A stretch of 41,752 nt of DNA from Dehalococcoidia bacterium. Its GTDB lineage: Bacteria; Chloroflexota; Dehalococcoidia; GIF9; AB-539-J10. Numbering within the stretch: the first letter of the stretch is position 1; the number at the start of each line of letters is the position of its first letter. The stretch lies in assembly GCA_030603485.1 (NCBI GenBank), contig JAUVXS010000001.1:1-41752 (forward strand), read 5' to 3'. The translations under genes and the position numbers were made by a program. The notes under the pieces are model-generated. The model searched no databases and was not told the origin of the DNA. It saw only the letters and a program-made list of their open reading frames with translations. This document shows, in pieces, positions 1 to 41,752 of this stretch.

Positions 1-1
1 C

Positions 2-235
2 CTGCTCTTAAAAAAGGCGTTAGGCAAGAAGGTCTACAGCCTAATGGGCAGTGAGTTAGCTGCTGAAACTCTGAAACGGCTAGGAATTGCCTACTCTTTT
101 TTGACTGTGGTTCCTTATATTTCAAATCAAGCAGGGGATGATATGTGTCCTTTTGAGAAAGCCTCGATTGGAAAATCTCCTGAGGAATTTTATGAATTTG
201 CAAAGGAAAAGCTAGCACTGAAAGAGAAGCAGTGA
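2..235 (+). CDS. 3' end of a CDS that begins upstream of the window; hypothetical protein
   Basis: Frame is open from base 2 (LLLKKALGKKVYSL precedes the first Met at 44) to TGA at 233-235. I cannot name a motif. Confidence 0.4.
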   Translation: MLLKKALGKKVYSLMGSELAAETLKRLGIAYSFLTVVPYISNQAGDDMCPFEKASIGKSPEEFYEFAKEKLALKEKQ

Positions 236-374
236 AGGTTCTGGGCTGCGAAGCCAAACCGAAGATGAAGGACGGAATCAGGAGAGTTTATGACCGGATT
301 GTGGAACATCAAGAGTGGATAGAGACTTATGAGAGGTTTTAATACTCTATAAGATAGCTTATGGTAAGGAAACT

Positions 375-1226
375 ATGGATTATTCTACTTTAAAAGGCCT
401 CCTGGCTGAAGTATTCGATTTGTTTCCTGATGAAATAAGGGCACTCACTCTTTACCCAAATTATTACCAGTACTTACTGATCCTTAGAACTGTGTTGCCT
501 TATCTTCAGGAGGATAGGAAAGTTTTAGATGTAGGTGCGGGAGCAGGCGTAATACCTCTAGTGTTAAGAAAGGCAGGGTATGAATGTTCAGCAATTGATA
601 CCTGGATAGAGTATTCTAAAGAGTACAGCAATAGAATGGGTATAAAAAAGGATATCATCGAGAGGCTTGAAAGAAATGGGGTTCAGGTACATTATTGCGA
701 CATAGAGAAAGAGGTGCTCCCATTTAAAGATTGTAGTTTTAATATCGTTCTTCTCCTAGACGTGATTGAGCACCTTCATAATTCACCGAAAAAAGTCTTA
801 AAAGAAATAAAGAGAGTTCTCGTACCAAATGATGTATTAATAATAACTACTCCGCACCTTGCAACCCTAAAGAACAGAGTCTACTTGCCTTTTGGACGAA
901 GTAATTACGTGGAATTTAAAGAATGGTATGATAATGAGCCTTTCTTTGGGCATATTAGGGAATTTACATTACATGAGGTTAAAAATATGCTTAGGCGGGA
1001 AGGTTTTAGAGTTAAGCGGGCAAGTTTGAGTAATTGTTTACAGTTTCCAGCCATCAAGAATTTTAGATTTAAGCCATATCAGCTGCTCATGAGCCTTTAT
1101 TTATTAGTTACAACAATTATTCCGAAACTCCGATATCTAATGATTGTTGTTGCGCAGAAAATCGAAAGCAAAGAAGTTTTGGACTATGAGGCCAAAATGC
1201 CAATCAAAGACGGCGCCAAGCCTTAG
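375..1226 (+). CDS. Class I SAM-dependent methyltransferase
   Basis: Motif I VLDVGAGAGV and post-motif LLLDVIEHL. AAGGA Shine-Dalgarno lies just upstream of the ATG. Hydrophobic C-terminal segment. Confidence 0.8.
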   Translation: MDYSTLKGLLAEVFDLFPDEIRALTLYPNYYQYLLILRTVLPYLQEDRKVLDVGAGAGVIPLVLRKAGYECSAIDTWIEYSKEYSNRMGIKKDIIERLERNGVQVHYCDIEKEVLPFKDCSFNIVLLLDVIEHLHNSPKKVLKEIKRVLVPNDVLIITTPHLATLKNRVYLPFGRSNYVEFKEWYDNEPFFGHIREFTLHEVKNMLRREGFRVKRASLSNCLQFPAIKNFRFKPYQLLMSLYLLVTTIIPKLRYLMIVVAQKIESKEVLDYEAKMPIKDGAKP

Positions 1227-1232
1227 CTGAAC

Positions 1233-2450
1233 ATGAGAATTCTGCAAGTAATACCCTATTTCATTCCGGCATGGAACTATGGTGGCCCTCTAACGCTGGT
1301 CCATAACCTGTCAAAAGAACTGGTGGAAAGAGGCCATGAAGTTGTTATTTATACCACAGATACACTCAACGCCAATCATAGAATAAAAGAAACAGAGGAA
1401 ACGATAAATGGGATAAAGGTACGGCGATTCAGAAATGTGAGCAATTCCATCGCGTACAAACACAACCTTTTTTTGTCACCCAGCATGCTTTTCGCGATAA
1501 CGAAAGAACTACCCAGTTTTGATATAATCCATATGTATGAGTATCGAACCGCACAAAACATTCTGGTTCATCACTACGCCAAGAAATATGATGTCCCGTA
1601 TGTCTCACAAGCAGATGGCTCATTGGTAACCAGTCTTCGTAAGGGACAATTAAAAAAAACCTTTGATTTCCTCTTTGGACACAGAATTATACTGGATGCC
1701 TCAAAAGTAATTGCCGTGACGCCCACTGAAGTTGAAAAGTATAGAGAACTAGGGATAGAAGAATCTAAGATAGTGCAAGTTCCCAATAGTATAGACATTA
1801 ATGAATATGAGCGACTGCCGGAAAAGGGGTCTTTTAGAAAGAAATACGGGATTACGGAAGAGAATATTGTGTTATTCCTTGGTAGGATTCACAAAATAAA
1901 GGGGATAGATATTCTGGTAGAAGCGGCTGCCCAACTTATAAAAGACGGGCGAAGTATAAGATTGGTAATAGCGGGGCCGGACTATGGTGCCCTTGGCTAC
2001 CTCACAAAGCTTGCTAAGGAGCTAAATATTGGTGGTCAAGTAACCTTCACTGGTTTTATATTGGGAGAAATGAAACTTGCCGCTTACGTGGATGCTGACG
2101 TGTATGTGTTACCCTCAATTTATGAAACCTTTCCCATAGCGGTGCTAGAGGCGTGTGCTTGTGCTACTCCGGTGATAGTTACCGACGCTTGCCAAATAGC
2201 CGATTTAGTGCGAGACACTGTTGGTTTTGTTGTTCCCTATGACAAAGACCGGTTGCGAGACGCGATCTTAGGTATGTTAACGAATAGAGAGCTTAGGATG
2301 AAATTTGGAGAGAGAGGCAGGGTATTAGTCAAAGAACAATATGCCTCCTCAAACCGCACTAATCAAATTGAAGCGGTCTATACGAAGGTATTAATCGATC
2401 ATAATAATAGTAAAAAGACATTGAGAATGAGATGCCAACAACCTGTGTGA
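1233..2450 (+). CDS. GT4-family (GT-B) glycosyltransferase
   Basis: N-terminus MRILQVIPYF..GGP. C-terminal E-x7-E motif ETFPIAVLEACACATPVIV. Length about 400 aa. Confidence 0.85.
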   Translation: MRILQVIPYFIPAWNYGGPLTLVHNLSKELVERGHEVVIYTTDTLNANHRIKETEETINGIKVRRFRNVSNSIAYKHNLFLSPSMLFAITKELPSFDIIHMYEYRTAQNILVHHYAKKYDVPYVSQADGSLVTSLRKGQLKKTFDFLFGHRIILDASKVIAVTPTEVEKYRELGIEESKIVQVPNSIDINEYERLPEKGSFRKKYGITEENIVLFLGRIHKIKGIDILVEAAAQLIKDGRSIRLVIAGPDYGALGYLTKLAKELNIGGQVTFTGFILGEMKLAAYVDADVYVLPSIYETFPIAVLEACACATPVIVTDACQIADLVRDTVGFVVPYDKDRLRDAILGMLTNRELRMKFGERGRVLVKEQYASSNRTNQIEAVYTKVLIDHNNSKKTLRMRCQQPV

Positions 2451-2540
2451 TTAATGCGCCGCTCGTGTCGTCGATTCATGATAATCATATTCATGTGCTA
2501 AACCTGCTTAGTTTATTCGAATTGCAGTCTGACGAAATAT

Positions 2541-2711
2541 ATGATTGTGAGCTTCCAGGTAACCGAGGACATGCCTCAGCAAGTTCTAACTTCGCCCATG
2601 TACCCTCCACTAACCAAGAAGGAAATTGATGATATAGCTAGCGAGATTGCTACTTTTTGGGCGAGAAGATCGGCGACTCCCGAAGGGTTCGTTTCTAGTT
2701 CGCGCAGATGA
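2541..2711 (+). pseudogene. Possible relic of the 3' end of a DegT/DnrJ/EryC1-type aminotransferase gene (56-codon ORF below the track cutoff)
   Basis: Hand translation gives MIVSFQVTEDMPQQVLTSPMYPPLTKKEIDDIASEIATFWARRS... The stretch VL.sPmyPpLTkkEIDdI resembles the conserved C-terminal 'LP.hP.Lt.eei..v' tail of sugar aminotransferases. It sits in an otherwise unexplained 277-nt gap. Confidence 0.3.
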
Positions 2712-2727
2712 GAAAAGGAAGGTAAGG

Positions 2728-4533
2728 ATGGTAGCCAAAAGCAACCTGATTGTTACTACAAGCTGGGATGATGGCACCATAAGTGACCTCAAGCTTGCCG
2801 AATTATTAGATAAACATGGAATCGAAGGGACATTTTATATTTCCAGGTCTTCCAAGCATAATTTATTCCAACAAGAAGATATGAGGGTAATAGATGGAAA
2901 ATTTGAGGTCGGTGCTCATACGATGAATCACCCGGATTTAACCAAGCTTTCCTCGTCACGGGCTGAAGGGGAAATCAAGACCTCAAAAACATACCTGGAA
3001 GATTTGCTGGGGCACCCTGTATCCTTGTTCTGTTATCCGTATGGAAGATATAACAAAGCTACCAAGAAAATAGTGCAAGATTGCGGATTTGTTGGTGCCA
3101 GGACGTGTGAGCCGGGAGGCTTTGATTTGCCTGAAGACCCTTATCAGTGGCACATTACCCTGTCTGCCTCCAATGGTTCTCCACTTATGGCACTGAGAAC
3201 ATGGTGGAAGTTTCGCCTGTGGAAGATTAGCGGGCTACTAGATTGGGAAAGCCGAGCCAAATTATTATTTGATTTAGCTTTGGAAAGGGGAGGGGTTTAC
3301 CACATCTATGGGCATTCGGCAGAATTCGAAGCCAACAACGAATGGGATAGGCTGGAGAGGGTGTTGGGGTATATTTCGAATAAAGAAGGGGTGAAGTATG
3401 TGACGAATGGGGAAGTTTTAGGGGGGGGTGAAATAACAATGAAGAGAACATGGACTATGAGAGCTTACGAAGTGGGAGCCGAAAATGAAATGTTTGAACT
3501 TGATAAGGTGGTGTCGGGAGAAGCGATGCCGAACAGGGAGCGATGGATGGAGGGATGGAGGTGGATGTTTGTTGATAATCCTGCTGGTAATTCCATAATA
3601 TGGCTCGCAGAGCATAATGGCAAGCTGGTGGGTCAATACCCTCTTGTTATGGAAGATATGAAGATCGGGAGGGAAATCGCAAAGGGAAGTCAAATTGCGG
3701 ATACTATGACTCATCCTGAATATAGGAGGCAGGGAATAGCATCTATATTGGGAGAAAAGGCATTAAGCCAATTAAGGAAGAAAAAGGTATTTCTTGCATT
3801 TGGATTCCCTACTCCCCAGGTATATCCAATTCATATCAAATCTGGCTGGTTTGATGTTTGCCCTTTTCAAGTAATGGTGAAGCCCCTTAATTTAAGGAAC
3901 ATCCTAAGAAGCCATCTTAGCCTTAACAAATTATTGCTTTACATCTTAACGGTAGGCGGAAACCTGATTCTTAAAACACTTTTCAGGACAAAGAAGCCTC
4001 CGCAAGTTAATGAACTGATGATCACTAGAATCTCGCATTTTGATGATCGGTTTGATAATCTTTGGGAAAGAGTTTCCAATGATTACAGTATAATTGTAGC
4101 GAGAAACAAAAGATACCTGAACTGGAGGTATATTATCACTCCCAATATTGACTACACAGTCTACGCAGCTGAAATAAGGGCGGAGGTTTATGGATATGTG
4201 GTCTTAGGTAATTATAATGACTATGAAAAGAAAGATCTAAAGATTGGGTGTATCTATGACATTATTGCTGCGCTAGGTGATGAAGATGTACTTCATCACC
4301 TAATTTCCAAAGCCATAGATTATTTTAAGGAGGAAAAAGTAGACGCTGTTTTTTCGCAGACGGTAGCCAACAGAATTTATCGTAAAGTTCTTTTAAAAAA
4401 TGGCTTTGTTCCTTATCTCAGGTCAAAGAGTCGATTTATTGCATATAATGCCTCCCTTAGCGTTCCCAATGAATTTCTTAAGGATTTCAAGAATTGGTTT
4501 ATTCAACTGGGTGATTTGCCAAGGGTGTATTAA
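2728..4533 (+). CDS. Fusion protein: N-terminal NodB-type polysaccharide deacetylase plus C-terminal GNAT acyltransferase with an extended C-domain
   Basis: NodB motifs TSWDDG, HTMNHP and CYPYG. GNAT motif THPEYRRQGIASILG. The ORF opens at 2647, but ATG 2728 follows a strong AAGGAAGG Shine-Dalgarno. The domain boundary is at about 3421-3441. Confidence 0.8.
   Translation: MVAKSNLIVTTSWDDGTISDLKLAELLDKHGIEGTFYISRSSKHNLFQQEDMRVIDGKFEVGAHTMNHPDLTKLSSSRAEGEIKTSKTYLEDLLGHPVSLFCYPYGRYNKATKKIVQDCGFVGARTCEPGGFDLPEDPYQWHITLSASNGSPLMALRTWWKFRLWKISGLLDWESRAKLLFDLALERGGVYHIYGHSAEFEANNEWDRLERVLGYISNKEGVKYVTNGEVLGGGEITMKRTWTMRAYEVGAENEMFELDKVVSGEAMPNRERWMEGWRWMFVDNPAGNSIIWLAEHNGKLVGQYPLVMEDMKIGREIAKGSQIADTMTHPEYRRQGIASILGEKALSQLRKKKVFLAFGFPTPQVYPIHIKSGWFDVCPFQVMVKPLNLRNILRSHLSLNKLLLYILTVGGNLILKTLFRTKKPPQVNELMITRISHFDDRFDNLWERVSNDYSIIVARNKRYLNWRYIITPNIDYTVYAAEIRAEVYGYVVLGNYNDYEKKDLKIGCIYDIIAALGDEDVLHHLISKAIDYFKEEKVDAVFSQTVANRIYRKVLLKNGFVPYLRSKSRFIAYNASLSVPNEFLKDFKNWFIQLGDLPRVY
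3421..3428 (+). repeat. G8 homopolymer at the deacetylase/GNAT domain junction
   Basis: Sequence is tta gggggggg tgaaataacaATGaag. It reads in frame as GGG GGG GGT GAA ATA ACA ATG (GGGEITM). Confidence 0.95.
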
Positions 4534-4545
4534 GGAGACTGGGTC

Positions 4546-5871
4546 ATGAAACTAGAATTTCTTAATCTGATGAAATGCCCCTACTGTGGGGCTGATATTA
4601 AGATTGGAGATGTATACGAAGAAAGAGAAGGAGAGCTAATTAACGGACGTGTAAAGTGTGAATGCAGTGAATTTAGTGTCCTAGAAGGCATCTTAAACAT
4701 TAAACCCGGGCCCTTAAATAAATATGTTATTAATTCCCTTGCTAGGCATAGAGTAAATGAAGCTGCAGGACTTTCGTTATGGAAGTATGCTGAGGATATT
4801 TGCAGAATTGCGTCGCTGCCAGAATTCGGAAAGCTGGGAAGGTTATTATTAACCTTATCCAAAATTGTAGCTAGACATACGTATAAAAAATACGTAGATA
4901 AAGATTTATCATTTTTTAGCTTGCTAGGGACTAGTGCATCCGATATGTATCTAAAACATCGCTTCTCGACAGAATCATTTTGGTCTATATATCCCTTTGT
5001 CCCGGTATTAAAAGGGAAAGCGGGAAGGATTTTGGATATAGGTTGCGGAGCAGGTCATGCCTCTTTTATATTGTCTACATACGTTAGACCCAAGGAATTA
5101 GTTTGTGTTGATTATGCCTTCAGAAATTTATACCAAGCTAAGAAATATTTTGTAAAAGATGCTGAATTTATTTGTTTAGATGCTAATTATCCACTGCCAT
5201 TCAAAAACAGCACTTTTGACGCCATTTTCATGTCGGATGTATTTCATTACATATATGCTCGCACTCTATTAGCCAGAGAAATGGAGCGTCTACTTCTCCC
5301 CCAAGGAATTATCCTGCTCCTGCATTTATACAACTCTTTAAGTTATGATCCAGCAGCACATGGCAAACCATTATCTCCTTTAAATTGGGGTAGATTATTT
5401 CAACAATTGCCTGTCAAAACATTGCCGGAAAGGAATCTCATAGAGGACTTTGTCTTGAATAACAAACTTGATTTAGTGAAAGAATACCCGGAAGCTGAAT
5501 TGAATGCTTGCAACACCATATGCCTTGTAGGAACTAAGGATAAAACGCTTTTCAGAGTTTATAAGGAAATAAATGAAGGGTTCCTAATGCACAAAGATAA
5601 TTTGATCATCAATCCAATCTATAGCATTGAACATAGAAGAGAGAGGGCGATCTTGCGGAGGCAGCTCCCCAGTGAATCATTTAGAAGGGAATACCCTATT
5701 ACAGAAAAATATTTACCCGAAGAATATACCATAGGTGAGGGACTATGTAAAATCTTGAAAGGAAGAACTTTAAATTTAGCTCAGACCACGATTTCAGAAG
5801 AGGATTTACATCATATTGAGTATCTGATGAAGAAGTTTATTGTGATCAACGTTCCCAAGAATTATTATTGA
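4546..5871 (+). CDS. SAM-dependent methyltransferase with N-terminal Trm112-like zinc ribbon and a C-terminal extension of about 150 aa
   Basis: CPYCG...CECSEFSVLEGILNI (Trm112/DUF343-like ribbon). Motif I ILDIGCGAGHAS. AAGGAG Shine-Dalgarno 8 nt upstream of the ATG. Confidence 0.75.
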   Translation: MKLEFLNLMKCPYCGADIKIGDVYEEREGELINGRVKCECSEFSVLEGILNIKPGPLNKYVINSLARHRVNEAAGLSLWKYAEDICRIASLPEFGKLGRLLLTLSKIVARHTYKKYVDKDLSFFSLLGTSASDMYLKHRFSTESFWSIYPFVPVLKGKAGRILDIGCGAGHASFILSTYVRPKELVCVDYAFRNLYQAKKYFVKDAEFICLDANYPLPFKNSTFDAIFMSDVFHYIYARTLLAREMERLLLPQGIILLLHLYNSLSYDPAAHGKPLSPLNWGRLFQQLPVKTLPERNLIEDFVLNNKLDLVKEYPEAELNACNTICLVGTKDKTLFRVYKEINEGFLMHKDNLIINPIYSIEHRRERAILRRQLPSESFRREYPITEKYLPEEYTIGEGLCKILKGRTLNLAQTTISEEDLHHIEYLMKKFIVINVPKNYY

Positions 5872-5984
5872 ATCTTTGAAACCATAGGTTGAAACACATG
5901 CTTGGCAAATTTGAAATGCATCTAAGCATTACTGGCAATAAGCTCCTTCGTTAACTTTTGAACCAAGCAAATTAGGTAGATAAA

Positions 5985-7262
5985 GTGAAGAAAGTTTTAA
6001 TTATAGCCTATTTCCCGCCACTTCCTCTGCCATCGCCACGCATAAGGGGCTTAGCTAAATATCTCCCTGAATTTGGTTGGGAACCCATTATTCTCGCCGC
6101 CTCCTTGCCGCAAAAGTCGGATACGCAGTTCAGGGTCATAGAAACACCTTATCGTGATGTACTGAGCTTTTGGAAAAGGTTATTCAGGTTAAACCCGGAT
6201 GAGGATTTAAGAGAGCGAATAAAGAAGCGATTTAGCATAGCCTCTAAAAAGTCTTTGATAGATTTTGTACTTACCTTTGGCGGTGAAATTGTCAATTATC
6301 CAGACGGATATAGAGGATGGAAGCCCTTTGCTATTAAGGCAGGAGATGAGCTCTTACAAACAGAGGATGTACAGGCGGTGATCAGCAGCTCGGCACCGAT
6401 AACATGCCATCTTATCGCGAGGGAGCTGAAAATTAAGCATAAGATCCCGTGGGTCGCCGATTTTCGCGATCTTTGGACACAGAATCATAATTATAGATAT
6501 GGACCGATAAGAAAGCTGTTTGATAAAAGATTGGAGCTGAAAACAATATCTGAGGCTGATGCCTTGGTGACCGTTTCACAGCCATGGGCAGATAAGTTGA
6601 GCACGTTCCATAAAGGTAAGACAGCGTACGCAATTACTAATGGCTTCGATCCAGAAATAGTAAATATTCCCCCAACAAATCTGACAGGCAAATTTACAAT
6701 AACCTATACGGGCACCATTCACTTCGAAAAGCAGAACCCTACCAAGCTTTTTCTTGCTTTGCGAGAGCTAATCTCTGAGGGGATCGTGGATCCACATGAA
6801 GTCGAGGTTAGACTTTATGGCTCAGAAACGAGGCGGTTAGCTGAGGAAGTCGAGCAGTACGAACCATCAGATATCATAAAGCAATATGGAAGAGTGCCTG
6901 TGCAAGTAGCTCGCGAAAAACAAAGAGAGTCTCAACTGTTGCTTATCTTAGACTGGGATGACCCCCAAGAAAAAGGGGTTTATCCCGGAAAGATTTTTGA
7001 ATACCTGGCAGCAAGAAGACCAATGCTGGCAACCGGCGGGTTAGATGATAATGTTGTTGAACAGCTATTAATTGAAACCAAAACTGGTGTGCATGCTCCA
7101 ACTGTGGGGGATACTAAAAACAGGCTTGAGGAGCTGTACCGGGAATACAAGGCGGAAGGCAAGATAGCCTTTCAAGGGAACGAAGCAGAGATTAATAAAT
7201 ATAGCCACCGGGAGATGGCGAGGAAATTTTCAGATGTTCTTGGGCAACTGGTACAAGAATGA
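5985..7262 (+). CDS. GT-B fold glycosyltransferase (GT4-like)
   Basis: N-terminus KKVLIIAYFPP. C-terminal GKIFEYLAARRPMLA motif typical of GT4/WbuB-like enzymes. GTG start. Confidence 0.65.
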   Translation: MKKVLIIAYFPPLPLPSPRIRGLAKYLPEFGWEPIILAASLPQKSDTQFRVIETPYRDVLSFWKRLFRLNPDEDLRERIKKRFSIASKKSLIDFVLTFGGEIVNYPDGYRGWKPFAIKAGDELLQTEDVQAVISSSAPITCHLIARELKIKHKIPWVADFRDLWTQNHNYRYGPIRKLFDKRLELKTISEADALVTVSQPWADKLSTFHKGKTAYAITNGFDPEIVNIPPTNLTGKFTITYTGTIHFEKQNPTKLFLALRELISEGIVDPHEVEVRLYGSETRRLAEEVEQYEPSDIIKQYGRVPVQVAREKQRESQLLLILDWDDPQEKGVYPGKIFEYLAARRPMLATGGLDDNVVEQLLIETKTGVHAPTVGDTKNRLEELYREYKAEGKIAFQGNEAEINKYSHREMARKFSDVLGQLVQE

Positions 7263-7288
7263 AACAAAATACGGGGTAAATCGTTAGC

Positions 7289-9538
7289 ATGATTAAATCG
7301 CTAAGAGCTGTCAGCTCCGGCAGGTTACTCATGTTTACCTTGGTATTCCTCATCGCCACAGACCTCACCATTCTTTTTAATATCCCCGTCTTAAGGCAGG
7401 TTCTCGCCTTTCTTCTCCTTACCTTCGTTCCCGGGGCCCTCATCCTTTTCATCCTAAAACTGAATAAACTGGGCTTACTCGAGAAAATAGTCCTATCAGT
7501 AGGACTCAGCGTTGCTTTCCTAATACTCTTTGGTCTGGCACTAAACACCTTGCTACTTGCCATCGGTTATACCAAGCCTCTATCAACTGCTTCGCTACTA
7601 ATATCATTCAGCATCGCCACCATTGTTTTGGCTGTCGCCGCCTATATAAGGAACAAGGAAATCACCTTTTCCCCTTCCAATCTTAAGCTAACTACGAGAG
7701 AAAAGGCGCTTTTAATTTTACCCTCACTGTTACCACTGCTAAGCATAGCGGGAATGCGCATCATGAACTTGAGCGACAACAATATCCTTTTAATGTTCTT
7801 GCTTTTCGTGATTCCTGCCTTTGTTATCTTTATCTCATTTTGCCACAGTAAAGTTCCCCAAAGACTGTACCCCAGCTTGATATTCCTAATCAGTATTTCG
7901 CTCTTGCTTATGCTCTCGTTAAGATCAAACCACATTATAGGCTCGGACATACATGAAGCATTTTATTCCTTCCAAGCGACGTTGGATAATCTGCACTGGA
8001 GCATGACGGCACCTACGCTTACGAATGCTATTTTAAGCGTTTCACTGCTACCCTCCATCTATCACACATTTCTGAATATAAGCCAAGAGTATCTGTATAA
8101 GGTTCTATATTCACTTCTGTTCTCGATCTCACCCTTGGTAGTATATATTATCGCTAAAAAATATATCGGCAATTTCTATGCTTTTATGGCCTCCTTCTTC
8201 TTTATGTCACAGACTCGTTTCTTTTGGGCATCGTGTGGTCCTGCCACAACGACGGCCACCTTTTTCTTTGCCCTGGCAATTATGGTCCTGTTCTACGATG
8301 GCATGAACATGTTTGCTAAGAAGCTTCTGTTTATCATCTTCGCCACCTCATGTCTTCTGTCGCATTACGGAACTTCATATATTTTTTTCTTTTTACTGAT
8401 CATTACTTGGATAGGAATGAAAATAATACCACGGATTTTGCCTAGTGAAAGGAAAGTGGCAACTTCATCCAAGAATCCCGTCAAAGGAGGTGCACCCTCA
8501 AACTCATCGCTAAGAGGAGCCATACTTAGAAGTGATACCAATGCTAATAAGACTTCTCAATCGGCGACTTTTAATATTCCTCAATCTCGCCTTACGGGGA
8601 GTATAACGATAAATATTGTGGCGTTGTTTTTTGTTCTGCTCTTCTTTTGGTATAGTCAAATAACAGTAGCCCCTTTCAATATCGGTGTAGACTTGATATA
8701 CAACACATTTACCAACTTAAACCAATTGTTTCTGCTAGAAGCCAAGGGGGGGACAATCAGTGCCGCCTTAGGCGAAGATATATACATGATTCCACAGAGG
8801 ATACGGGTCGTTGTTTCTTGGCTCACTATCGCCTTTATAGCCATCGGTGTGTTAAGTACTATGGCAAGATACAAGAGGATGATAGCTGTTCCCGGCTCAA
8901 GGCACATTAAACCGAATTTCCTGTACTCGAAATTTGATATGGAGTACTTCGTTCTCTCACTGGCATGCAGTATCATATTAGTAAGCACAATCGCCCTCCC
9001 CTATGTCTCGGTAGCCTATAGTATGGAGAGGGTGTACTTTCAGACACTGGCAGTCTTATCACCTTTTTTCGTTGTTAGTGGAATAGTTATCGCCAAGTGG
9101 CTCAGAGCAAGAGCTCATTGGATTATCCTTGTGGTGCTGATACCTCTCTTCATGTGCACTACGGGCACAATGTATCAGCTATTCAATGCATCAGCCTCAA
9201 TGGCCTTAAATTCAGCCGGCAGGGAGTATGAGACCATGTATGTTCACGATGCGGAAAGCTATGCCGCTAAATGGCTAAAAGAATACGCCGATGAAAGGGC
9301 AACGATATATACCGCGTATGGTCTGGGACAGCGGATGTTGATAAGCCAAGGCAAAATCCCACGTTCTCAGGCTAGGGGGTCTTTTATTACTCGATATCAA
9401 GAAGAGAAAACAATTGCAGGCTACATTTACCTGAGATATACAGATATTAAAGTTTATGAAGTAGTGGCAGAATATCCTGATATATTCGTTGGAAAGAACA
9501 AAATCTATACCGCTGGTGGCTCAGAGATATATCGCTAG
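7289..9538 (+). CDS. Large polytopic membrane protein (DUF2206-like by recollection); candidate glycan polymerase, ligase or GT-C type transferase
   Basis: More than 15 hydrophobic segments. N-terminal LLTFVPGALILFILKL motif. Hydrophilic Ser/Asn/Thr-rich loop (SERKVATSSKNPVKGGAPSNSS...). Soluble C-terminus of about 110 aa ending KIYTAGGSEIYR. Confidence 0.55.
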   Translation: MIKSLRAVSSGRLLMFTLVFLIATDLTILFNIPVLRQVLAFLLLTFVPGALILFILKLNKLGLLEKIVLSVGLSVAFLILFGLALNTLLLAIGYTKPLSTASLLISFSIATIVLAVAAYIRNKEITFSPSNLKLTTREKALLILPSLLPLLSIAGMRIMNLSDNNILLMFLLFVIPAFVIFISFCHSKVPQRLYPSLIFLISISLLLMLSLRSNHIIGSDIHEAFYSFQATLDNLHWSMTAPTLTNAILSVSLLPSIYHTFLNISQEYLYKVLYSLLFSISPLVVYIIAKKYIGNFYAFMASFFFMSQTRFFWASCGPATTTATFFFALAIMVLFYDGMNMFAKKLLFIIFATSCLLSHYGTSYIFFFLLIITWIGMKIIPRILPSERKVATSSKNPVKGGAPSNSSLRGAILRSDTNANKTSQSATFNIPQSRLTGSITINIVALFFVLLFFWYSQITVAPFNIGVDLIYNTFTNLNQLFLLEAKGGTISAALGEDIYMIPQRIRVVVSWLTIAFIAIGVLSTMARYKRMIAVPGSRHIKPNFLYSKFDMEYFVLSLACSIILVSTIALPYVSVAYSMERVYFQTLAVLSPFFVVSGIVIAKWLRARAHWIILVVLIPLFMCTTGTMYQLFNASASMALNSAGREYETMYVHDAESYAAKWLKEYADERATIYTAYGLGQRMLISQGKIPRSQARGSFITRYQEEKTIAGYIYLRYTDIKVYEVVAEYPDIFVGKNKIYTAGGSEIYR

Positions 9539-9551
9539 CTATATTCTTGTC

Positions 9552-10634
9552 CTAAATACCATCGCTATCTCCCAAAGTGAAGTGCCATCTGTAAGCGTGG
9601 CTAACAATCTGGCTACCGAGCTCATTCTTATAGCACATAAGGGGAACAGCTACTGCGTGAGGCAAGAAGCCAAGTTTAACGAGTATTCTATCGTAAAAAC
9701 TACCTTTGACCACCCAGACACTAACCCTGCTCACTTTTCTGTGGTAAAAGTCCCGAAGCGAGGTAGAAAGCAACTTCTTTAGTACATTAGGATCATCCTC
9801 AATAGTCAAGAAGTCACAAATAAACCCCTTTGGTATGCTCTCAAAGAGGCTGATTTTGTTTACCATATACCCCAAGATAGCTCCATCCCTGTTTCTGGCA
9901 ATTAGAATTGAGTAAGTATCAGGATTGGTTACATACCTCCACTCCAGATAATCCTTTGTACGCACCAGCATAACATCGTAATTGTTTGAAACTTGTTCCC
10001 AAAGAGTATTGATATCATCAGGAAAACCTGGCTCTGCGTAAATAAGGACATCGCTTTTTGTTACCCCCCTCATGCCAATTCTGAATATGGCTCGGGAAAC
10101 AGTATCTATCACCGGTGAGAATGCCGAAGCCAAGAGCCGAGAGCGTAGTCTTGCCTTCAGCGGTTGCTTGGAGTTTATTATATGCACTAGGCTACGCAAC
10201 TTAATTGGCACCGGCACGTGATTCAACTTCTTGATGTAACCCGGCAGAGAGGTATCTTTATTAGGAATATTATAGATAAGGCTTATGCCTTTATTGATGA
10301 TGCTCTCCCTAGCGGCTTTGGATAGTGTCGTAAAGATACCTCGCCTTTGATAATCGGGGTGAGTGAAGGTATCTCCCATCTCAGCTACAGTGGTTATATT
10401 CCCTAATGCTTTCATCATCTTTGGCGTAACATTCTTTATTGCCACGATTTTGTCACCATCCTCAGCCAACCACATCTCCCCCGGCAGGATAGGATTCTTA
10501 TAACACTTCCATTCGTAATACTCAGGTTCATAAGACCTCATTAAGGGATTATATTTAAAAAAGGTTTTGCGGAACTCGGAGATTCTGGGCAAGTCTTCTC
10601 TTTTGGCTTTTCTAAAGGTTAATTCCTCTGACAT
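9552..10634 (-). CDS. GNAT-family acyltransferase with extended C-domain; paralog of the C-terminal half of 2728-4533
   Basis: THPDYQRRGIFTTL and LWEQVSNNYDVMLVRTKDYLEWRY parallel THPEYRRQGIASIL and LWERVSNDYSIIVARNKRYLNWRY in the fusion. ATG 10634 is preceded by GGAGGG and overlaps the upstream stop as TAATG. The longer ORF to 10697 is rejected. Confidence 0.75.
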   Translation of the reverse strand: MSEELTFRKAKREDLPRISEFRKTFFKYNPLMRSYEPEYYEWKCYKNPILPGEMWLAEDGDKIVAIKNVTPKMMKALGNITTVAEMGDTFTHPDYQRRGIFTTLSKAARESIINKGISLIYNIPNKDTSLPGYIKKLNHVPVPIKLRSLVHIINSKQPLKARLRSRLLASAFSPVIDTVSRAIFRIGMRGVTKSDVLIYAEPGFPDDINTLWEQVSNNYDVMLVRTKDYLEWRYVTNPDTYSILIARNRDGAILGYMVNKISLFESIPKGFICDFLTIEDDPNVLKKLLSTSLRDFYHRKVSRVSVWVVKGSFYDRILVKLGFLPHAVAVPLMCYKNELGSQIVSHAYRWHFTLGDSDGI

Positions 10635-11581
10635 TATTCCCTCCTCTGCCCACGGGATATAATTTGCTCGACTAATATTACAAATGGTAGTACCCATCTA
10701 AACCACCAGTCATAGGCTCCCTCAACCTTTCTTCTGAACTTGGCAAGGGAATCCTGGCTACCAATTGGAACCCTTCGCAATTCAAAGAAATCGCTCTTTA
10801 AGGTGTTACTGCCCCATTTGGTTACCGCGGCACGATACCCCGCCACCTGAACCCAATTTTTAGCTGATTTATTTATGTCCCCATAAGGATAACCGAAACA
10901 TGCCACCGGCTTTTTCAATATCCCTTCAAGGCATTGTTTAGAGCCTCTTAACTCCTCCATAGCGCTACTTTCGTCAATTTGGGTTAAGCTACAATGGCTC
11001 TTGGTATGGGAACCAAAACAAGCTCCCTGAGCATTCATAGCCAGAATTTCCTCTCGCCTAAGTGGCAACCAATATTGTCTGTTGTCCTGAGCGTGGGCAA
11101 GCGACTTCTCCTCTAGCTTTAGCCAGTGAAAGATTTTATCACTATCAATGTAATCAGTAACTATAAAGAAAGTTCCCTTGAGGTTATATTTCGCTAGGAT
11201 AGGAAAGGCGTTGAGATAATTATCCCGATAGCCATCATCCAAGGTGACAATGACTGTTTTGGGGGGAGGCTTCATATTCTTACCCTTATACTCAATAAAC
11301 TCGTCTAAGGTGATAACATTAAATCCATTTTGTGATAAGAATTCCATCTGCCAGGCAAATGCTTTAGGGGGAACATTAAGAAAAGACATAACATCATTTG
11401 CCTCTGGAAGGTCGTAGACCCTATGGTAGCATAAGATTCTGACTTTATTCCCGCTCAGTAACCGATATAACGGATGAATCACTATGCTGATGAAGTCAAC
11501 ACAGATGTGTAATAAACTTCTTAGTATTCTCATCTCAATTAATTCGAAGCACTTGCAAAAGTGCCTCCCACCAGATATCAT
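10634..11581 (-). CDS. NodB-type polysaccharide deacetylase with N-terminal hydrophobic segment
   Basis: Motifs VTLDDGYRDN, GSHTKSH and GYPYG. The start is uncertain (ATG 11581 or ATG 11533) and neither has a strong Shine-Dalgarno. Confidence 0.8.
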   Translation of the reverse strand: MISGGRHFCKCFELIEMRILRSLLHICVDFISIVIHPLYRLLSGNKVRILCYHRVYDLPEANDVMSFLNVPPKAFAWQMEFLSQNGFNVITLDEFIEYKGKNMKPPPKTVIVTLDDGYRDNYLNAFPILAKYNLKGTFFIVTDYIDSDKIFHWLKLEEKSLAHAQDNRQYWLPLRREEILAMNAQGACFGSHTKSHCSLTQIDESSAMEELRGSKQCLEGILKKPVACFGYPYGDINKSAKNWVQVAGYRAAVTKWGSNTLKSDFFELRRVPIGSQDSLAKFRRKVEGAYDWWFRWVLPFVILVEQIISRGQRRE

Positions 11582-11767
11582 GTAGGAAGCAGCAAGCTAC
11601 GCCAGAAAACACAATACCCGTTAATTAGAATAGTCGCTAGAGAACAGGGTTGTCAATGATGGTGAAGCAGGGGTTCAATTCGCCTTATGGAAATATTTAA
11701 TCCCCTTTCGGCGAAAGTTACTCCTCACTTGGGAATAATCATGGGGAAGTCTGGTGACAGAAGGCAA
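11582..11767. promoter_or_regulatory. Divergent intergenic region expected to carry promoters for the 10634-11581 (-) and 11768-13868 (+) units
   Basis: This is the only non-coding DNA between divergently oriented genes. I could identify only weak hexamers (TTGTCA at 11650-11655, 18-nt spacer, TTCAAT). Confidence 0.3.
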
Positions 11768-12880
11768 ATGAAGATATGCTACCTTGCTGATGCCGGAAAT
11801 GTTACTACTCAGAAATGGGTGAACTACTTCGCTAGGAAAGGGCATCAGATTCACCTTATTACCAATAGGATCAGGTCTGGCAGGCCGGGGGAAAGCCACT
11901 CTGAGGGTGTCAAACTTCATCTACTGACCACGCCGATACCATGGCACTGGGCAAAATCAGGATATGTCAATATTCCATTGCAACTCATTCAAGTTCGAAG
12001 GCTAATCAATAGAATAAAGCCAGATGTCATTCACGTTCACTACCTTGAAACAAACGCCTTTTTGGCAATTTCTACTGGCTTTCACCCGGTAGTTTTGAGT
12101 GCGTGGGGCTCGGATATATTGATTACGCCCAAGAAAAGTCGCTTGCAGAAGTTTCTCACTCAATATGCTTTAAAGAGAGCCGAGCTAATCACCTGTAGTG
12201 CGGAGAATTTAATGGAAGAGATGATAAAACTGGGTGCAGACCATGATAAAATACGGATTATCCGCCACGGCGTGGACACACAAAAATTTAATCCTCAACG
12301 GGGTGGGGAATTCAGGAATAGATTAGGGTTGCGAAGAGTTCCGGTTGTAATATCTACCAGAAAGTTAAGGCCAATATACAATGTGGAGATGCTAATCAGG
12401 GCAATACCTCTCGTCCTAGAGCATGCACCGCAAGCGATTTTCATAATCGCTGGTGATGGCGAACAGAAGAAGTATTTGGAGGGGCTGGTAACATCCTTAG
12501 GAGTCGCAGAGAATGTCAGGTTTGTAGGCTGGGTGCGACATGACGAGCTTCCAAACTATTTGGCATCGGCGGATATTTATACTTCAACTTCCTTATCTGA
12601 TAGCGAATCGATTAGCTTAGAAGAGGCAATGGCATGCGAAGTACCTCCTGTGGTCACTGAAATACCTGCCAACCGAGCGTGGATAAAGGATGGAGAAAAC
12701 GGCTTTCTTGTGCCTATAGACGATATACAGGCAATGGCCGACAGGATTGTCTATTTAATCAGGAATAAGGAGGCTAGAGAAAGGTTGGGGAAAGAGGGCA
12801 GAAAAACAATAAAGGAAAGAGCCGAGTATGAAGAAGAAATGAGCAAAATGGGAAAGCTATATGAATCACTTGTCAAATAA
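11768..12880 (+). CDS. GT4-family glycosyltransferase
   Basis: MKICYLADAGNV... N-terminus after a GAAGG Shine-Dalgarno (the ORF opens at 11687). C-terminal SLEEAMACEVPPVV motif. Confidence 0.85.
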   Translation: MKICYLADAGNVTTQKWVNYFARKGHQIHLITNRIRSGRPGESHSEGVKLHLLTTPIPWHWAKSGYVNIPLQLIQVRRLINRIKPDVIHVHYLETNAFLAISTGFHPVVLSAWGSDILITPKKSRLQKFLTQYALKRAELITCSAENLMEEMIKLGADHDKIRIIRHGVDTQKFNPQRGGEFRNRLGLRRVPVVISTRKLRPIYNVEMLIRAIPLVLEHAPQAIFIIAGDGEQKKYLEGLVTSLGVAENVRFVGWVRHDELPNYLASADIYTSTSLSDSESISLEEAMACEVPPVVTEIPANRAWIKDGENGFLVPIDDIQAMADRIVYLIRNKEARERLGKEGRKTIKERAEYEEEMSKMGKLYESLVK

Positions 12881-12902
12881 GCTACGATTTCGAGGAGTGT
12901 TA

Positions 12903-13868
12903 ATGGCTTCCAGGAGCATCTCAGTCATAGTCCCCACTAAAGATAGACCGCAAGATTTAGTTAGATGCCTGGACTCTGTTTTAAATCAAACCCTCCAGCC
13001 TGATGAAATAATAATAGTTGACGCTAGCAAAACGGATATGTTTAATTCAGCACTCATAACCCGAGCCAATGAGAAGGTCAGAACTATCTACCTTCGTACT
13101 GCAGCCGGGTTAACACACCAAAAAAATACTGGCGTTGAAGCTAGTTCGGGTGATATCGTTTTCTTCCTTGACGATGATACCATTCTTGAAAAAGACTTTA
13201 TAAAGGAAATAGTAAATATTTTTGACCATAACCAAGAGAGAAAAGTAGCTGGAGTTTGTGGGAAAATAATTACTCCAAAAAAGCAGGATGTCTGGTTACT
13301 CCGCTTTATATTAATTTCGGTCATTCAAGTCGTGCAGAAAATTATTTCAATTGTATTCCTGCTAAGGAAAAAGGGGGACGGCACATTTCGAGCCTCTGGT
13401 TTCCCCAATTACCCATACATCACTAGCAAAGTAAAGAGAGTTGAATTTCTCTGCGGCGGCTTGACTGGGTGGAGAAGGGAGATCCTCATAGAGTTTAAAT
13501 TTGATGAAAACTTAAATGGTTATTCCTATTATGAAGATGTGGATTTTTCTTATAGGGTTTCTCGAAAATATGAGAATATCTTTACCCCGTATGCAAAAGC
13601 ACTCCACAATGTTTCACTGGTTGCAAGGATCGATGCAGCAACTAGAAAGAAAATGATGATAGATAATAGTCACTACCTATTCAAGAAGAATCTTCCTCAA
13701 ACCCTCAAGCATAAGCTTGCCTTCTACTGGTCGATAATCGGATTATGTTTGAGTGGAACTCTTCAGGCAGTAGTGACGAGGAATATGGGGGCATTAAAAG
13801 GTTTAATCGCTGGATTGGTTAGCATAACGCTACATTCAGACAAGTTTGGCACGTCAGGAACCAGGTGA
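12903..13868 (+). CDS. GT2-family glycosyltransferase
   Basis: ISVIVPTKDRPQDLVRCLDSVLNQT and the FLDDD (DxD) motif. ATG 12903 follows a GAGGAG Shine-Dalgarno (the ORF opens at 12861). Confidence 0.85.
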   Translation: MASRSISVIVPTKDRPQDLVRCLDSVLNQTLQPDEIIIVDASKTDMFNSALITRANEKVRTIYLRTAAGLTHQKNTGVEASSGDIVFFLDDDTILEKDFIKEIVNIFDHNQERKVAGVCGKIITPKKQDVWLLRFILISVIQVVQKIISIVFLLRKKGDGTFRASGFPNYPYITSKVKRVEFLCGGLTGWRREILIEFKFDENLNGYSYYEDVDFSYRVSRKYENIFTPYAKALHNVSLVARIDAATRKKMMIDNSHYLFKKNLPQTLKHKLAFYWSIIGLCLSGTLQAVVTRNMGALKGLIAGLVSITLHSDKFGTSGTR

Positions 13869-13910
13869 GTTAGCCAAGGGATTGTTAAACCTGCTTTAAG
13901 AATATAAAGC

Positions 13911-15092
13911 TTAAACTAGGTTGGCATACTTAGCCCATATCTCAGTCAGCCTCATTCCCTCCTCCAGATCAAATCTTGGCTGATAACCCAGCAATCGTTT
14001 AGCCTTGTCTATTCTAACACGTGTCCGAGCCTTGAATTCCCTGTTCTGAGCGTCTGTTAATAGGCGAAGAGGCTTTTCTTCTGAAACTAACGGTCCGGAC
14101 TGCCTGGTTGAACCATGCAATATGATAGTATTCTTCAAATGTTGCCACCAAGAGCGCGGTATTATTCCTTCTGTCAGTCTGATGAATCTCGCAACAGCCG
14201 GAAGTTGTGTAATCCACAACAGGACATCAATTCTTCGGAATGTAGTCAGTACCTGATGGATTGTCCCATGCTCCCGCTTGTATTGTCTATTCAAGTCTGC
14301 TAGGTCACTCTGGCTTGCAAAAATTACTGATTTGGTACCAAGTATTTGCTCGTAAGCGGCGTAGAATTCCCACCAGGTTACTGGTTCCTCAGCAGAAATA
14401 AGAAATGCCTCACCGACCGCCTTATCTCTAGTCGCAACTAACAACATCGCCTCAACAACATCATCAACATAAACAGCATTGCATAGCCCTTCTTTTGCCT
14501 CCTCGGGGAGAATAACCCTTTCATTCTTCAGCTGGTTAATTATCCTAACCGTCCAGCTTCCAATAAAGGGGCCATACACAATTGTCGGTTGAATAATTGA
14601 AACGGGCACTCCATATTTCCGAAAATAGTGGAAAGCTAATTTTTCCGCTTTAAGCTTGGAATCGGCATAGCTTTCGCCCGAATATTTACGCAGTGCAGAC
14701 TCGTCAAGGTCACCGTCTGCGGTTTGCCCGTACACCGAAATCGTGCTGACATGAACCACTCGCTCAAGTTTGTGCTCCAGGGCAGCTTTTAACACATTTT
14801 TAGTTCCTTGGGTGGTTTCCTTACTACTGCCGTAGGCAAGGTGGAAGACAATATCGCAGCCTTCCATTGCTTGGTGCACTGCTGACGGGTCGACAATATC
14901 CCCGGGAACCATTTGAATTGGGAAGCGTGCCACTCTCGATGCTCGGGCAAAGTTCCTGATCAGGACACGCACCTCAGCCTGGCACTCCATTACCAATCGT
15001 TCAACCAGGTGCCCGCCAATAGATCCCGTTCCCCCTGTTACCAAAACCCTCTTGCCTTTCAAGTTTATCGTGGCGTATCTTGGCTGGTTCAT
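13911..15092 (-). CDS. NAD-dependent epimerase/dehydratase (extended SDR) with C-terminal extension
   Basis: VLVTGGTGSIGGHLVERL and the YADSK catalytic motif. ATG 15092 overlaps the upstream TGA (ATGA). A GTG at 15104 is the alternative start. Confidence 0.8.
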   Translation of the reverse strand: MNQPRYATINLKGKRVLVTGGTGSIGGHLVERLVMECQAEVRVLIRNFARASRVARFPIQMVPGDIVDPSAVHQAMEGCDIVFHLAYGSSKETTQGTKNVLKAALEHKLERVVHVSTISVYGQTADGDLDESALRKYSGESYADSKLKAEKLAFHYFRKYGVPVSIIQPTIVYGPFIGSWTVRIINQLKNERVILPEEAKEGLCNAVYVDDVVEAMLLVATRDKAVGEAFLISAEEPVTWWEFYAAYEQILGTKSVIFASQSDLADLNRQYKREHGTIHQVLTTFRRIDVLLWITQLPAVARFIRLTEGIIPRSWWQHLKNTIILHGSTRQSGPLVSEEKPLRLLTDAQNREFKARTRVRIDKAKRLLGYQPRFDLEEGMRLTEIWAKYANLV

Positions 15093-16123
15093 ACTGTCTT
15101 GCACCTCTGCCAGGGCAGTTCAAGCAGCTTACGGTTCTGATAACATGCCTCAATCAGTTCCACGGATTTACGTGCCTCCTCACCGGGAACCAGTGGCTGC
15201 CCCCCGTTCTGGATTGCCTCAACCCAATCTTCTAGTTGGGCAGTGAACAGGTCTTTAACTGACCGGGCTTTCCATTCAGCACCATAGCTTTCAACCACAT
15301 CACCAACGATTTTTTTATGTAAACCTTTGGGTTGAATCGATATCTGGAAACGGTGTACATGCACCTCTACTGTGGCTTTCTCGCTTTTGATGATGATAGT
15401 ATTCCGCAGATTGCGGATGCGACTTAGATCCACAAAGCCCCTTACGCTATTTTTCATCTTCAGATGAATCTGGCAGTCAGCCTCGATTCCGCCCATATTA
15501 TCATCGAAGTAGTCAAATGACTCGTAGTCTCCGAACCACCACAGCAGAGTATCTAACGCGTGAGCCCCGGTATCCATCAGTACTCCGCCACAAGCCATCT
15601 CCTTTCGGAAGTAGAAATCTGATGCTATCGGCCAGTTATAGATATTTCCTTCACGCAGATCGAAAGACTCAATCTTTCCGAGGAAACCACTATCAAATAA
15701 TGCTTTGATAAATTGATCAATGTAACGGAATCGGCGCACGAGCCCTACAGCAAGAGTCGCACCACTCTGCCGCGCTGCTGTAATCATTCTGTCGCACTCG
15801 GCTGTGCTGGGCGCCATTGGCTTCTCTACGAGTACATGAATACCGCGATTCAGAAAGTCAATGCTGATTGGAGCATGCAGTGCGTGCGGCAATGCCACAA
15901 TGGCAGCATCTGCTTGACCGAAAATCTCTTTATAATCCTCTGCAACACGGGGCACGCTGAACCTATCGGCTAACTTATTAGCGCGAGCTATATTTGTGTC
16001 CACTAGTACTGCAAGCTCAACCTTATCGGAGACTACTGCCGCCGGTATATGCCCCTGCTCAGCAGCAGCACCACAACCGACGATGCCTAACTTGAGAGGT
16101 GCTATTTCAGAAGAGGTCATCAT
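15089..16123 (-). CDS. Gfo/Idh/MocA-family sugar oxidoreductase
   Basis: LKLGIVGCGAAAEQGHIPA Rossmann motif and VLVEKPMA. I chose start ATG 16123, because the 73-codon extension to 16342 runs through the upstream gene. Confidence 0.85.
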   Translation of the reverse strand: MMTSSEIAPLKLGIVGCGAAAEQGHIPAAVVSDKVELAVLVDTNIARANKLADRFSVPRVAEDYKEIFGQADAAIVALPHALHAPISIDFLNRGIHVLVEKPMAPSTAECDRMITAARQSGATLAVGLVRRFRYIDQFIKALFDSGFLGKIESFDLREGNIYNWPIASDFYFRKEMACGGVLMDTGAHALDTLLWWFGDYESFDYFDDNMGGIEADCQIHLKMKNSVRGFVDLSRIRNLRNTIIIKSEKATVEVHVHRFQISIQPKGLHKKIVGDVVESYGAEWKARSVKDLFTAQLEDWVEAIQNGGQPLVPGEEARKSVELIEACYQNRKLLELPWQRCKTV

Positions 16124-16964
16124 AGTTGACTCTTTCAAAGACTTCGAGTTTTCCACCAACGCCAGCATTGTAGATTTTCCTCGCGTGCTTCTCAAAGGTA
16201 TCCCTAGCAACCGAGTAGGATGCCGTAACCTTGTCGTACCAAGGTTCCCCGTGTTCTTCGAATCTCTTCTGGTTAAATGCACGACAGAAGTGGTGGAAGT
16301 ATCCTTTCGATAAATCCTCGGCTTCACGGAGCTTGTAATCACAATCGCACCCTAAAAGATAAATATCAGAGAATCCCATGTAGAAGGCTAGGGGAAGACA
16401 GAAATCAATGATGAGCGTACAACCATAGTATACTTCGTTGGTAATGTCTAGACTCATTGATTTGGTTTCCCAGATGGGGGTGTCTCTGCAGTTAAGATAA
16501 AAAATTGGATGATTGACAAAAAGATTATGTTTCCTGATAAATGGTTTAGCGCGTAGAGAAAAAAACTTTGGAGTGTTTGCTGTCTTCTCCAGCATCAAGG
16601 GATACCATTCAGCATCGAAATCATTGTATTTGATCAGGTCAATAGTCACACAATAGTAAGTGGGATTGATTTCATCATATTGGTTGTGGTGAACAAAGCT
16701 GTTGGTGACAAAAACTATTTCATGCTCTAATTTGGTCAAATCCTGTTGGAGGATAGAAGGGCCGTTACCAATGATAAAGCAGCGCTTTTGGTCGGCATGC
16801 AATTTTTTAAACCGTTTGAGCCTTGGCCTCTCGGGAATCATTGCCCAGTTAGCCCTAAGGCGTCTGACCTGCTTTTGTTCCCAGTCATAAGCCTTTCTAA
16901 TATAGACAAGGTCATATTTGCCAACAATCTTCTTAGCAACCGAATAAACCAAGGTACCTTTCAT
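16107..16964 (-). CDS. DUF115/MptE-like protein (Maf or sialyltransferase-like); candidate nonulosonic-acid transferase
   Basis: FIIGNGPSI and LLGCDCDY motifs, as in DUF115/GT42-type proteins. It lies immediately downstream of the NeuA/NeuB homologs. Confidence 0.55.
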   Translation of the reverse strand: MKGTLVYSVAKKIVGKYDLVYIRKAYDWEQKQVRRLRANWAMIPERPRLKRFKKLHADQKRCFIIGNGPSILQQDLTKLEHEIVFVTNSFVHHNQYDEINPTYYCVTIDLIKYNDFDAEWYPLMLEKTANTPKFFSLRAKPFIRKHNLFVNHPIFYLNCRDTPIWETKSMSLDITNEVYYGCTLIIDFCLPLAFYMGFSDIYLLGCDCDYKLREAEDLSKGYFHHFCRAFNQKRFEEHGEPWYDKVTASYSVARDTFEKHARKIYNAGVGGKLEVFERVNYDDLF

Positions 16965-17027
16965 TGAACTCCCTTCAGTCCAGTTCTAACGGGGTGCATT
17001 CCATTTTCTATCGCCTATTCCTCTTTA

Positions 17028-17858
17028 TCACAGTCCGCGTAGCCTCTTCAGATTAGGCTTTTCGCTCTCATATATTCGTTTTACTCCATCACCTAGTGCC
17101 TGTTCAATTATTCTCACATCTCTCACTAATCGAAGTAGGCCCTGGGGTTCAAGTGATGCGCTCTGGTCTGAGCCATAGGCAGCTCTGTCAAGCGTAATGT
17201 GCCTCTCTAGTGAAGTTGCACCCAGAGCGACGGCGGCCAGGCTTACCTGCAGTCCTATCTCATGCCCGCTATAGCCTACGTCGCAGCCAAATCTCTCACG
17301 CAAGGTAATAATGCAGTTAAGATTAGCTTCCTCACTCTTTATCGGATAGGCACTGTTGCAGTGCATTAGTTCAAACGGACAGTCGTATTTTCTGAATATG
17401 TCCACAGCTTTTTCAATCTCAGCCATCGTGCTCATCCCCGTGGAGATAAAGGTATACTCTTTCTCTTCGGCCACTGTTTCTAAAAGTTTAATATTAGTTA
17501 ACATCGGTGAAGCGATTTTATTATGTTTGAGGTTATATTTCCTCAAGAAAAGCTGACTTTCAGTATCCCAGGCTGATGCGAACCATTCTGTGCCTTTCCC
17601 TTGGCAATAGCGGTCGATTTCATCATACTCCTCCTCACCGAATTCCACCCGGTAGCGATATTCTAAATACGTCATCAACCCCCACGGAGTCTCGCGCATT
17701 ACATTAACGTAATCAGGGGGAACACTGGTTTCAGGGTTTCTCTTTTGAAACTTAACCGCATCACAGCCGGCAAAAGCCGCCACATCAATGAGCTTTTTAG
17801 CGATGTCAATATCCCCATTGTGGTTAATGCCCACTTCGGCAATGATAAAAACCCTCAT
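17028..17858 (-). CDS. NeuB-family (sialic/nonulosonic acid synthase) TIM-barrel protein lacking the C-terminal SAF domain
   Basis: VFIIAEVGINHNGDIDIAKKLIDVAAFAGCDAVKFQKR. The protein ends at 276 aa, right after the barrel (…ALGDGVKRIYESEKPNLKRLRGL). Confidence 0.85.
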   Translation of the reverse strand: MRVFIIAEVGINHNGDIDIAKKLIDVAAFAGCDAVKFQKRNPETSVPPDYVNVMRETPWGLMTYLEYRYRVEFGEEEYDEIDRYCQGKGTEWFASAWDTESQLFLRKYNLKHNKIASPMLTNIKLLETVAEEKEYTFISTGMSTMAEIEKAVDIFRKYDCPFELMHCNSAYPIKSEEANLNCIITLRERFGCDVGYSGHEIGLQVSLAAVALGATSLERHITLDRAAYGSDQSASLEPQGLLRLVRDVRIIEQALGDGVKRIYESEKPNLKRLRGL

Positions 17859-17860
17859 AT

Positions 17861-19039
17861 TTACTCTCCTTCATTAGGTCTCCTACTTTCTAAAATCAGG
17901 TCGCAAATCTCTCGCACAGCTCCACTGCCACCAGCAGCCTGCATTACAATATCGGCTACTGCTATAACCATTGGATGGGCATCAGCAACTGCCACGCCCA
18001 CGCCAACAGCCCCTATACAAGCTATATCGTTGACATCATTGCCAACATAAGCTACTTTGTCAAGGTCAACATTATGTGCTTTTGCTGCCTGCTTTAGTAC
18101 GGACAGCTTGTCGGCTGCATTTTGGAAACAGGGAATACCCAGTTTATGACATCGTGCCGAGACCACAGGGTTCGCCTCTTTAGAAATGACGACCACGGGA
18201 ATGCCTTCCTGTCTTAGCCGCTCTATCCCCAGCCCATCTCCTCTATGGCACACGATAGACTCCTTGCCGTCCTGGGATACCAACACGTGGTTATCAGTCA
18301 ACACTCCATCAAAGTCCAGAACCAATAACTCAACGCCTTTAAGTTTCTCAATAGCTTGGCGCTGATGCCGTAGAGGGAGCAATTGCTCCAGCAGCAAAAA
18401 GTCCTCTTCAGTGTCAATTTGGAGTGAATCCAGCGGGTCCATTTCGTATAAAGAGATGCGGCCTCCTAGACGGTTCTCATGCTGCTTGAGAATCTCTGTT
18501 TTCGTTACATAGATGGAGCCATTTTCAATGTACTCTGGTGTGAAATCCTGTCTCCTTGGGCGATCCCGGTAGTCGTAGTTTGCTGATATAAGTTGACCAT
18601 CTTCCCACCGCCAGTAGAAGTTATACGAGCGACAGCAAGAGAACAATGAATCTGCACCTGCAGCATTTAGAGTATCAATCGCGTTATCAATATCGTCAGG
18701 CTTTCGTAGAGGTGAAGTAGGTTGTAATAAGACAAGCATCGATGGCAGATATCCTTCTGTTTGTTCCAGCAAGGATAGAACATGAAGAAGTACTGACTCG
18801 GCGCTGGCGGTATCCGTCGCCAACTCTGGGGGACGCATCACCACCTCTGCTCCATATTGGCGCGCTACCTTAGCGATTTCGGCATCCTCTGTTGATACTA
18901 TTGTGCGGCTTACCTGCCGCGCTTGTAAGGCTTGTTCAATCGTATAGGCTACTAATGGCTTACCAGCTAGCAGCCTGATATTCTTCCGTGGTACGCCCTT
19001 GGAGCCGCCACGGGCAGGGATAATTGCACAAATTCTCAT
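17861..19039 (-). CDS. Fusion: CMP-nonulosonate (NeuA-type) cytidylyltransferase plus KdsC-like HAD phosphatase
   Basis: N-terminus ICAIIPARGGSKGVPRKNI. C-terminal half has LVLDFDGVLTD (HAD motif I) and YVGNDVNDI (motif IV). Confidence 0.85.
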   Translation of the reverse strand: MRICAIIPARGGSKGVPRKNIRLLAGKPLVAYTIEQALQARQVSRTIVSTEDAEIAKVARQYGAEVVMRPPELATDTASAESVLLHVLSLLEQTEGYLPSMLVLLQPTSPLRKPDDIDNAIDTLNAAGADSLFSCCRSYNFYWRWEDGQLISANYDYRDRPRRQDFTPEYIENGSIYVTKTEILKQHENRLGGRISLYEMDPLDSLQIDTEEDFLLLEQLLPLRHQRQAIEKLKGVELLVLDFDGVLTDNHVLVSQDGKESIVCHRGDGLGIERLRQEGIPVVVISKEANPVVSARCHKLGIPCFQNAADKLSVLKQAAKAHNVDLDKVAYVGNDVNDIACIGAVGVGVAVADAHPMVIAVADIVMQAAGGSGAVREICDLILESRRPNEGE

Positions 19040-19048
19040 TTTTTTCCT

Positions 19049-20410
19049 TTAAGTTTGTCGAAACCCCCTGAAACTTGCGTCCCTTTGGCAGTAAAGCTTT
19101 TCAGCAACACGGGTCATTGATTCTAACTGGTGTCGATAATAATGCTCCAATAAAGTTTTATTTGCCTCAAAAAGCACTCTGTGAAATTCATCATTCGACA
19201 AATCTGTAAAATTAACCGACAACAAATCTGAATTTATATGCTTATTCTCGTAAAAGTCGGCACAGTCTCTGAGCAGCCCCTCTTCTATAGCATAATAGTA
19301 TAAATCACAGCCCGGATATGGTGTCACCGGACGAATTGTTCTCAACTGGGAATGGTCATCATATTTAAGCAGAAATTCTACCCCCCTTTGCAATATTTCT
19401 GGGGTCTCTCCGATATTTCCGAAAATAATATTAAATCCCGGAGATATACCCTCAGCCAAAGTTGCTTCTATACCTTTAATAATCTGGTCTGTGGTAAGAT
19501 TTTTATTCATAACCTTTAACATATTATCATCCATGGATTCAATACCATAGTTAATAAAGACACATCCAGCCTTTTTCATGGTTTTCAAAACTTCAGGCCT
19601 GGCAAAGTTAAGCCTCCCGTTGCAACTCCATTTTATATTTAGCTCAGCTTTAATGAAAGCCTCACATAACATTACAGTTCTCCTTGCTGAAGACATTAAA
19701 AGTTCATCAAGAAAATCAATATAGGAAACCCCATAATCTTTCTTAAGAATCTGGATTTCTTCAACAATGCTTTCAGGTGATCTAGCCCGAAATCCCTCGT
19801 CCATTCTATAGCAAAAATTACATCTAAACGGACAGCCCCTGCCAGATAAAACGAAAAAAGCTCTTTCATTATTCTTTATGTGTGGTCGCCTAAACAATGA
19901 ATAGTAGTCCATTGGGAAAAGGTCCCATGCAGGCAAAGATATTGAATCCAAATTTTTAACCAGTTCCTGAGGTTTAGTAAGAACCAGACGTCCATCATCG
20001 AGATAGGCAATGCCATTTACTGAAGAAAAACTCCTTTTATTTTCAAAAGCATCCAGTAAATTGACAATCGTCATATCTCCCTCACCAATGACAATTACAT
20101 CAGCCTCGGGAGCCGGACCATGCCCTCCCAAGATATATAAAGGACGATTGGGCACAGAATCAATAGCTTCGGATATTTTTAATAATTTTTGGTATTGGTA
20201 ATAACCACCTATAATACCAAGACCAACGACATCAAAATGATTATTGGTTAAATAGGCAACCAGGTGGGATTCAGGATAGTGGAATTGATCCTGGTTATAT
20301 ATCATAACATTGTGCCCTGCGTTTCTCAGTGCTGATGCAATATATGCAAGTCCCATGGGAAACTCGTGTATATAAGAATCATTATCATAAGCAATCAATA
20401 GTACTTGCAT
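19049..20410 (-). CDS. B12-binding-domain radical SAM enzyme (class B type)
   Basis: N-terminal Rossmann-like B12 domain (VLLIAYDN...GLAYIASALRNAGHNV, VIVIGEGD). Radical SAM cluster motif GRGCPFRCNFCY (Cx3Cx2C). Confidence 0.85.
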   Translation of the reverse strand: MQVLLIAYDNDSYIHEFPMGLAYIASALRNAGHNVMIYNQDQFHYPESHLVAYLTNNHFDVVGLGIIGGYYQYQKLLKISEAIDSVPNRPLYILGGHGPAPEADVIVIGEGDMTIVNLLDAFENKRSFSSVNGIAYLDDGRLVLTKPQELVKNLDSISLPAWDLFPMDYYSLFRRPHIKNNERAFFVLSGRGCPFRCNFCYRMDEGFRARSPESIVEEIQILKKDYGVSYIDFLDELLMSSARRTVMLCEAFIKAELNIKWSCNGRLNFARPEVLKTMKKAGCVFINYGIESMDDNMLKVMNKNLTTDQIIKGIEATLAEGISPGFNIIFGNIGETPEILQRGVEFLLKYDDHSQLRTIRPVTPYPGCDLYYYAIEEGLLRDCADFYENKHINSDLLSVNFTDLSNDEFHRVLFEANKTLLEHYYRHQLESMTRVAEKLYCQRDASFRGFRQT

Positions 20411-20454
20411 CTATGATCCCTCTTGCTCATATCCCCAAAGCGCCAATTGTCCAT

Positions 20455-20483
20455 ATCATAGCCCAAATGTTACCTCTTGTCAA
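20455..20483 (-). promoter_or_regulatory. Sigma70-type promoter candidate upstream of the radical SAM gene
   Basis: The minus strand reads TTGACA, then the 17-nt spacer agaggtaacatttgggc, then TATGAT. The -10 ends 44 nt upstream of ATG 20410, followed by an AGAGGGA Shine-Dalgarno. It sits in a 145-nt gap. Confidence 0.35.
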
Positions 20484-20555
20484 TCAGGTTAACTGGTCGT
20501 GGTTATCCCAAAGAGTTTTACTAAATGCAATTAATCCTCCTATCTTAGTCGTCTG

Positions 20556-20885
20556 TTAATCATATTGTATCCACTCTGAGACATGGATACATTTGTCATC
20601 TACATAGACATCTGCTCCAGGCCTACCCATTACCAATCGATGGTACTTAACGTTCCACGCCTTCAATTGATGTTCTGTAAGCGTGCGCCAGTCAATCCCT
20701 GTTGTGAAACCCCGAGCAGTGTGCAGGATAATAGTATGCCCGGCATCATATAGCTTATTTAGCTTTGAGATGACTTCCAGACAAGGAGTTGCCTCAGGGT
20801 AATTTCCCTGAGTGTCGCTGCAGAGCGTCCCATCTATGTCAAAGCAATAGATCATTTTGTCGCGGTCTCCCATTTTTAGAGCCAC
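20556..20885 (-). CDS. Small HAD-superfamily phosphatase (capsule-biosynthesis EcbF/BcbF-like by recollection)
   Basis: IYCFDIDGTLC (DxDGT motif I), HTARG, and YVDDK near the C-terminus. The start is uncertain: GTG 20885, ATG 20873, or ATG 20855 (GGGAGA 10 nt upstream). Confidence 0.6.
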   Translation of the reverse strand: MALKMGDRDKMIYCFDIDGTLCSDTQGNYPEATPCLEVISKLNKLYDAGHTIILHTARGFTTGIDWRTLTEHQLKAWNVKYHRLVMGRPGADVYVDDKCIHVSEWIQYD

Positions 20886-21439
20886 TGCCGGAAGGCTTGC
20901 GAAATTAGGTGGGTCAGGACCAAGTGCATATCCTCCACCACACCGTAATTACTGGAAGAAAAGGTGATGTTGAAGTCAGCTATTTTGGCTAGTTTGCCAC
21001 CGCCGAAGCCGCTGAAGCCAATTGTCTTCCCACCATGGTTCTTAGCATATTCGATGGCCTTAAGCACGTTTGGTGAATTGCCCGAGGCTGAAATGCCGAT
21101 AGCCAAGTCGCCCTGGTTCCAGAGCGCAGACATCTGCTCAACAAAGATATCGCCATAGGAGATGTCATTAGCTATAGCGGTCATCATGGCGACGTTGTCT
21201 GTTAGGCTGATGGCACGCAACCGTGGTTTACCAGGGACTGCCGTCATTTTGGCTAGGTCACAGGCTAAGTGTGAAGCCGTGGCTGCCGAGCCACCGTTAC
21301 CAAACAGGAAGACTTGTCGGGCATTTTCCTGTGCTTCTTGAAGCACATCGACAATCTGCTCAAGAACAGTAAAATCAATCTCTGCAATCGCCTCTTTCAG
21401 CGACTTGATGTATTGATTGAATAAATCAGGTAAGACCAT
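20876..21439 (-). CDS. gmhA: SIS-domain sedoheptulose-7-phosphate isomerase-like protein
   Basis: FGNGGSAATASHLACDL, NDISYGDIF, GISASGNSPNVLKAIEYAK and GFGGGKLA align along the whole length with my memory of E. coli GmhA. Strong AAAGGAG Shine-Dalgarno. Confidence 0.75.
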   Translation of the reverse strand: MVLPDLFNQYIKSLKEAIAEIDFTVLEQIVDVLQEAQENARQVFLFGNGGSAATASHLACDLAKMTAVPGKPRLRAISLTDNVAMMTAIANDISYGDIFVEQMSALWNQGDLAIGISASGNSPNVLKAIEYAKNHGGKTIGFSGFGGGKLAKIADFNITFSSSNYGVVEDMHLVLTHLISQAFRQWL

Positions 21440-21442
21440 AAT

Positions 21443-21580
21443 CTATCTCCTTTCACTGGTAGCCTTACATGCGTATTTGATGACATGCACTATAAGTGCC
21501 CTGCCAGCCAGCGGTTGGATATTCTTCCACGGTATGCTTTTGGAGCTGCCCCGAGCGGGGATCGTTGCGATGGTGGTCAT
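21443..21580 (-). pseudogene. Truncated N-terminal remnant (45 codons) of a NeuA/KdsB-type cytidylyltransferase
   Basis: MTTIATIPARGSSKSIPWKNIQPLAGRALIVHVIKYA... matches the first 45 residues or so of the intact enzyme at 17861-19039 (ICAIIPARGGSKGVPRKNIRLLAGKPLVAYTIEQA). It then hits TAG inside the Shine-Dalgarno of the next gene. Confidence 0.5.
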
Positions 21581-21608
21581 GATGCCTCTCGAACAAATAC
21601 TTCGTCTA

Positions 21609-22796
21609 TCATTCCTCCGCCGAAAATCTTCCGATTCTTTCGCACATCTCTCTGAATGCTTCCTGTATAACTTCAAGCCTATCATCTTCCCACACATATC
21701 GCTGGAAGGGACTTGCCCACGGTAACTGAGATCCCGGTTCAACACCTTGAATGAGGAAGTACCGCTCAGAGGTAGCACCATATGAGGGTATAAGTATCTT
21801 GAACATGAGGTAACGCGCTCGCGGATTCAAAACACATAACATAAATGGCCCGTTGCTGACAGACATATTCAAATAACTCAACTCATATAAAGCGGCCCGA
21901 AGCTCAACATTCCAAACAACCTCCGGGAAGACGAGGAGTCCATCCAGATCAGAAGGTAGAAGCTTGATAGCAGTCTCCGTGTCCCTTATCACAACGGGGC
22001 AATAAATGGATGGGTTCAAGCTTCGGACAAATGCTCCCCATGCTTCTAGATTGCTGTTTCTATCCTGCATATATGGACTTTCTCGTAAGGTAATGGTAAT
22101 CACCTTGCGGACACCGGCCTTCAGTTGGATCCAATCGCTTACGAAGCGGCGTGCCTGTGGTGTAGCTTGAACAGTGGGTAAGACAACTCCTTTGGATGCT
22201 GCAGCAACAACATGTGACATATTGTACTTCTCTTTGGGAAAACGAACCGTATACCACTTGGGAAAGATGTATCTCGTTAATGATGCCTGGAACGCTTGTG
22301 CTTCTTTACGCGATGTACATACTGTTACCTGTTGACATGAAGAGATGAGCCAACAGCAAGACACCAGGATATTTCTCAACCTCCACTTCATATAATCAGT
22401 ATCGTAGTACCCTATACCATCATCCCTGCGATAAATCTCAAGATCACCTGCGCGAAACCCCGCATCAGGTCCGGGGACAATGACAATGTGTAGTGACGGA
22501 CAGCCAACTTGCTTTCGCTGGAGTTCTGCAAGCACAAGGAACCAAACAATATCAAAGGTGGCTGGTGAAACCGCGAGGTCATAGAACGCATATAACACGT
22601 CAGACTGCTTCTTCCCTATATACCTATGCCAGATATTGTCGAGTACACCCCAGAGATTAGCTCGAATAGGTCGTGTGCTCTGCCAGATGAGTTTAAGGAA
22701 CCTGTGAGCACACCAGATAATCCCCTTCTTCCGCACCCTGCTGGCCAGGAAGCGGGGAGACAGATAGAGTTTCCAAGATTTAGCATTTGAACCCAT
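21609..22796 (-). CDS. Hypothetical protein; C-terminal half weakly GT9 (heptosyltransferase)-like
   Basis: Long ORF coupled to its neighbours (TAATG at 22796). ITITLRE..RNSNLEAWGAFVRSL and ELRAALYELSYLNMSVSNGPFMLCVL resemble the GT9 pattern 'EL.ali..a.l.ig.DSGp.Hla'. I do not recognise the N-terminal half. Confidence 0.35.
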   Translation of the reverse strand: MGSNAKSWKLYLSPRFLASRVRKKGIIWCAHRFLKLIWQSTRPIRANLWGVLDNIWHRYIGKKQSDVLYAFYDLAVSPATFDIVWFLVLAELQRKQVGCPSLHIVIVPGPDAGFRAGDLEIYRRDDGIGYYDTDYMKWRLRNILVSCCWLISSCQQVTVCTSRKEAQAFQASLTRYIFPKWYTVRFPKEKYNMSHVVAAASKGVVLPTVQATPQARRFVSDWIQLKAGVRKVITITLRESPYMQDRNSNLEAWGAFVRSLNPSIYCPVVIRDTETAIKLLPSDLDGLLVFPEVVWNVELRAALYELSYLNMSVSNGPFMLCVLNPRARYLMFKILIPSYGATSERYFLIQGVEPGSQLPWASPFQRYVWEDDRLEVIQEAFREMCERIGRFSAEE

Positions 22797-23860
22797 TACT
22801 GCCTCGCCTTTTCTACCCTGTTCTGACCCATGTCTATCAACGCCCGCCCAACTTTACCATGCTCCAGGTCTTCCGTTGCCTGGTTAATATCATCAAGGCT
22901 GTAAGTGTGGGTGATTAACCCATCCAGCTTCAGCTTTCCCGACAGGTACAGATTGACATATATAGGGATGTCACAGTCAGGCTGGGTTTCTCCACCCCAC
23001 GTTCCGACTATTCGTTTGCCCCTGATAAGGTCAAACGGGTCTAAAGAGATATGCTCACCGTATGGCAAATTACCTGCCAGCACACACAGCCCCCCATTGT
23101 TGCGTACGGTCTGGAACGCGGTTTCCATGCTCTCGCTTTGTCCGGCAGCCTCGATGGCATAGTCGACACCACGCTGTTCGGTGATTTCCAGGATAGCTGC
23201 CAGGGGGTCTTGTTGACCAGCGTTGATAAGGTGTGTCGCCCCCACCCGGCGGGCTTGTTCTAGCTTGTGGTCGAATATGTCAACAGCAATGATAGTTGTA
23301 GCGTGCACCAGGTCGGCAGCCAGCACGGCGCTCAGCCCGATGCCTCCGATACCGAATATGGCAACACTACTGCCAGGTCGCACCTTGGCTGTGTTCAAGA
23401 CAATTCCAGCACCAGTGGGGATGGCACAGCCCAACAGTGTGGCTTCGCGCAAGGGTACGGCATCGGTAATCGGTATCACGCGATTCTCACAGGTCACGGT
23501 TTGGTGCATGAAGGTACTAATCGCGCCAGAATTAACTGGTCCTTCTGAGCTCTGGTAGATAGTGGCTGGCACATCGGCGCCGTCTCCCTTAATCCACGAT
23601 AGCACTACACGGTCGCCGGGCTTGACCTTGGTGACACCTGTGCCTATTTCCAGCACCGTTCCTGAGCCTTCGTGTCCTAGCGTGTGGGGAAGAAAACGGT
23701 CTGGCCCTCGCTTGCCGCGCATCTCCAGCAGCTGACTGTGACATAAGCCACTGTAAGCTATCTCCACCAGTACCTGTCCTGGCTTCAAGTCTGGGATTGT
23801 CAGCTCTCGAATTTTTAGCGGTTGGCCAAGCTGCTCAAGAATAGCGGCTAAAGTCTTCAT
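22796..23860 (-). CDS. Zinc-type medium-chain alcohol dehydrogenase (MDR family)
   Basis: GLCHSQL...GHEGSGTV catalytic-zinc motif. GIGGIGLSAV NAD-binding motif. Confidence 0.85.
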   Translation of the reverse strand: MKTLAAILEQLGQPLKIRELTIPDLKPGQVLVEIAYSGLCHSQLLEMRGKRGPDRFLPHTLGHEGSGTVLEIGTGVTKVKPGDRVVLSWIKGDGADVPATIYQSSEGPVNSGAISTFMHQTVTCENRVIPITDAVPLREATLLGCAIPTGAGIVLNTAKVRPGSSVAIFGIGGIGLSAVLAADLVHATTIIAVDIFDHKLEQARRVGATHLINAGQQDPLAAILEITEQRGVDYAIEAAGQSESMETAFQTVRNNGGLCVLAGNLPYGEHISLDPFDLIRGKRIVGTWGGETQPDCDIPIYVNLYLSGKLKLDGLITHTYSLDDINQATEDLEHGKVGRALIDMGQNRVEKARQ

Positions 23861-24393
23861 TATAGTAACTTCCTTGTATTATAGGTCAGTAAAGCTACGA
23901 TGGAAAGGCTATCTACAATTTGATTTGCCAGTATCATTTCAATGCAGCGCGCCAACGGAATCCAGGCTCGTCGAACTGAGCCATCTTTTGCTACTTCCTT
24001 AGGCTCTTCTGAATAGAAAACGTAGGTATAGTTTTTCCATATATCCAGACTGGGATGGTAGCTAATCAACGGCTTTAAATTGGAACACTGGACTCCTGCC
24101 TCTTCCAAACACTCACGGATGGCAGCCTCCTCGGGTGTTTCGTTTTCATCGACTCTGCCACCTGGAATCTCGTATGAAAGCCCGTTAATAAGAAGGCGGT
24201 ACTGTCTCACTAATAATACTTCGCCATTACGTACGGCTACTAGGGCTGCGCGTTGGCCATGGTCCGATACATAGTATTCCTTGCTGAAACCATCAAATCG
24301 GGCAACGATTCTATACGTCTTCTGATTTCTGTCCTGGTAGACAAGCTCCTGAGGCTCTATACTCAATGGAAGCGAAGTTGTTTCACTCATCAT
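23860..24393 (-). CDS. Nudix hydrolase
   Basis: Complete Nudix box GRVDENETPEEAAIRECLEEAGV (Gx5Ex7REUxEExGU). Confidence 0.85.
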   Translation of the reverse strand: MMSETTSLPLSIEPQELVYQDRNQKTYRIVARFDGFSKEYYVSDHGQRAALVAVRNGEVLLVRQYRLLINGLSYEIPGGRVDENETPEEAAIRECLEEAGVQCSNLKPLISYHPSLDIWKNYTYVFYSEEPKEVAKDGSVRRAWIPLARCIEMILANQIVDSLSIVALLTYNTRKLL

Positions 24394-24410
24394 CTAATCA
24401 CTCTCCAAAG

Positions 24411-25073
24411 TTACTCAGCAATGAACCAGTAATAATCTCCCGTATATCCTGCTTCAGCAAACAGCTTCTTCCAGTCATCAACGTGCATGTATGTTAGGGC
24501 AGTCAGGTTCCAGTTCATCATGCGTTCGCGTTCCTCTCCCGTCCGCCAGGCGTCCACCGTGATAAAGGCATGTTTGCGGCTCACCCTCTGAATTTCTCTT
24601 AGTGCCTGCTTGCACTCCTCCAACGGGAGATTATGAATGGTGTTAATGGATATCACTAGGTCAAATGAGTTGTCCTCATAAGGCAGTTCCTTGGCGTTCC
24701 CCACACGCAAAAAGGATTTGACAGTTTCGATGGCGTGCTCGATGGCATACTCGGAGATTTCAATGCCGGCGATGGAAAGATTGGGCATCAGTTCCTTGAA
24801 ATCATGCAGCATGAATCCTTTGGCACAGCCGACATCCAGCACGCTGGCATCGTCAGCAAGCTGGTAGTAATCACGAAAGCGCCTGACAGTCGCCTGCCAG
24901 AAGCGTGGATGATAGCTGTAGCCACCATAACCGTACAGGCGCTCGCCATCAAAGTACTCTTTACCAAACTGTCGGGCAACCTTCCGGTGTTCTTCAGTGA
25001 CCAGCTTGCCGCGCTCTTCTATCGGGCGCTTGGAGCGCGGATACAGGTCAAGCAAATTGACTTCTTGCCCCAT
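24411..25073 (-). CDS. Class I SAM-dependent methyltransferase
   Basis: Motif I VLDVGCAKGFML and FDLVISINTIHNL. GGGAGG Shine-Dalgarno. Confidence 0.85.
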   Translation of the reverse strand: MGQEVNLLDLYPRSKRPIEERGKLVTEEHRKVARQFGKEYFDGERLYGYGGYSYHPRFWQATVRRFRDYYQLADDASVLDVGCAKGFMLHDFKELMPNLSIAGIEISEYAIEHAIETVKSFLRVGNAKELPYEDNSFDLVISINTIHNLPLEECKQALREIQRVSRKHAFITVDAWRTGEERERMMNWNLTALTYMHVDDWKKLFAEAGYTGDYYWFIAE

Positions 25074-25153
25074 GTTTCCTCCCTATGAAAGGTAGTCTAT
25101 TAAAACTGACGTGTGCTTCGAATCAACAGAATTATCCATAGTGAAATTGCCCT

Positions 25154-26239
25154 TTAATCAGGCATATTCCATTCTTGCAGCAGTTCGATACAGCGCTCAA
25201 CATTCTCCAAGGGCTGTGATGGCCCGCAAGGTAAGTTGAAACCTTCGTCGGCAAATCTGGAGGCGTTGGGAAAATCACCGCTATTGTTAAGATAAGAAGC
25301 AAGGTGCAGAGGCGGATGAAATCTTACTGTTTCTACTCCATGCTGGTTTAGGTAATCTATGATTTCATCTACATGCTTTGAGCGAACATCAATTAGTAAA
25401 GATACCTGCCCGGATTCAATATCTACAGGTATTACCTCAACATATCGTAGTGATGAAAGACCGTCAACATAGCGCTGGTATATTTTGTGAACATGTTTAA
25501 CCTTTTCGCCTAAACGGGATAGTTGAGCGACCCCAATGGACGCTAGTATGTCGCTGAATTTAAAATTAAACCCCATTGCTTCATACTTTTCATCTTTCCC
25601 TCGGCGCACTCCGTGGTCTCGAATCAGCTTAAGCTTTTGATAAAGTTTTTCCTCTCTGGTGACGACAACGCCACCGTAGCATGTTGATACGAGTGATACC
25701 ATTCCCAAAGAGTAACACCCGAGAGTGCCTAGTGTACCCAGGTATCCTTTTGAAGTTTTTGATGCCAAAGCCTTACATGCGTCCTCGATCAAAGCAATGC
25801 CAGCATCATGTGCAATCTCTAGTAACTCGTCCATCTGGCAAGGACGCCCATTATAGTGGACAGGGATAATCGCCTTGGTGCGCGGCGTAATTTTCCTCTT
25901 TACATCGACTGGGTCCATCAATGGTAGCTCAGGCAGACAATCGACAAGGATAGCCCTTGCCCCCAGGATTGCCGCTGCTTGTACCGTAGCAATCCAGGTT
26001 AAATCGGGAACAATCACCTCGTCTCCCGGCTCAACACCAACTGCCAAGAGTGCCATGGTAAGAGCAGCCGTACCACTATTTGTGACAACAGCATAAGGCA
26101 CTTCAAGCATCCGGGAGAACTGCTTTTCAAACTCTGCTCCCCTACTGCCCAGGGTGAGATGCTTATCATCAAAGGCAGATAGCAATTCTGCTTTTTCTGC
26201 TTCACCAAATTCTGTATACCACCATGGTATTGTGCCCAT
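25154..26239 (-). CDS. DegT/DnrJ/EryC1-family (fold-type I, sugar aminotransferase-like) protein lacking the Schiff-base lysine
   Basis: NSGTAALTMAL, IEDACKA, and GCYSLGMVSLVSTCYGGVVVT, which aligns without gaps to the family motif GCFSFHPVKNITTGEGGAVTT. Ser182 (TCA, 25694-25696) is in the lysine position. Confidence 0.8.
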   Translation of the reverse strand: MGTIPWWYTEFGEAEKAELLSAFDDKHLTLGSRGAEFEKQFSRMLEVPYAVVTNSGTAALTMALLAVGVEPGDEVIVPDLTWIATVQAAAILGARAILVDCLPELPLMDPVDVKRKITPRTKAIIPVHYNGRPCQMDELLEIAHDAGIALIEDACKALASKTSKGYLGTLGTLGCYSLGMVSLVSTCYGGVVVTREEKLYQKLKLIRDHGVRRGKDEKYEAMGFNFKFSDILASIGVAQLSRLGEKVKHVHKIYQRYVDGLSSLRYVEVIPVDIESGQVSLLIDVRSKHVDEIIDYLNQHGVETVRFHPPLHLASYLNNSGDFPNASRFADEGFNLPCGPSQPLENVERCIELLQEWNMPD

Positions 26240-26282
26240 GGTTTACCTCCTATAAGGTAAGAAACCAAAGCGGGATACAATC

Positions 26283-27104
26283 TCAGGAAGACCGACCGGA
26301 CGCGTTGTAAAAGGCTCTTCGGGCAACATGAAAATGGTCTCCCAAAGTAATCCCACCATCTATAGTTAAAACTTGGCCAGTGATATAAGCCGCAGAATCA
26401 GTACACAAAAACAGAGCAGCCTTGGCAATCTCTTCCGCAGTTGCCGCTCTTTTCAAGGGAACGACCACTTCAGTAACTGCTTTATTTACGGGGTCACTAG
26501 TAAGCGGCTTATTCTCGTCATAGAGGTCGACAAGTGCCGGACAGATAGCATTCACCCTAATGCCGTGAGGCCCAAATTCATGAGCCAGATATCGGGTCAG
26601 TTGCACAGCGCCTGCCTTTGCTACGTGATAGGCTGCAGGTTGATGCGATATGAAGAAGGCATTGGTAGAGACAATATTAACGATACTTCCTCCACCAGAC
26701 TTCAATAATTGCGGCAAAGCATGTTTGGCTATCAGAGCTGGCGCTTTCAACATAACATCCATAGCCAAGTCCCACTCTTTGAGACTCTCGGCAAATGGCA
26801 GGTTACTCAACTTTGGTCTGGCATTATTTATCACAATATCTAGATGATTACAGTTGTCAACGGTAAAACCTATCATAGCTTTGATATCGCTTTCCCGACG
26901 CAAATCTGCTTTCACAGAAAGGGCGCGCAGTCCTGCGTCACGAATAGCCTTGGCTACCACTTCACCCTCCGCTTTACGAATATCGGCGACAACTACTGAG
27001 GCACCTGCCTCAGCAAATACCCTTGCTATAATTCGCCCGATTCCATAAGCGGCTCCTGTAATGAGAGCAGCCTTACCTGCTAGAACATTAGATTCAGTAT
27101 TCAT
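26283..27104 (-). CDS. Classical short-chain dehydrogenase/reductase
   Basis: ALITGAAYGIGRIIA and the YHVAKAG (YxxxK) motif. ATG 27104 is preferred over TTG 27116. Confidence 0.85.
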   Translation of the reverse strand: MNTESNVLAGKAALITGAAYGIGRIIARVFAEAGASVVVADIRKAEGEVVAKAIRDAGLRALSVKADLRRESDIKAMIGFTVDNCNHLDIVINNARPKLSNLPFAESLKEWDLAMDVMLKAPALIAKHALPQLLKSGGGSIVNIVSTNAFFISHQPAAYHVAKAGAVQLTRYLAHEFGPHGIRVNAICPALVDLYDENKPLTSDPVNKAVTEVVVPLKRAATAEEIAKAALFLCTDSAAYITGQVLTIDGGITLGDHFHVARRAFYNASGRSS

Positions 27105-27105
27105 C

Positions 27106-28110
27106 TCAAGTCTCAAAAAAGGTCTCCGGCATTGCGTTCACTTGAGACATCAAGCCGAAGTTTTTGATTATTGTGTCTATTTCGGCCAGCTCCTCACCAG
27201 ATAGAGTCCATTCGGTGGCGTGGACGTTGGTCTCTAGCTGACCGAGATTGCGCATTCCGGCCAGAACCACCGAAATATCGGTCTGGGCTAATAACCAGGC
27301 AATTGCCAACTCGGTGGCAGTACGGCCACGCTCTTGTGCAAATTCGTCCAAGGCAGCTACTAGACCCAAGGTATCTTCAGAGAGCCAACATCTCACCCTA
27401 ATACTCGTTACCGCCCGGCTACCTTCTGGTATGGGCTGATTTAGCTTGTATTTGCCAGTTAGAATACCACGGGCTAAGGCCCTGTTGCAAATAATCCCTA
27501 ATCCAAGGGCACGGCAAGCAGGGACGACATCCTGCTCTGCTCTGCGCTCTATTAGGTTGTAGTGAACCTGAAAGGATGCAAATTGCGTCCATCCACGCTT
27601 AGCAGCTACCGATGATACCAATTTGAGTTCAGTATGGTTATAATTCGAACAACCAATGAAGCGTACTTTGCCCTCTTTGACAAGCATGTCCAGTGTCTCT
27701 ATGCCCTCCTCAATAGGCGTCTCCGGGTCAAAGGCGTGGATTTGATAAAGATCGATATAGTCAGTCCCAAGAGCACGCAGACTCTGCTCAAGGCTAGAGC
27801 GAATGTAATCTTTAGTCAAAGGGGCTACCGAGACACCAAAAGTGCCATCCGATGCAATCAAGGGTTTAAGCCCAACCTTGGTGCTGAGCAGAACTTCATG
27901 GCGGCGTCCCCGGATAGCATTCTTGACAAAGGTTTCTGAATATCCCTCACCATACATTGGTGCCGTGTCAATGAAATTGATGCCATGGCCAAGGGCTTGG
28001 TGGATAATACGTGTAGTAGTGACCTGGTCGCAGAAGACTCCGAAATGCAAGCCGCCTATCCCAAGGCCTGAAGTCATAAGCGAAGAGTGCCCTAGCTCTC
28101 TATATTCCAT
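27106..28110 (-). CDS. Aldo/keto reductase
   Basis: MEYRELGHSSL..GLGIGG...INFIDTAPMYGEGYSE, and a typical length of about 330 aa. Confidence 0.85.
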   Translation of the reverse strand: MEYRELGHSSLMTSGLGIGGLHFGVFCDQVTTTRIIHQALGHGINFIDTAPMYGEGYSETFVKNAIRGRRHEVLLSTKVGLKPLIASDGTFGVSVAPLTKDYIRSSLEQSLRALGTDYIDLYQIHAFDPETPIEEGIETLDMLVKEGKVRFIGCSNYNHTELKLVSSVAAKRGWTQFASFQVHYNLIERRAEQDVVPACRALGLGIICNRALARGILTGKYKLNQPIPEGSRAVTSIRVRCWLSEDTLGLVAALDEFAQERGRTATELAIAWLLAQTDISVVLAGMRNLGQLETNVHATEWTLSGEELAEIDTIIKNFGLMSQVNAMPETFFET

Positions 28111-28147
28111 TTATGCCCTCTATGCTTCATTTTACGGGGGAAAATTC

Positions 28148-28882
28148 CTAGATTGTAGAGGTTAAAGGGTTAAGTCTATATTCTAGGCTCAATCTGGTGA
28201 CACTACTGACAATGACATCTTCACTGTGCAGAGTCTTCGGGTGATAGAAAATAACCTGCCCTCTCTCCAACTTGGGGTTATAGCTCTCTAAATCGGCTGG
28301 AGGGTTTGCTAAACAGTACTCCCCCTTAGTGAATTTATCATTAGGTGGAAGATATTTTTCATATTCTTTCAGATGTGACCCCGGGACTAAAGTGAGTGTT
28401 TCACTAGGCTCGTATCCAATTATTGGAACCCAACAGGAGACCACATTCTTAGCTATTCCCCAAGTCTTACGACTTAGAGGATAACCATCCCCCACCCCCG
28501 GTCTGATAAATCTGAAAGCGAGCCAGCCCAGACCCTCATCCCAAATTTTGTAATGCTCTAAGCCAATTTTACCCAGAAAACTTTTCACCTTATCATTCAG
28601 CAGAACCTTTTCTATCTCTGAATCCCCACATACGTGACGATTCTTAGCGCAAAATATATTGTCGTGGTCTATGTGCAAGAATTCCGACCAAATATGATAA
28701 GTCTCCAGAGGTAGTGGGTCTTCCTTACCGGCGGTCCATTTTGTCAATAGCCGATAAACCCATGTCTTAGCAAATTTCTCCAGCATACACACTTGACTCT
28801 CGTCTAATACGCTGATAACTGCAAAACCATAACGGTTGTACATATCGACAGGATTGGTTGGAAATTGATAGGTATCCACCAT
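28148..28882 (-). CDS. Hypothetical protein; tentative PhyH/2-oxoglutarate oxygenase-like fold
   Basis: VSCWVPIIGYEPSETLTLVPGSHL and GQVIFYHPKTLHSEDV...R resemble PhyH strand motifs. I could not place a canonical HxD upstream of them. Confidence 0.3.
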   Translation of the reverse strand: MVDTYQFPTNPVDMYNRYGFAVISVLDESQVCMLEKFAKTWVYRLLTKWTAGKEDPLPLETYHIWSEFLHIDHDNIFCAKNRHVCGDSEIEKVLLNDKVKSFLGKIGLEHYKIWDEGLGWLAFRFIRPGVGDGYPLSRKTWGIAKNVVSCWVPIIGYEPSETLTLVPGSHLKEYEKYLPPNDKFTKGEYCLANPPADLESYNPKLERGQVIFYHPKTLHSEDVIVSSVTRLSLEYRLNPLTSTI

Positions 28883-28897
28883 TACTATTGCTCCTTT

Positions 28898-29827
28898 CTA
28901 AAGATTGAAGTCCGCCCTCACTCGATTCAGGATGCCGTCACGGGTCAAGCCGAGCTTCTCACAATGGTCTTCGTACAATCCGTATCCGGTTACAAAAGTA
29001 TCGGGGATGGATAGAGAAGCGTACTGGACATTCGAAATGTCCCTGGTGGCACGCAGCACATCATCGCCCAATCCGCCGCTTTGCGTGTGCTCCTCGATTA
29101 CCAAGACATGTTTTGTTTTGCTCACGCTGGCGCGAATTAAGCCGGTATCCAGAGGGCGAATGGTATGGATGTATAAAATCTCAGCATCCCACTTCATGTC
29201 GCCTAGCGCGTCTCGTGCGGCTAAGGCGTTTTGCAGTTGTGGCCCGGTGGCGACGATAGTCAAGTTACTGCCCTCGATAACCTTGATACCTTTGCCAAAT
29301 TGAACATCTTTAGCACTGAAGTCCTCGCCATGCTGGTGAGCAGGGAGACGAAAGAGAGTCAGCGCACCGTTCCGATATACCTGTCGGAAGAGCGTATCAA
29401 ATTCAACAGGGCTGGATGGGTAGGTGATTTGCGCACCGGGCAGGGTTTTGATGAGAGCGAAATCGCCATAGCAGTGGTGCGTACACCCCAGGTTGGAATA
29501 ATCAAAAACACTCCCAACCGTCACCAGATTGCCGCCCAGTTGTTGATAGCAGAAGTCAAGCTTGATCTGCTCAAACGACCGCTCAACAATGAAAGGTGCA
29601 ATGGTATGAACGACGGGGTAATAGCCTACTTTCGCTAGTCCGGCAGCCATGCTGACCATGGTCTGTTCACAAATCCCAACATTGTAATAACGCCCAGGAC
29701 ATGCCTTGGCGAATGGCTGCAAGATAAAATGGCTGATATCGCCGACCAGCACCACCAGCTTGGGGTCTTCTTGACCAACCTCTAGCATTGTGTCGGCAAA
29801 TTGTTCTCTTATCAACTTTGTAGTCAA
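28898..29827 (-). CDS. Transketolase C-terminal (pyrimidine-binding) subunit
   Basis: FADTMLEVGQEDPKLVVLVGD and CEQTMVSMAAGLA motifs. TTG start overlaps the upstream TGA (TTGA). Confidence 0.85.
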   Translation of the reverse strand: MTTKLIREQFADTMLEVGQEDPKLVVLVGDISHFILQPFAKACPGRYYNVGICEQTMVSMAAGLAKVGYYPVVHTIAPFIVERSFEQIKLDFCYQQLGGNLVTVGSVFDYSNLGCTHHCYGDFALIKTLPGAQITYPSSPVEFDTLFRQVYRNGALTLFRLPAHQHGEDFSAKDVQFGKGIKVIEGSNLTIVATGPQLQNALAARDALGDMKWDAEILYIHTIRPLDTGLIRASVSKTKHVLVIEEHTQSGGLGDDVLRATRDISNVQYASLSIPDTFVTGYGLYEDHCEKLGLTRDGILNRVRADFNL

Positions 29828-30597
29828 GATAGGGCCTCCATAATGACTTTAAGCTCTTCTTTGGTGGGTATCCTGTGATGCCAGGGACCGTGTCCTTCGA
29901 GCATGGGTACCCCTTTGCCCTTGACCGTTCTGGCAATGATGGCCGTGGGTGTACCCTGAGATTGAAATTTGACCTTGCTTAGAGCGGCGTGTAATTCAGC
30001 CTTGGAGTGACCGTCAATTACCATAATCTCCCAGCCGAAGGCTCGCCACTTGGCGGGCAAGTCATCACGGGGCATAAGTTGTACCGCCGAGCCATTCTGG
30101 TCCACAATCATGCACATGTTCCCCAGTTGCAGATTGTTGGCAACATTCGCTGCCTCCCAGACGGACCCCTCATGGCATTCCCCGTCGCCCACCAGGACAT
30201 AGACCTTATTGTCCATCTGGTGAAGGCGTAATCCAAGGGCGATACCCACGGCAAACGGTAAACCGTGTCCCAGAGAACCAGTTGATGCCTCAATACCTGG
30301 AATCTTGGTGCAATCTGGGTGCTCACCCAGGATTCCTCCCGGCTTGCAGAACAAGGCTATATCCTGCGCTGTGATAAAGCCGTATTTCTCCAGTATTACA
30401 TACAGAGCTAAACAACCATGGCCCTTGCTAAGTATGAAGTAGTCCCGCTCAGGCCAATCGGGATTTTGTGGGTCAAACTTCAGGTAGTCCTGATAAAGGA
30501 CTTCTGTAATATCAATAATGGAGAAGGCACTCGGCATATGCCCGTCTTTGCCATCATATACCATCTGGGCGATTTTCCTGCGTAGTTCCTCGTTCAT
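29824..30597 (-). CDS. Transketolase N-terminal (ThDP-binding) subunit
   Basis: SKGHGCLALY, GSLGHGLPFAVG, and the ThDP motif GDGECHEGSVWEAANVANNLQLGNMCMIVDQN. Confidence 0.85.
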   Translation of the reverse strand: MNEELRRKIAQMVYDGKDGHMPSAFSIIDITEVLYQDYLKFDPQNPDWPERDYFILSKGHGCLALYVILEKYGFITAQDIALFCKPGGILGEHPDCTKIPGIEASTGSLGHGLPFAVGIALGLRLHQMDNKVYVLVGDGECHEGSVWEAANVANNLQLGNMCMIVDQNGSAVQLMPRDDLPAKWRAFGWEIMVIDGHSKAELHAALSKVKFQSQGTPTAIIARTVKGKGVPMLEGHGPWHHRIPTKEELKVIMEALS

Positions 30598-30618
30598 AGC
30601 TATCCTTTCCGGAAAATA

Positions 30619-31482
30619 TTAGTCATGCCAGGGTATCTCACTCTTACAGGTTATAAAAAGGGTGCCTTCGCGATAGCTGGTGGGCACATCATCAACATCG
30701 TGTACCAGTTGCCAGTTGGTTTTCTGAGAGAAAAGCCGAACTCCCAAAGTTGTAAAGTGCTCGTAGATAGCACCAGCGTTGCTTTCATCTTCAACCTCAA
30801 CCAGGGCATCTGTCTTTAACCAGTGTTCAAGATTAGTAGCCAGGAGAATTTCTTTCTCATGCCCTTCAGCGTCAAGCTTTATCAAGTCAGCCCAGGTTAT
30901 GAGAGGTTCAATGGCTGCAACACTGACCGGGAATCTTTCAAGGTCGCCATAAGGATTAGCTTTAGAACCAGCGATATGACTTGCTGTAAGATTACCCAAT
31001 ACCCGTACGAACTCCAGTTCACCTGCCTTGCTGGAAACAGCAGCATTAGACGTCTGCACATTGTAGCAGTTATTCAATGCTAGATTTCGCTGCAGGACTT
31101 TAAAGTGTTGGGGGTCGGGCTCATAGGCGCGAACTTCATATCCACACTTACTCAAGATAATTGAGTGAAGCCCGATATTAGCACCGATGTCCAGAACCCG
31201 GCGGTATATTTTACGGTTTGTCCAGTAAAAACTAAAGATAATGAGCTCATCAAGGTCAAATAGATTCAACGAGTCAATGGCTCCCATTTTGTGGTATGGT
31301 AATACCAGCTCTCCGAATGGCTTGAACTCTCTGGCTGTGGCATCTTGTTCAGAAAACAGTTTCTCAACTTCGCTACGGGCGACTTGTCTAAATAGAGCAT
31401 GTGCTTTTGACCCAGGGGCATGTTGACCGCTCAGTGACGGGAGTGTTAGAAATAGATTTTCCAGGATAGAAGTGGAACTCAT
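30619..31482 (-). CDS. FkbM-family methyltransferase
   Basis: VLDIGANIGLHSI..YEPDP..F..L..N and LIKLDAEGHEKEIL are characteristic of FkbM. Confidence 0.8.
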   Translation of the reverse strand: MSSTSILENLFLTLPSLSGQHAPGSKAHALFRQVARSEVEKLFSEQDATAREFKPFGELVLPYHKMGAIDSLNLFDLDELIIFSFYWTNRKIYRRVLDIGANIGLHSIILSKCGYEVRAYEPDPQHFKVLQRNLALNNCYNVQTSNAAVSSKAGELEFVRVLGNLTASHIAGSKANPYGDLERFPVSVAAIEPLITWADLIKLDAEGHEKEILLATNLEHWLKTDALVEVEDESNAGAIYEHFTTLGVRLFSQKTNWQLVHDVDDVPTSYREGTLFITCKSEIPWHD

Positions 31483-32336
31483 GTCACCCTCTCATTCTTT
31501 ACCAGCCAGTCATTACCATATCTTCTCAGTTTATACATGTTTGGTTCTTCGGCTAACCGTCTCTCCATCTCTTCACTTCCCCATTTGTCAAACACCACGC
31601 TAAAGTTACGTCCGCTTATTAGCTCTCGTGGAGCATTGACCAACCAATCACAGCAGTCTAAAACTTGCTCCATCGGTGTGCATTCGTTACTTACCAGTTT
31701 GTCTATGGTACGCTGATAGTTAGCGCCAGCCCGTGCCCCGGCGCTGAGTGTCTCATTGTGTATCTTCGTCTTTACCCAGCCCGGACCAACGATGACAAAG
31801 CGAGTATCGGATATTTCGGCATCCAGAAGCTCACACATCTTGATCAGGCCTATCTTTGAGACGACATACGCCGAGTAGCTGACCGGAGCATTGTTGGTTC
31901 CTCCGCCGGCGAAAAGCAGGACACATGGTCCAAGGGCAGAATTGACACATCTGGATGGCAGCAATTCGTGGATGATACGCATCTGGCTGGTGAAGTTTGT
32001 TCCTACAGATTCTTCCCATTCATCAAAGTTACATTCGATAAAGGGACCGACTGGCTCTTGTGTGCCTGGACACACGGCAAGTACATCCCATTGTGGACAG
32101 AGTGTTCGCAGACTGGAGCAAGCATCAACTATCGATTTGGGCTCCGAGAGGTCACAGTATACGAGCTCTATCCCATGCTTGTCAAGTTCGTCCACAGCTT
32201 CAGATTTAGTCCGGTAAGTCCCGAATACATTCCAACCACAGGCTGCCCACCTTCGGCTCATAGCCGTACCGATATCGCTGGAAGCCGAGATGATTATCGC
32301 TGCCGAATCTTCTTTCTTCATAAAAGACGTTTTCAC
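31479..32336 (-). CDS. SDR-family oxidoreductase
   Basis: IIISASSDIGTAMS cofactor motif and YVVSK (YxxxK). Its stop overlaps the next start (ATGA). Confidence 0.7.
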   Translation of the reverse strand: MKTSFMKKEDSAAIIISASSDIGTAMSRRWAACGWNVFGTYRTKSEAVDELDKHGIELVYCDLSEPKSIVDACSSLRTLCPQWDVLAVCPGTQEPVGPFIECNFDEWEESVGTNFTSQMRIIHELLPSRCVNSALGPCVLLFAGGGTNNAPVSYSAYVVSKIGLIKMCELLDAEISDTRFVIVGPGWVKTKIHNETLSAGARAGANYQRTIDKLVSNECTPMEQVLDCCDWLVNAPRELISGRNFSVVFDKWGSEEMERRLAEEPNMYKLRRYGNDWLVKNERVT

Positions 32337-32357
32337 TCTTTCATAATTATATTATTA

Positions 32358-33356
32358 TCACGCTTTATGCACATATTCCAGCGGTTCCTTCTGAATCTCA
32401 TCCCAGTTGTCCTCAACCCATTTAATGACGCCGGAAATCCCTTCTTCAAAGGTAATCTCTGGTCGCCAGCCAAATTCATCTCTGGCTTTTAAAGAGTCAA
32501 TCACATAAGCAGCGTCCTGCCCGAGTCTCTCGGCTACTGTTTTGGTTGCTTTTTCAAAGGCAACTCCCATTTTATCACAGATGGTTTGCAGAACATCTCT
32601 TATGGCTATCCCTTTATCCGGCGAAAGGTGGTATATTTCCCCGGCACGCCCTTTTGCCATAGCCTGTAACTCACCCTTTGAAATATCTCTGATGTGGATA
32701 TACGATTTAACCGCATGGCCGCCTCCGTGCAGTTCTATGGTCTTGCCCAGTTTAATATAAACAACCGTTCTCGGGATAATCTTGAATAACTGCTGATGGG
32801 CACCATACACATTGGTAGAACGAATCATTACCAGAGGAAAATTATAATTTTTGAAAAATGTAAATAAAGACAAATCACCAGCCGCTTTAGAAGCTGCGTA
32901 AGGGGTGCTGGGATTCAGCGGCGCCGACTCGGTAACTGTGCCCTCACAGGCGCCATAGACTTCCGGCGATGAGATATGCACGTAGCGTTTGAGATAGTTC
33001 CGGTCTTTCAACGCGCTCGTTAGTTTTGCCAGAGCCACCACGTTGGTCTGGAACCACTGCTCCGGGTGTTCCCAACTGGGGGCCACCTCACTCTGCGCGG
33101 CGAAGTTCACCACATACTCAGGCGCGAAGGAATCCAATAACTCGATTATCTGTGTCATATTTGTGTTTAAGTCCATCTGGTAGAACTTGAAGTTTGCCCC
33201 CTGGCGTCGCTTGTAGGGCAAGAACAGGGCGCTCTTTTCCGCCGAGCGGCTGATGCCGATGACCTCGCTCTGCTCGTTGTCCAAGAGCAGGTCAATGAAG
33301 TCGCTACCAGAGAATGAATTACTGCCAATGACTACGGTTTTGCGTCTCTGAGACAT
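32358..33356 (-). CDS. RmlB-like extended SDR (NDP-sugar dehydratase/epimerase family)
   Basis: VVIGSNSFSGSDFIDLLL, NFAAQSEV, TNVVA and YAASKAAGD. The usual TDEVYG is SPEVYG here, so true 4,6-dehydratase activity is uncertain. Confidence 0.7.
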   Translation of the reverse strand: MSQRRKTVVIGSNSFSGSDFIDLLLDNEQSEVIGISRSAEKSALFLPYKRRQGANFKFYQMDLNTNMTQIIELLDSFAPEYVVNFAAQSEVAPSWEHPEQWFQTNVVALAKLTSALKDRNYLKRYVHISSPEVYGACEGTVTESAPLNPSTPYAASKAAGDLSLFTFFKNYNFPLVMIRSTNVYGAHQQLFKIIPRTVVYIKLGKTIELHGGGHAVKSYIHIRDISKGELQAMAKGRAGEIYHLSPDKGIAIRDVLQTICDKMGVAFEKATKTVAERLGQDAAYVIDSLKARDEFGWRPEITFEEGISGVIKWVEDNWDEIQKEPLEYVHKA

Positions 33357-33377
33357 TTAACTAATCCTCTCAAACTA

Positions 33378-34436
33378 TTAGAACGGACCGGTAAAACTCA
33401 AGTCTGGAACATCAAGCGGTACGGATGTTGCCATGTCTGAGACAATTTTATCAACGCTGAGCCCCATCATTTTCCTGGCGGTGGCTACAATGTGAACCGC
33501 TCTCGGGTAGTAGTGGTTGGCTAAGGCTGGGGTGGTGGGTGTAGGGCAATCGGGCAGAGTCACACGCATGGGGCAGTTCTTTAGGTCGCTGAACGCTTCT
33601 TCTGCTACCAGCGTCACAATTTCAGCACTGAATCCGCCAGTCTTCCAGCCTGTGTCAGCCACGATAAGCCGTCCTGTTTTGCCTACTGACTCCAGAATCA
33701 AACTCTCATCCAGTGGCCTCAGCGTGCGGATATCTATGACTTCTGCGCTGATGCCATCCGTTGCCAACATCTCTGCTGCTCGGAGCGCTTCCAGAACCAT
33801 GTATGATGTGGCGGCAATGGTCACGTCATTGCCATCCCTGGTCACTCTGGCCTTTCCGAGAGGCACTCGATACACCTCTTCTGGCACGTGTCCTATGGTG
33901 TTGTAGAGCCAGCGGTGCTCGATAAATATGACAGGGTTATTATCTTCGATACTCGATACAAGTAGTCCTTTGGCATCGTAAGGAGTGGTGGGCATGACTA
34001 CTTTGAGGCCTGGAACATGAGCGAACCAGGCTTGCAGGTTTTGGGAGTGCTGCGGACCCTGTCCCCAACCCCTGCCGATTATCATACGGAGCACCAGAGG
34101 AATACGCATCTGACCCCCGAACATGTAATGCCAATTGGCAGCTTGGTTAACGATTTGCTCTACGGCTAACAGGGCAAAGTCGACCCGCTGATGTGTTATA
34201 ATTGGCCTCATCCCGGCCAGGGCCGACCCGATAGCCACCCCAGTCATAGCGTTTTCAGAGGCAGGCATATCCATGACACGCGCACTTCCATATTTTTGCT
34301 GTAGACCCAAGGTGCTGCCAAAAATACCTTTCGGGTCAGGCACGCCCAGTCCCATAATATAAACAGTCGCATCTTTGGTCATGCACAGGTCAATGGCTTC
34401 ATTGATAGCTTGGAAATACTTTAGCTCTCTGCTCAT
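33378..34436 (-). CDS. 2-oxoacid dehydrogenase E1 beta-like subunit (transketolase-like pyrimidine-binding)
   Basis: LKYFQAINEAIDLCM..VYIMGLGV..MDMPASENAMTGVAIGSALAGMRP. ATG 34436 follows a GGAGG Shine-Dalgarno (the ORF opens at 34532). Confidence 0.85.
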   Translation of the reverse strand: MSRELKYFQAINEAIDLCMTKDATVYIMGLGVPDPKGIFGSTLGLQQKYGSARVMDMPASENAMTGVAIGSALAGMRPIITHQRVDFALLAVEQIVNQAANWHYMFGGQMRIPLVLRMIIGRGWGQGPQHSQNLQAWFAHVPGLKVVMPTTPYDAKGLLVSSIEDNNPVIFIEHRWLYNTIGHVPEEVYRVPLGKARVTRDGNDVTIAATSYMVLEALRAAEMLATDGISAEVIDIRTLRPLDESLILESVGKTGRLIVADTGWKTGGFSAEIVTLVAEEAFSDLKNCPMRVTLPDCPTPTTPALANHYYPRAVHIVATARKMMGLSVDKIVSDMATSVPLDVPDLSFTGPF

Positions 34437-34458
34437 TATTTGAGATTCCTCCTGCGGC

Positions 34459-35442
34459 TTACGGAGCATAGATGTGTTCCAGGAGATGTTGCTCTTCTGG
34501 GAATGGGCTCTCCTTGGCGAATATAATGGCATCCTCTATCTCGGCTTCCAATTCGCTGGCCATATCCTCAATGTCTTGGTTACAGAGGATATCATCCCTT
34601 AATAGGTTCTTTTTTAAATTTTCAATCGGGCAGCGTTGTTTCCACTCCTGAAACTCGCTTTCGGTTCGGTAGCCCAGGTCATTGTCATAGTATGGGCCGC
34701 AGTGCTCCCGCCAGCGATATGTCTTGAACTCCAGGAATGTAGGGCCGCCACCCTGCCTGGCCCTGCGAATAGCTTTTTCCGCCATCTTGTAGACTTGGGT
34801 AACATCGTTGCCATCGCCTTGATAGCTCTCGACACCATGCCCTTTGGCCAGCTCAACAATTTCTCTGCCCTCAGGTTGACGAACGGAGAGCGGTGAATAC
34901 ACAGAATACAGATTGTTCTCACAGACAAATATGACCGGCAGTCTCTTGAGTACAGCAAAATTGATGCTCTCGTGAAACACGCCCTCCTCAACGGCAGCGT
35001 CACCAAAGAAAATGACTGTCACTCGTTGTTGGCCACGCATCATTGACCCGAAGGCGACCCCGACAGCGATAGGTATCGTGCTAGCCACAATTGGTGTGGC
35101 ACCGAGAAAACCTGCTGAGAGGTCCACCAAATGCATAGAGCCGCCTTTGCCCTGGCAGCACCCGGTCGCCTTCCCGTATAGCTCTGCCATCATTGCTTTG
35201 AGGTCTCCGCCTTTGGCCAGATAGTGCCCGTGCGAGCGGTGCCCACTCATCACGTAGTCGTTACGGGACAGGTTGGCACAGACACCGGCAGCTACCGCCT
35301 CCTGTCCAATGCAGAGGTGGACAGGACATCTCATCTCCTGCTCTGGATAGAGTTCGGCAATCTTCTCCTCAACCATTCGAATCCGGAGCATCGTTTTATA
35401 GATTGACTTATATGTTTCCTTTGGCAGTTCCAAGTTGTCCAT
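34459..35442 (-). CDS. 2-oxoacid dehydrogenase E1 alpha-like subunit (ThDP-binding)
   Basis: ThDP motif GDAAVEEGVFHESINFAVLKRLPVIFVCENN, and the HRSHGH motif. Confidence 0.85.
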   Translation of the reverse strand: MDNLELPKETYKSIYKTMLRIRMVEEKIAELYPEQEMRCPVHLCIGQEAVAAGVCANLSRNDYVMSGHRSHGHYLAKGGDLKAMMAELYGKATGCCQGKGGSMHLVDLSAGFLGATPIVASTIPIAVGVAFGSMMRGQQRVTVIFFGDAAVEEGVFHESINFAVLKRLPVIFVCENNLYSVYSPLSVRQPEGREIVELAKGHGVESYQGDGNDVTQVYKMAEKAIRRARQGGGPTFLEFKTYRWREHCGPYYDNDLGYRTESEFQEWKQRCPIENLKKNLLRDDILCNQDIEDMASELEAEIEDAIIFAKESPFPEEQHLLEHIYAP

Positions 35443-35455
35443 TTCTCCTTCAGGA

Positions 35456-36457
35456 TTATTTAAGCTTTTTGGCTAACATCATTTTTACATTATAATACCG
35501 GATGTCATCTATGGGATTGGGGATTTTACCAGCTTTGAAGGCGTCACAAAGGTCTTTCACGGCATCTTCAATAGTGTGTTTCGGCTCAAAGCCTACTTCA
35601 CACCTAATCTTTTCCGAAGAGATGTGATAAGAGCGGTTGTCATCGCTCGGGGTAGTAGTTATTTCTACCCCTTCCTCCCCCACTACTTTCCGTACTATTT
35701 CGGCAATCTCCGAGACCTGGTAGTTTTCATGCCCGGCATTAAATATTTTGCCAGCAATCGTTTCATCAGGCAACTCTAAAAGTTGAACATATAGGTCAGT
35801 CACATCTTCAATATGGATACTTGGCCTTTTCTGTTGACCCCCAAACACGGTGATACGTCCGGTATTTACAGCCAGATTGGTCAAAATGTTTACTGCCAGG
35901 TCGAGCCTTAATCGAGGGGAATAGCCACAAACTGTTGCCTGCCGGATAATTACTACAGCAAAATCAGGCGATTGCTCTCTAAGCAATACCTCCTCGCACA
36001 GAGCCTTGTACTTAGAGTAATCCGTTAAAGGCTCCAGCGCCAGGTCCTCAGTTACATTCTCTTCTTCCTTGATACCATACACGCTGGAGGTAGAAGCAAA
36101 AATAAACCGCTTTACTCCACATTGCTTTGATACATCCACGAGACCGAACAAGGCGTCATAGTTGATAGACTTGCCCAGCTGGGGGTCTAACTTAAAACTG
36201 GGATCATTAGAGATACAGGCAAGATGAATTACAGTATCGGTACTAGGGATCACCCTCTCTAAAATGGCTCGGTCCCGGATGTCGCCTTTTATCTGCTCAA
36301 GGTTAGGATTCTCTTTAACAGCATCCAGAACATTCTCTCCATATAGATAAAGGTCGAGAACCTTAACCCGATATCCTGTGTCCAAGAGCTTGGGCACCAA
36401 TACAGAGCCAACATACCCTGCTCCGCCGGTAACCAGGACTTGTTGTATAGGTCTCAT
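35456..36457 (-). CDS. NAD-dependent epimerase/dehydratase (extended SDR)
   Basis: VLVTGGAGYVGSVLVPKLL and YSKYKALCE. ATG 36457 follows a GGGAG Shine-Dalgarno (a TTG at 36481 is the alternative). Confidence 0.8.
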   Translation of the reverse strand: MRPIQQVLVTGGAGYVGSVLVPKLLDTGYRVKVLDLYLYGENVLDAVKENPNLEQIKGDIRDRAILERVIPSTDTVIHLACISNDPSFKLDPQLGKSINYDALFGLVDVSKQCGVKRFIFASTSSVYGIKEEENVTEDLALEPLTDYSKYKALCEEVLLREQSPDFAVVIIRQATVCGYSPRLRLDLAVNILTNLAVNTGRITVFGGQQKRPSIHIEDVTDLYVQLLELPDETIAGKIFNAGHENYQVSEIAEIVRKVVGEEGVEITTTPSDDNRSYHISSEKIRCEVGFEPKHTIEDAVKDLCDAFKAGKIPNPIDDIRYYNVKMMLAKKLK

Positions 36458-36505
36458 GTCATTACTCCCTACAGTTTCCAAAATATATGTGGTTTCTTCG
36501 TTTTT

Positions 36506-38035
36506 CTACTTTAACAATGATACAATATGCTTTAACAGCGATGCACGCTCAATTGGTGTCCGGTTGCCGACCGTTGCTACTGCCTCAGCGCCAACAACAT
36601 TGCCGATAAAGCCCACGATTTCCATTGGTGCCTTCTGGGCCACGCACAGGGAGGTCACGGAGAGAAAGGCATCACCAATCCCTACCCGGTCTACTATTTG
36701 CTGCGCGAACGCCGGAACCTCAAAGAAGCCCTCGTCTTTATCGTAGCCAAGGCATCCATATTTACCACGGGTAACAACGACTCGTCCGCACTCCAGTTTC
36801 TGCGATACATTCAGGATAATATCTCTAAGGTCAGCTTGACGGCTTCTGGCATCCAGCCTTATCTCGTGTTCAGCAATGCAAACATAGTCCGCCCGGGGAT
36901 ATTTAGATATCGTATTGAATCCCCTGTTTCCGGCATTAGCCTGGGTATTCACTGCCAGGGAAGGTGCTTGGCGGCACAGAATATCAATTGCATCCCTGCT
37001 CAGCATACCGTGACCATAGTCAACTACAATGACAATGTCATACTGGGGGAGAATATCGTGCAGCTTGGTGCACAACGCCTGCCCCTCCGCCTTACTCAAC
37101 CCTTCATCATTCATCACATAGACTTCGAAGAGCTTGGTTAAGAGATAGCTCTCGATGAAACGCCGTTTAACGATAGTGGGCGAGTTTTGCTTATACAAGA
37201 ATATCTTTTCCACGTTACCCTTAACATACTGCCGGACAAAATCCTCCTGGGAGTCTTCCGTTCCCAAGAACGTGAGCAGCCCAACGTTATCGCAGAAATT
37301 GGCCACGTGATTGCTCACAGCCAAGGTGCCACCGGCGAACTTCTCGGTTGAAAGGTACCGTGTAGCCAGTACCGGCTCCTTAGCCGACTTTCCAATTGAT
37401 TCACAGTATTGATACTCATCAATGATAGCTTCGCCGACAACCAGCACTTTGAGCGGTCGAGCATTTTCGAGATATTGCAGGACATCGTTCGGGGAATACC
37501 GTTCTGAGAAACCTGCCAGATAGTCACTGACCTCCTCCGGGAAGACTGGCAGATATCTATTAATGAGGCTCGATGAGCTGAAAGTGATATCGTCAGTAAA
37601 GGCGATATCGCCACCAACCAATTTGACCGCTGCCTCTTCATCAACGATTTTCCCCGTGTAGTCCTTCTCAGCATCTTTATAGTCAGCGCCTTTAGCATAG
37701 ATATCGGGTTTCAGGAGTTGAATCGTTTCGACAGCCGTAGGCCATTTATTGATAGCCACATAGTCAACACAGTCCAGGGCAGCAATGGCTTCAGCACGCA
37801 AATCCTCAGTGAACGCAGGGCGGTGTGGTCCTTTATTGACGTACTTGTCAGGTGTCACCGTAACTACAAGAGTGTCACCGAGTCTCTTAGCCTGCTCAAA
37901 GTGACGAATGTGCCCAATGTGCAACAGGTCAAAAATCCCGTGACAATGTACGGCCTTTTTATTGTTGGCTCTTAGTGAAACCAGAATTTCGGTTAGTTCT
38001 TCGATGCCCTTTATCTTATCTCTACCTTGAGTCAT
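36506..38035 (-). CDS. Bifunctional nucleotidyltransferase (cytidylyltransferase-fold) plus PfkB sugar kinase; HldE-like with inverted domain order
   Basis: N-terminus HGIFDLLHIGHIRHFEQAKRLGDTLVV. The kinase half has KVLVVGEAIIDEY and DRVGIGDAF (DxxGxGD). ATG 38035 lies 8 nt after the upstream stop (the ORF opens at 38134). Confidence 0.8.
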   Translation of the reverse strand: MTQGRDKIKGIEELTEILVSLRANNKKAVHCHGIFDLLHIGHIRHFEQAKRLGDTLVVTVTPDKYVNKGPHRPAFTEDLRAEAIAALDCVDYVAINKWPTAVETIQLLKPDIYAKGADYKDAEKDYTGKIVDEEAAVKLVGGDIAFTDDITFSSSSLINRYLPVFPEEVSDYLAGFSERYSPNDVLQYLENARPLKVLVVGEAIIDEYQYCESIGKSAKEPVLATRYLSTEKFAGGTLAVSNHVANFCDNVGLLTFLGTEDSQEDFVRQYVKGNVEKIFLYKQNSPTIVKRRFIESYLLTKLFEVYVMNDEGLSKAEGQALCTKLHDILPQYDIVIVVDYGHGMLSRDAIDILCRQAPSLAVNTQANAGNRGFNTISKYPRADYVCIAEHEIRLDARSRQADLRDIILNVSQKLECGRVVVTRGKYGCLGYDKDEGFFEVPAFAQQIVDRVGIGDAFLSVTSLCVAQKAPMEIVGFIGNVVGAEAVATVGNRTPIERASLLKHIVSLLK

Positions 38036-38043
38036 AATGTAGC

Positions 38044-39042
38044 CTACCTTATTGGTGATTTGCCTAGATATGCAAACCAATCTTGAGTGGCCTCGGCGAT
38101 AGATTTCTCGTCCCATACCGGTGCACCTCGCCACTGGTCAATGTTCTCCAGCATGATTCGCACGCCCTCTTCGAAGCTAACCTTCGGCTGCCAGCCCAGC
38201 ACCTGTGATATCTTGCTTATGTCGGCAAAGGTACAATCCGGTTCACCAGGTCGCTTGGTAATATGCAACACGTCACCACCCAGGAGCTCCACCAGGTGAT
38301 TGACGCTATACGTGCCACTTGAGCCGACGTTAAATATCTCACCCTCGACTTGAGACTCAGCCGCCCTCATGAAGGCATCGGCCACATCGGTAACAAAGGT
38401 GAAGTCCCGGGTCTGAGTTCCGTCCCCAACGACGGTAAACGGCTTGCCGGCCAATTTTTGCGCCAGAAATACACCGAGGACAGCTCCATATGCCCCCGAC
38501 GTTCGGGAGCGTGGGCCGAATACGTTGAACAATCGGAGAGAAATACAGGACAAATTATACACTTTATTCCAGTGTAGTACATATTGCTCACCTACATACT
38601 TGGTAAGCGCATAAGGGTACATAGGTTTTACGGGTGCCGTCTCTGGTGTCGGCAACTGGTCCGGGATTCCATAACAGGAGGACGAGGCGGCATATACGAA
38701 CCGCCTGACCCCACTCGACCGGGCAGCTTCGAGAACGGCGACAGTACCATCCACATTAGCCTTATGATATGAGAGGGGTTGCTGAATCGACAGCACAATA
38801 TCGGCCAGGGCAGCCAGATGGAAGACCCAGGCTGCACCTTCAAAAAATGGCTTGATTTCAGTATAGCCCGAAACATCCGCCCGATGAATAGTGAGCCGCT
38901 GGCTGTCCTTAACGTGGTCCAGATTCTCCATCCTCCCGGTGGAGAAGTTATCAAGAACTATCACTTCGTGACCATCCTCAAGCAAGCGCTCTACAAGATG
39001 ACTGCCGATAAAGCCAGCGCCGCCGGTGACTAAAGTCTTCAT
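38044..39042 (-). CDS. NAD-dependent sugar epimerase/dehydratase (GalE/WbpP-like extended SDR)
   Basis: TLVTGGAGFIGSHLVERLLEDGHEVIVLDNFSTG and YALTKYVGE. ATG 39042 is preceded by GGGGA (a GTG at 39045 is the alternative). Confidence 0.85.
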   Translation of the reverse strand: MKTLVTGGAGFIGSHLVERLLEDGHEVIVLDNFSTGRMENLDHVKDSQRLTIHRADVSGYTEIKPFFEGAAWVFHLAALADIVLSIQQPLSYHKANVDGTVAVLEAARSSGVRRFVYAASSSCYGIPDQLPTPETAPVKPMYPYALTKYVGEQYVLHWNKVYNLSCISLRLFNVFGPRSRTSGAYGAVLGVFLAQKLAGKPFTVVGDGTQTRDFTFVTDVADAFMRAAESQVEGEIFNVGSSGTYSVNHLVELLGGDVLHITKRPGEPDCTFADISKISQVLGWQPKVSFEEGVRIMLENIDQWRGAPVWDEKSIAEATQDWFAYLGKSPIR

Positions 39043-39212
39043 CACTGTTCCCCGATACGCTCCATCGCCCCTGAAGAGAGGCGACTTTTAACACGCCATA
39101 ATATAGACTTGTGAGCCTTAACAAATATCATGCTCATCAATTGTTGGAATTTCATTCTAAATAACCCGTCGGTGAATATTTGACCACCGGTGTCTTTGAT
39201 GCAACTATCATT

Positions 39213-40115
39213 CTATAATTTTCCCAAGTATTTTAGCCCCCGTACTTCTGAACGCTTTATTTCCGTTATTGTAGTTTCAACACGAATTGCTATTGGCCCA
39301 AGCATACGCTTCATCTTGGAAGGCATATAATTTTTTATCATTTGCTTTAATGGTGAGGTAACAATGTGAGAAGCATTTTGGGGCACCTTGAACTGATCTT
39401 GAGCCGGAACTACATTGTGTGTTGAGCTATCAGTTTTTTCCGCCACAAATATAGTATGTACCATGTATTTTGACCTGAACATTTTAACCACGCCCCGATA
39501 GGAATCATACTCATAGCGATATAATTTCCATCTATTGTTTGTTGGGTCAGGGCCCTGGTCGGCGATATATGCTTTCAAATCAATAAATTTATTCGCTAGG
39601 TAATAATCAAAAAAAAGGCCAGGGCTAAAAGAATAAAAGCCATGTCCAATATGATTCGAAGCTGGGCTTAAATGTATAATCCTACCGCCGGATTTTAGTA
39701 GCAGGCTAATATTCATCATAGCCTGCTTGATGTCGAAAATATGTTCTAACGTTCCACCGTCTATAATGAGATTGAACTGACTTTGTAATTCGTCAGGGAT
39801 TGGCTTATTCATGTCTAAAATAATATCGGCACATTGATAATCAGATATATCCAGTTGACGCAACTCTTCCACATTAAAAAGCCGGAAAAGGGTGGTATCA
39901 CTGATATATTTGCTATCTTGGGTAGGTATCTTCGTTGTTAAGTCCCAGTCTTGTTCCAGAGGCTGTGGCTGAATTCCTTCAGAGATTAATATCTTCCTTA
40001 CTTCATCATAGGTTGCCCAGACACTTTGACGACCAAGCGTTAATACAGGGCTTATAAATGGCTTCCTTTTGTGTTCACGAGCTAAAAATCTTATTGCTGA
40101 AGGTCCTAGCCCCAC
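39213..40115 (-). CDS. Probable SAM-dependent methyltransferase; candidate glycan chain-terminating modifier
   Basis: FNLIIDGGTLEHIFDIKQAMMNISLLLKSGGRIIH (methyltransferase post-I/II-like motifs). GTG start 9 nt after an AAGGAG Shine-Dalgarno. It lies directly downstream of wzt. Confidence 0.55.
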   Translation of the reverse strand: MGLGPSAIRFLAREHKRKPFISPVLTLGRQSVWATYDEVRKILISEGIQPQPLEQDWDLTTKIPTQDSKYISDTTLFRLFNVEELRQLDISDYQCADIILDMNKPIPDELQSQFNLIIDGGTLEHIFDIKQAMMNISLLLKSGGRIIHLSPASNHIGHGFYSFSPGLFFDYYLANKFIDLKAYIADQGPDPTNNRWKLYRYEYDSYRGVVKMFRSKYMVHTIFVAEKTDSSTHNVVPAQDQFKVPQNASHIVTSPLKQMIKNYMPSKMKRMLGPIAIRVETTITEIKRSEVRGLKYLGKL

Positions 40116-40119
40116 CGTT

Positions 40120-41442
40120 CTATTCTCCTTTTCTCCGGATTTTCATAGGGTGTCCATCCTCATGAGACTCCTTGATCTGCTGTATTGTCCATGGCAGAAA
40201 TGGTCGAACTGCCCCAATCCCGGTATTAACAGTTCTCTCTAGATCATTAACGGAAAATGATACTACCTGCGCTAGATTAGCCTGATTCAAGATCCTGTTT
40301 AAGGAAAGAAACACTGAAACCCAGTGCTGCCCCTGGTTCAGATAATTGCCGGGGATAGTACACCAACAACGATAGAGCCCTGGCTCACTGACAAATCTTT
40401 TATCCTCATTTGGATCCTGAATACTCGAGGTAGAGAAGAGACGAATACCCTGTGCATTATAAAGATGGAAGGTAGGATGTATCTCACCCTTTGAGTGCAG
40501 AACCCAGAATTCCATTTCCATGGTAACTGGCTCGGCTGCATCGTGATTAGAGGACACTTGTCCCTGACTATTCAATATACGTATGGCATGCACTCTAGCG
40601 GTGTCGCTACCCGGTGCATCATCAAAGTCCCATACCACCTCACCGGGGTCACTACTTCTGTCCTGCAGGTACGTTTCTACGACTTGGCTAGTCGGACCAA
40701 TCATCGCTACCCGGCCGGCGTCGAGAAGAATTGTCTGGTCACAAAGTGTGCTTATTGCCTGCATATTGTGACTGACAAATAGAACAGTTCGTCCTCCCCC
40801 AGCCACATCACGCATTCTGCCCAGGCACTTCTTCTGAAAACTATAGTCTCCTACTGCCAGTACCTCGTCCACCAGCAAAACCTCCGGCACCATGTGGGCA
40901 GCTACTGAGAAAGCGAGGCGCACCTGCATGCCGGTAGAGTAGCGCTTTAGCGGAGTGTCAATAAACTTCTGTACCTCGGCAAATTCGACCATATCATCAA
41001 ACTTGCGGTCAATTTCCTTTTTTTTCATTCCCAGGACAGCTCCATTGAGATAGATGTTCTCCCGCCCGGTCAGCTCCGGGTGGAACCCGGTACCCACTTC
41101 CAAGAGCGAACCAACCCGGCCGTGAATTTCGGCATACCCCTCTGTGGGCTCCGTAATACGGCAGAGAACCTTGAGGAGGGTGGTCTTACCGGCTCCGTTG
41201 CGGCCAATAATCCCTATCGCTTCGCCTTGCTTTACTTGAAAGGAAACATCTTTTATTGCCCAGATGTACTCGGAATCTGGATTTCGGGGTTTACTTTTTG
41301 GGCTAGCCGCCGCCGGGCGAAAGCGACGGAAGGGAGCCGAGAAAGTATTTACCAAGCTCTCTCGTAGAGTCCTATAGCCGACAAACTGACCCAAGTGATA
41401 ACGCTTACTCAGATTTTCTGCTTTAATAGCAATGTCACTCAT
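40120..41442 (-). CDS. wzt: O-antigen/teichoic-type ABC exporter ATPase with C-terminal carbohydrate-binding (Wzt_C-like) domain
   Basis: Walker A GRNGAGKTT, signature YSTGMQVRL, Walker B LLVDEVLAVGD. There are about 190 further residues with beta-rich character (VHAIRILNSQGQ..VTMEMEFWV). Confidence 0.85.
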   Translation of the reverse strand: MSDIAIKAENLSKRYHLGQFVGYRTLRESLVNTFSAPFRRFRPAAASPKSKPRNPDSEYIWAIKDVSFQVKQGEAIGIIGRNGAGKTTLLKVLCRITEPTEGYAEIHGRVGSLLEVGTGFHPELTGRENIYLNGAVLGMKKKEIDRKFDDMVEFAEVQKFIDTPLKRYSTGMQVRLAFSVAAHMVPEVLLVDEVLAVGDYSFQKKCLGRMRDVAGGGRTVLFVSHNMQAISTLCDQTILLDAGRVAMIGPTSQVVETYLQDRSSDPGEVVWDFDDAPGSDTARVHAIRILNSQGQVSSNHDAAEPVTMEMEFWVLHSKGEIHPTFHLYNAQGIRLFSTSSIQDPNEDKRFVSEPGLYRCWCTIPGNYLNQGQHWVSVFLSLNRILNQANLAQVVSFSVNDLERTVNTGIGAVRPFLPWTIQQIKESHEDGHPMKIRRKGE

Positions 41443-41445
41443 TTT

Positions 41446-41752
41446 TTATATCACATCAGCAAAGATTTTTTCGTTGTGCCGAAAGTAAAATGCCCCTGAA
41501 ATTAATACCACTATTACAATTATAACCGAGACAGCTATCAAGGAACCAGGCGGCTCTGTGCCCAGAAGAGTCCAGCGGAAACCTTCAATGACGCCAGCCA
41601 TGGGGTTTAGTCCGTAGAGTGTCTGGAACCTCTCCGGCAATAGACTCGAAGAGTAAACCACTGGGGAAGCAAAGAGCCAAAGCTGGACGAGAAACGGTAT
41701 TACATAGCGGACATCGCGGTATTTCACGTTTATCGCTGAGAGCCACAGACCT
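41446..41752 (-). CDS. wzm: ABC-2 type polysaccharide exporter permease, 3' part (continues beyond the window)
   Basis: The frame is open to base 41751 (GLWLSAINVKYRDVRYVIPFLVQLWLFASPVVY...), which is the typical Wzm/TagG C-terminal region. Its stop is 3 nt before the wzt ATG. Confidence 0.75.
   Translation of the reverse strand, partial: GLWLSAINVKYRDVRYVIPFLVQLWLFASPVVYSSSLLPERFQTLYGLNPMAGVIEGFRWTLLGTEPPGSLIAVSVIIVIVVLISGAFYFRHNEKIFADVI

Follow-up and report, generated by a model that had tools for sequence, protein, structure and literature searches.

A run of eight guanines lies exactly where a reading frame from a Dehalococcoidia bacterium passes from a polysaccharide deacetylase domain to an acyltransferase domain. 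The question this raises is whether the 601-residue protein is a real fusion, one state of a slipped-strand switch between fused and separate enzymes, or the product of a homopolymer error, the three readings offered in an earlier note on this DNA. We analysed the whole 41,752-nt stretch (the window) and compared the locus with its relatives. The alleles found make it probable that the window carries a young and real gene fusion that arose by a small deletion. A recent fusion by indel is thus the best supported of the three readings, but not by the 1-nt insertion originally suggested, since the nearest allele implies a deletion of 2 nt.

The fused reading frame and its two halves

The features on which the argument turns are the following.

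2728..4533, + strand: fused ORF, 601 aa plus stop; the source record likewise calls a 601-aa product (P0121)
2728..3420, + strand: NodB (CE4) deacetylase domain, with the conserved YVTNGEV motif at its end
3421..3428, + strand: G8 tract, coding Gly-Gly-Gly (first and second base of the last codon); proposed site of the frame-fusing indel
3429..3438, + strand: old deacetylase 3' end, stop and spacer (TGAAATAACA), in the split frame GTG AAA TAA CA
3439..4533, + strand: GNAT module, opening at the retained former start ATG 3439; 364 aa if translated alone
4546..5871, + strand: downstream SAM-methyltransferase, 441 aa, its synteny with the pair kept in both clades
9552..11581, - strand: paralogous split cassette, a long NodB deacetylase (315 aa, 10634-11581) and a 361-aa GNAT with a TAATG overlap

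The fused ORF runs from a NodB/CE4 deacetylase domain through a six-residue linker (GGGEIT) into a putative tandem-GNAT acyltransferase domain. Positions 3420-3441 read A GGGGGGGG T GAAATAACA ATG and are translated within ...NGEVLGGGEIT-MKRTWTMRAY..., with ATG 3439 in frame with the ORF at 2728-4533; in this frame positions 3429-3438 form part of the linker (..E I T). The window sequence bears out most of what had been described here. The in-frame G8 does lie between the NodB/CE4 domain and the GNAT-opening ATG 3439, and it ends 10 nt upstream of that ATG, as the estimated spacing of about 10 nt required. With G7 the frame would read GGG GGG GTG AAA TAA, followed by CA and the ATG, and with G9 it would read GGG GGG GGG TGA, two genes being restored in each case as claimed. 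The TAATG coupling of the split pair at 9552-11581 is also present (gaaTAATGtca). The G8 was wrongly taken for the window's only long G run, since runs of G7 (8746-8752) and G6 (11261-11266) occur as well. A 628-aa version of the ORF with a TTG start (2647) was dropped; ATG 2728 agrees with the gene start in a near-identical contig (L001) and with the family alignment.

In the deacetylase half, Pfam places Polysacc_deac_1 (PF01522) at residues 9-121 (E 8.5e-21; 74.6 bits against a cutoff of 23.1). The window protein has all of the residues D14, D15, H64, R125, D172, W173, H192 and H196, which do not vary among 38 family members; we read them as the canonical CE4 motifs (Asp-Asp in motif 1, His in motif 2, then the later Arg and His). 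Sequence matches of this half to solved CE4 structures are weak, and its part of the AlphaFold model was poor (pLDDT 35-80) and was set aside, GT4-fused homologs having probably been mixed into the alignment. The best 120 NodB homologs are free-standing without exception (120/120; 228-305 aa). Beyond TNGE(I/V), family members differ in both the length and the sequence of the tail, so that a frameshift there spares the NodB domain. The same NodB subtype is elsewhere joined to a formyltransferase (P0093).

The second half matches GNAT families (Acetyltransf_9/1/7) in Pfam at residues 268-366 (PF13527, E 1.7e-15; PF00583, E 1.1e-08). Its acyl-CoA binding segment of the R/Q-x-x-G-x-G/A type, YRRQGIA, is nearly invariant in 52 homologs, and there are about 90 GNAT homologs of 350-370 aa. 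In the AlphaFold model, pLDDT exceeds 90 between about residues 240 and 600, and residues 222-238, in the linker region, are predicted to be disordered, which suggests a flexible linker. The model of the 364-aa module aligns with N-myristoyltransferase (NMT) structures over ~370 columns (Foldseek E about 1e-15, target TM 0.57-0.63, identity 10-17%; Fem, MshD and Eis were not ranked alongside). This likeness to the NMT-like tandem-GNATs, being that of a model's alignment, points to two GNAT folds per chain and to N-acyl transfer from acyl-CoA. NMT, however, modifies protein N-termini, whereas the module here would belong to prokaryotic glycan synthesis. A PDB sequence search with the GNAT half detected no relative, and no solved structure or assay for any member of its family was found in the PDB or the literature.

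Near-identical split alleles and a probable founding deletion

The comparison of orthologous loci proposed in the earlier note, for fused or split state and for the tract, was made with four contigs from four other sequencing runs that are 97-98% identical to the window over the GNAT and methyltransferase genes. All four are split. Each of them (L001, run SRR30965929; L004, ERZ25073594; L005, SRR22302347; L006, SRR30965923) carries a 236-aa deacetylase, TAA, 2 nt and the ATG of a 364-aa GNAT, and the GNATs of split relatives (P0002, P0123 and P0124; 364 aa, 97-99% identical) start exactly at the position of ATG 3439. The relatives therefore have the expected split arrangement of TAA, 2 nt and ATG, but they are not G7 or G9 slip variants of the window: their tracts are 10 or 7 nt long and interrupted by A (GGGGAGGGGG in L001, GAGGGGG in the other three). 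The longest G run within them is at most G5, and substitutions as well as length separate them from the window.

Alignment to L001 over 3983 bp shows no indel but the tract, and the same holds for the GNAT and methyltransferase stretch aligned to the other three contigs (2.6-4 kb per alignment). One 2-nt deletion (AG or GA) turns the GGGGAGGGGG allele into the window's G8, and outgroup parsimony makes split to fused the best supported direction of change. Because this single deletion would have removed the interrupting A, it accounts for the uninterrupted run together with the fusion of the frames; apparently the fusing deletion itself produced the G8, and no slippery tract existed beforehand. 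Between the window and L001, dN/dS is 0.07 and 0.20 in the two halves, which indicates purifying selection on both.

We propose that the ancestor was a translationally coupled cassette, in which a 236-aa NodB-type de-N-acetylase was followed by TAA, 2 nt and the start codon of a tandem-GNAT acyltransferase of 364 aa. The downstream gene's G-rich Shine-Dalgarno-like motif would have lain within the deacetylase's variable C-terminal tail; the window's G8 corresponds to that motif, and G-rich motifs of this kind occupy the equivalent position in other loci. The deacetylase frame would have been set into the GNAT frame by a small indel there, most economically through one AG/GA deletion from the GGGGAGGGGG allele that cost the interrupting A and created G8. 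This would leave a 601-aa protein in which a short flexible linker, GGGEIT, joins two complete domains. The former ATG 3439 survives 10 nt downstream of a G tract still able to pair with the anti-Shine-Dalgarno, so ribosomes may continue to start there internally and produce some free GNAT; the sole product lost would be the free-standing deacetylase.

The genes of the window, among them GT4s, methyltransferases, NeuB, a CMP-transferase, DegT and Wzt, form a glycan cluster. It seems likely that the two domains act one after the other on an N-acetylated amino sugar in the surface glycan that this cluster builds, the first taking the acetyl group off and the second placing a different acyl group onto the freed amine. 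These biochemical roles are suggested by domain families, fold and gene context. Joining the two enzymes would fix their 1:1 stoichiometry and proximity, which may be why fusion is tolerated and has come about on two occasions. A real fusion here would be a clean natural case of the origin of a bifunctional enzyme through a small deletion in a ribosome-binding motif, with the pre-fusion allele still circulating at 98% identity.

Possible error, switch or recoding at the tract

An assembly or base-calling error could produce the same picture, the real allele being split (with G7, G10 or GGGGAGGGGG, for example), the tract length miscalled and the 601-aa ORF artificial. The fused form of the window's lineage is known from a single contig: P0121 has no other 601-aa protein in its cluster, and the near-identical contigs of other runs are all split. 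Exact look-ups of the window's GNAT part, methyltransferase and upstream GT4 in sequence collections gave no match, and so no second instance of the G8. A length error would also be likeliest at this tract, the longest G/C homopolymer of the window, and an error of +1 or -2 would yield exactly the 601-aa fusion. Yet no further indel separates the window from its relatives over the aligned 2.6-4 kb, and the ten other runs of 7-8 nt (A8 at 1652 and 39609, T8, G7, A7 twice and T7 four times) lie in intact ORFs or between genes, which argues against systematic homopolymer error. The G7 sits in a 749-aa ORF whose ortholog in L007, from the sister clade described below, is also 749 aa. Moreover, to pass from GGGGAGGGGG to G8 a non-G base has to be lost, which is atypical for an error in homopolymer length, and the sister clade demonstrates that a fusion at this junction is viable. 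We regard an error as unlikely, but at this junction a homopolymer error and a real fusion look identical, and caution is due before the 601-aa protein is propagated in annotation.

We think it quite improbable that the tract is a slipped-strand contingency locus, changing in length reversibly between a bifunctional fusion (G8) and two enzymes (G7, G9 or G10) and diversifying the surface glycan. By its length, an uninterrupted G8 could be one of the phase-variable poly-G tracts known from bacterial surface-glycan genes. The locus lies within a surface-glycan cluster, the products in both frames are complete and plausible, and the tract region is 7, 8 and 10 nt long among close relatives. The relatives' tracts are nevertheless interrupted by A and also differ by substitutions, so that the homopolymer is not conserved at the locus. 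On the side of a switch, uninterrupted runs slip far more than interrupted ones, with slippage in Listeria of 5.5e-7 for A6 against below 3e-10 for A2GA4 (PMC2831843). The new G8 probably suffers indels more readily than did the ancestral tracts with their interrupting A.

A single G8/C8 in 41.7 kb is also what chance predicts: 1.24 are expected, and 59 of 100 dinucleotide-preserving shuffles contain at least one. The tract is not over-represented relative to composition, and an argument from its rarity was dropped. Only its position is notable, and this would be explained by an origin in the G-rich ribosome-binding motif of the downstream gene. The other genes of the glycan cluster have no such tract. 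Phase-variable repeats are typically biased to the 5' end, where they switch a gene off, and C-terminal frameshifts are just weakly selected (PMC3315296); here the upstream gene carries the tract in its 3' tail, and neither state is an 'off' state. The sister clade has a parallel polymorphism of fused and split forms without a repeat, and the presence of the G8 is the one positive sign of a switch.

The likeness to the poly-G contingency loci of Campylobacter, Neisseria and Haemophilus is that of a coding G8 in a surface-glycan cluster, at which a change of +/-1 alters the product. In contrast to those loci, the tract here is neither conserved in relatives nor above chance, and its place at the 3' end of the upstream gene gives intact enzymes from both frames, not an ON/OFF state. 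The organism is an uncultured environmental prokaryote and not a host-adapted pathogen, and the locus is known from consensus contigs. That the G8 is a working toggle between the fusion and two enzymes, altering the N-acylation of the surface glycan, and that the ribosome-binding motif is a recurrent hotspot for such switches, we consider very doubtful.

Recoding, in which ribosomal frameshifting or transcriptional slippage on the G run would give the other product as a programmed minor form, is scarcely credible and was set aside with no supporting feature: its sole attraction is that identical bases fill the very point at which a shift of frame would toggle the two architectures, whereas the relatives have no homopolymer, transcriptional slippage favours long A/T runs and, to our knowledge, the known -1 slippery heptamers are not G-only.

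The cassette in wider relatives and in known systems

A young fusion by deletion, the reading we favour, fits what is found beyond the window's lineage. NodB lies directly upstream of GNAT in 44 of 64 distinct related loci, most commonly with a spacer of 2 nt (12 loci), and GGAGG- or GGGGG-like motifs stand 6-12 nt before the GNAT start. A sister clade at about 61% identity has fused proteins of its own (P0001 and P0126, 616 aa; loci L002, L003 and L009) with the junction GGTTTGACTATG, and split relatives (L007 and L008) that read GGTTT-ACTATGA with an ATGA overlap. There the fusion is a 1-nt indel with no homopolymer, and on the evidence of these alleles it would be independent of the window's. 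The fused alleles of the sister clade come from the assemblies of two studies and differ from one another at dS 0.15, with dN/dS 0.24 in the NodB part. The earlier note would take the tract as coincidental if deep reads showed an invariant G8 and orthologs were fused without a homopolymer at the junction; such orthologs occur in the sister clade but not in the window's own lineage. The L009 sample came from a South China Sea cold seep.

This pattern resembles that of Rosetta-stone fusions, in which a small indel near stop and start joins adjacent coupled genes that are distinct in most genomes, the former start codon is kept as an internal Met, and fusion implies that the proteins work together. 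Here the relatives do have separate adjacent genes, and both domains are complete and constrained in the fused ORF. What differs is that the fusion is caught at the population level, with split relatives 97-98% identical, that the same pair has apparently fused a second time independently, and that the indel would lie inside the downstream gene's ribosome-binding motif. It would be a fusion by an ordinary mechanism, at an early stage.

In the NodB-NodA pair of Nod-factor synthesis and the fused NDST of heparan sulfate, a de-N-acetylase is paired or fused with a transferase that re-modifies the freed amine. The analogy would extend to this logic only, the GNAT here being unrelated to NodA or to sulfotransferases. 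Taken together, recurrent fusion, tight coupling and adjacency in 44 of 64 loci lead to the prediction that the short NodB deacetylase and the putative 361-aa tandem-GNAT family share a substrate. This gives a testable hypothesis, de-N-acetylation followed by re-N-acylation of an amino sugar, for a cassette widespread in Dehalococcoidia-like bacteria and methane-cycling archaea. Literature searches for a characterised NodB+GNAT pair or fusion gave nothing relevant.

Scans of the genome and metagenome contig collections gave no relative above 57%, and the window has no tRNA genes. The paralogous pair in the window has a GGAGG upstream, and its GNAT, which starts MSEELTFRK, is 27% identical to the fused GNAT. 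Synteny with DUF2206 and a Trm112-like methyltransferase leans towards archaea, and among named relatives the best are MAGs of Methanosarcinales and Methanophagales, together with Dehalococcoidia.

The fused gene and its G tract

An earlier note on this DNA described a fused deacetylase-GNAT gene with a G8 tract at its junction. The window sequence, the ORF and the Pfam domains of the product (NodB/polysaccharide deacetylase at aa 9-121, GNAT domains at aa 268-366) bear this out.

2728-4533, + strand, fused ORF, 601 aa on translation
3421-3428, + strand, G8 tract, in frame inside the 601-aa ORF

The window reads A-GGGGGGGG-T-GAAATAACA-ATG at 3420-3441. The ATG at 3439 is in frame with the 601-aa ORF, and the GNAT part begins MKRTWTMRAY. 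Read from the window sequence, a tract of G7 gives GGG GGG GTG AAA TAA, then CA, then ATG, and one of G9 gives GGG GGG GGG TGA, both as predicted. The invariant residues of the NodB and GNAT families are all present in the protein, and linker residues 222-238 are predicted by the structure model to be disordered. The tract had been called the only long G run; it is the longest G/C run, but not the only one, with a G7 (8746) and a G6 (11261) as further examples. From composition 1.24 G8/C8 runs are expected in the 41.7 kb, against one found, and 59 of 100 shuffles contain at least one, so the run itself agrees with chance.

Split alleles and a second fusion

Besides about 90 free-standing GNATs (350-370 aa), searching a protein collection with the 601-aa product returned one fused relative (P0001, 616 aa, 61% identity) and a 364-aa GNAT with 99% identity (P0002). 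In its 90% cluster the 601-aa product stands together with three 364-aa GNATs and one 236-aa deacetylase; it comes from one contig and is the only fused member. The contigs encoding the split proteins (L001, L004, L005 and L006) come from four different runs, and all four have the order deacetylase, TAA, 2 nt, ATG, GNAT.

Junction alleles of the window and its near-identical relatives
Window: TTA GGGGGGGG TGAAATAACAATG; tract 8 nt; fused
L001: TTA GGGGAGGGGG TGAAATAACAATG; tract 10 nt; split
L004, L005, L006: TTA GAGGGGG TTAAATAACAATG; tract 7 nt; split

Comparing tract length and gene state among orthologs, as the earlier note had proposed, gave a mixed answer: the near relatives are indeed split, but an A interrupts the tract in every split allele, so these are not homopolymer slip variants. 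An L001-type allele would become the window allele by one 2-nt deletion (AG or GA), and this single event would remove the A, make the uninterrupted G8 and shift the frame. On this reading the fusing mutation would have produced the homopolymer rather than resulted from it.

The alleles have a mosaic structure. Over the GNAT and methyltransferase genes, L004 and L006 share 98-99% identity with the window, but in two regions, the last two-thirds (3') of the NodB gene (window 3000-3390) and the glycosyltransferase after 6000 (window 6000-7240), they diverge strongly, at 30-70 mismatches per 200 nt. One breakpoint lies near 3356, about 65 nt upstream of the tract, and L005 combines a window-like NodB end with an L004-type junction. 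These mosaics suggest that recombination shuffles parts of the cassette.

A sister clade also contains both states. L002, L003 and L009 encode its fused 616-aa proteins (P0001 and P0126) and read GAT GGT TTG ACT ATG at the junction; the split L007 and L008 read GAA GGT TTA CTA TGA, the TGA overlapping the GNAT ATG. The two states differ by a 1-nt indel, and no homopolymer is involved; fused orthologs lacking a junction homopolymer, a case the earlier note had raised, do exist in this clade. The fused alleles were found in assemblies of two different studies, one from a South China Sea cold seep, and differ from each other with a dS of 0.15 and a dN/dS of 0.24 (NodB part), which shows that fusion of the pair is viable and maintained in nature. 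All of the best 120 NodB homologs and nearly all GNAT homologs are free-standing, which indicates that the split state is ancestral; if so, the fusion would have arisen at least twice.

Origin of the junction

Among 160 related loci fetched, 64 were distinct and had enough upstream sequence. In 44 of these 64 the GNAT is immediately preceded by a NodB deacetylase gene in the same orientation. A spacer of 2 nt is the most frequent arrangement (12 loci), and some pairs overlap, for instance by ATGA. In related loci GGAGG, GGAGGGG, GGGGG or even G6 is found in the last deacetylase codons, about 6-12 nt before the GNAT start, so the G-rich stretch is the Shine-Dalgarno-like motif of the downstream gene. 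Beyond the conserved TNGE(I/V) motif, NodB proteins differ in both length and sequence; the G-rich motif can thus lie in this tail, and a frameshift at this place spares the domain. A further split locus, L113, has an uninterrupted G6 (GTGGGGGGAAAAGATAATTATG) at the equivalent junction, near position 1000; the ribosome-binding position of the cassette is a site of recurrent G runs.

Two NodB-GNAT cassettes, each with its own NodB subtype, occur in the window's glycan cluster, and the paralogous minus-strand pair is, as had been reported, TAATG-coupled with GGAGG upstream.

2728-4533, + strand, short NodB subtype (236-aa type), fused in the window
9552-11581, - strand, long NodB subtype (315-aa, PgaB/IcaB-like), split, TAATG-coupled

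In other genomes the subtype upstream of this GNAT family is long at 30 of 44 loci and short at 14.

Most likely, a frameshift in the downstream gene's ribosome-binding motif fused the translationally coupled deacetylase and acyltransferase genes, which is micro-evolution of an ordinary but well-documented kind. It seems probable that the fusion is real and recent. This is consistent with all the observations, its weak point being that it rests on one contig. A recent fusion by 1-nt insertion had been one of the options put forward; with the near relatives split, recent fusion fits best, but by a 2-nt deletion from the L001 allele.

The natural worry is a length error at this lone G8, the window's longest G run and unlike that of all relatives, but we consider such an artefact unlikely. 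It would require the loss of a non-G base, and outside the tract the alignment is clean: L001 aligns over 3983 bp with 64 mismatches and the tract as the single gap, and the tract is also the sole indel when the GNAT and methyltransferase genes are compared with those of L004, L005 and L006. The other long homopolymers of the window (A8 at 1652 and 39609, T8 at 41018, G7 at 8746, two A7 and four T7) are intact, all lying in uninterrupted ORFs or intergenic sequence, and the ORFs that carry them have full-length domain matches. The second-longest G run, the G7 at 8746-8752 (+), is inside the DUF2206 membrane-protein gene, whose intact ORF of 749 aa equals its ortholog in L007 in length. Neither these homopolymers nor the alignments to the four contigs thus show any sign of systematic homopolymer error.

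A contingency switch at the G8 is more doubtful still: the existence of the tract and its glycan context are the only points in favour, but the tract is neither conserved nor enriched, lies at the 3' tail, not the 5' end, of the upstream gene (compare PMC3315296) and would toggle between two 'on' states, and the sister-clade polymorphism needs no repeat.

Uninterrupted runs are far more mutable than interrupted ones, as shown for A runs (PMC2831843). By analogy, the G8 should mutate much more readily than the ancestral tracts with their interrupting A, which makes reversion or further change plausible.

Gene cluster and possible function

The window appears to be a surface-glycan cluster, encoding several GT4 and GT2 glycosyltransferases, methyltransferases, the DUF2206 membrane protein, NeuB, a CMP-transferase, a DegT aminotransferase, epimerases and a Wzt ABC ATPase. 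The 361-364-aa GNAT family (window 3439-4530) is uncharacterised and prokaryotic, and widespread in Dehalococcoidia and archaeal MAGs. A sequence search found no solved structure related to the GNAT half; its model (pLDDT above 90) matches N-myristoyltransferase tandem-GNAT structures with a target TM of 0.57-0.63. The NodB half was poorly modelled.

Elsewhere this NodB subtype occurs in fusion with a formyltransferase domain (P0093, 504 aa), which supports a role in removing an acetyl group and adding another acyl. The homologs P0093, P0017 and P0094-P0120 also include fusions of this NodB subtype with GT4 glycosyltransferases (about 600-1000 aa) and a GNAT-FkbM methyltransferase fusion of 664 aa. 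The simplest reading is that the pair edits an N-acetylated amino sugar in two steps, de-N-acetylation followed by re-N-acylation with another acyl group. NodB-NodA and the fused eukaryotic NDST remove the N-acetyl group and then place a new group on the amine, a logic that the window pair would share.

Among named genomes, the pair has its closest relatives in MAGs of Methanosarcinales, Methanophagales and Dehalococcoidia, and a Methanophagales contig and seep-derived contigs share its synteny with the methyltransferase and the DUF2206 protein. This methyltransferase (4546-5871, +), downstream of the fusion, has an N-terminal Trm112-like zinc-ribbon segment (NF038101, aa 1-54), and its synteny with the GNAT holds in both clades as well as in Methanosarcinales-like contigs. 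The Trm112-like ribbon and the MptE-like and DUF1616/DUF2206 families lean archaeal.

Elsewhere in the window, a 112-aa ORF (21443-21781, -), followed immediately by a SIS-domain gene, aligns to no more than the first 38 positions of the CTP_transf_3 cytidylyltransferase profile (E 7e-7) and has the look of a remnant left by gene truncation; the cytidylyltransferase gene at 17861-19039 is full-length.

Follow-up and report, generated by a model that had tools for sequence, protein, structure and literature searches.

A gene set around a SAF-less NeuB synthase in a Chloroflexota bacterium, with a CMP-activated, Kdn-like acidic sugar as its probable product

Which sugar is produced by a NeuB-family synthase that lacks a SAF domain and is encoded next to a cytidylyltransferase carrying its own phosphatase? 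We considered this question in a 41.7-kb stretch of DNA from a Chloroflexota bacterium (the window), whose ORFs were scanned against Pfam and NCBIfam models, and counted gene neighbourhoods in 84 loci encoding a SAF-less NeuB. The most likely product is a Kdn-like acidic sugar in CMP-activated form, reached by way of a phosphorylated intermediate, and the region is best explained as the nucleotide-sugar branch of a large surface-glycan cluster of the ABC-transporter type.

The gene set is real and intact. Four linked genes, all on the minus strand, encode a B12 radical SAM protein (19049-20410), a NeuA-HAD fusion (17861-19039), the synthase (17028-17858) and a DUF115 protein (16107-16964), with lengths of 453, 392, 276 and 285 aa and spacings of 9, 2 and 63 nt. 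A 145-nt gap precedes the radical SAM gene, the upstream ORF ending at 20556. All of this reads as it had in a first-pass annotation, which also reported no NeuC-type gene; indeed, no UDP-GlcNAc 2-epimerase family was matched among the scanned window ORFs. The four-gene unit proposed there has to be enlarged to six, since a related locus (L086) keeps the order NeuB-DUF115-Gfo-SDR followed by a convergent GT2 gene, exactly as in the window. The fifth gene, a Gfo/Idh/MocA NAD-dependent sugar oxidoreductase (15089-16123, minus strand; identified by Pfam, UDP-GlcNAc 3-dehydrogenase-like, 104 bits), truly starts at ATG 16120 or 16123 and overlaps the DUF115 stop codon; the last, joined by the same kind of start/stop overlap, is an extended SDR of the epimerase/dehydratase/3-beta-HSD type (13911-15104, minus strand; Pfam and NCBIfam). 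Identities with the L086 counterparts are 72% for DUF115, 71% for Gfo/Idh/MocA (alignment beginning at 16120) and 66% for the SDR.

The 145-nt gap holds a sigma-70-type promoter-like site (20455-20483, minus strand, read directly), with TTGACA at 20483-20478, a 17-nt spacer and TATGAT at 20460-20455, and lies 45 nt ahead of the start codon of the radical SAM gene. With 11 of 12 positions matching, it is the top scorer between 13.5 and 25.5 kb, and TTGACA-N16-18-TATNAT occurs once in the window. By itself the match is only mildly improbable by chance, because 0.13 occurrences are expected and 12 of 100 shuffles contain at least one; position and orientation within the sole sizeable gap add weight, and transcription would start nearby. 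The sequence and spacing described at first pass hold, but the gap has no counterpart in the closest syntenic relative (L001), where the radical SAM gene lies 13 nt after the SIS gene and the site is not conserved; the putative promoter is lineage-specific at best.

The 276-aa synthase matches PF03102 (242 bits) over residues 23-260, the domain scan detected no SAF domain in it, and it scores under the NCBIfam equivalog cut-offs for NeuB and PseI. A truncated pseudogene had been considered at first pass. Truncation, pseudogene formation and rarity are all rejected by a large conserved family, a solved relative and the retention of catalytic residues: the best 120 homologues, 64-88% identical and 268-312 aa long, all comprise the NeuB domain only; 80 further loci with SAF-less NeuB (55-66% identity) range from Streptomyces to Nitrosopumilus, the family thus spanning Bacteria and Archaea; and the SAF-less structure 6NCS matches with an E-value of 1e-45. 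The metal, PEP and catalytic positions are maintained: NmNeuB E25, K53, Q55, K129, S132, S154, Y186, S213, H215, E234, H236 and D247 all have their counterparts, whereas M119 stands in place of E134. A 2021 survey likewise found SAF in only ~70% of NulO synthases. From its sequence we predict the protein to be a sugar-phosphate-dependent ulosonate-phosphate synthase; a literature search found no published substrate for any enzyme of the SAF-less family. The family has two pocket types, which define subfamilies A and B, and the window enzyme belongs to B.

Evidence on the substrate comes from the adjoining fusion gene, which encodes a bifunctional CMP-ulosonic acid synthetase and YrbI/KdsC-type phosphatase. 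Its NeuA-type domain occupies residues 1-220 (CTP_transf_3, 99 bits; P-loop PARGGSKGVPRKN) and its phosphatase domain residues 230-390 (TIGR01670, 118.2 against a cut-off of 106.95), with the HAD motifs DFDGVLTD and GNDVND intact. A YrbI/KdsC-type phosphatase domain is present in 64 of the 84 loci, nearly always within ~1 kb, and the full fusion lies immediately 5' of NeuB in 44, as it does in the window. Loci with an unfused NeuA have stand-alone KdsC-like genes or a KdsC-like domain joined to a GmhA-like isomerase, and sugar phosphates are also the substrates of further proteins encoded repeatedly nearby (L-ribulose-5-P 3-epimerase-like proteins, a transketolase in split form, one transaldolase). 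This linkage of phosphatase to synthase family, together with the intact HAD motifs, supports the phosphorylated route with CMP activation proposed at first pass, as does the NeuA domain itself. The top PDB match of the latter is 9T4Z, the CMP-Kdn synthetase PpNeuA of P. parvum (Prymnesium; 4e-41). R190 of the window protein aligns with Arg196, the Kdn gate-keeper of PpNeuA, in a column occupied by Leu or Phe in Neu5Ac enzymes, and therefore points to a 5-hydroxy, Kdn-like acid. The lack of a NeuC match among the scanned ORFs is in keeping with such a product. Read from the alignment, the gate-keeper Arg shows a probable small polar group at C5 and does not inform on chain length.

The DUF115/MptE-like protein is a single-domain protein (PF01973, 39.4 bits, cut-off 34.6) with a GNGPS motif at residues 65-69. 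In a Foldseek search of the PDB with its AF2 model (pLDDT 90.5), the best eight matches were all sialyltransferases (E from 6e-4), the only significant structural matches, with low TM-scores of 0.34-0.46. The modelled fold agrees with the transferase role suggested earlier, and the protein is predicted to be a CMP-ulosonic acid glycosyltransferase. DUF115 genes accompany SAF-less NeuB in only 5 of the 84 loci, plus L086; close relatives have CST-I/GT42 or LIC12162 proteins in its place, one of them with a CST-I (GT42) gene inside the cassette.

Several other readings of these enzymes can be weighed against a phosphorylated route to a Kdn-like acid. We give little credence to the idea that the HAD domain is non-catalytic and serves oligomerization, like its counterpart in the CMP-sialic acid synthetase of vertebrates, with a synthase using unphosphorylated mannose or hexosamine. 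The fusion has the domain order of the vertebrate enzyme, and the C-terminal domain of mouse CMAS (3EWI) is a detectable homologue (2e-20), but both catalytic Asp motifs are intact, active YrbI/KdsC phosphatases are the nearest solved relatives, and in many loci the phosphatase is a separate gene or fused to an isomerase instead of NeuA, which is ill-suited to a scaffold role. An 8-carbon, Kdo-like product, with the SIS protein as arabinose-5-phosphate isomerase and NeuB in place of KdsA, would account for four activities that parallel KdsD, KdsA, KdsC and KdsB, and for a HAD domain scoring slightly higher with KdsC (133 bits) than with KDN-9-P phosphatase (91.5 bits), though under both equivalog cut-offs. 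It is nonetheless very improbable, as the SIS protein is GmhA-like, has no CBS domains and was matched by no KpsF/KdsD model, and the cytidylyltransferase matches CMP-sialic acid and CMP-Kdn synthetases (1e-27 to 4e-41) far better than it matches KdsB (1e-8 or weaker).

The SIS gene upstream of the unit raises another option. It encodes a GmhA-like ketose-phosphate isomerase (20876-21439, minus strand, 187 aa; TIGR00441, 121 bits, cut-off 209) that may supply an aldose phosphate to NeuB or serve an NDP-heptose branch. Its end is overlapped by the gene for a small HAD-type phosphatase (20556-20885, minus strand, 109 aa; DxD motif, weak TIGR01689 match), and L006, L040 and L047 each have a homologue of this phosphatase (45-54% identity) close to their SAF-less NeuB, the one in L006 being directly beside SIS. 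On its other side, a 45-codon relic of a second NeuA-type N-terminus (21443-21580, minus strand; CTP_transf_3 positions 2-38, E 7e-7) reads IPARGSSKSIPWKNIQPLAGR before a stop, and shares 43-45% identity with the N-termini of the NeuA-HAD proteins in L087 and L088. If a heptose were the substrate, the same fusion enzyme would dephosphorylate and CMP-activate a 10-carbon 3-deoxy-dec-2-ulosonic acid. Of the 38 loci whose NeuB has the subfamily-B pocket, as the window enzyme does, 18 contain a GmhA-like SIS gene, compared with 1 of 46 subfamily-A loci (Fisher p 5e-7), and an HldE-like gene is present in just one of these 19. A GmhA-like domain (TIGR00441, 164-176 bits) is fused to a YrbI-type phosphatase in eight loci; in a Methanoperedens locus, a single compact run of genes encodes transketolase N, transketolase C, transaldolase, SIS, a radical SAM protein, NeuB and NeuA; and the SIS proteins from three loci (L044, L006, L024) retain all of the GmhA residues H61, E65, Q172 and H180. 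We still consider this product unlikely here. The window SIS is the most divergent of all (29% identity to E. coli GmhA, H61 and H180 kept, E65 changed to D and Q172 to E), and can be explained by an ordinary NDP-heptose role because it adjoins a GT9-like GT-B protein and an HldE-like gene is present in the same cluster within the window. Furthermore, L087 and L088, with NeuB proteins 77-79% identical to that of the window, have no SIS within 10 kb, transaldolase is found in one locus only, and a literature search found no 10-carbon ulosonic acid.

More doubt attaches to the radical SAM protein (PF02310, B12-binding, 36.8 bits; PF04055, Radical_SAM, 82.6 bits; C193-x3-C197-x2-C200), predicted to act on the ulosonic acid or on another sugar. 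Its orthologues adjoin SAF-less NeuB in few loci only, including L001 (83% identity), L023 (62%) and L012 (38%). The C-methylation put forward by the first-pass annotation finds support in the domain architecture only, characterized class B enzymes being mostly methylases. The methylase models PhpK, ApyD and RiPP C-methyltransferase also match (1e-27 to 1e-31), but no NCBIfam model, methyltransferase families included, reaches its cut-off (best BchE, 161 vs 481), the top curated models (BchE, ladderane rSAM, HpnJ) include no established methylase, and in the PDB a diol dehydratase, AprD4, scores highest (6FD2, 3e-20, a similarity confined to the radical SAM core), with methylases at 1e-6 to 2e-3 (OxsB, CysS and TokK at 2e-6 to 2e-3). 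Grouping with non-methylating families, named at first pass as one outcome that would count against its reading, is suggested in part by these top matches to BchE and AprD4. An AprD4-like dehydration or deoxygenation, for instance of a C8-C9 diol, followed by Gfo/SDR reduction, or action on another sugar, is a serious contender that we place somewhat below even odds; the two oxidoreductase genes are apparently co-transcribed with the radical SAM gene, and close relatives replace the latter by rSAM/SPASM plus SDR, or by an O-methyltransferase.

We thus favour, with a probability of roughly 60%, a complete pathway of Kdo/Kdn logic running from the SAF-less NeuB to DUF115 transfer, with accessory tailoring. 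The sequence shows that the genes and their catalytic motifs are intact, which domains they encode, that their neighbourhoods are conserved, and that the Arg gate-keeper and the modelled fold are as described; which sugar phosphate is used, in what order tailoring proceeds, what the acceptor is and where transcription begins are what we infer. NeuB would join PEP to an aldose phosphate, most simply mannose-6-phosphate, giving a 3-deoxy-ulosonate phosphate. The C-terminal domain of the fusion would remove the phosphate and its N-terminal NeuA domain would activate the free acid with CTP, the product being a Kdn-like acid with a 5-hydroxy rather than a 5-acylamino group. The DUF115 protein would place this acid onto the glycan, maybe as a terminal residue, while the B12 radical SAM, Gfo/Idh/MocA and SDR proteins would carry out accessory tailoring that varies by lineage.

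Because its synthase belongs to a very widespread, biochemically uncharacterized enzyme family, the gene set is less an oddity than a good test case. In keeping with a Kdn-like product, the same NeuA-HAD/NeuB pair adjoins a polysialyltransferase-like gene in 24 Streptomyces/Herbidospora loci, and Streptomyces cell walls contain a Kdn teichulosonic acid made by SCO4873-4882, a link drawn from genus-level chemistry and gene content rather than from a mapped SCO gene. The Streptomyces-type NeuB pocket has S119, D122, T168 and W228, whereas that of the window has M119, N122, N168 and Y228, and the sugar phosphate used by the window enzyme may therefore differ from that of its Streptomyces relatives.

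Roughly a third of NeuB-family synthases have no antifreeze-like (SAF) domain, and we found no assigned substrate for any of them. On their function, our literature search found only a 2021 phylogenetic survey: of 13,941 NulO synthases, it counted SAF in no more than about 70%, and it drew no conclusion on what the others do. The synthase of the window (17028-17858, minus strand) belongs to this group: it matches PF03102 with 242 bits over residues 23-260 and ends at residue 276, gives no PF08666 match, and its TIGR03569 match ends at model position 273 of 329. It scores below the equivalog cut-offs for NeuB (TIGR03569, 260.2 vs 399.65 bits) and PseI (191 vs 340.25). The first-pass annotation singled out the missing SAF domain, yet the distribution of such a synthase is ordinary. 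All of the best 120 homologues (64-88% identity, 268-312 aa) consist of the NeuB domain only, and among at least 577 relatives found by a scan of species-representative genomes, the 80 retained (55-66% identity) span Bacteria and Archaea: Streptomyces, Planctomycetota, Omnitrophota, Elusimicrobiota, Lachnospiraceae, Leptospirales, Thermoplasmatales, Nitrosopumilus and Methanoperedens. Close homologues that carry a name come from Chloroflexota genome bins, and an exact-sequence look-up of the window protein returned no record. The truncated pseudogene, set out as an alternative in the same annotation, is ruled out, since near and distant homologues are equally long and the catalytic residues are intact.

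In Neisseria meningitidis NeuB (NmNeuB), the C-terminal SAF domain supplies Arg314 to the partner subunit. Alignment with NmNeuB places E8, K36, Q38, K114, S117, S139, Y171, S197, H199, E218, H220 and D231 of the window protein at corresponding residues; all metal, PEP and catalytic positions are kept except E134, replaced by M119, and F112 corresponds to W97. Other residues are invariant or nearly so in the SAF-less family and different in NmNeuB: K39 and R40, right behind the PEP binders K36 and Q38; R55 and P58-W59-G60, in a longer beta2-alpha2 loop; E200, Q232 and R249; and the C-terminal L273-R274. R219 is likewise invariant in the family, but is Arg in NmNeuB as well. We infer that the family-specific basic residues are candidate phosphate binders and that the terminal Arg is a candidate stand-in for SAF Arg314. 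The best solved homologue (PDB 6NCS, 'N-acetylneuraminic acid synthetase', 1e-45) is also a SAF-less NeuB barrel of similar length (290-aa chain). It is however a distant relation, lacks the 12-residue beta2-alpha2 insertion bearing the family-invariant P58-W59-G60, and has Asp at the position of M119; our literature search found no functional paper on it.

Gene neighbourhoods support a putative route through sugar phosphates. The gene preceding the synthase (17861-19039, minus strand) encodes a NeuA-HAD fusion that has the NeuA P-loop PARGGSKGVPRKN and intact HAD motifs DFDGVLTD and GNDVND. Its HAD domain lies above the YrbI-subfamily cut-off (TIGR01670, 118.2 vs 106.95) and below the equivalog cut-offs for KDN-9-P phosphatase (NF058599, 91.5 vs 180) and KdsC (133.4 vs 208). 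Across 84 loci encoding a SAF-less NeuB, a NeuA homologue is present in 72 (73 when only the NeuA domain serves as query), in most cases no more than about 2 kb away, and a KdsC-like HAD domain in 64; 44 have the full fusion immediately upstream of the synthase gene. In loci with an unfused NeuA, a gene of its own encodes the phosphatase, which is 41% identical to the window HAD domain. The pathway logic first proposed, from a phosphorylated intermediate to a CMP-activated acid, thus appears largely right given the frequency of the HAD domain and its intact motifs, with the missed equivalog cut-offs counting against it. The lack of a NeuC-type 2-epimerase, also remarked at first, was upheld: no ORF scanned in the window matches Epimerase_2. 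The SAF-less group would on this evidence consist of sugar-phosphate-dependent ulosonate-phosphate synthases, each paired with a YrbI-type phosphatase.

In eight loci, a YrbI/KdsC-type phosphatase is fused to a GmhA-like isomerase as a single protein directly adjoining the SAF-less NeuB (10839-11915 in locus L047, 8908-9990 in locus L012, and six more). To our knowledge this fusion has not been described, and it ties the isomerase to the ulosonate pathway and not to NDP-heptose synthesis. Other recurrent sugar-phosphate neighbours are L-ribulose-5-P 3-epimerase-like proteins and a split transketolase. Transaldolase was considered as a general neighbour and rejected, as it was found in a single locus, the Methanoperedens MAG locus L044. 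There, a tight row (4949-11590) comprises an epimerase, transketolase N and C halves, transaldolase, a GmhA-like SIS, an rSAM/SPASM gene, a SAF-less NeuB and NeuA, which looks like a dedicated sedoheptulose-7-P supply for a NeuB-type synthase. A Leptospira paper that does not mention Kdn reports a fusion of NeuB with an 'endonuclease-like' domain, taken for a phosphatase by the authors; in the related loci, members of that domain family (AP_endonuc_2) score as L-ribulose-5-P 3-epimerase-like.

The SAF-less synthases fall into two pocket types, whose signatures were derived from tblastn segments. Subfamily A has S119, D122, T168, A/C173 and W228, with a one-residue deletion at 160, and occurs as partner of the fusion and at all Streptomyces/Herbidospora loci. 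Subfamily B, to which the window protein and all of its best 120 homologues belong, has M119, N/H122, N168, M173 and Y228. Because position 119 corresponds to E134 of the active site, the sugar phosphates accepted may differ between the two types.

The NeuA domain bears on the identity of the window product. Its best solved relative (9T4Z, 4e-41) is the Kdn-specific CMP-Kdn synthetase of Prymnesium parvum (PpNeuA), in which Arg196 is the gate-keeper for Kdn and R196L turns the preference to Neu5Ac (PMC12934254). Kdn-only producers, Streptomyces albus included, have Arg at this position (PMC12934254). Window residue R190 (NRLGG) falls in the column of PpNeuA R196 (CRLGE), where the Vibrio cholerae enzyme has Phe and the mouse enzyme Leu. 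Of the partner NeuA proteins, 43 of 45 at subfamily-A loci carry the gate-keeper Arg, as do 14 of 28 at subfamily-B loci. At 24 Streptomyces/Herbidospora loci, the NeuA-HAD and NeuB pair adjoins a polysialyltransferase-like gene (PF07388), and Streptomyces walls contain a Kdn-galactose teichulosonic acid made by SCO4873-4882. Subfamily A is in this way tied to the known Kdn polymers of Streptomyces, and the residue at the gate-keeper position predicts a window product that is Kdn-like at C5.

A different outcome can be argued for subfamily B, the window synthase included: its members would not be Kdn-9-P synthases, and would instead produce 10-carbon 3-deoxy-ulosonic acids diversified by radical SAM enzymes, methyltransferases and aminotransferases, that is, undescribed sugars widespread in environmental Bacteria and Archaea. 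The argument starts from GmhA-like SIS genes, which accompany 18 of 38 subfamily-B loci but 1 of 46 subfamily-A loci (Fisher p = 5e-7), a bias that appears to tie subfamily B to these isomerases, and from the HldE-like gene, present in only 1 of 19 SIS loci. Our literature search found no precedent for a 10-carbon ulosonic acid, and nothing relevant linking NeuB with GmhA. For this window the argument is weaker. Its SIS protein (20876-21439, minus strand) is the most divergent one, with 121 vs 209.45 bits against TIGR00441, H61 and H180 kept, E65 changed to D and Q172 to E. Its gene neighbours one for a GT-B protein that is predicted to fold most like GT9 heptosyltransferases, an HldE-like gene is present in the cluster, and relatives with 77-79% identical NeuB have no SIS nearby.

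The surroundings of the SIS gene also hint at a separate origin. Just upstream of it, between it and the GT-B gene, 45 codons (21443-21580, minus strand) encode the N-terminal P-loop region of a NeuA-type cytidylyltransferase (MTTIATIPARGSSKSIPWKNIQPLAGR...) followed by a stop, which looks like the remnant of a deleted second NeuA gene; the SIS gene and the adjoining small HAD gene may hence be the leftover of another cassette. We judge the 10-carbon reading for subfamily B, with heptose-7-phosphate as substrate, possible but improbable; a Kdn-like acid is the product predicted here. The small HAD-type phosphatase (20556-20885, minus strand, 109 aa) overlaps the end of the SIS gene, and homologues with 45-54% identity are found near SAF-less NeuB in a Thermoplasmatales locus, directly adjoining its SIS gene, and in two bacterial loci.

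Coordinates and sequence confirm the layout initially described: a radical SAM gene (19049-20410), the NeuA-HAD fusion, NeuB and a DUF115 gene (16107-16964), all on the minus strand, with the same spacing and promoter-like site, and Pfam and NCBIfam upheld all four domain calls. The extent of four genes was too small. In related locus L086, a homologue aligns with the Gfo/Idh/MocA gene (15089-16123) from ATG 16120, overlapping the DUF115 stop codon, the SDR gene (13911-15104) comes next, and the order NeuB, DUF115, Gfo, SDR, then a convergent GT2 gene is that of the window. This alignment and shared order argue for a unit of six genes, predicted to run from 20410 down to 13911. The promoter-like TTGACA-17-TATGAT (20483-20455) matches at 11 of 12 positions and is the top such site within 12 kb, correctly oriented inside a long row of minus-strand genes that has no other sizeable gap. 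TTGACA-N16-18-TATNAT occurs once in the window, against 0.13 expected by chance, and at least once in 12 of 100 shuffles. The 145-nt gap gives no Rfam family match and its RNA folding is not unusual (z = -1.0). In related locus L001, the radical SAM gene starts only 13 nt after the SIS gene and the site is not conserved, so that the predicted sigma-70 promoter is at best specific to this lineage. Gene order in L001 had also suggested the upstream MT220, Zn-ADH, 395-aa protein and SIS genes as cassette members, a proposal mostly rejected. Locus L090 lacks NeuB altogether but has a block of transketolase, methyltransferase, NUDIX, Zn-ADH and unknown-401 genes, which indicates that the upstream methyltransferase/NUDIX/Zn-ADH/GT-B block is probably a separate module.

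The radical SAM protein has class B architecture (PF02310, 36.8 vs 32.1 bits; PF04055, 82.6; CxxxCxxC at C193, C197 and C200), in line with the C-methylation initially suggested as a possibility, but it reaches no curated cut-off. The best model is BchE (161 vs 481), and methylase models give 61-109 bits (PhpK 103 vs 600, RiPP C-methyltransferase 97 vs 282, HpnR 76 vs 650, KedN5 61 vs 700). Among solved structures the diol dehydratase AprD4 comes closest (3e-20), with OxsB, CysS and TokK at 2e-6 to 2e-3. Methylation is possible, and radical dehydration followed by reduction equally so. Orthologues accompany the synthase in three related loci (L001, L023, L012), and in other close relatives it is replaced either by rSAM/SPASM and SDR genes or by a TylF-type O-methyltransferase. 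The literature search returned nothing relevant linking nonulosonic acids with radical SAM.

For the DUF115 protein, a transferase role had been proposed. It matches PF01973 (39.4 vs 34.6 bits) and contains the GNGPS motif, of which G66, G68 and S70 are invariant and N67 and P69 at least 90% conserved in the family alignment. Its AF2 model is confident (pLDDT 90.5), and a Foldseek comparison with the PDB puts eight sialyltransferases at the top (probability 0.90-1.00, E 6e-4 to 1e-2), beyond which there is only noise. Against this, TM scores are low (0.34-0.46) and a sequence-level PDB search gave no match at E up to 1. The protein shares PF01973 and the GNGPS nucleotide-binding motif with Maf (DUF115) transferases and, modestly and in predicted fold only, may resemble the GT42/GT29 sialyltransferases, whose fold is a GT-A variant. 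Unlike Maf flagellin transferases, it is a 285-aa single domain without flanking Maf domains, and domain scans found no flagellar genes in the window. Close relatives have at its place a CST-I (GT42), LIC12162-family or GT1 gene, swaps that fit an interchangeable transferase for a CMP-activated acid sugar. The window also encodes a Wzt ABC ATPase (40120-41442, minus strand) whose C-terminal part is a Wzt_C carbohydrate-binding domain, and at least eight other loci have a Wzt homologue a few kb or less from their SAF-less NeuB. Terminal Kdo caps are recognised by Wzt carbohydrate-binding domains in Klebsiella O12. By analogy, these hints make it a reasonable idea that the acid sugar ends the chain, as a cap that is recognised during export.

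The window is one large glycan cluster, which also encodes a split transketolase, an E1 alpha/beta pair, a DegT aminotransferase, many SDRs, methyltransferases and glycosyltransferases. The segments 28898-30597 and 33378-35442 (minus strand) hold the split transketolase, its N and C halves as separate genes, and the E1 pair of pyruvate-dehydrogenase type; their presence suggests that C2 units are transferred to sugars, or that the cluster has a sedoheptulose-7-P supply of its own. Four related loci (L090, L044, L024, L034) have the transketolase block too. The HldE-like bifunctional protein (36506-38134, minus strand) has a reversed order, nucleotidyltransferase first and PfkB kinase second, both domains far under the RfaE cut-offs; its gene is 72% identical to one in related locus L087, where the adjoining epimerase, E1 alpha, E1 beta and dehydratase genes are collinear. 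The L087 contig also has an STT3/AglB-type oligosaccharyltransferase. A 395-aa protein (21609-22796, minus strand) without Pfam or NCBIfam match is one of at least 190 members of an uncharacterised family. It travels with Zn-ADH, NUDIX hydrolase and methyltransferase genes (L001, L090), and its AF2 model (pLDDT 93.8) has a GT-B fold nearest GT9 heptosyltransferases and TagF, making it a predicted GT9-like GT-B glycosyltransferase; it has no homology with the 438-aa protein at the equivalent position of locus L022. A 749-aa membrane protein (7289-9538, plus strand) matches DUF2206 and, weakly, DUF1616, both mostly archaeal families, although the glycan cluster in which they lie here is bacterial and Chloroflexota-like. 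A polysaccharide deacetylase is paired twice with a GNAT acetyltransferase, at 2647-4533 (plus strand) and 9552-11581 (minus strand), one copy being a single 628-aa fusion and the other two overlapping genes on the opposite strand.

The main yield of this analysis is a proposed functional assignment for the entire SAF-less NeuB family, together with its split into two pocket types. The comparative evidence gives the group a concrete, testable function that would follow animal and Bacteroides logic and not the classical bacterial one. If subfamily B makes Kdn, thousands of 'N-acetylneuraminate synthase' annotations become correctable; should its product be a longer acid, this would define a new class of surface sugar. 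The compact six-gene unit of the window is a convenient expression set for testing the subfamily-B product.

Among known systems, the Kdn pathway of Bacteroides thetaiotaomicron and P. parvum shares with the window a NeuB-family PEP condensation, a YrbI-type C0 HAD phosphatase and a CTP_transf_3 synthetase; the window NeuA domain is nearest PpNeuA and has its Kdn gate-keeper Arg, and homology to the BT1713 phosphatase structures (3E81 and related entries) is detectable (1.5e-19). In the window, however, the phosphatase is fused to the synthetase and scores below the KDN-9-P phosphatase cut-off (91.5 vs 180), the synthase has no SAF, and a radical SAM gene, two oxidoreductases and the DUF115 transferase are added. 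The vertebrate sialic acid pathway (NANS, NANP, CMAS) likewise has a phosphorylated substrate and product, but NANS keeps the antifreeze-like domain. CMAS has the same order of NeuA then KdsC-like domain as the window fusion (1QWJ 1e-31, 3EWI 2e-20); its C-terminal domain is regarded as non-catalytic, whereas the HAD motifs of the window are intact. The Kdo pathway (KdsD, KdsA, KdsC, KdsB) offers the same succession of ketose-P isomerase, PEP aldol condensation on an aldose phosphate, YrbI-family phosphatase and CMP activation, with different parts: the window synthase has a NeuB fold and not the KdsA/DAHPS fold, the isomerase is GmhA-like and not SIS+CBS, and the cytidylyltransferase is NeuA-type. 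As for the Streptomyces teichulosonic acid cluster (SCO4873-SCO4882), with which the 24 Streptomyces/Herbidospora loci were equated by gene content alone, in these loci a NeuA-KdsC fusion adjoins a SAF-less NeuB that shares 56-59% identity with that of the window, and their NeuA has the gate-keeper Arg. They differ from the window in their PF07388 polysialyltransferase-like gene, in having no SIS and no DUF115, with B12 radical SAM not seen, and in their synthases, which are of subfamily A (S119, D122, T168, W228, one-residue deletion at 160) whereas that of the window is of subfamily B.

What the first reader, a model, noticed from the sequence alone, without database searches (positions are those of the whole stretch)
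28898..35442. Two unrelated ThDP-dependent C2-transfer enzyme pairs (E1 alpha/beta and split transketolase) inside a surface-glycan operon
Seen in sequence: an E1 alpha (GDAA..ENN ThDP motif) and E1 beta pair at 33378-35442, and a split transketolase (GDG..N motif) at 28898-30597. Only an RmlB-like SDR, an SDR and an FkbM methyltransferase separate them. All are co-directional, with 4-nt overlaps or short gaps of about 13-22 nt. No E2 or E3 partner genes are present.

Established knowledge: E1 alpha/beta-like pairs without E2/E3 (AviB1/AviB2 in avilamycin, AlmDI/AlmDII in aldgamycin) are implicated in adding two-carbon branches to NDP-ketosugars. Transketolase moves a C2 ketol unit onto aldoses and makes sedoheptulose-7-P, the GmhA substrate.

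Inference: this segment may build a C2-branched and/or chain-extended, methylated sugar for a cell-envelope polymer rather than for an antibiotic. Having both C2 systems in one glycan operon is unusual.
Basis: partly seen in the sequence, partly recalled or inferred. Interest (0 to 1): 0.75.

Follow-up and report, generated by a model that had tools for sequence, protein, structure and literature searches.

The report
Two thiamine carboligase pairs decorating a glycan sugar
A long cell-surface-sugar gene cluster carries two different thiamine-dependent enzyme pairs that most likely weld two-carbon side branches onto a nucleotide-activated (probably heptose-type) sugar; the same pairing recurs in many uncultured bacteria, but no product or activity has been shown.

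Summary
On the minus strand an E1alpha/E1beta-like pair (33378-35442) and a split transketolase-like pair (28898-30597) sit in one tightly packed glycan operon, with no E2/E3 gene or motif anywhere in the window.

The E1 pair is not a housekeeping dehydrogenase. It falls in a clade whose loci never carry E2. An RmlB-like SDR follows it directly in most close relatives. Its beta subunit has a 27-residue tail ending FxGPF that all E2-linked relatives lack. A Streptomyces relative with the same tail lies in a paulomycin-type sugar cluster.

The "transketolase" keeps its ThDP motif and catalytic histidines. It has lost four of the five canonical sugar-phosphate acceptor residues checked, and this loss is conserved across a large family. 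It is therefore unlikely to supply sedoheptulose-7-P.

An SDR lies just upstream of the transketolase-like genes in 39 of 48 related loci. This matches the oxidoreductase plus split-transketolase scheme proposed, but unproven, for miharamycin and amipurimycin.

The E1 plus transketolase-like pairing is recurrent: 19 of 24 well-covered metagenomic loci. Both modules ride on a shared heptose-like scaffold set.

Verdict: a new variant of known keto-sugar C-branching chemistry in a cell-envelope context. The function is inferred, not shown.

The parts
34459..35442 (-). E1alpha-like ThDP (PP-domain) subunit. GDAA...ENN motif; catalytic His kept in the sequence YRWREH.
   Evidence: PF00676 4.2e-69. 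TIGR03182 329.5 bits, below its 393.85 cut-off. Homologues of 75-92% identity across phyla.
33378..34436 (-). E1beta-like (Pyr + TKC domains) subunit. The His equivalent to G. stearothermophilus beta-His128 is kept. Lys286 replaces an Asp conserved in E2-linked relatives.
   Evidence: Start at 34436 supported by an AGGAGG upstream.
33381..33461 (-). 27-residue C-terminal tail of E1beta ending F-T-G-P-F. Signature of the E2-less sugar-cluster clade.
   Evidence: Present in 31 E2-less loci, including a Streptomyces paulomycin-type locus. Absent from all E2-linked E1beta.
32358..33356 (-). RmlB-like extended SDR with a conserved SSPEVYG/YAASK motif. Presumed maker of the NDP-4-keto sugar acceptor.
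   Evidence: TIGR01181 211.8 bits, below its 365 cut-off. Best PDB hits are dTDP-glucose 4,6-dehydratases. Motif conserved in orthologues next to E1beta.
35456..36481 (-). Extended SDR directly upstream of E1alpha. It resembles an NDP-heptose C4-dehydrogenase.
   Evidence: Best PDB hit 6VO6/6VO8, 1.8e-45. Co-occurs with the E1 pair in many loci.
31479..32336 (-). Classical SDR of the TK cassette. Candidate oxidoreductase that makes or reduces the ketone.
   Evidence: PF00106. An adh_short SDR lies within 1.8 kb upstream of TK-N in 39 of 48 related loci.
30619..31482 (-). FkbM-family methyltransferase of the TK cassette.
   Evidence: TIGR01444 5.9e-24. In relatives, an FkbM or TylF methyltransferase occupies the same position in L084, L088 and L089.
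29824..30597 (-). TK-like N-terminal (PP-domain) subunit. ThDP motif and the four catalytic His are kept.
   Evidence: PF00456 4.9e-46. 6YAK_A 4.5e-61. Clade alignment.
28898..29827 (-). TK-like C-terminal (Pyr + TKC) subunit with a remodelled acceptor pocket: F34 (29726-29728), G105 (29513-29515), L113 (29489-29491) and A163 (29339-29341).
25154..28882 (-). Accessory cassette: PhyH-like dioxygenase, aldo-keto reductase, SDR and DegT aminotransferase. Candidate tailoring enzymes for the branch or ring ketone.
   Evidence: The same four genes are found in L084, placed before the TK cassette.
21609..25073 (-). Conserved scaffold block: SAM methyltransferase, NUDIX, Zn-ADH and a GT-B (GT9-like) transferase with no Pfam match.
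   Evidence: Structure model pLDDT 93, with heptosyltransferase hits.
36506..38134 (-). HldE-like bifunctional nucleotidyltransferase + PfkB kinase with reversed domain order. The true start is probably about 30 codons downstream of 38134.
   Evidence: Conserved alongside the E1 pair.
20876..21439 (-). GmhA-like SIS isomerase.
   Evidence: TIGR00441 4.1e-35, below its cut-off.
40120..41727 (-). Wzt ATPase with a C-terminal glycan-binding domain, plus the end of Wzm. This is an ABC-transporter-dependent polysaccharide export system.

Best explanation
The segment encodes two separate ThDP-dependent carboligases that decorate one nucleotide-activated sugar destined for an exported cell-surface polysaccharide. 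Only the gene content, the residue patterns and the co-occurrence counts are shown. Every catalytic step below is inferred.

1. Scaffold. A GmhA-like isomerase, an HldE-like kinase/nucleotidyltransferase and a small HAD phosphatase make an NDP-heptose-type sugar. The SDR upstream of E1alpha, and/or the RmlB-like SDR downstream of E1beta, convert it to an NDP-4-keto sugar.

2. E1 pair. The E1alpha/E1beta heterotetramer decarboxylates pyruvate to hydroxyethyl-ThDP and adds it to the ring ketone. The product is a C-acetyl tertiary alcohol, as in the AviB1/B2, Plm8/9 and KbDH class. The AKR, Zn-ADH or DegT genes then reduce or transaminate that branch.

3. TK-like pair. The cassette SDR-(O-methyltransferase)-TKN-TKC performs a second carboligation. 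The TK-like enzyme keeps the residues that hold a dihydroxyethyl-ThDP intermediate but has a widened, uncharged acceptor pocket. It therefore probably transfers a hydroxyacetyl unit, from hydroxypyruvate or a ketose, to a non-phosphorylated keto-sugar that the neighbouring SDR creates.

4. Transfer and export. The GT9-like transferase adds the finished sugar to the polymer, and Wzm/Wzt export it.
For: Domains and motifs.

No E2 or E3 anywhere in the window.

E1 pair:
- The neighbour-joining tree splits the loci into an E2-linked half and an E2-less half. The window lies deep in the E2-less half, where neighbours are sugar-nucleotide genes.
- The E1beta FxGPF tail occurs in 31 E2-less loci and in no E2-linked locus.
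- At the position of G. stearothermophilus beta-E285, 22 of 23 E2-linked sequences have Asp, while the window and 35 of 55 E2-less sequences have Lys or Arg. Further clade-specific changes are beta31 D to G and beta84 F to R.
- The Streptomyces locus L029 shares the tail. Its E1 pair lies between an NDP-hexose 2,3-dehydratase and a 3,5-epimerase, next to chorismate-pathway genes, which is a paulomycin-type cluster (PMC4802897).
- An RmlB-like SDR with the conserved SSPEVYG motif lies directly after E1beta in close relatives.

TK-like pair:
- TK-C has S385 to F, H461 to G, D469 to L and R520 to A (E. coli numbering). R358, E411 and H473 are kept.
- These changes are conserved in 120 close homologues. 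H461 to Gly recurs in nearly all, and D469 to Leu in most, of about 115 representatives down to 29% identity.
- TK-N keeps its catalytic histidines.

Co-occurrence: the E1 pair lies within 10 kb in 19 of 24 well-covered TK loci, an SDR lies upstream of TK-N in 39 of 48, and scaffold genes are present in 21 of 24.

Literature: alphaKADH2 enzymes add C2 branches from pyruvate, and split TKs preceded by an oxidoreductase are proposed to add hydroxyacetyl branches (PMC12247030).

Transferase: GT9-like fold.
Against: - No enzyme of this clade has been assayed, and no glycan structure is known from any carrier.
- The split-TK branching precedent (miharamycin/amipurimycin) is itself unproven in vitro.
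- The sequences of AviB, Plm, KbDH and the Mih/Amc TKs were not available, so relatedness to them is indirect.
- The RmlB-like SDR has Pro where RmlB has its catalytic Asp. It may therefore not be a 4,6-dehydratase.
- The GmhA-like and HldE-like proteins score below the equivalog cut-offs, so 'heptose' is a best guess.
- NeuB and CMP-sugar synthetase genes are often linked, so the substrate could instead belong to an ulosonic-acid pathway.
- A marine subgroup has the TK cassette without E1. The two steps are therefore not obligatorily coupled.
- The roles I give to the TK and E1beta residues rest on established knowledge of E. coli, yeast and human TK. For beta-E285 they rest on my memory of the E1-PSBD structure.
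Confidence: 0.5

Rival explanations
1. Housekeeping reading. The E1 pair is an ordinary pyruvate or acetoin dehydrogenase E1, and the split transketolase is a pentose-phosphate enzyme. Both merely happen to sit inside the glycan operon.
For: - E1beta passes the subfamily-level NCBIfam cut-off for PDH E1beta: NF006667, 336.3 bits against 321.
- The catalytic alpha-His and beta-His are kept.
- Split transketolases do serve central metabolism in some bacteria and archaea (PMC7661550).
- One paper read the Coxiella LPS-locus E1 genes this way (PMC5423948).
Against: - No E2 or E3 in 41.7 kb.
- The window's pair lies in an E2-less clade, with a tail and a charge reversal at a position where E2-linked E1beta conserve Asp.
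- E1alpha scores below its equivalog cut-off.
- TK-C lacks four of the five canonical acceptor residues checked.
- Both pairs share 70-90% identity across several phyla and are always embedded in sugar clusters.
Confidence: 0.04
2. Precursor-supply reading. The transketolase makes sedoheptulose-7-P to feed the GmhA-like/HldE-like heptose module, and only the E1 pair modifies the sugar.
For: - GmhA-like, HldE-like and GT9-like genes are in the same operon.
- The TK cassette nearly always co-occurs with these scaffold genes.
Against: - The residues that bind the phosphate of sugar-phosphate substrates (E. coli S385, H461, R520) and the one that reads the acceptor's C2-OH (D469) are replaced by F, G, A and L. 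The replacement is conserved.
- The scaffold occurs without any TK, for example in L001.
- The TK genes are always flanked by an SDR and often by an O-methyltransferase. That is a tailoring arrangement, not a supply arrangement.
Confidence: 0.07
3. Non-ring substrate reading. One or both ThDP pairs act on something other than an NDP-sugar ring ketone. Options are an ulosonic-acid (NeuB-type) intermediate, its side chain, or a small keto-acid or ketol that becomes an acyl or ether substituent of the glycan.
For: - NeuB, KdsC-like phosphatase, CMP-sugar synthetase and NUDIX genes are linked in the window and in L084, L088 and L089.
- YerE-type enzymes show that ThDP branching enzymes can use long functionalised keto-acid donors (PMC9306805).
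Against: - The tightest and most conserved neighbours of E1 are extended SDRs of the NDP-sugar type.
- Several relatives lack NeuB and CMP-synthetase genes within 10 kb.
- Characterised relatives of the E1 class use pyruvate and ring ketones.
Confidence: 0.15
4. Serial reading. The TK-like enzyme uses the acetyl ketone installed by the E1 pair as its acceptor. The C2 branch is thereby extended into a C4 side chain that carries a second tertiary alcohol. The product is not two separate branches.
For: - E1 lies within 10 kb of the TK cassette in 19 of 24 well-covered loci.
- The E1 product would be an alpha-hydroxy ketone, which is a plausible carboligation acceptor (inference).
Against: - A marine subgroup has the TK cassette and the scaffold genes but no E1.
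- A dedicated SDR upstream of TK-N suggests that a ketone is generated separately.
Confidence: 0.15

Closest known systems
alphaKADH2-type keto-sugar C-acetylating enzymes: AviB1/AviB2 (avilamycin), Plm8/Plm9 = Pau11/Pau12 (paulomycin), AlmDI/DII (aldgamycin), KbDH-alpha/beta (kibdelomycin)
   Same: - Split E1alpha/E1beta architecture with no E2/E3.
- Encoded next to enzymes that make NDP-keto-sugars.
- Followed by ketoreductase or aminotransferase tailoring genes.
- A Streptomyces relative in a paulomycin-type cluster shares the E1beta FxGPF tail and falls in the same half of the tree.
   Different: - The known members are in actinomycete antibiotic clusters. This one is in a Wzm/Wzt cell-surface glycan cluster of uncultured bacteria.
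- It has a heptose-like scaffold rather than a deoxyhexose or pentose.
- Identity to the Streptomyces relative is only about 49%.
Split-gene transketolases proposed to add a hydroxyacetyl branch in miharamycin/amipurimycin biosynthesis
   Same: - Two-gene transketolase inside a sugar-tailoring cluster.
- Preceded by an oxidoreductase thought to make the keto-sugar acceptor (PMC12247030).
   Different: - That function is itself unproven.
- The 13 predicted examples are all from Streptomycetes. This clade comes from labelled Chloroflexota, Nitrospirota, Omnitrophota and Bacillota MAGs and sits in glycan clusters.
- Sequence relatedness could not be tested.
Carboxydothermus hydrogenoformans split transketolase (PDB 6YAK/6YAJ)
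   Same: - Closest solved structure: 4.5e-61 for the N-terminal half and 2.8e-37 for the C-terminal half.
- Same two-chain architecture, ThDP motif, cofactor Glu and catalytic histidines.
   Different: - ChTK keeps S385, H461, D469 and R520 (E. coli numbering). The window has F, G, L and A at these positions.
- The window's clade has a 5-residue deletion after the ThDP-motif Asn.
YerE / ErwE (acetolactate-synthase-type ThDP flavoenzymes of LPS sugar branching)
   Same: The same chemical logic in a cell-envelope glycan: an activated acyl anion is added to an NDP-4-keto sugar and then reduced (PMC9306805).
   Different: A different ThDP superfamily: a single-chain decarboxylase type. No such gene is present in the window.
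Coxiella burnetii O-antigen region genes CBU_0686/0692/0693 ('pyruvate dehydrogenases') with the HldE-like CBU_0678
   Same: E1-like genes and an HldE-like gene, horizontally acquired, inside an LPS O-antigen locus (PMC5423948; PMC13252051).
   Different: - Their function is unstudied, and they were interpreted as fatty-acid-related PDH.
- Sequence relatedness to the window was not tested here.

Membership tests
alphaKADH2 keto-sugar C2-branching enzymes (AviB/Plm/AlmD/KbDH type) | Two-gene E1: the alpha subunit carries the ThDP motif, the beta subunit carries the Pyr + TKC domains | tested here: met
   PF00676, PF02779 and PF02780; GDAA...ENN motif.
alphaKADH2 keto-sugar C2-branching enzymes (AviB/Plm/AlmD/KbDH type) | No E2/E3 partner; not part of a dehydrogenase complex operon | tested here: met
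   No such domain or motif in the window. None in the 47 loci of its half of the tree.
alphaKADH2 keto-sugar C2-branching enzymes (AviB/Plm/AlmD/KbDH type) | Encoded beside enzymes that generate an NDP-keto-sugar acceptor | tested here: met
   The pair is flanked by two extended SDRs, and the arrangement is conserved. Caveat: the RmlB-like SDR has Pro in place of the RmlB catalytic Asp.
alphaKADH2 keto-sugar C2-branching enzymes (AviB/Plm/AlmD/KbDH type) | Groups phylogenetically with genetically or biochemically validated members | tested here: inconclusive
   Indirect only. It shares its half of the tree and the FxGPF tail with a Streptomyces pair in a paulomycin-type cluster. The reference sequences themselves were not available.
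alphaKADH2 keto-sugar C2-branching enzymes (AviB/Plm/AlmD/KbDH type) | Pyruvate-dependent C-acetylation of a keto-sugar | not testable with these tools
   Needs an enzyme assay.
2-oxoacid / acetoin dehydrogenase complex E1 | Adjacent E2 with lipoyl domain (and usually E3) | tested here: not met
   In contrast, an E2-like ORF follows E1beta in most loci of the other half of the tree.
2-oxoacid / acetoin dehydrogenase complex E1 | Curated equivalog score | tested here: not met
   Alpha: TIGR03182 329.5 bits against a 393.85 cut-off. Beta passes only a subfamily-level model: NF006667, 336.3 bits against 321.
2-oxoacid / acetoin dehydrogenase complex E1 | E1beta ends at about residue 324, with an acidic residue at the position of G. 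stearothermophilus beta-E285 (E2-binding surface; this role is recalled from memory) | tested here: not met
   The window has a 27-residue tail and Lys286. E2-linked sequences have Asp in 22 of 23 and no tail.
Canonical transketolase (EC 2.2.1.1) | ThDP motif, cofactor Glu and catalytic histidines | tested here: met
Canonical transketolase (EC 2.2.1.1) | Sugar-phosphate acceptor residues R358, S385, H461, R520 and D469 (E. coli numbering) | tested here: not met
   Only R358 is kept. The other four are F, G, A and L, and this is conserved in the clade.
Split-gene transketolase keto-sugar hydroxyacetyl transferases (miharamycin/amipurimycin type; proposed) | Split TK inside a sugar-tailoring cluster, preceded by an oxidoreductase | tested here: met
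   The window has SDR-FkbM-TKN-TKC. An SDR lies upstream of TK-N in 39 of 48 relatives.
Split-gene transketolase keto-sugar hydroxyacetyl transferases (miharamycin/amipurimycin type; proposed) | Sequence relatedness to the Mih/Amc enzymes; hydroxyacetyl transfer to a ketone | not tested
   Reference sequences and the key papers were not available. The activity is unproven even for the reference enzymes.

The most novel reading that the evidence does not exclude
A widespread, horizontally mobile cassette set in uncultured Chloroflexota, Nitrospirota, Omnitrophota and other bacteria builds a doubly C-branched, or branch-extended, heptose-type sugar. It does so by two successive ThDP carboligations: acetyl from an E1-like pair, and hydroxyacetyl from a remodelled transketolase. 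No such sugar class has been reported from any cell-envelope glycan. The TK-like family would be the first natural transketolases that form tertiary alcohols on keto-sugars. It comprises hundreds of 50%-identity clusters that share the H461G/D469L pocket.
Probability: 0.3. Interest if true: 0.8.

Novelty: new variant of a known kind. Interest (0 to 1): 0.6.

Why it matters
If the reading is right, it has three consequences.

- **Context.** It moves two kinds of ThDP sugar-branching enzyme, known or proposed only from actinomycete antibiotic pathways, into the cell envelopes of major uncultured phyla. It also predicts unusual C-branched higher sugars on their surfaces.

- **Biocatalysis.** It provides a large, sequence-defined family of transketolase-like enzymes with a remodelled acceptor pocket. 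No transketolase that accepts ketones has yet been characterised in vitro (PMC12247030), and such enzymes are wanted for making chiral tertiary alcohols.

- **Annotation.** It gives simple markers for separating sugar-branching enzymes from housekeeping E1 and TK annotations: the E1beta FxGPF tail and the TK-C F/G/L signature. It also suggests re-examining the 'pyruvate dehydrogenase' genes in the Coxiella burnetii O-antigen locus.

Tried and rejected
- **Source of the contig.** Exact look-ups of the window's proteins gave no record and no taxon. The window is a whole NCBI contig of 41,752 bp from an unnamed organism. The best synteny is with a Chloroflexota MAG.
- **Promoter and terminator scan.** The scan of 26000-41752 found no more sites than shuffled sequence, so it says nothing about operon breaks.
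- **Stetter-type chain extension.** I considered a Stetter-type C2 chain extension at C6, by analogy with erwiniose and caryophyllose. I dropped it because those sugars are now explained as acyl branches made by YerE-type enzymes using long keto-acid donors.
- **Catalytic histidines of E1.** I checked whether they were lost. Both are kept, so they do not discriminate between readings.
- **Papers not held.** The Krug et al. 2024 survey, the amipurimycin/miharamycin cluster paper and the Cj1427 structure paper could not be read. I could therefore not confirm that PDB 6VO6 is Cj1427. That link is from memory.
- **Literature on virenose.** A search for virenose together with 'dehydrogenase E1' found no paper; an earlier looser search returned only general thiamine papers.
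- **PDB sequence search with the 395-aa unknown protein.** It found nothing. A structure model was needed to place it.

Full report
**1. The observation**

All genes from 13911 to 41727 lie on the minus strand and form one long glycan cluster. Within the finding's coordinates the order is:

- E1alpha-like, 34459-35442
- E1beta-like, 33378-34436
- RmlB-like extended SDR, 32358-33356
- classical SDR, 31479-32336
- FkbM methyltransferase, 30619-31482
- transketolase N-terminal half, 29824-30597
- transketolase C-terminal half, 28898-29827

Pfam and NCBIfam matches are far beyond chance. E1_dh scores 4.2e-69, Transketolase_N 4.9e-46, and both beta-type subunits carry Transket_pyr plus Transketolase_C.

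The only correction concerns the E1beta start. It should be the ATG at 34436, which has AGGAGG upstream, and not the ATG at 34532 that opens the longest ORF.

No E2 or E3 exists in the window. None of the 39 large ORFs has a lipoyl, 2-oxoacid_dh or pyridine-nucleotide-disulfide oxidoreductase domain. No DHRxxDG, lipoyl or E3 redox motif occurs in any frame.

**2. Surroundings**

Upstream of the E1 pair (in operon order) lie:

- the end of Wzm, and a Wzt ATPase with a C-terminal glycan-binding domain
- a methyltransferase
- an extended SDR
- an HldE-like protein with reversed domain order (nucleotidyltransferase first, then PfkB kinase)
- a further extended SDR directly before E1alpha

Downstream of TK-C lie:

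- a PhyH-like protein, an aldo-keto reductase, an SDR and a DegT aminotransferase
- a SAM methyltransferase, a NUDIX hydrolase and a Zn-ADH
- a 395-residue protein with no family match
- a GmhA-like SIS protein, a small HAD phosphatase and a B12-radical SAM enzyme
- a CMP-sugar synthetase fused to a KdsC-like phosphatase, and a short NeuB

. The left third of the window holds glycosyltransferases, methyltransferases, deacetylase/GNAT proteins and a DUF2206 membrane protein.

**3. The E1 pair is not a dehydrogenase-complex E1**

*Conservation.* E1alpha has homologues of 75-92% identity in contigs labelled Chloroflexota, Syntrophomonadaceae, Dehalococcoidia, Nitrospinota and Deltaproteobacteria. 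Such high conservation across phyla points to horizontal spread.

*Clade and neighbours.* I collected 80 genomic loci ranging from 79% down to 41% identity. Every locus at or above about 48% identity lacks an E2-like ORF within 8 kb, and most of them carry relatives of the window's sugar genes. Most loci below that level have an E2-like ORF right after E1beta. A neighbour-joining tree of concatenated alpha+beta splits cleanly into an E2-linked half and an E2-less half, and the window lies deep in the E2-less half.

*Sequence features that track the split:*

- E1beta of the window and of 31 E2-less loci carries a 27-residue C-terminal tail ending F-x-G-P-F. No E2-linked E1beta has it; those end at about residue 324.
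- At the position of G. stearothermophilus beta-Glu285, E2-linked sequences have Asp in 22 of 23. The window has Lys, and 35 of 55 E2-less sequences have Lys or Arg. I recall this residue as part of the surface that docks the E2 binding domain; that role was not checked here.
- Other clade-specific changes lie in segments that I infer line the acceptor channel: beta31 D to G and beta84 F to R.
- The catalytic alpha-His and beta-His128 are kept. A carboligase would be expected to keep them too.

*Link to the known class.* The Streptomyces locus L029 is 49% identical, lies in the same half of the tree and has the same tail. Its E1 pair sits between an NDP-hexose 2,3-dehydratase and a dTDP-4-dehydrorhamnose 3,5-epimerase. 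Upstream are a DAHP synthase, an isochorismatase, a chorismate-utilising enzyme and a P450. That gene content matches what is described for paulomycin, where Plm8/Plm9 (Pau11/Pau12) attach a pyruvate-derived two-carbon chain to a 4-keto deoxysugar (PMC4802897; PMC4753412).

A 2025 review calls this class alphaKADH2. It reports in vitro pyruvate-to-ketone carboligation for the kibdelomycin enzyme and counts about 120 clusters, all making C2 branches (PMC12247030).

*Flanking SDRs.* In the window's clade the E1 pair lies between two extended SDRs.

- The downstream RmlB-like SDR has a conserved SSPEVYG/YAASK motif, with Pro where RmlB has its catalytic Asp.
- The upstream SDR is most similar to PDB 6VO6 (1.8e-45). 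I recall that entry as Cj1427, the C. jejuni dehydrogenase that oxidises GDP-heptose to a stable 4-keto-heptose. The function of Cj1427 is confirmed in PMC10680097. The link between the PDB code and the protein is from memory.

Either SDR could supply the ketone acceptor.

**4. The 'transketolase' is a remodelled relative**

TK-N and TK-C are closest to the characterised split transketolase of Carboxydothermus hydrogenoformans (6YAK/6YAJ).

*What is kept.* TK-N keeps the ThDP motif and all four catalytic histidines. TK-C keeps the cofactor Glu, the equivalent of E. coli R358 and the equivalent of H473.

*What is lost.* The equivalents of S385, H461, D469 and R520 are F34, G105, L113 and A163. 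In canonical transketolases these residues bind the substrate phosphate and read the acceptor's C2-OH (established knowledge). Engineering at R358, S385, D469 and R520 is what shifts E. coli transketolase towards non-phosphorylated aldehydes (PMC7661550).

*How widely the pattern holds.*

- Among 120 close homologues: F in 112 of 120; G and L in 120 of 120; never Arg at the R520 position.
- Against 1.84 billion representatives, 439 clusters match at E up to 1e-30. Among about 115 full-length representatives down to 29% identity, nearly all share H461 to Gly and most share D469 to Leu. Only one has the canonical set.

This is a large, unnamed transketolase-like family, and the window's protein is a member. 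Because H100 and H473, which hold the hydroxymethyl group of the dihydroxyethyl-ThDP intermediate, are retained, I infer a hydroxylated C2 donor (hydroxypyruvate or a ketose). I also infer a bulky, non-phosphorylated acceptor.

The idea that this enzyme feeds sedoheptulose-7-P to GmhA is therefore unlikely.

**5. Recurrence and modularity**

*First sample.* I examined seven independent TK contexts besides the window (L008, L082, L084, L085, L087, L088, L089). Six carry the E1 pair within 10 kb. All have an adh_short SDR one or two genes upstream of TK-N, and several have an FkbM or TylF methyltransferase in between.

*Metagenome scan.* A scan with TK-C gave 80 more loci.

- Of 24 loci with at least 8 kb upstream and 5 kb downstream, 19 have the E1 pair.
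- 21 of those 24 have at least four of the shared scaffold genes: HldE-like, the upstream SDR, the RmlB-like SDR, the SAM methyltransferase, Zn-ADH and SIS.
- An SDR lies within 1.8 kb upstream of TK-N in 39 of 48 loci.

*Independence of the cassettes.*

- A Chloroflexota genome (L001) has the scaffold and E1 but no TK cassette.
- A marine subgroup has the scaffold and TK but no E1.
- L084 has the window's cassettes in a different order.

The picture is a common scaffold pathway onto which an E1 cassette, a TK cassette and a PhyH/AKR/SDR/DegT cassette are added in combinations.

**6. The scaffold sugar**

The GmhA-like and HldE-like proteins score well below their equivalog cut-offs, so heptose is a best guess and not a finding.

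It gains support from the 395-residue unknown protein that closes the conserved block. With 46 homologues it folds confidently (pLDDT 93) as a GT-B. Its best solved matches are GT9 ADP-heptose heptosyltransferases and teichoic-acid polymerases. Foldseek probability is 1.0, but TM-scores are only 0.37-0.46.

One relative has a weak Glyco_transf_9 protein directly before E1alpha.

**7. Most likely mechanism**

Shown: gene content, residue patterns and co-occurrence. Inferred: every catalytic step.

1. An NDP-heptose-type sugar is oxidised or dehydrated to a 4-keto form.
2. The E1 pair adds a pyruvate-derived acetyl branch.
3. AKR, Zn-ADH or DegT enzymes reduce or transaminate it. Paulomycin Pau7, an AKR, does the reduction, and the review lists kibdelomycin as a case where the branch is transaminated.
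4. The SDR-TK cassette performs a second carboligation with a hydroxyacetyl unit, followed by O-methylation.
5. The GT9-like enzyme transfers the sugar into a polymer, and Wzm/Wzt export it.

The SDR-then-split-TK logic mirrors the scheme proposed for miharamycin and amipurimycin. That scheme has not been shown in vitro, and the other 13 split TKs predicted by genome mining are all from Streptomycetes.

**8. Comparison with what is known, and novelty**

The chemistry is a known kind: ThDP-dependent C-branching of keto-sugars. What differs:

- The context is a cell-envelope glycan. The review assigns E1-type and TK-type branching to secondary metabolites, and only YerE-type branching to LPS.
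- The two systems are paired systematically.
- The transketolase-like family is large, with a fixed pocket remodelling.
- The E1beta tail is a clade marker.

One precedent for E1-like genes in an LPS locus exists. Coxiella burnetii carries horizontally acquired 'pyruvate dehydrogenases' CBU_0686/0692/0693 and an HldE-like CBU_0678 in its O-antigen region (PMC5423948; PMC13252051). Their role has not been studied, and I could not compare the sequences.

I rate this a new variant of a known kind, with moderate-to-high interest. The main weakness is that nothing has been assayed, and that direct comparison with the reference enzymes was not possible.

Noticed in passing
window 21609-22796 (-): A 395-residue protein with no Pfam, NCBIfam or PDB sequence match. 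Only 192 homologues passed E <= 1e-5 in the word-index search. It models confidently (pLDDT 93) as a GT-B fold closest to GT9 heptosyltransferases and TagF/TarL. It always follows the Zn-ADH in the conserved block.
   Followed up: yes
window 35456-36481 (-): The SDR directly upstream of E1alpha is most similar to PDB 6VO6/6VO8. I recall that entry as Cj1427, a GDP-heptose C4-dehydrogenase that releases a stable 4-keto-heptose. The link between code and protein was not verified.
   Followed up: partly
window 36506-38134 (-): An HldE-like bifunctional protein with reversed domain order: nucleotidyltransferase at the N-terminus, PfkB kinase at the C-terminus. The longest ORF overlaps the upstream SDR by 91 nt, so the real start is probably further downstream.
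   Followed up: partly
window 17028-19039 (-): A CMP-sugar synthetase fused to a KdsC-like phosphatase, next to a short NeuB-type synthase that lacks the SAF domain. This suggests a phosphorylated ulosonic-acid route in the same operon. NeuB and CMP-synthetase genes are also linked in L084 and L088.
   Followed up: no
window 32358-33356 (-) and orthologues in L001, L008, L037, L082-L085, L088: The RmlB-like SDR has a conserved S-P-E where dTDP-glucose 4,6-dehydratases have T-D-E (catalytic Asp to Pro). It may not be a classical 4,6-dehydratase.
   Followed up: partly
window 2647-4533 (+) versus 10634-11581 and 9552-10697 (-): A polysaccharide deacetylase + GNAT fusion on the plus strand. The same two domains occur as separate adjacent genes on the minus strand.
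   Followed up: no
window 19049-20410 (-): A B12-binding radical SAM enzyme of the C-methyltransferase type lies inside the sugar operon. It is 82% identical in the Chloroflexota locus L001.
   Followed up: no
L001 10990-12070: The E1beta gene of the syntenic Chloroflexota contig was not called as a gene. It loses the FxGPF tail near its end, which suggests a frameshift or an assembly error.
   Followed up: no
L084 versus window 25154-32336: The same two cassettes, [SDR-FkbM-TKN-TKC] and [PhyH-AKR-SDR-DegT], occur in the opposite order. This suggests they are shuffled as units.
   Followed up: partly
window 29824-30597 (-) and clade members: TK-N of this clade has a 5-residue deletion just after the ThDP-motif Asn, relative to the C. 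hydrogenoformans split transketolase.
   Followed up: no
window 15089-16964 (-): The MptE-like (DUF115) ORF and the GFO/IDH/MocA oxidoreductase ORF overlap by about 236 nt. The oxidoreductase start is probably further downstream.
   Followed up: no
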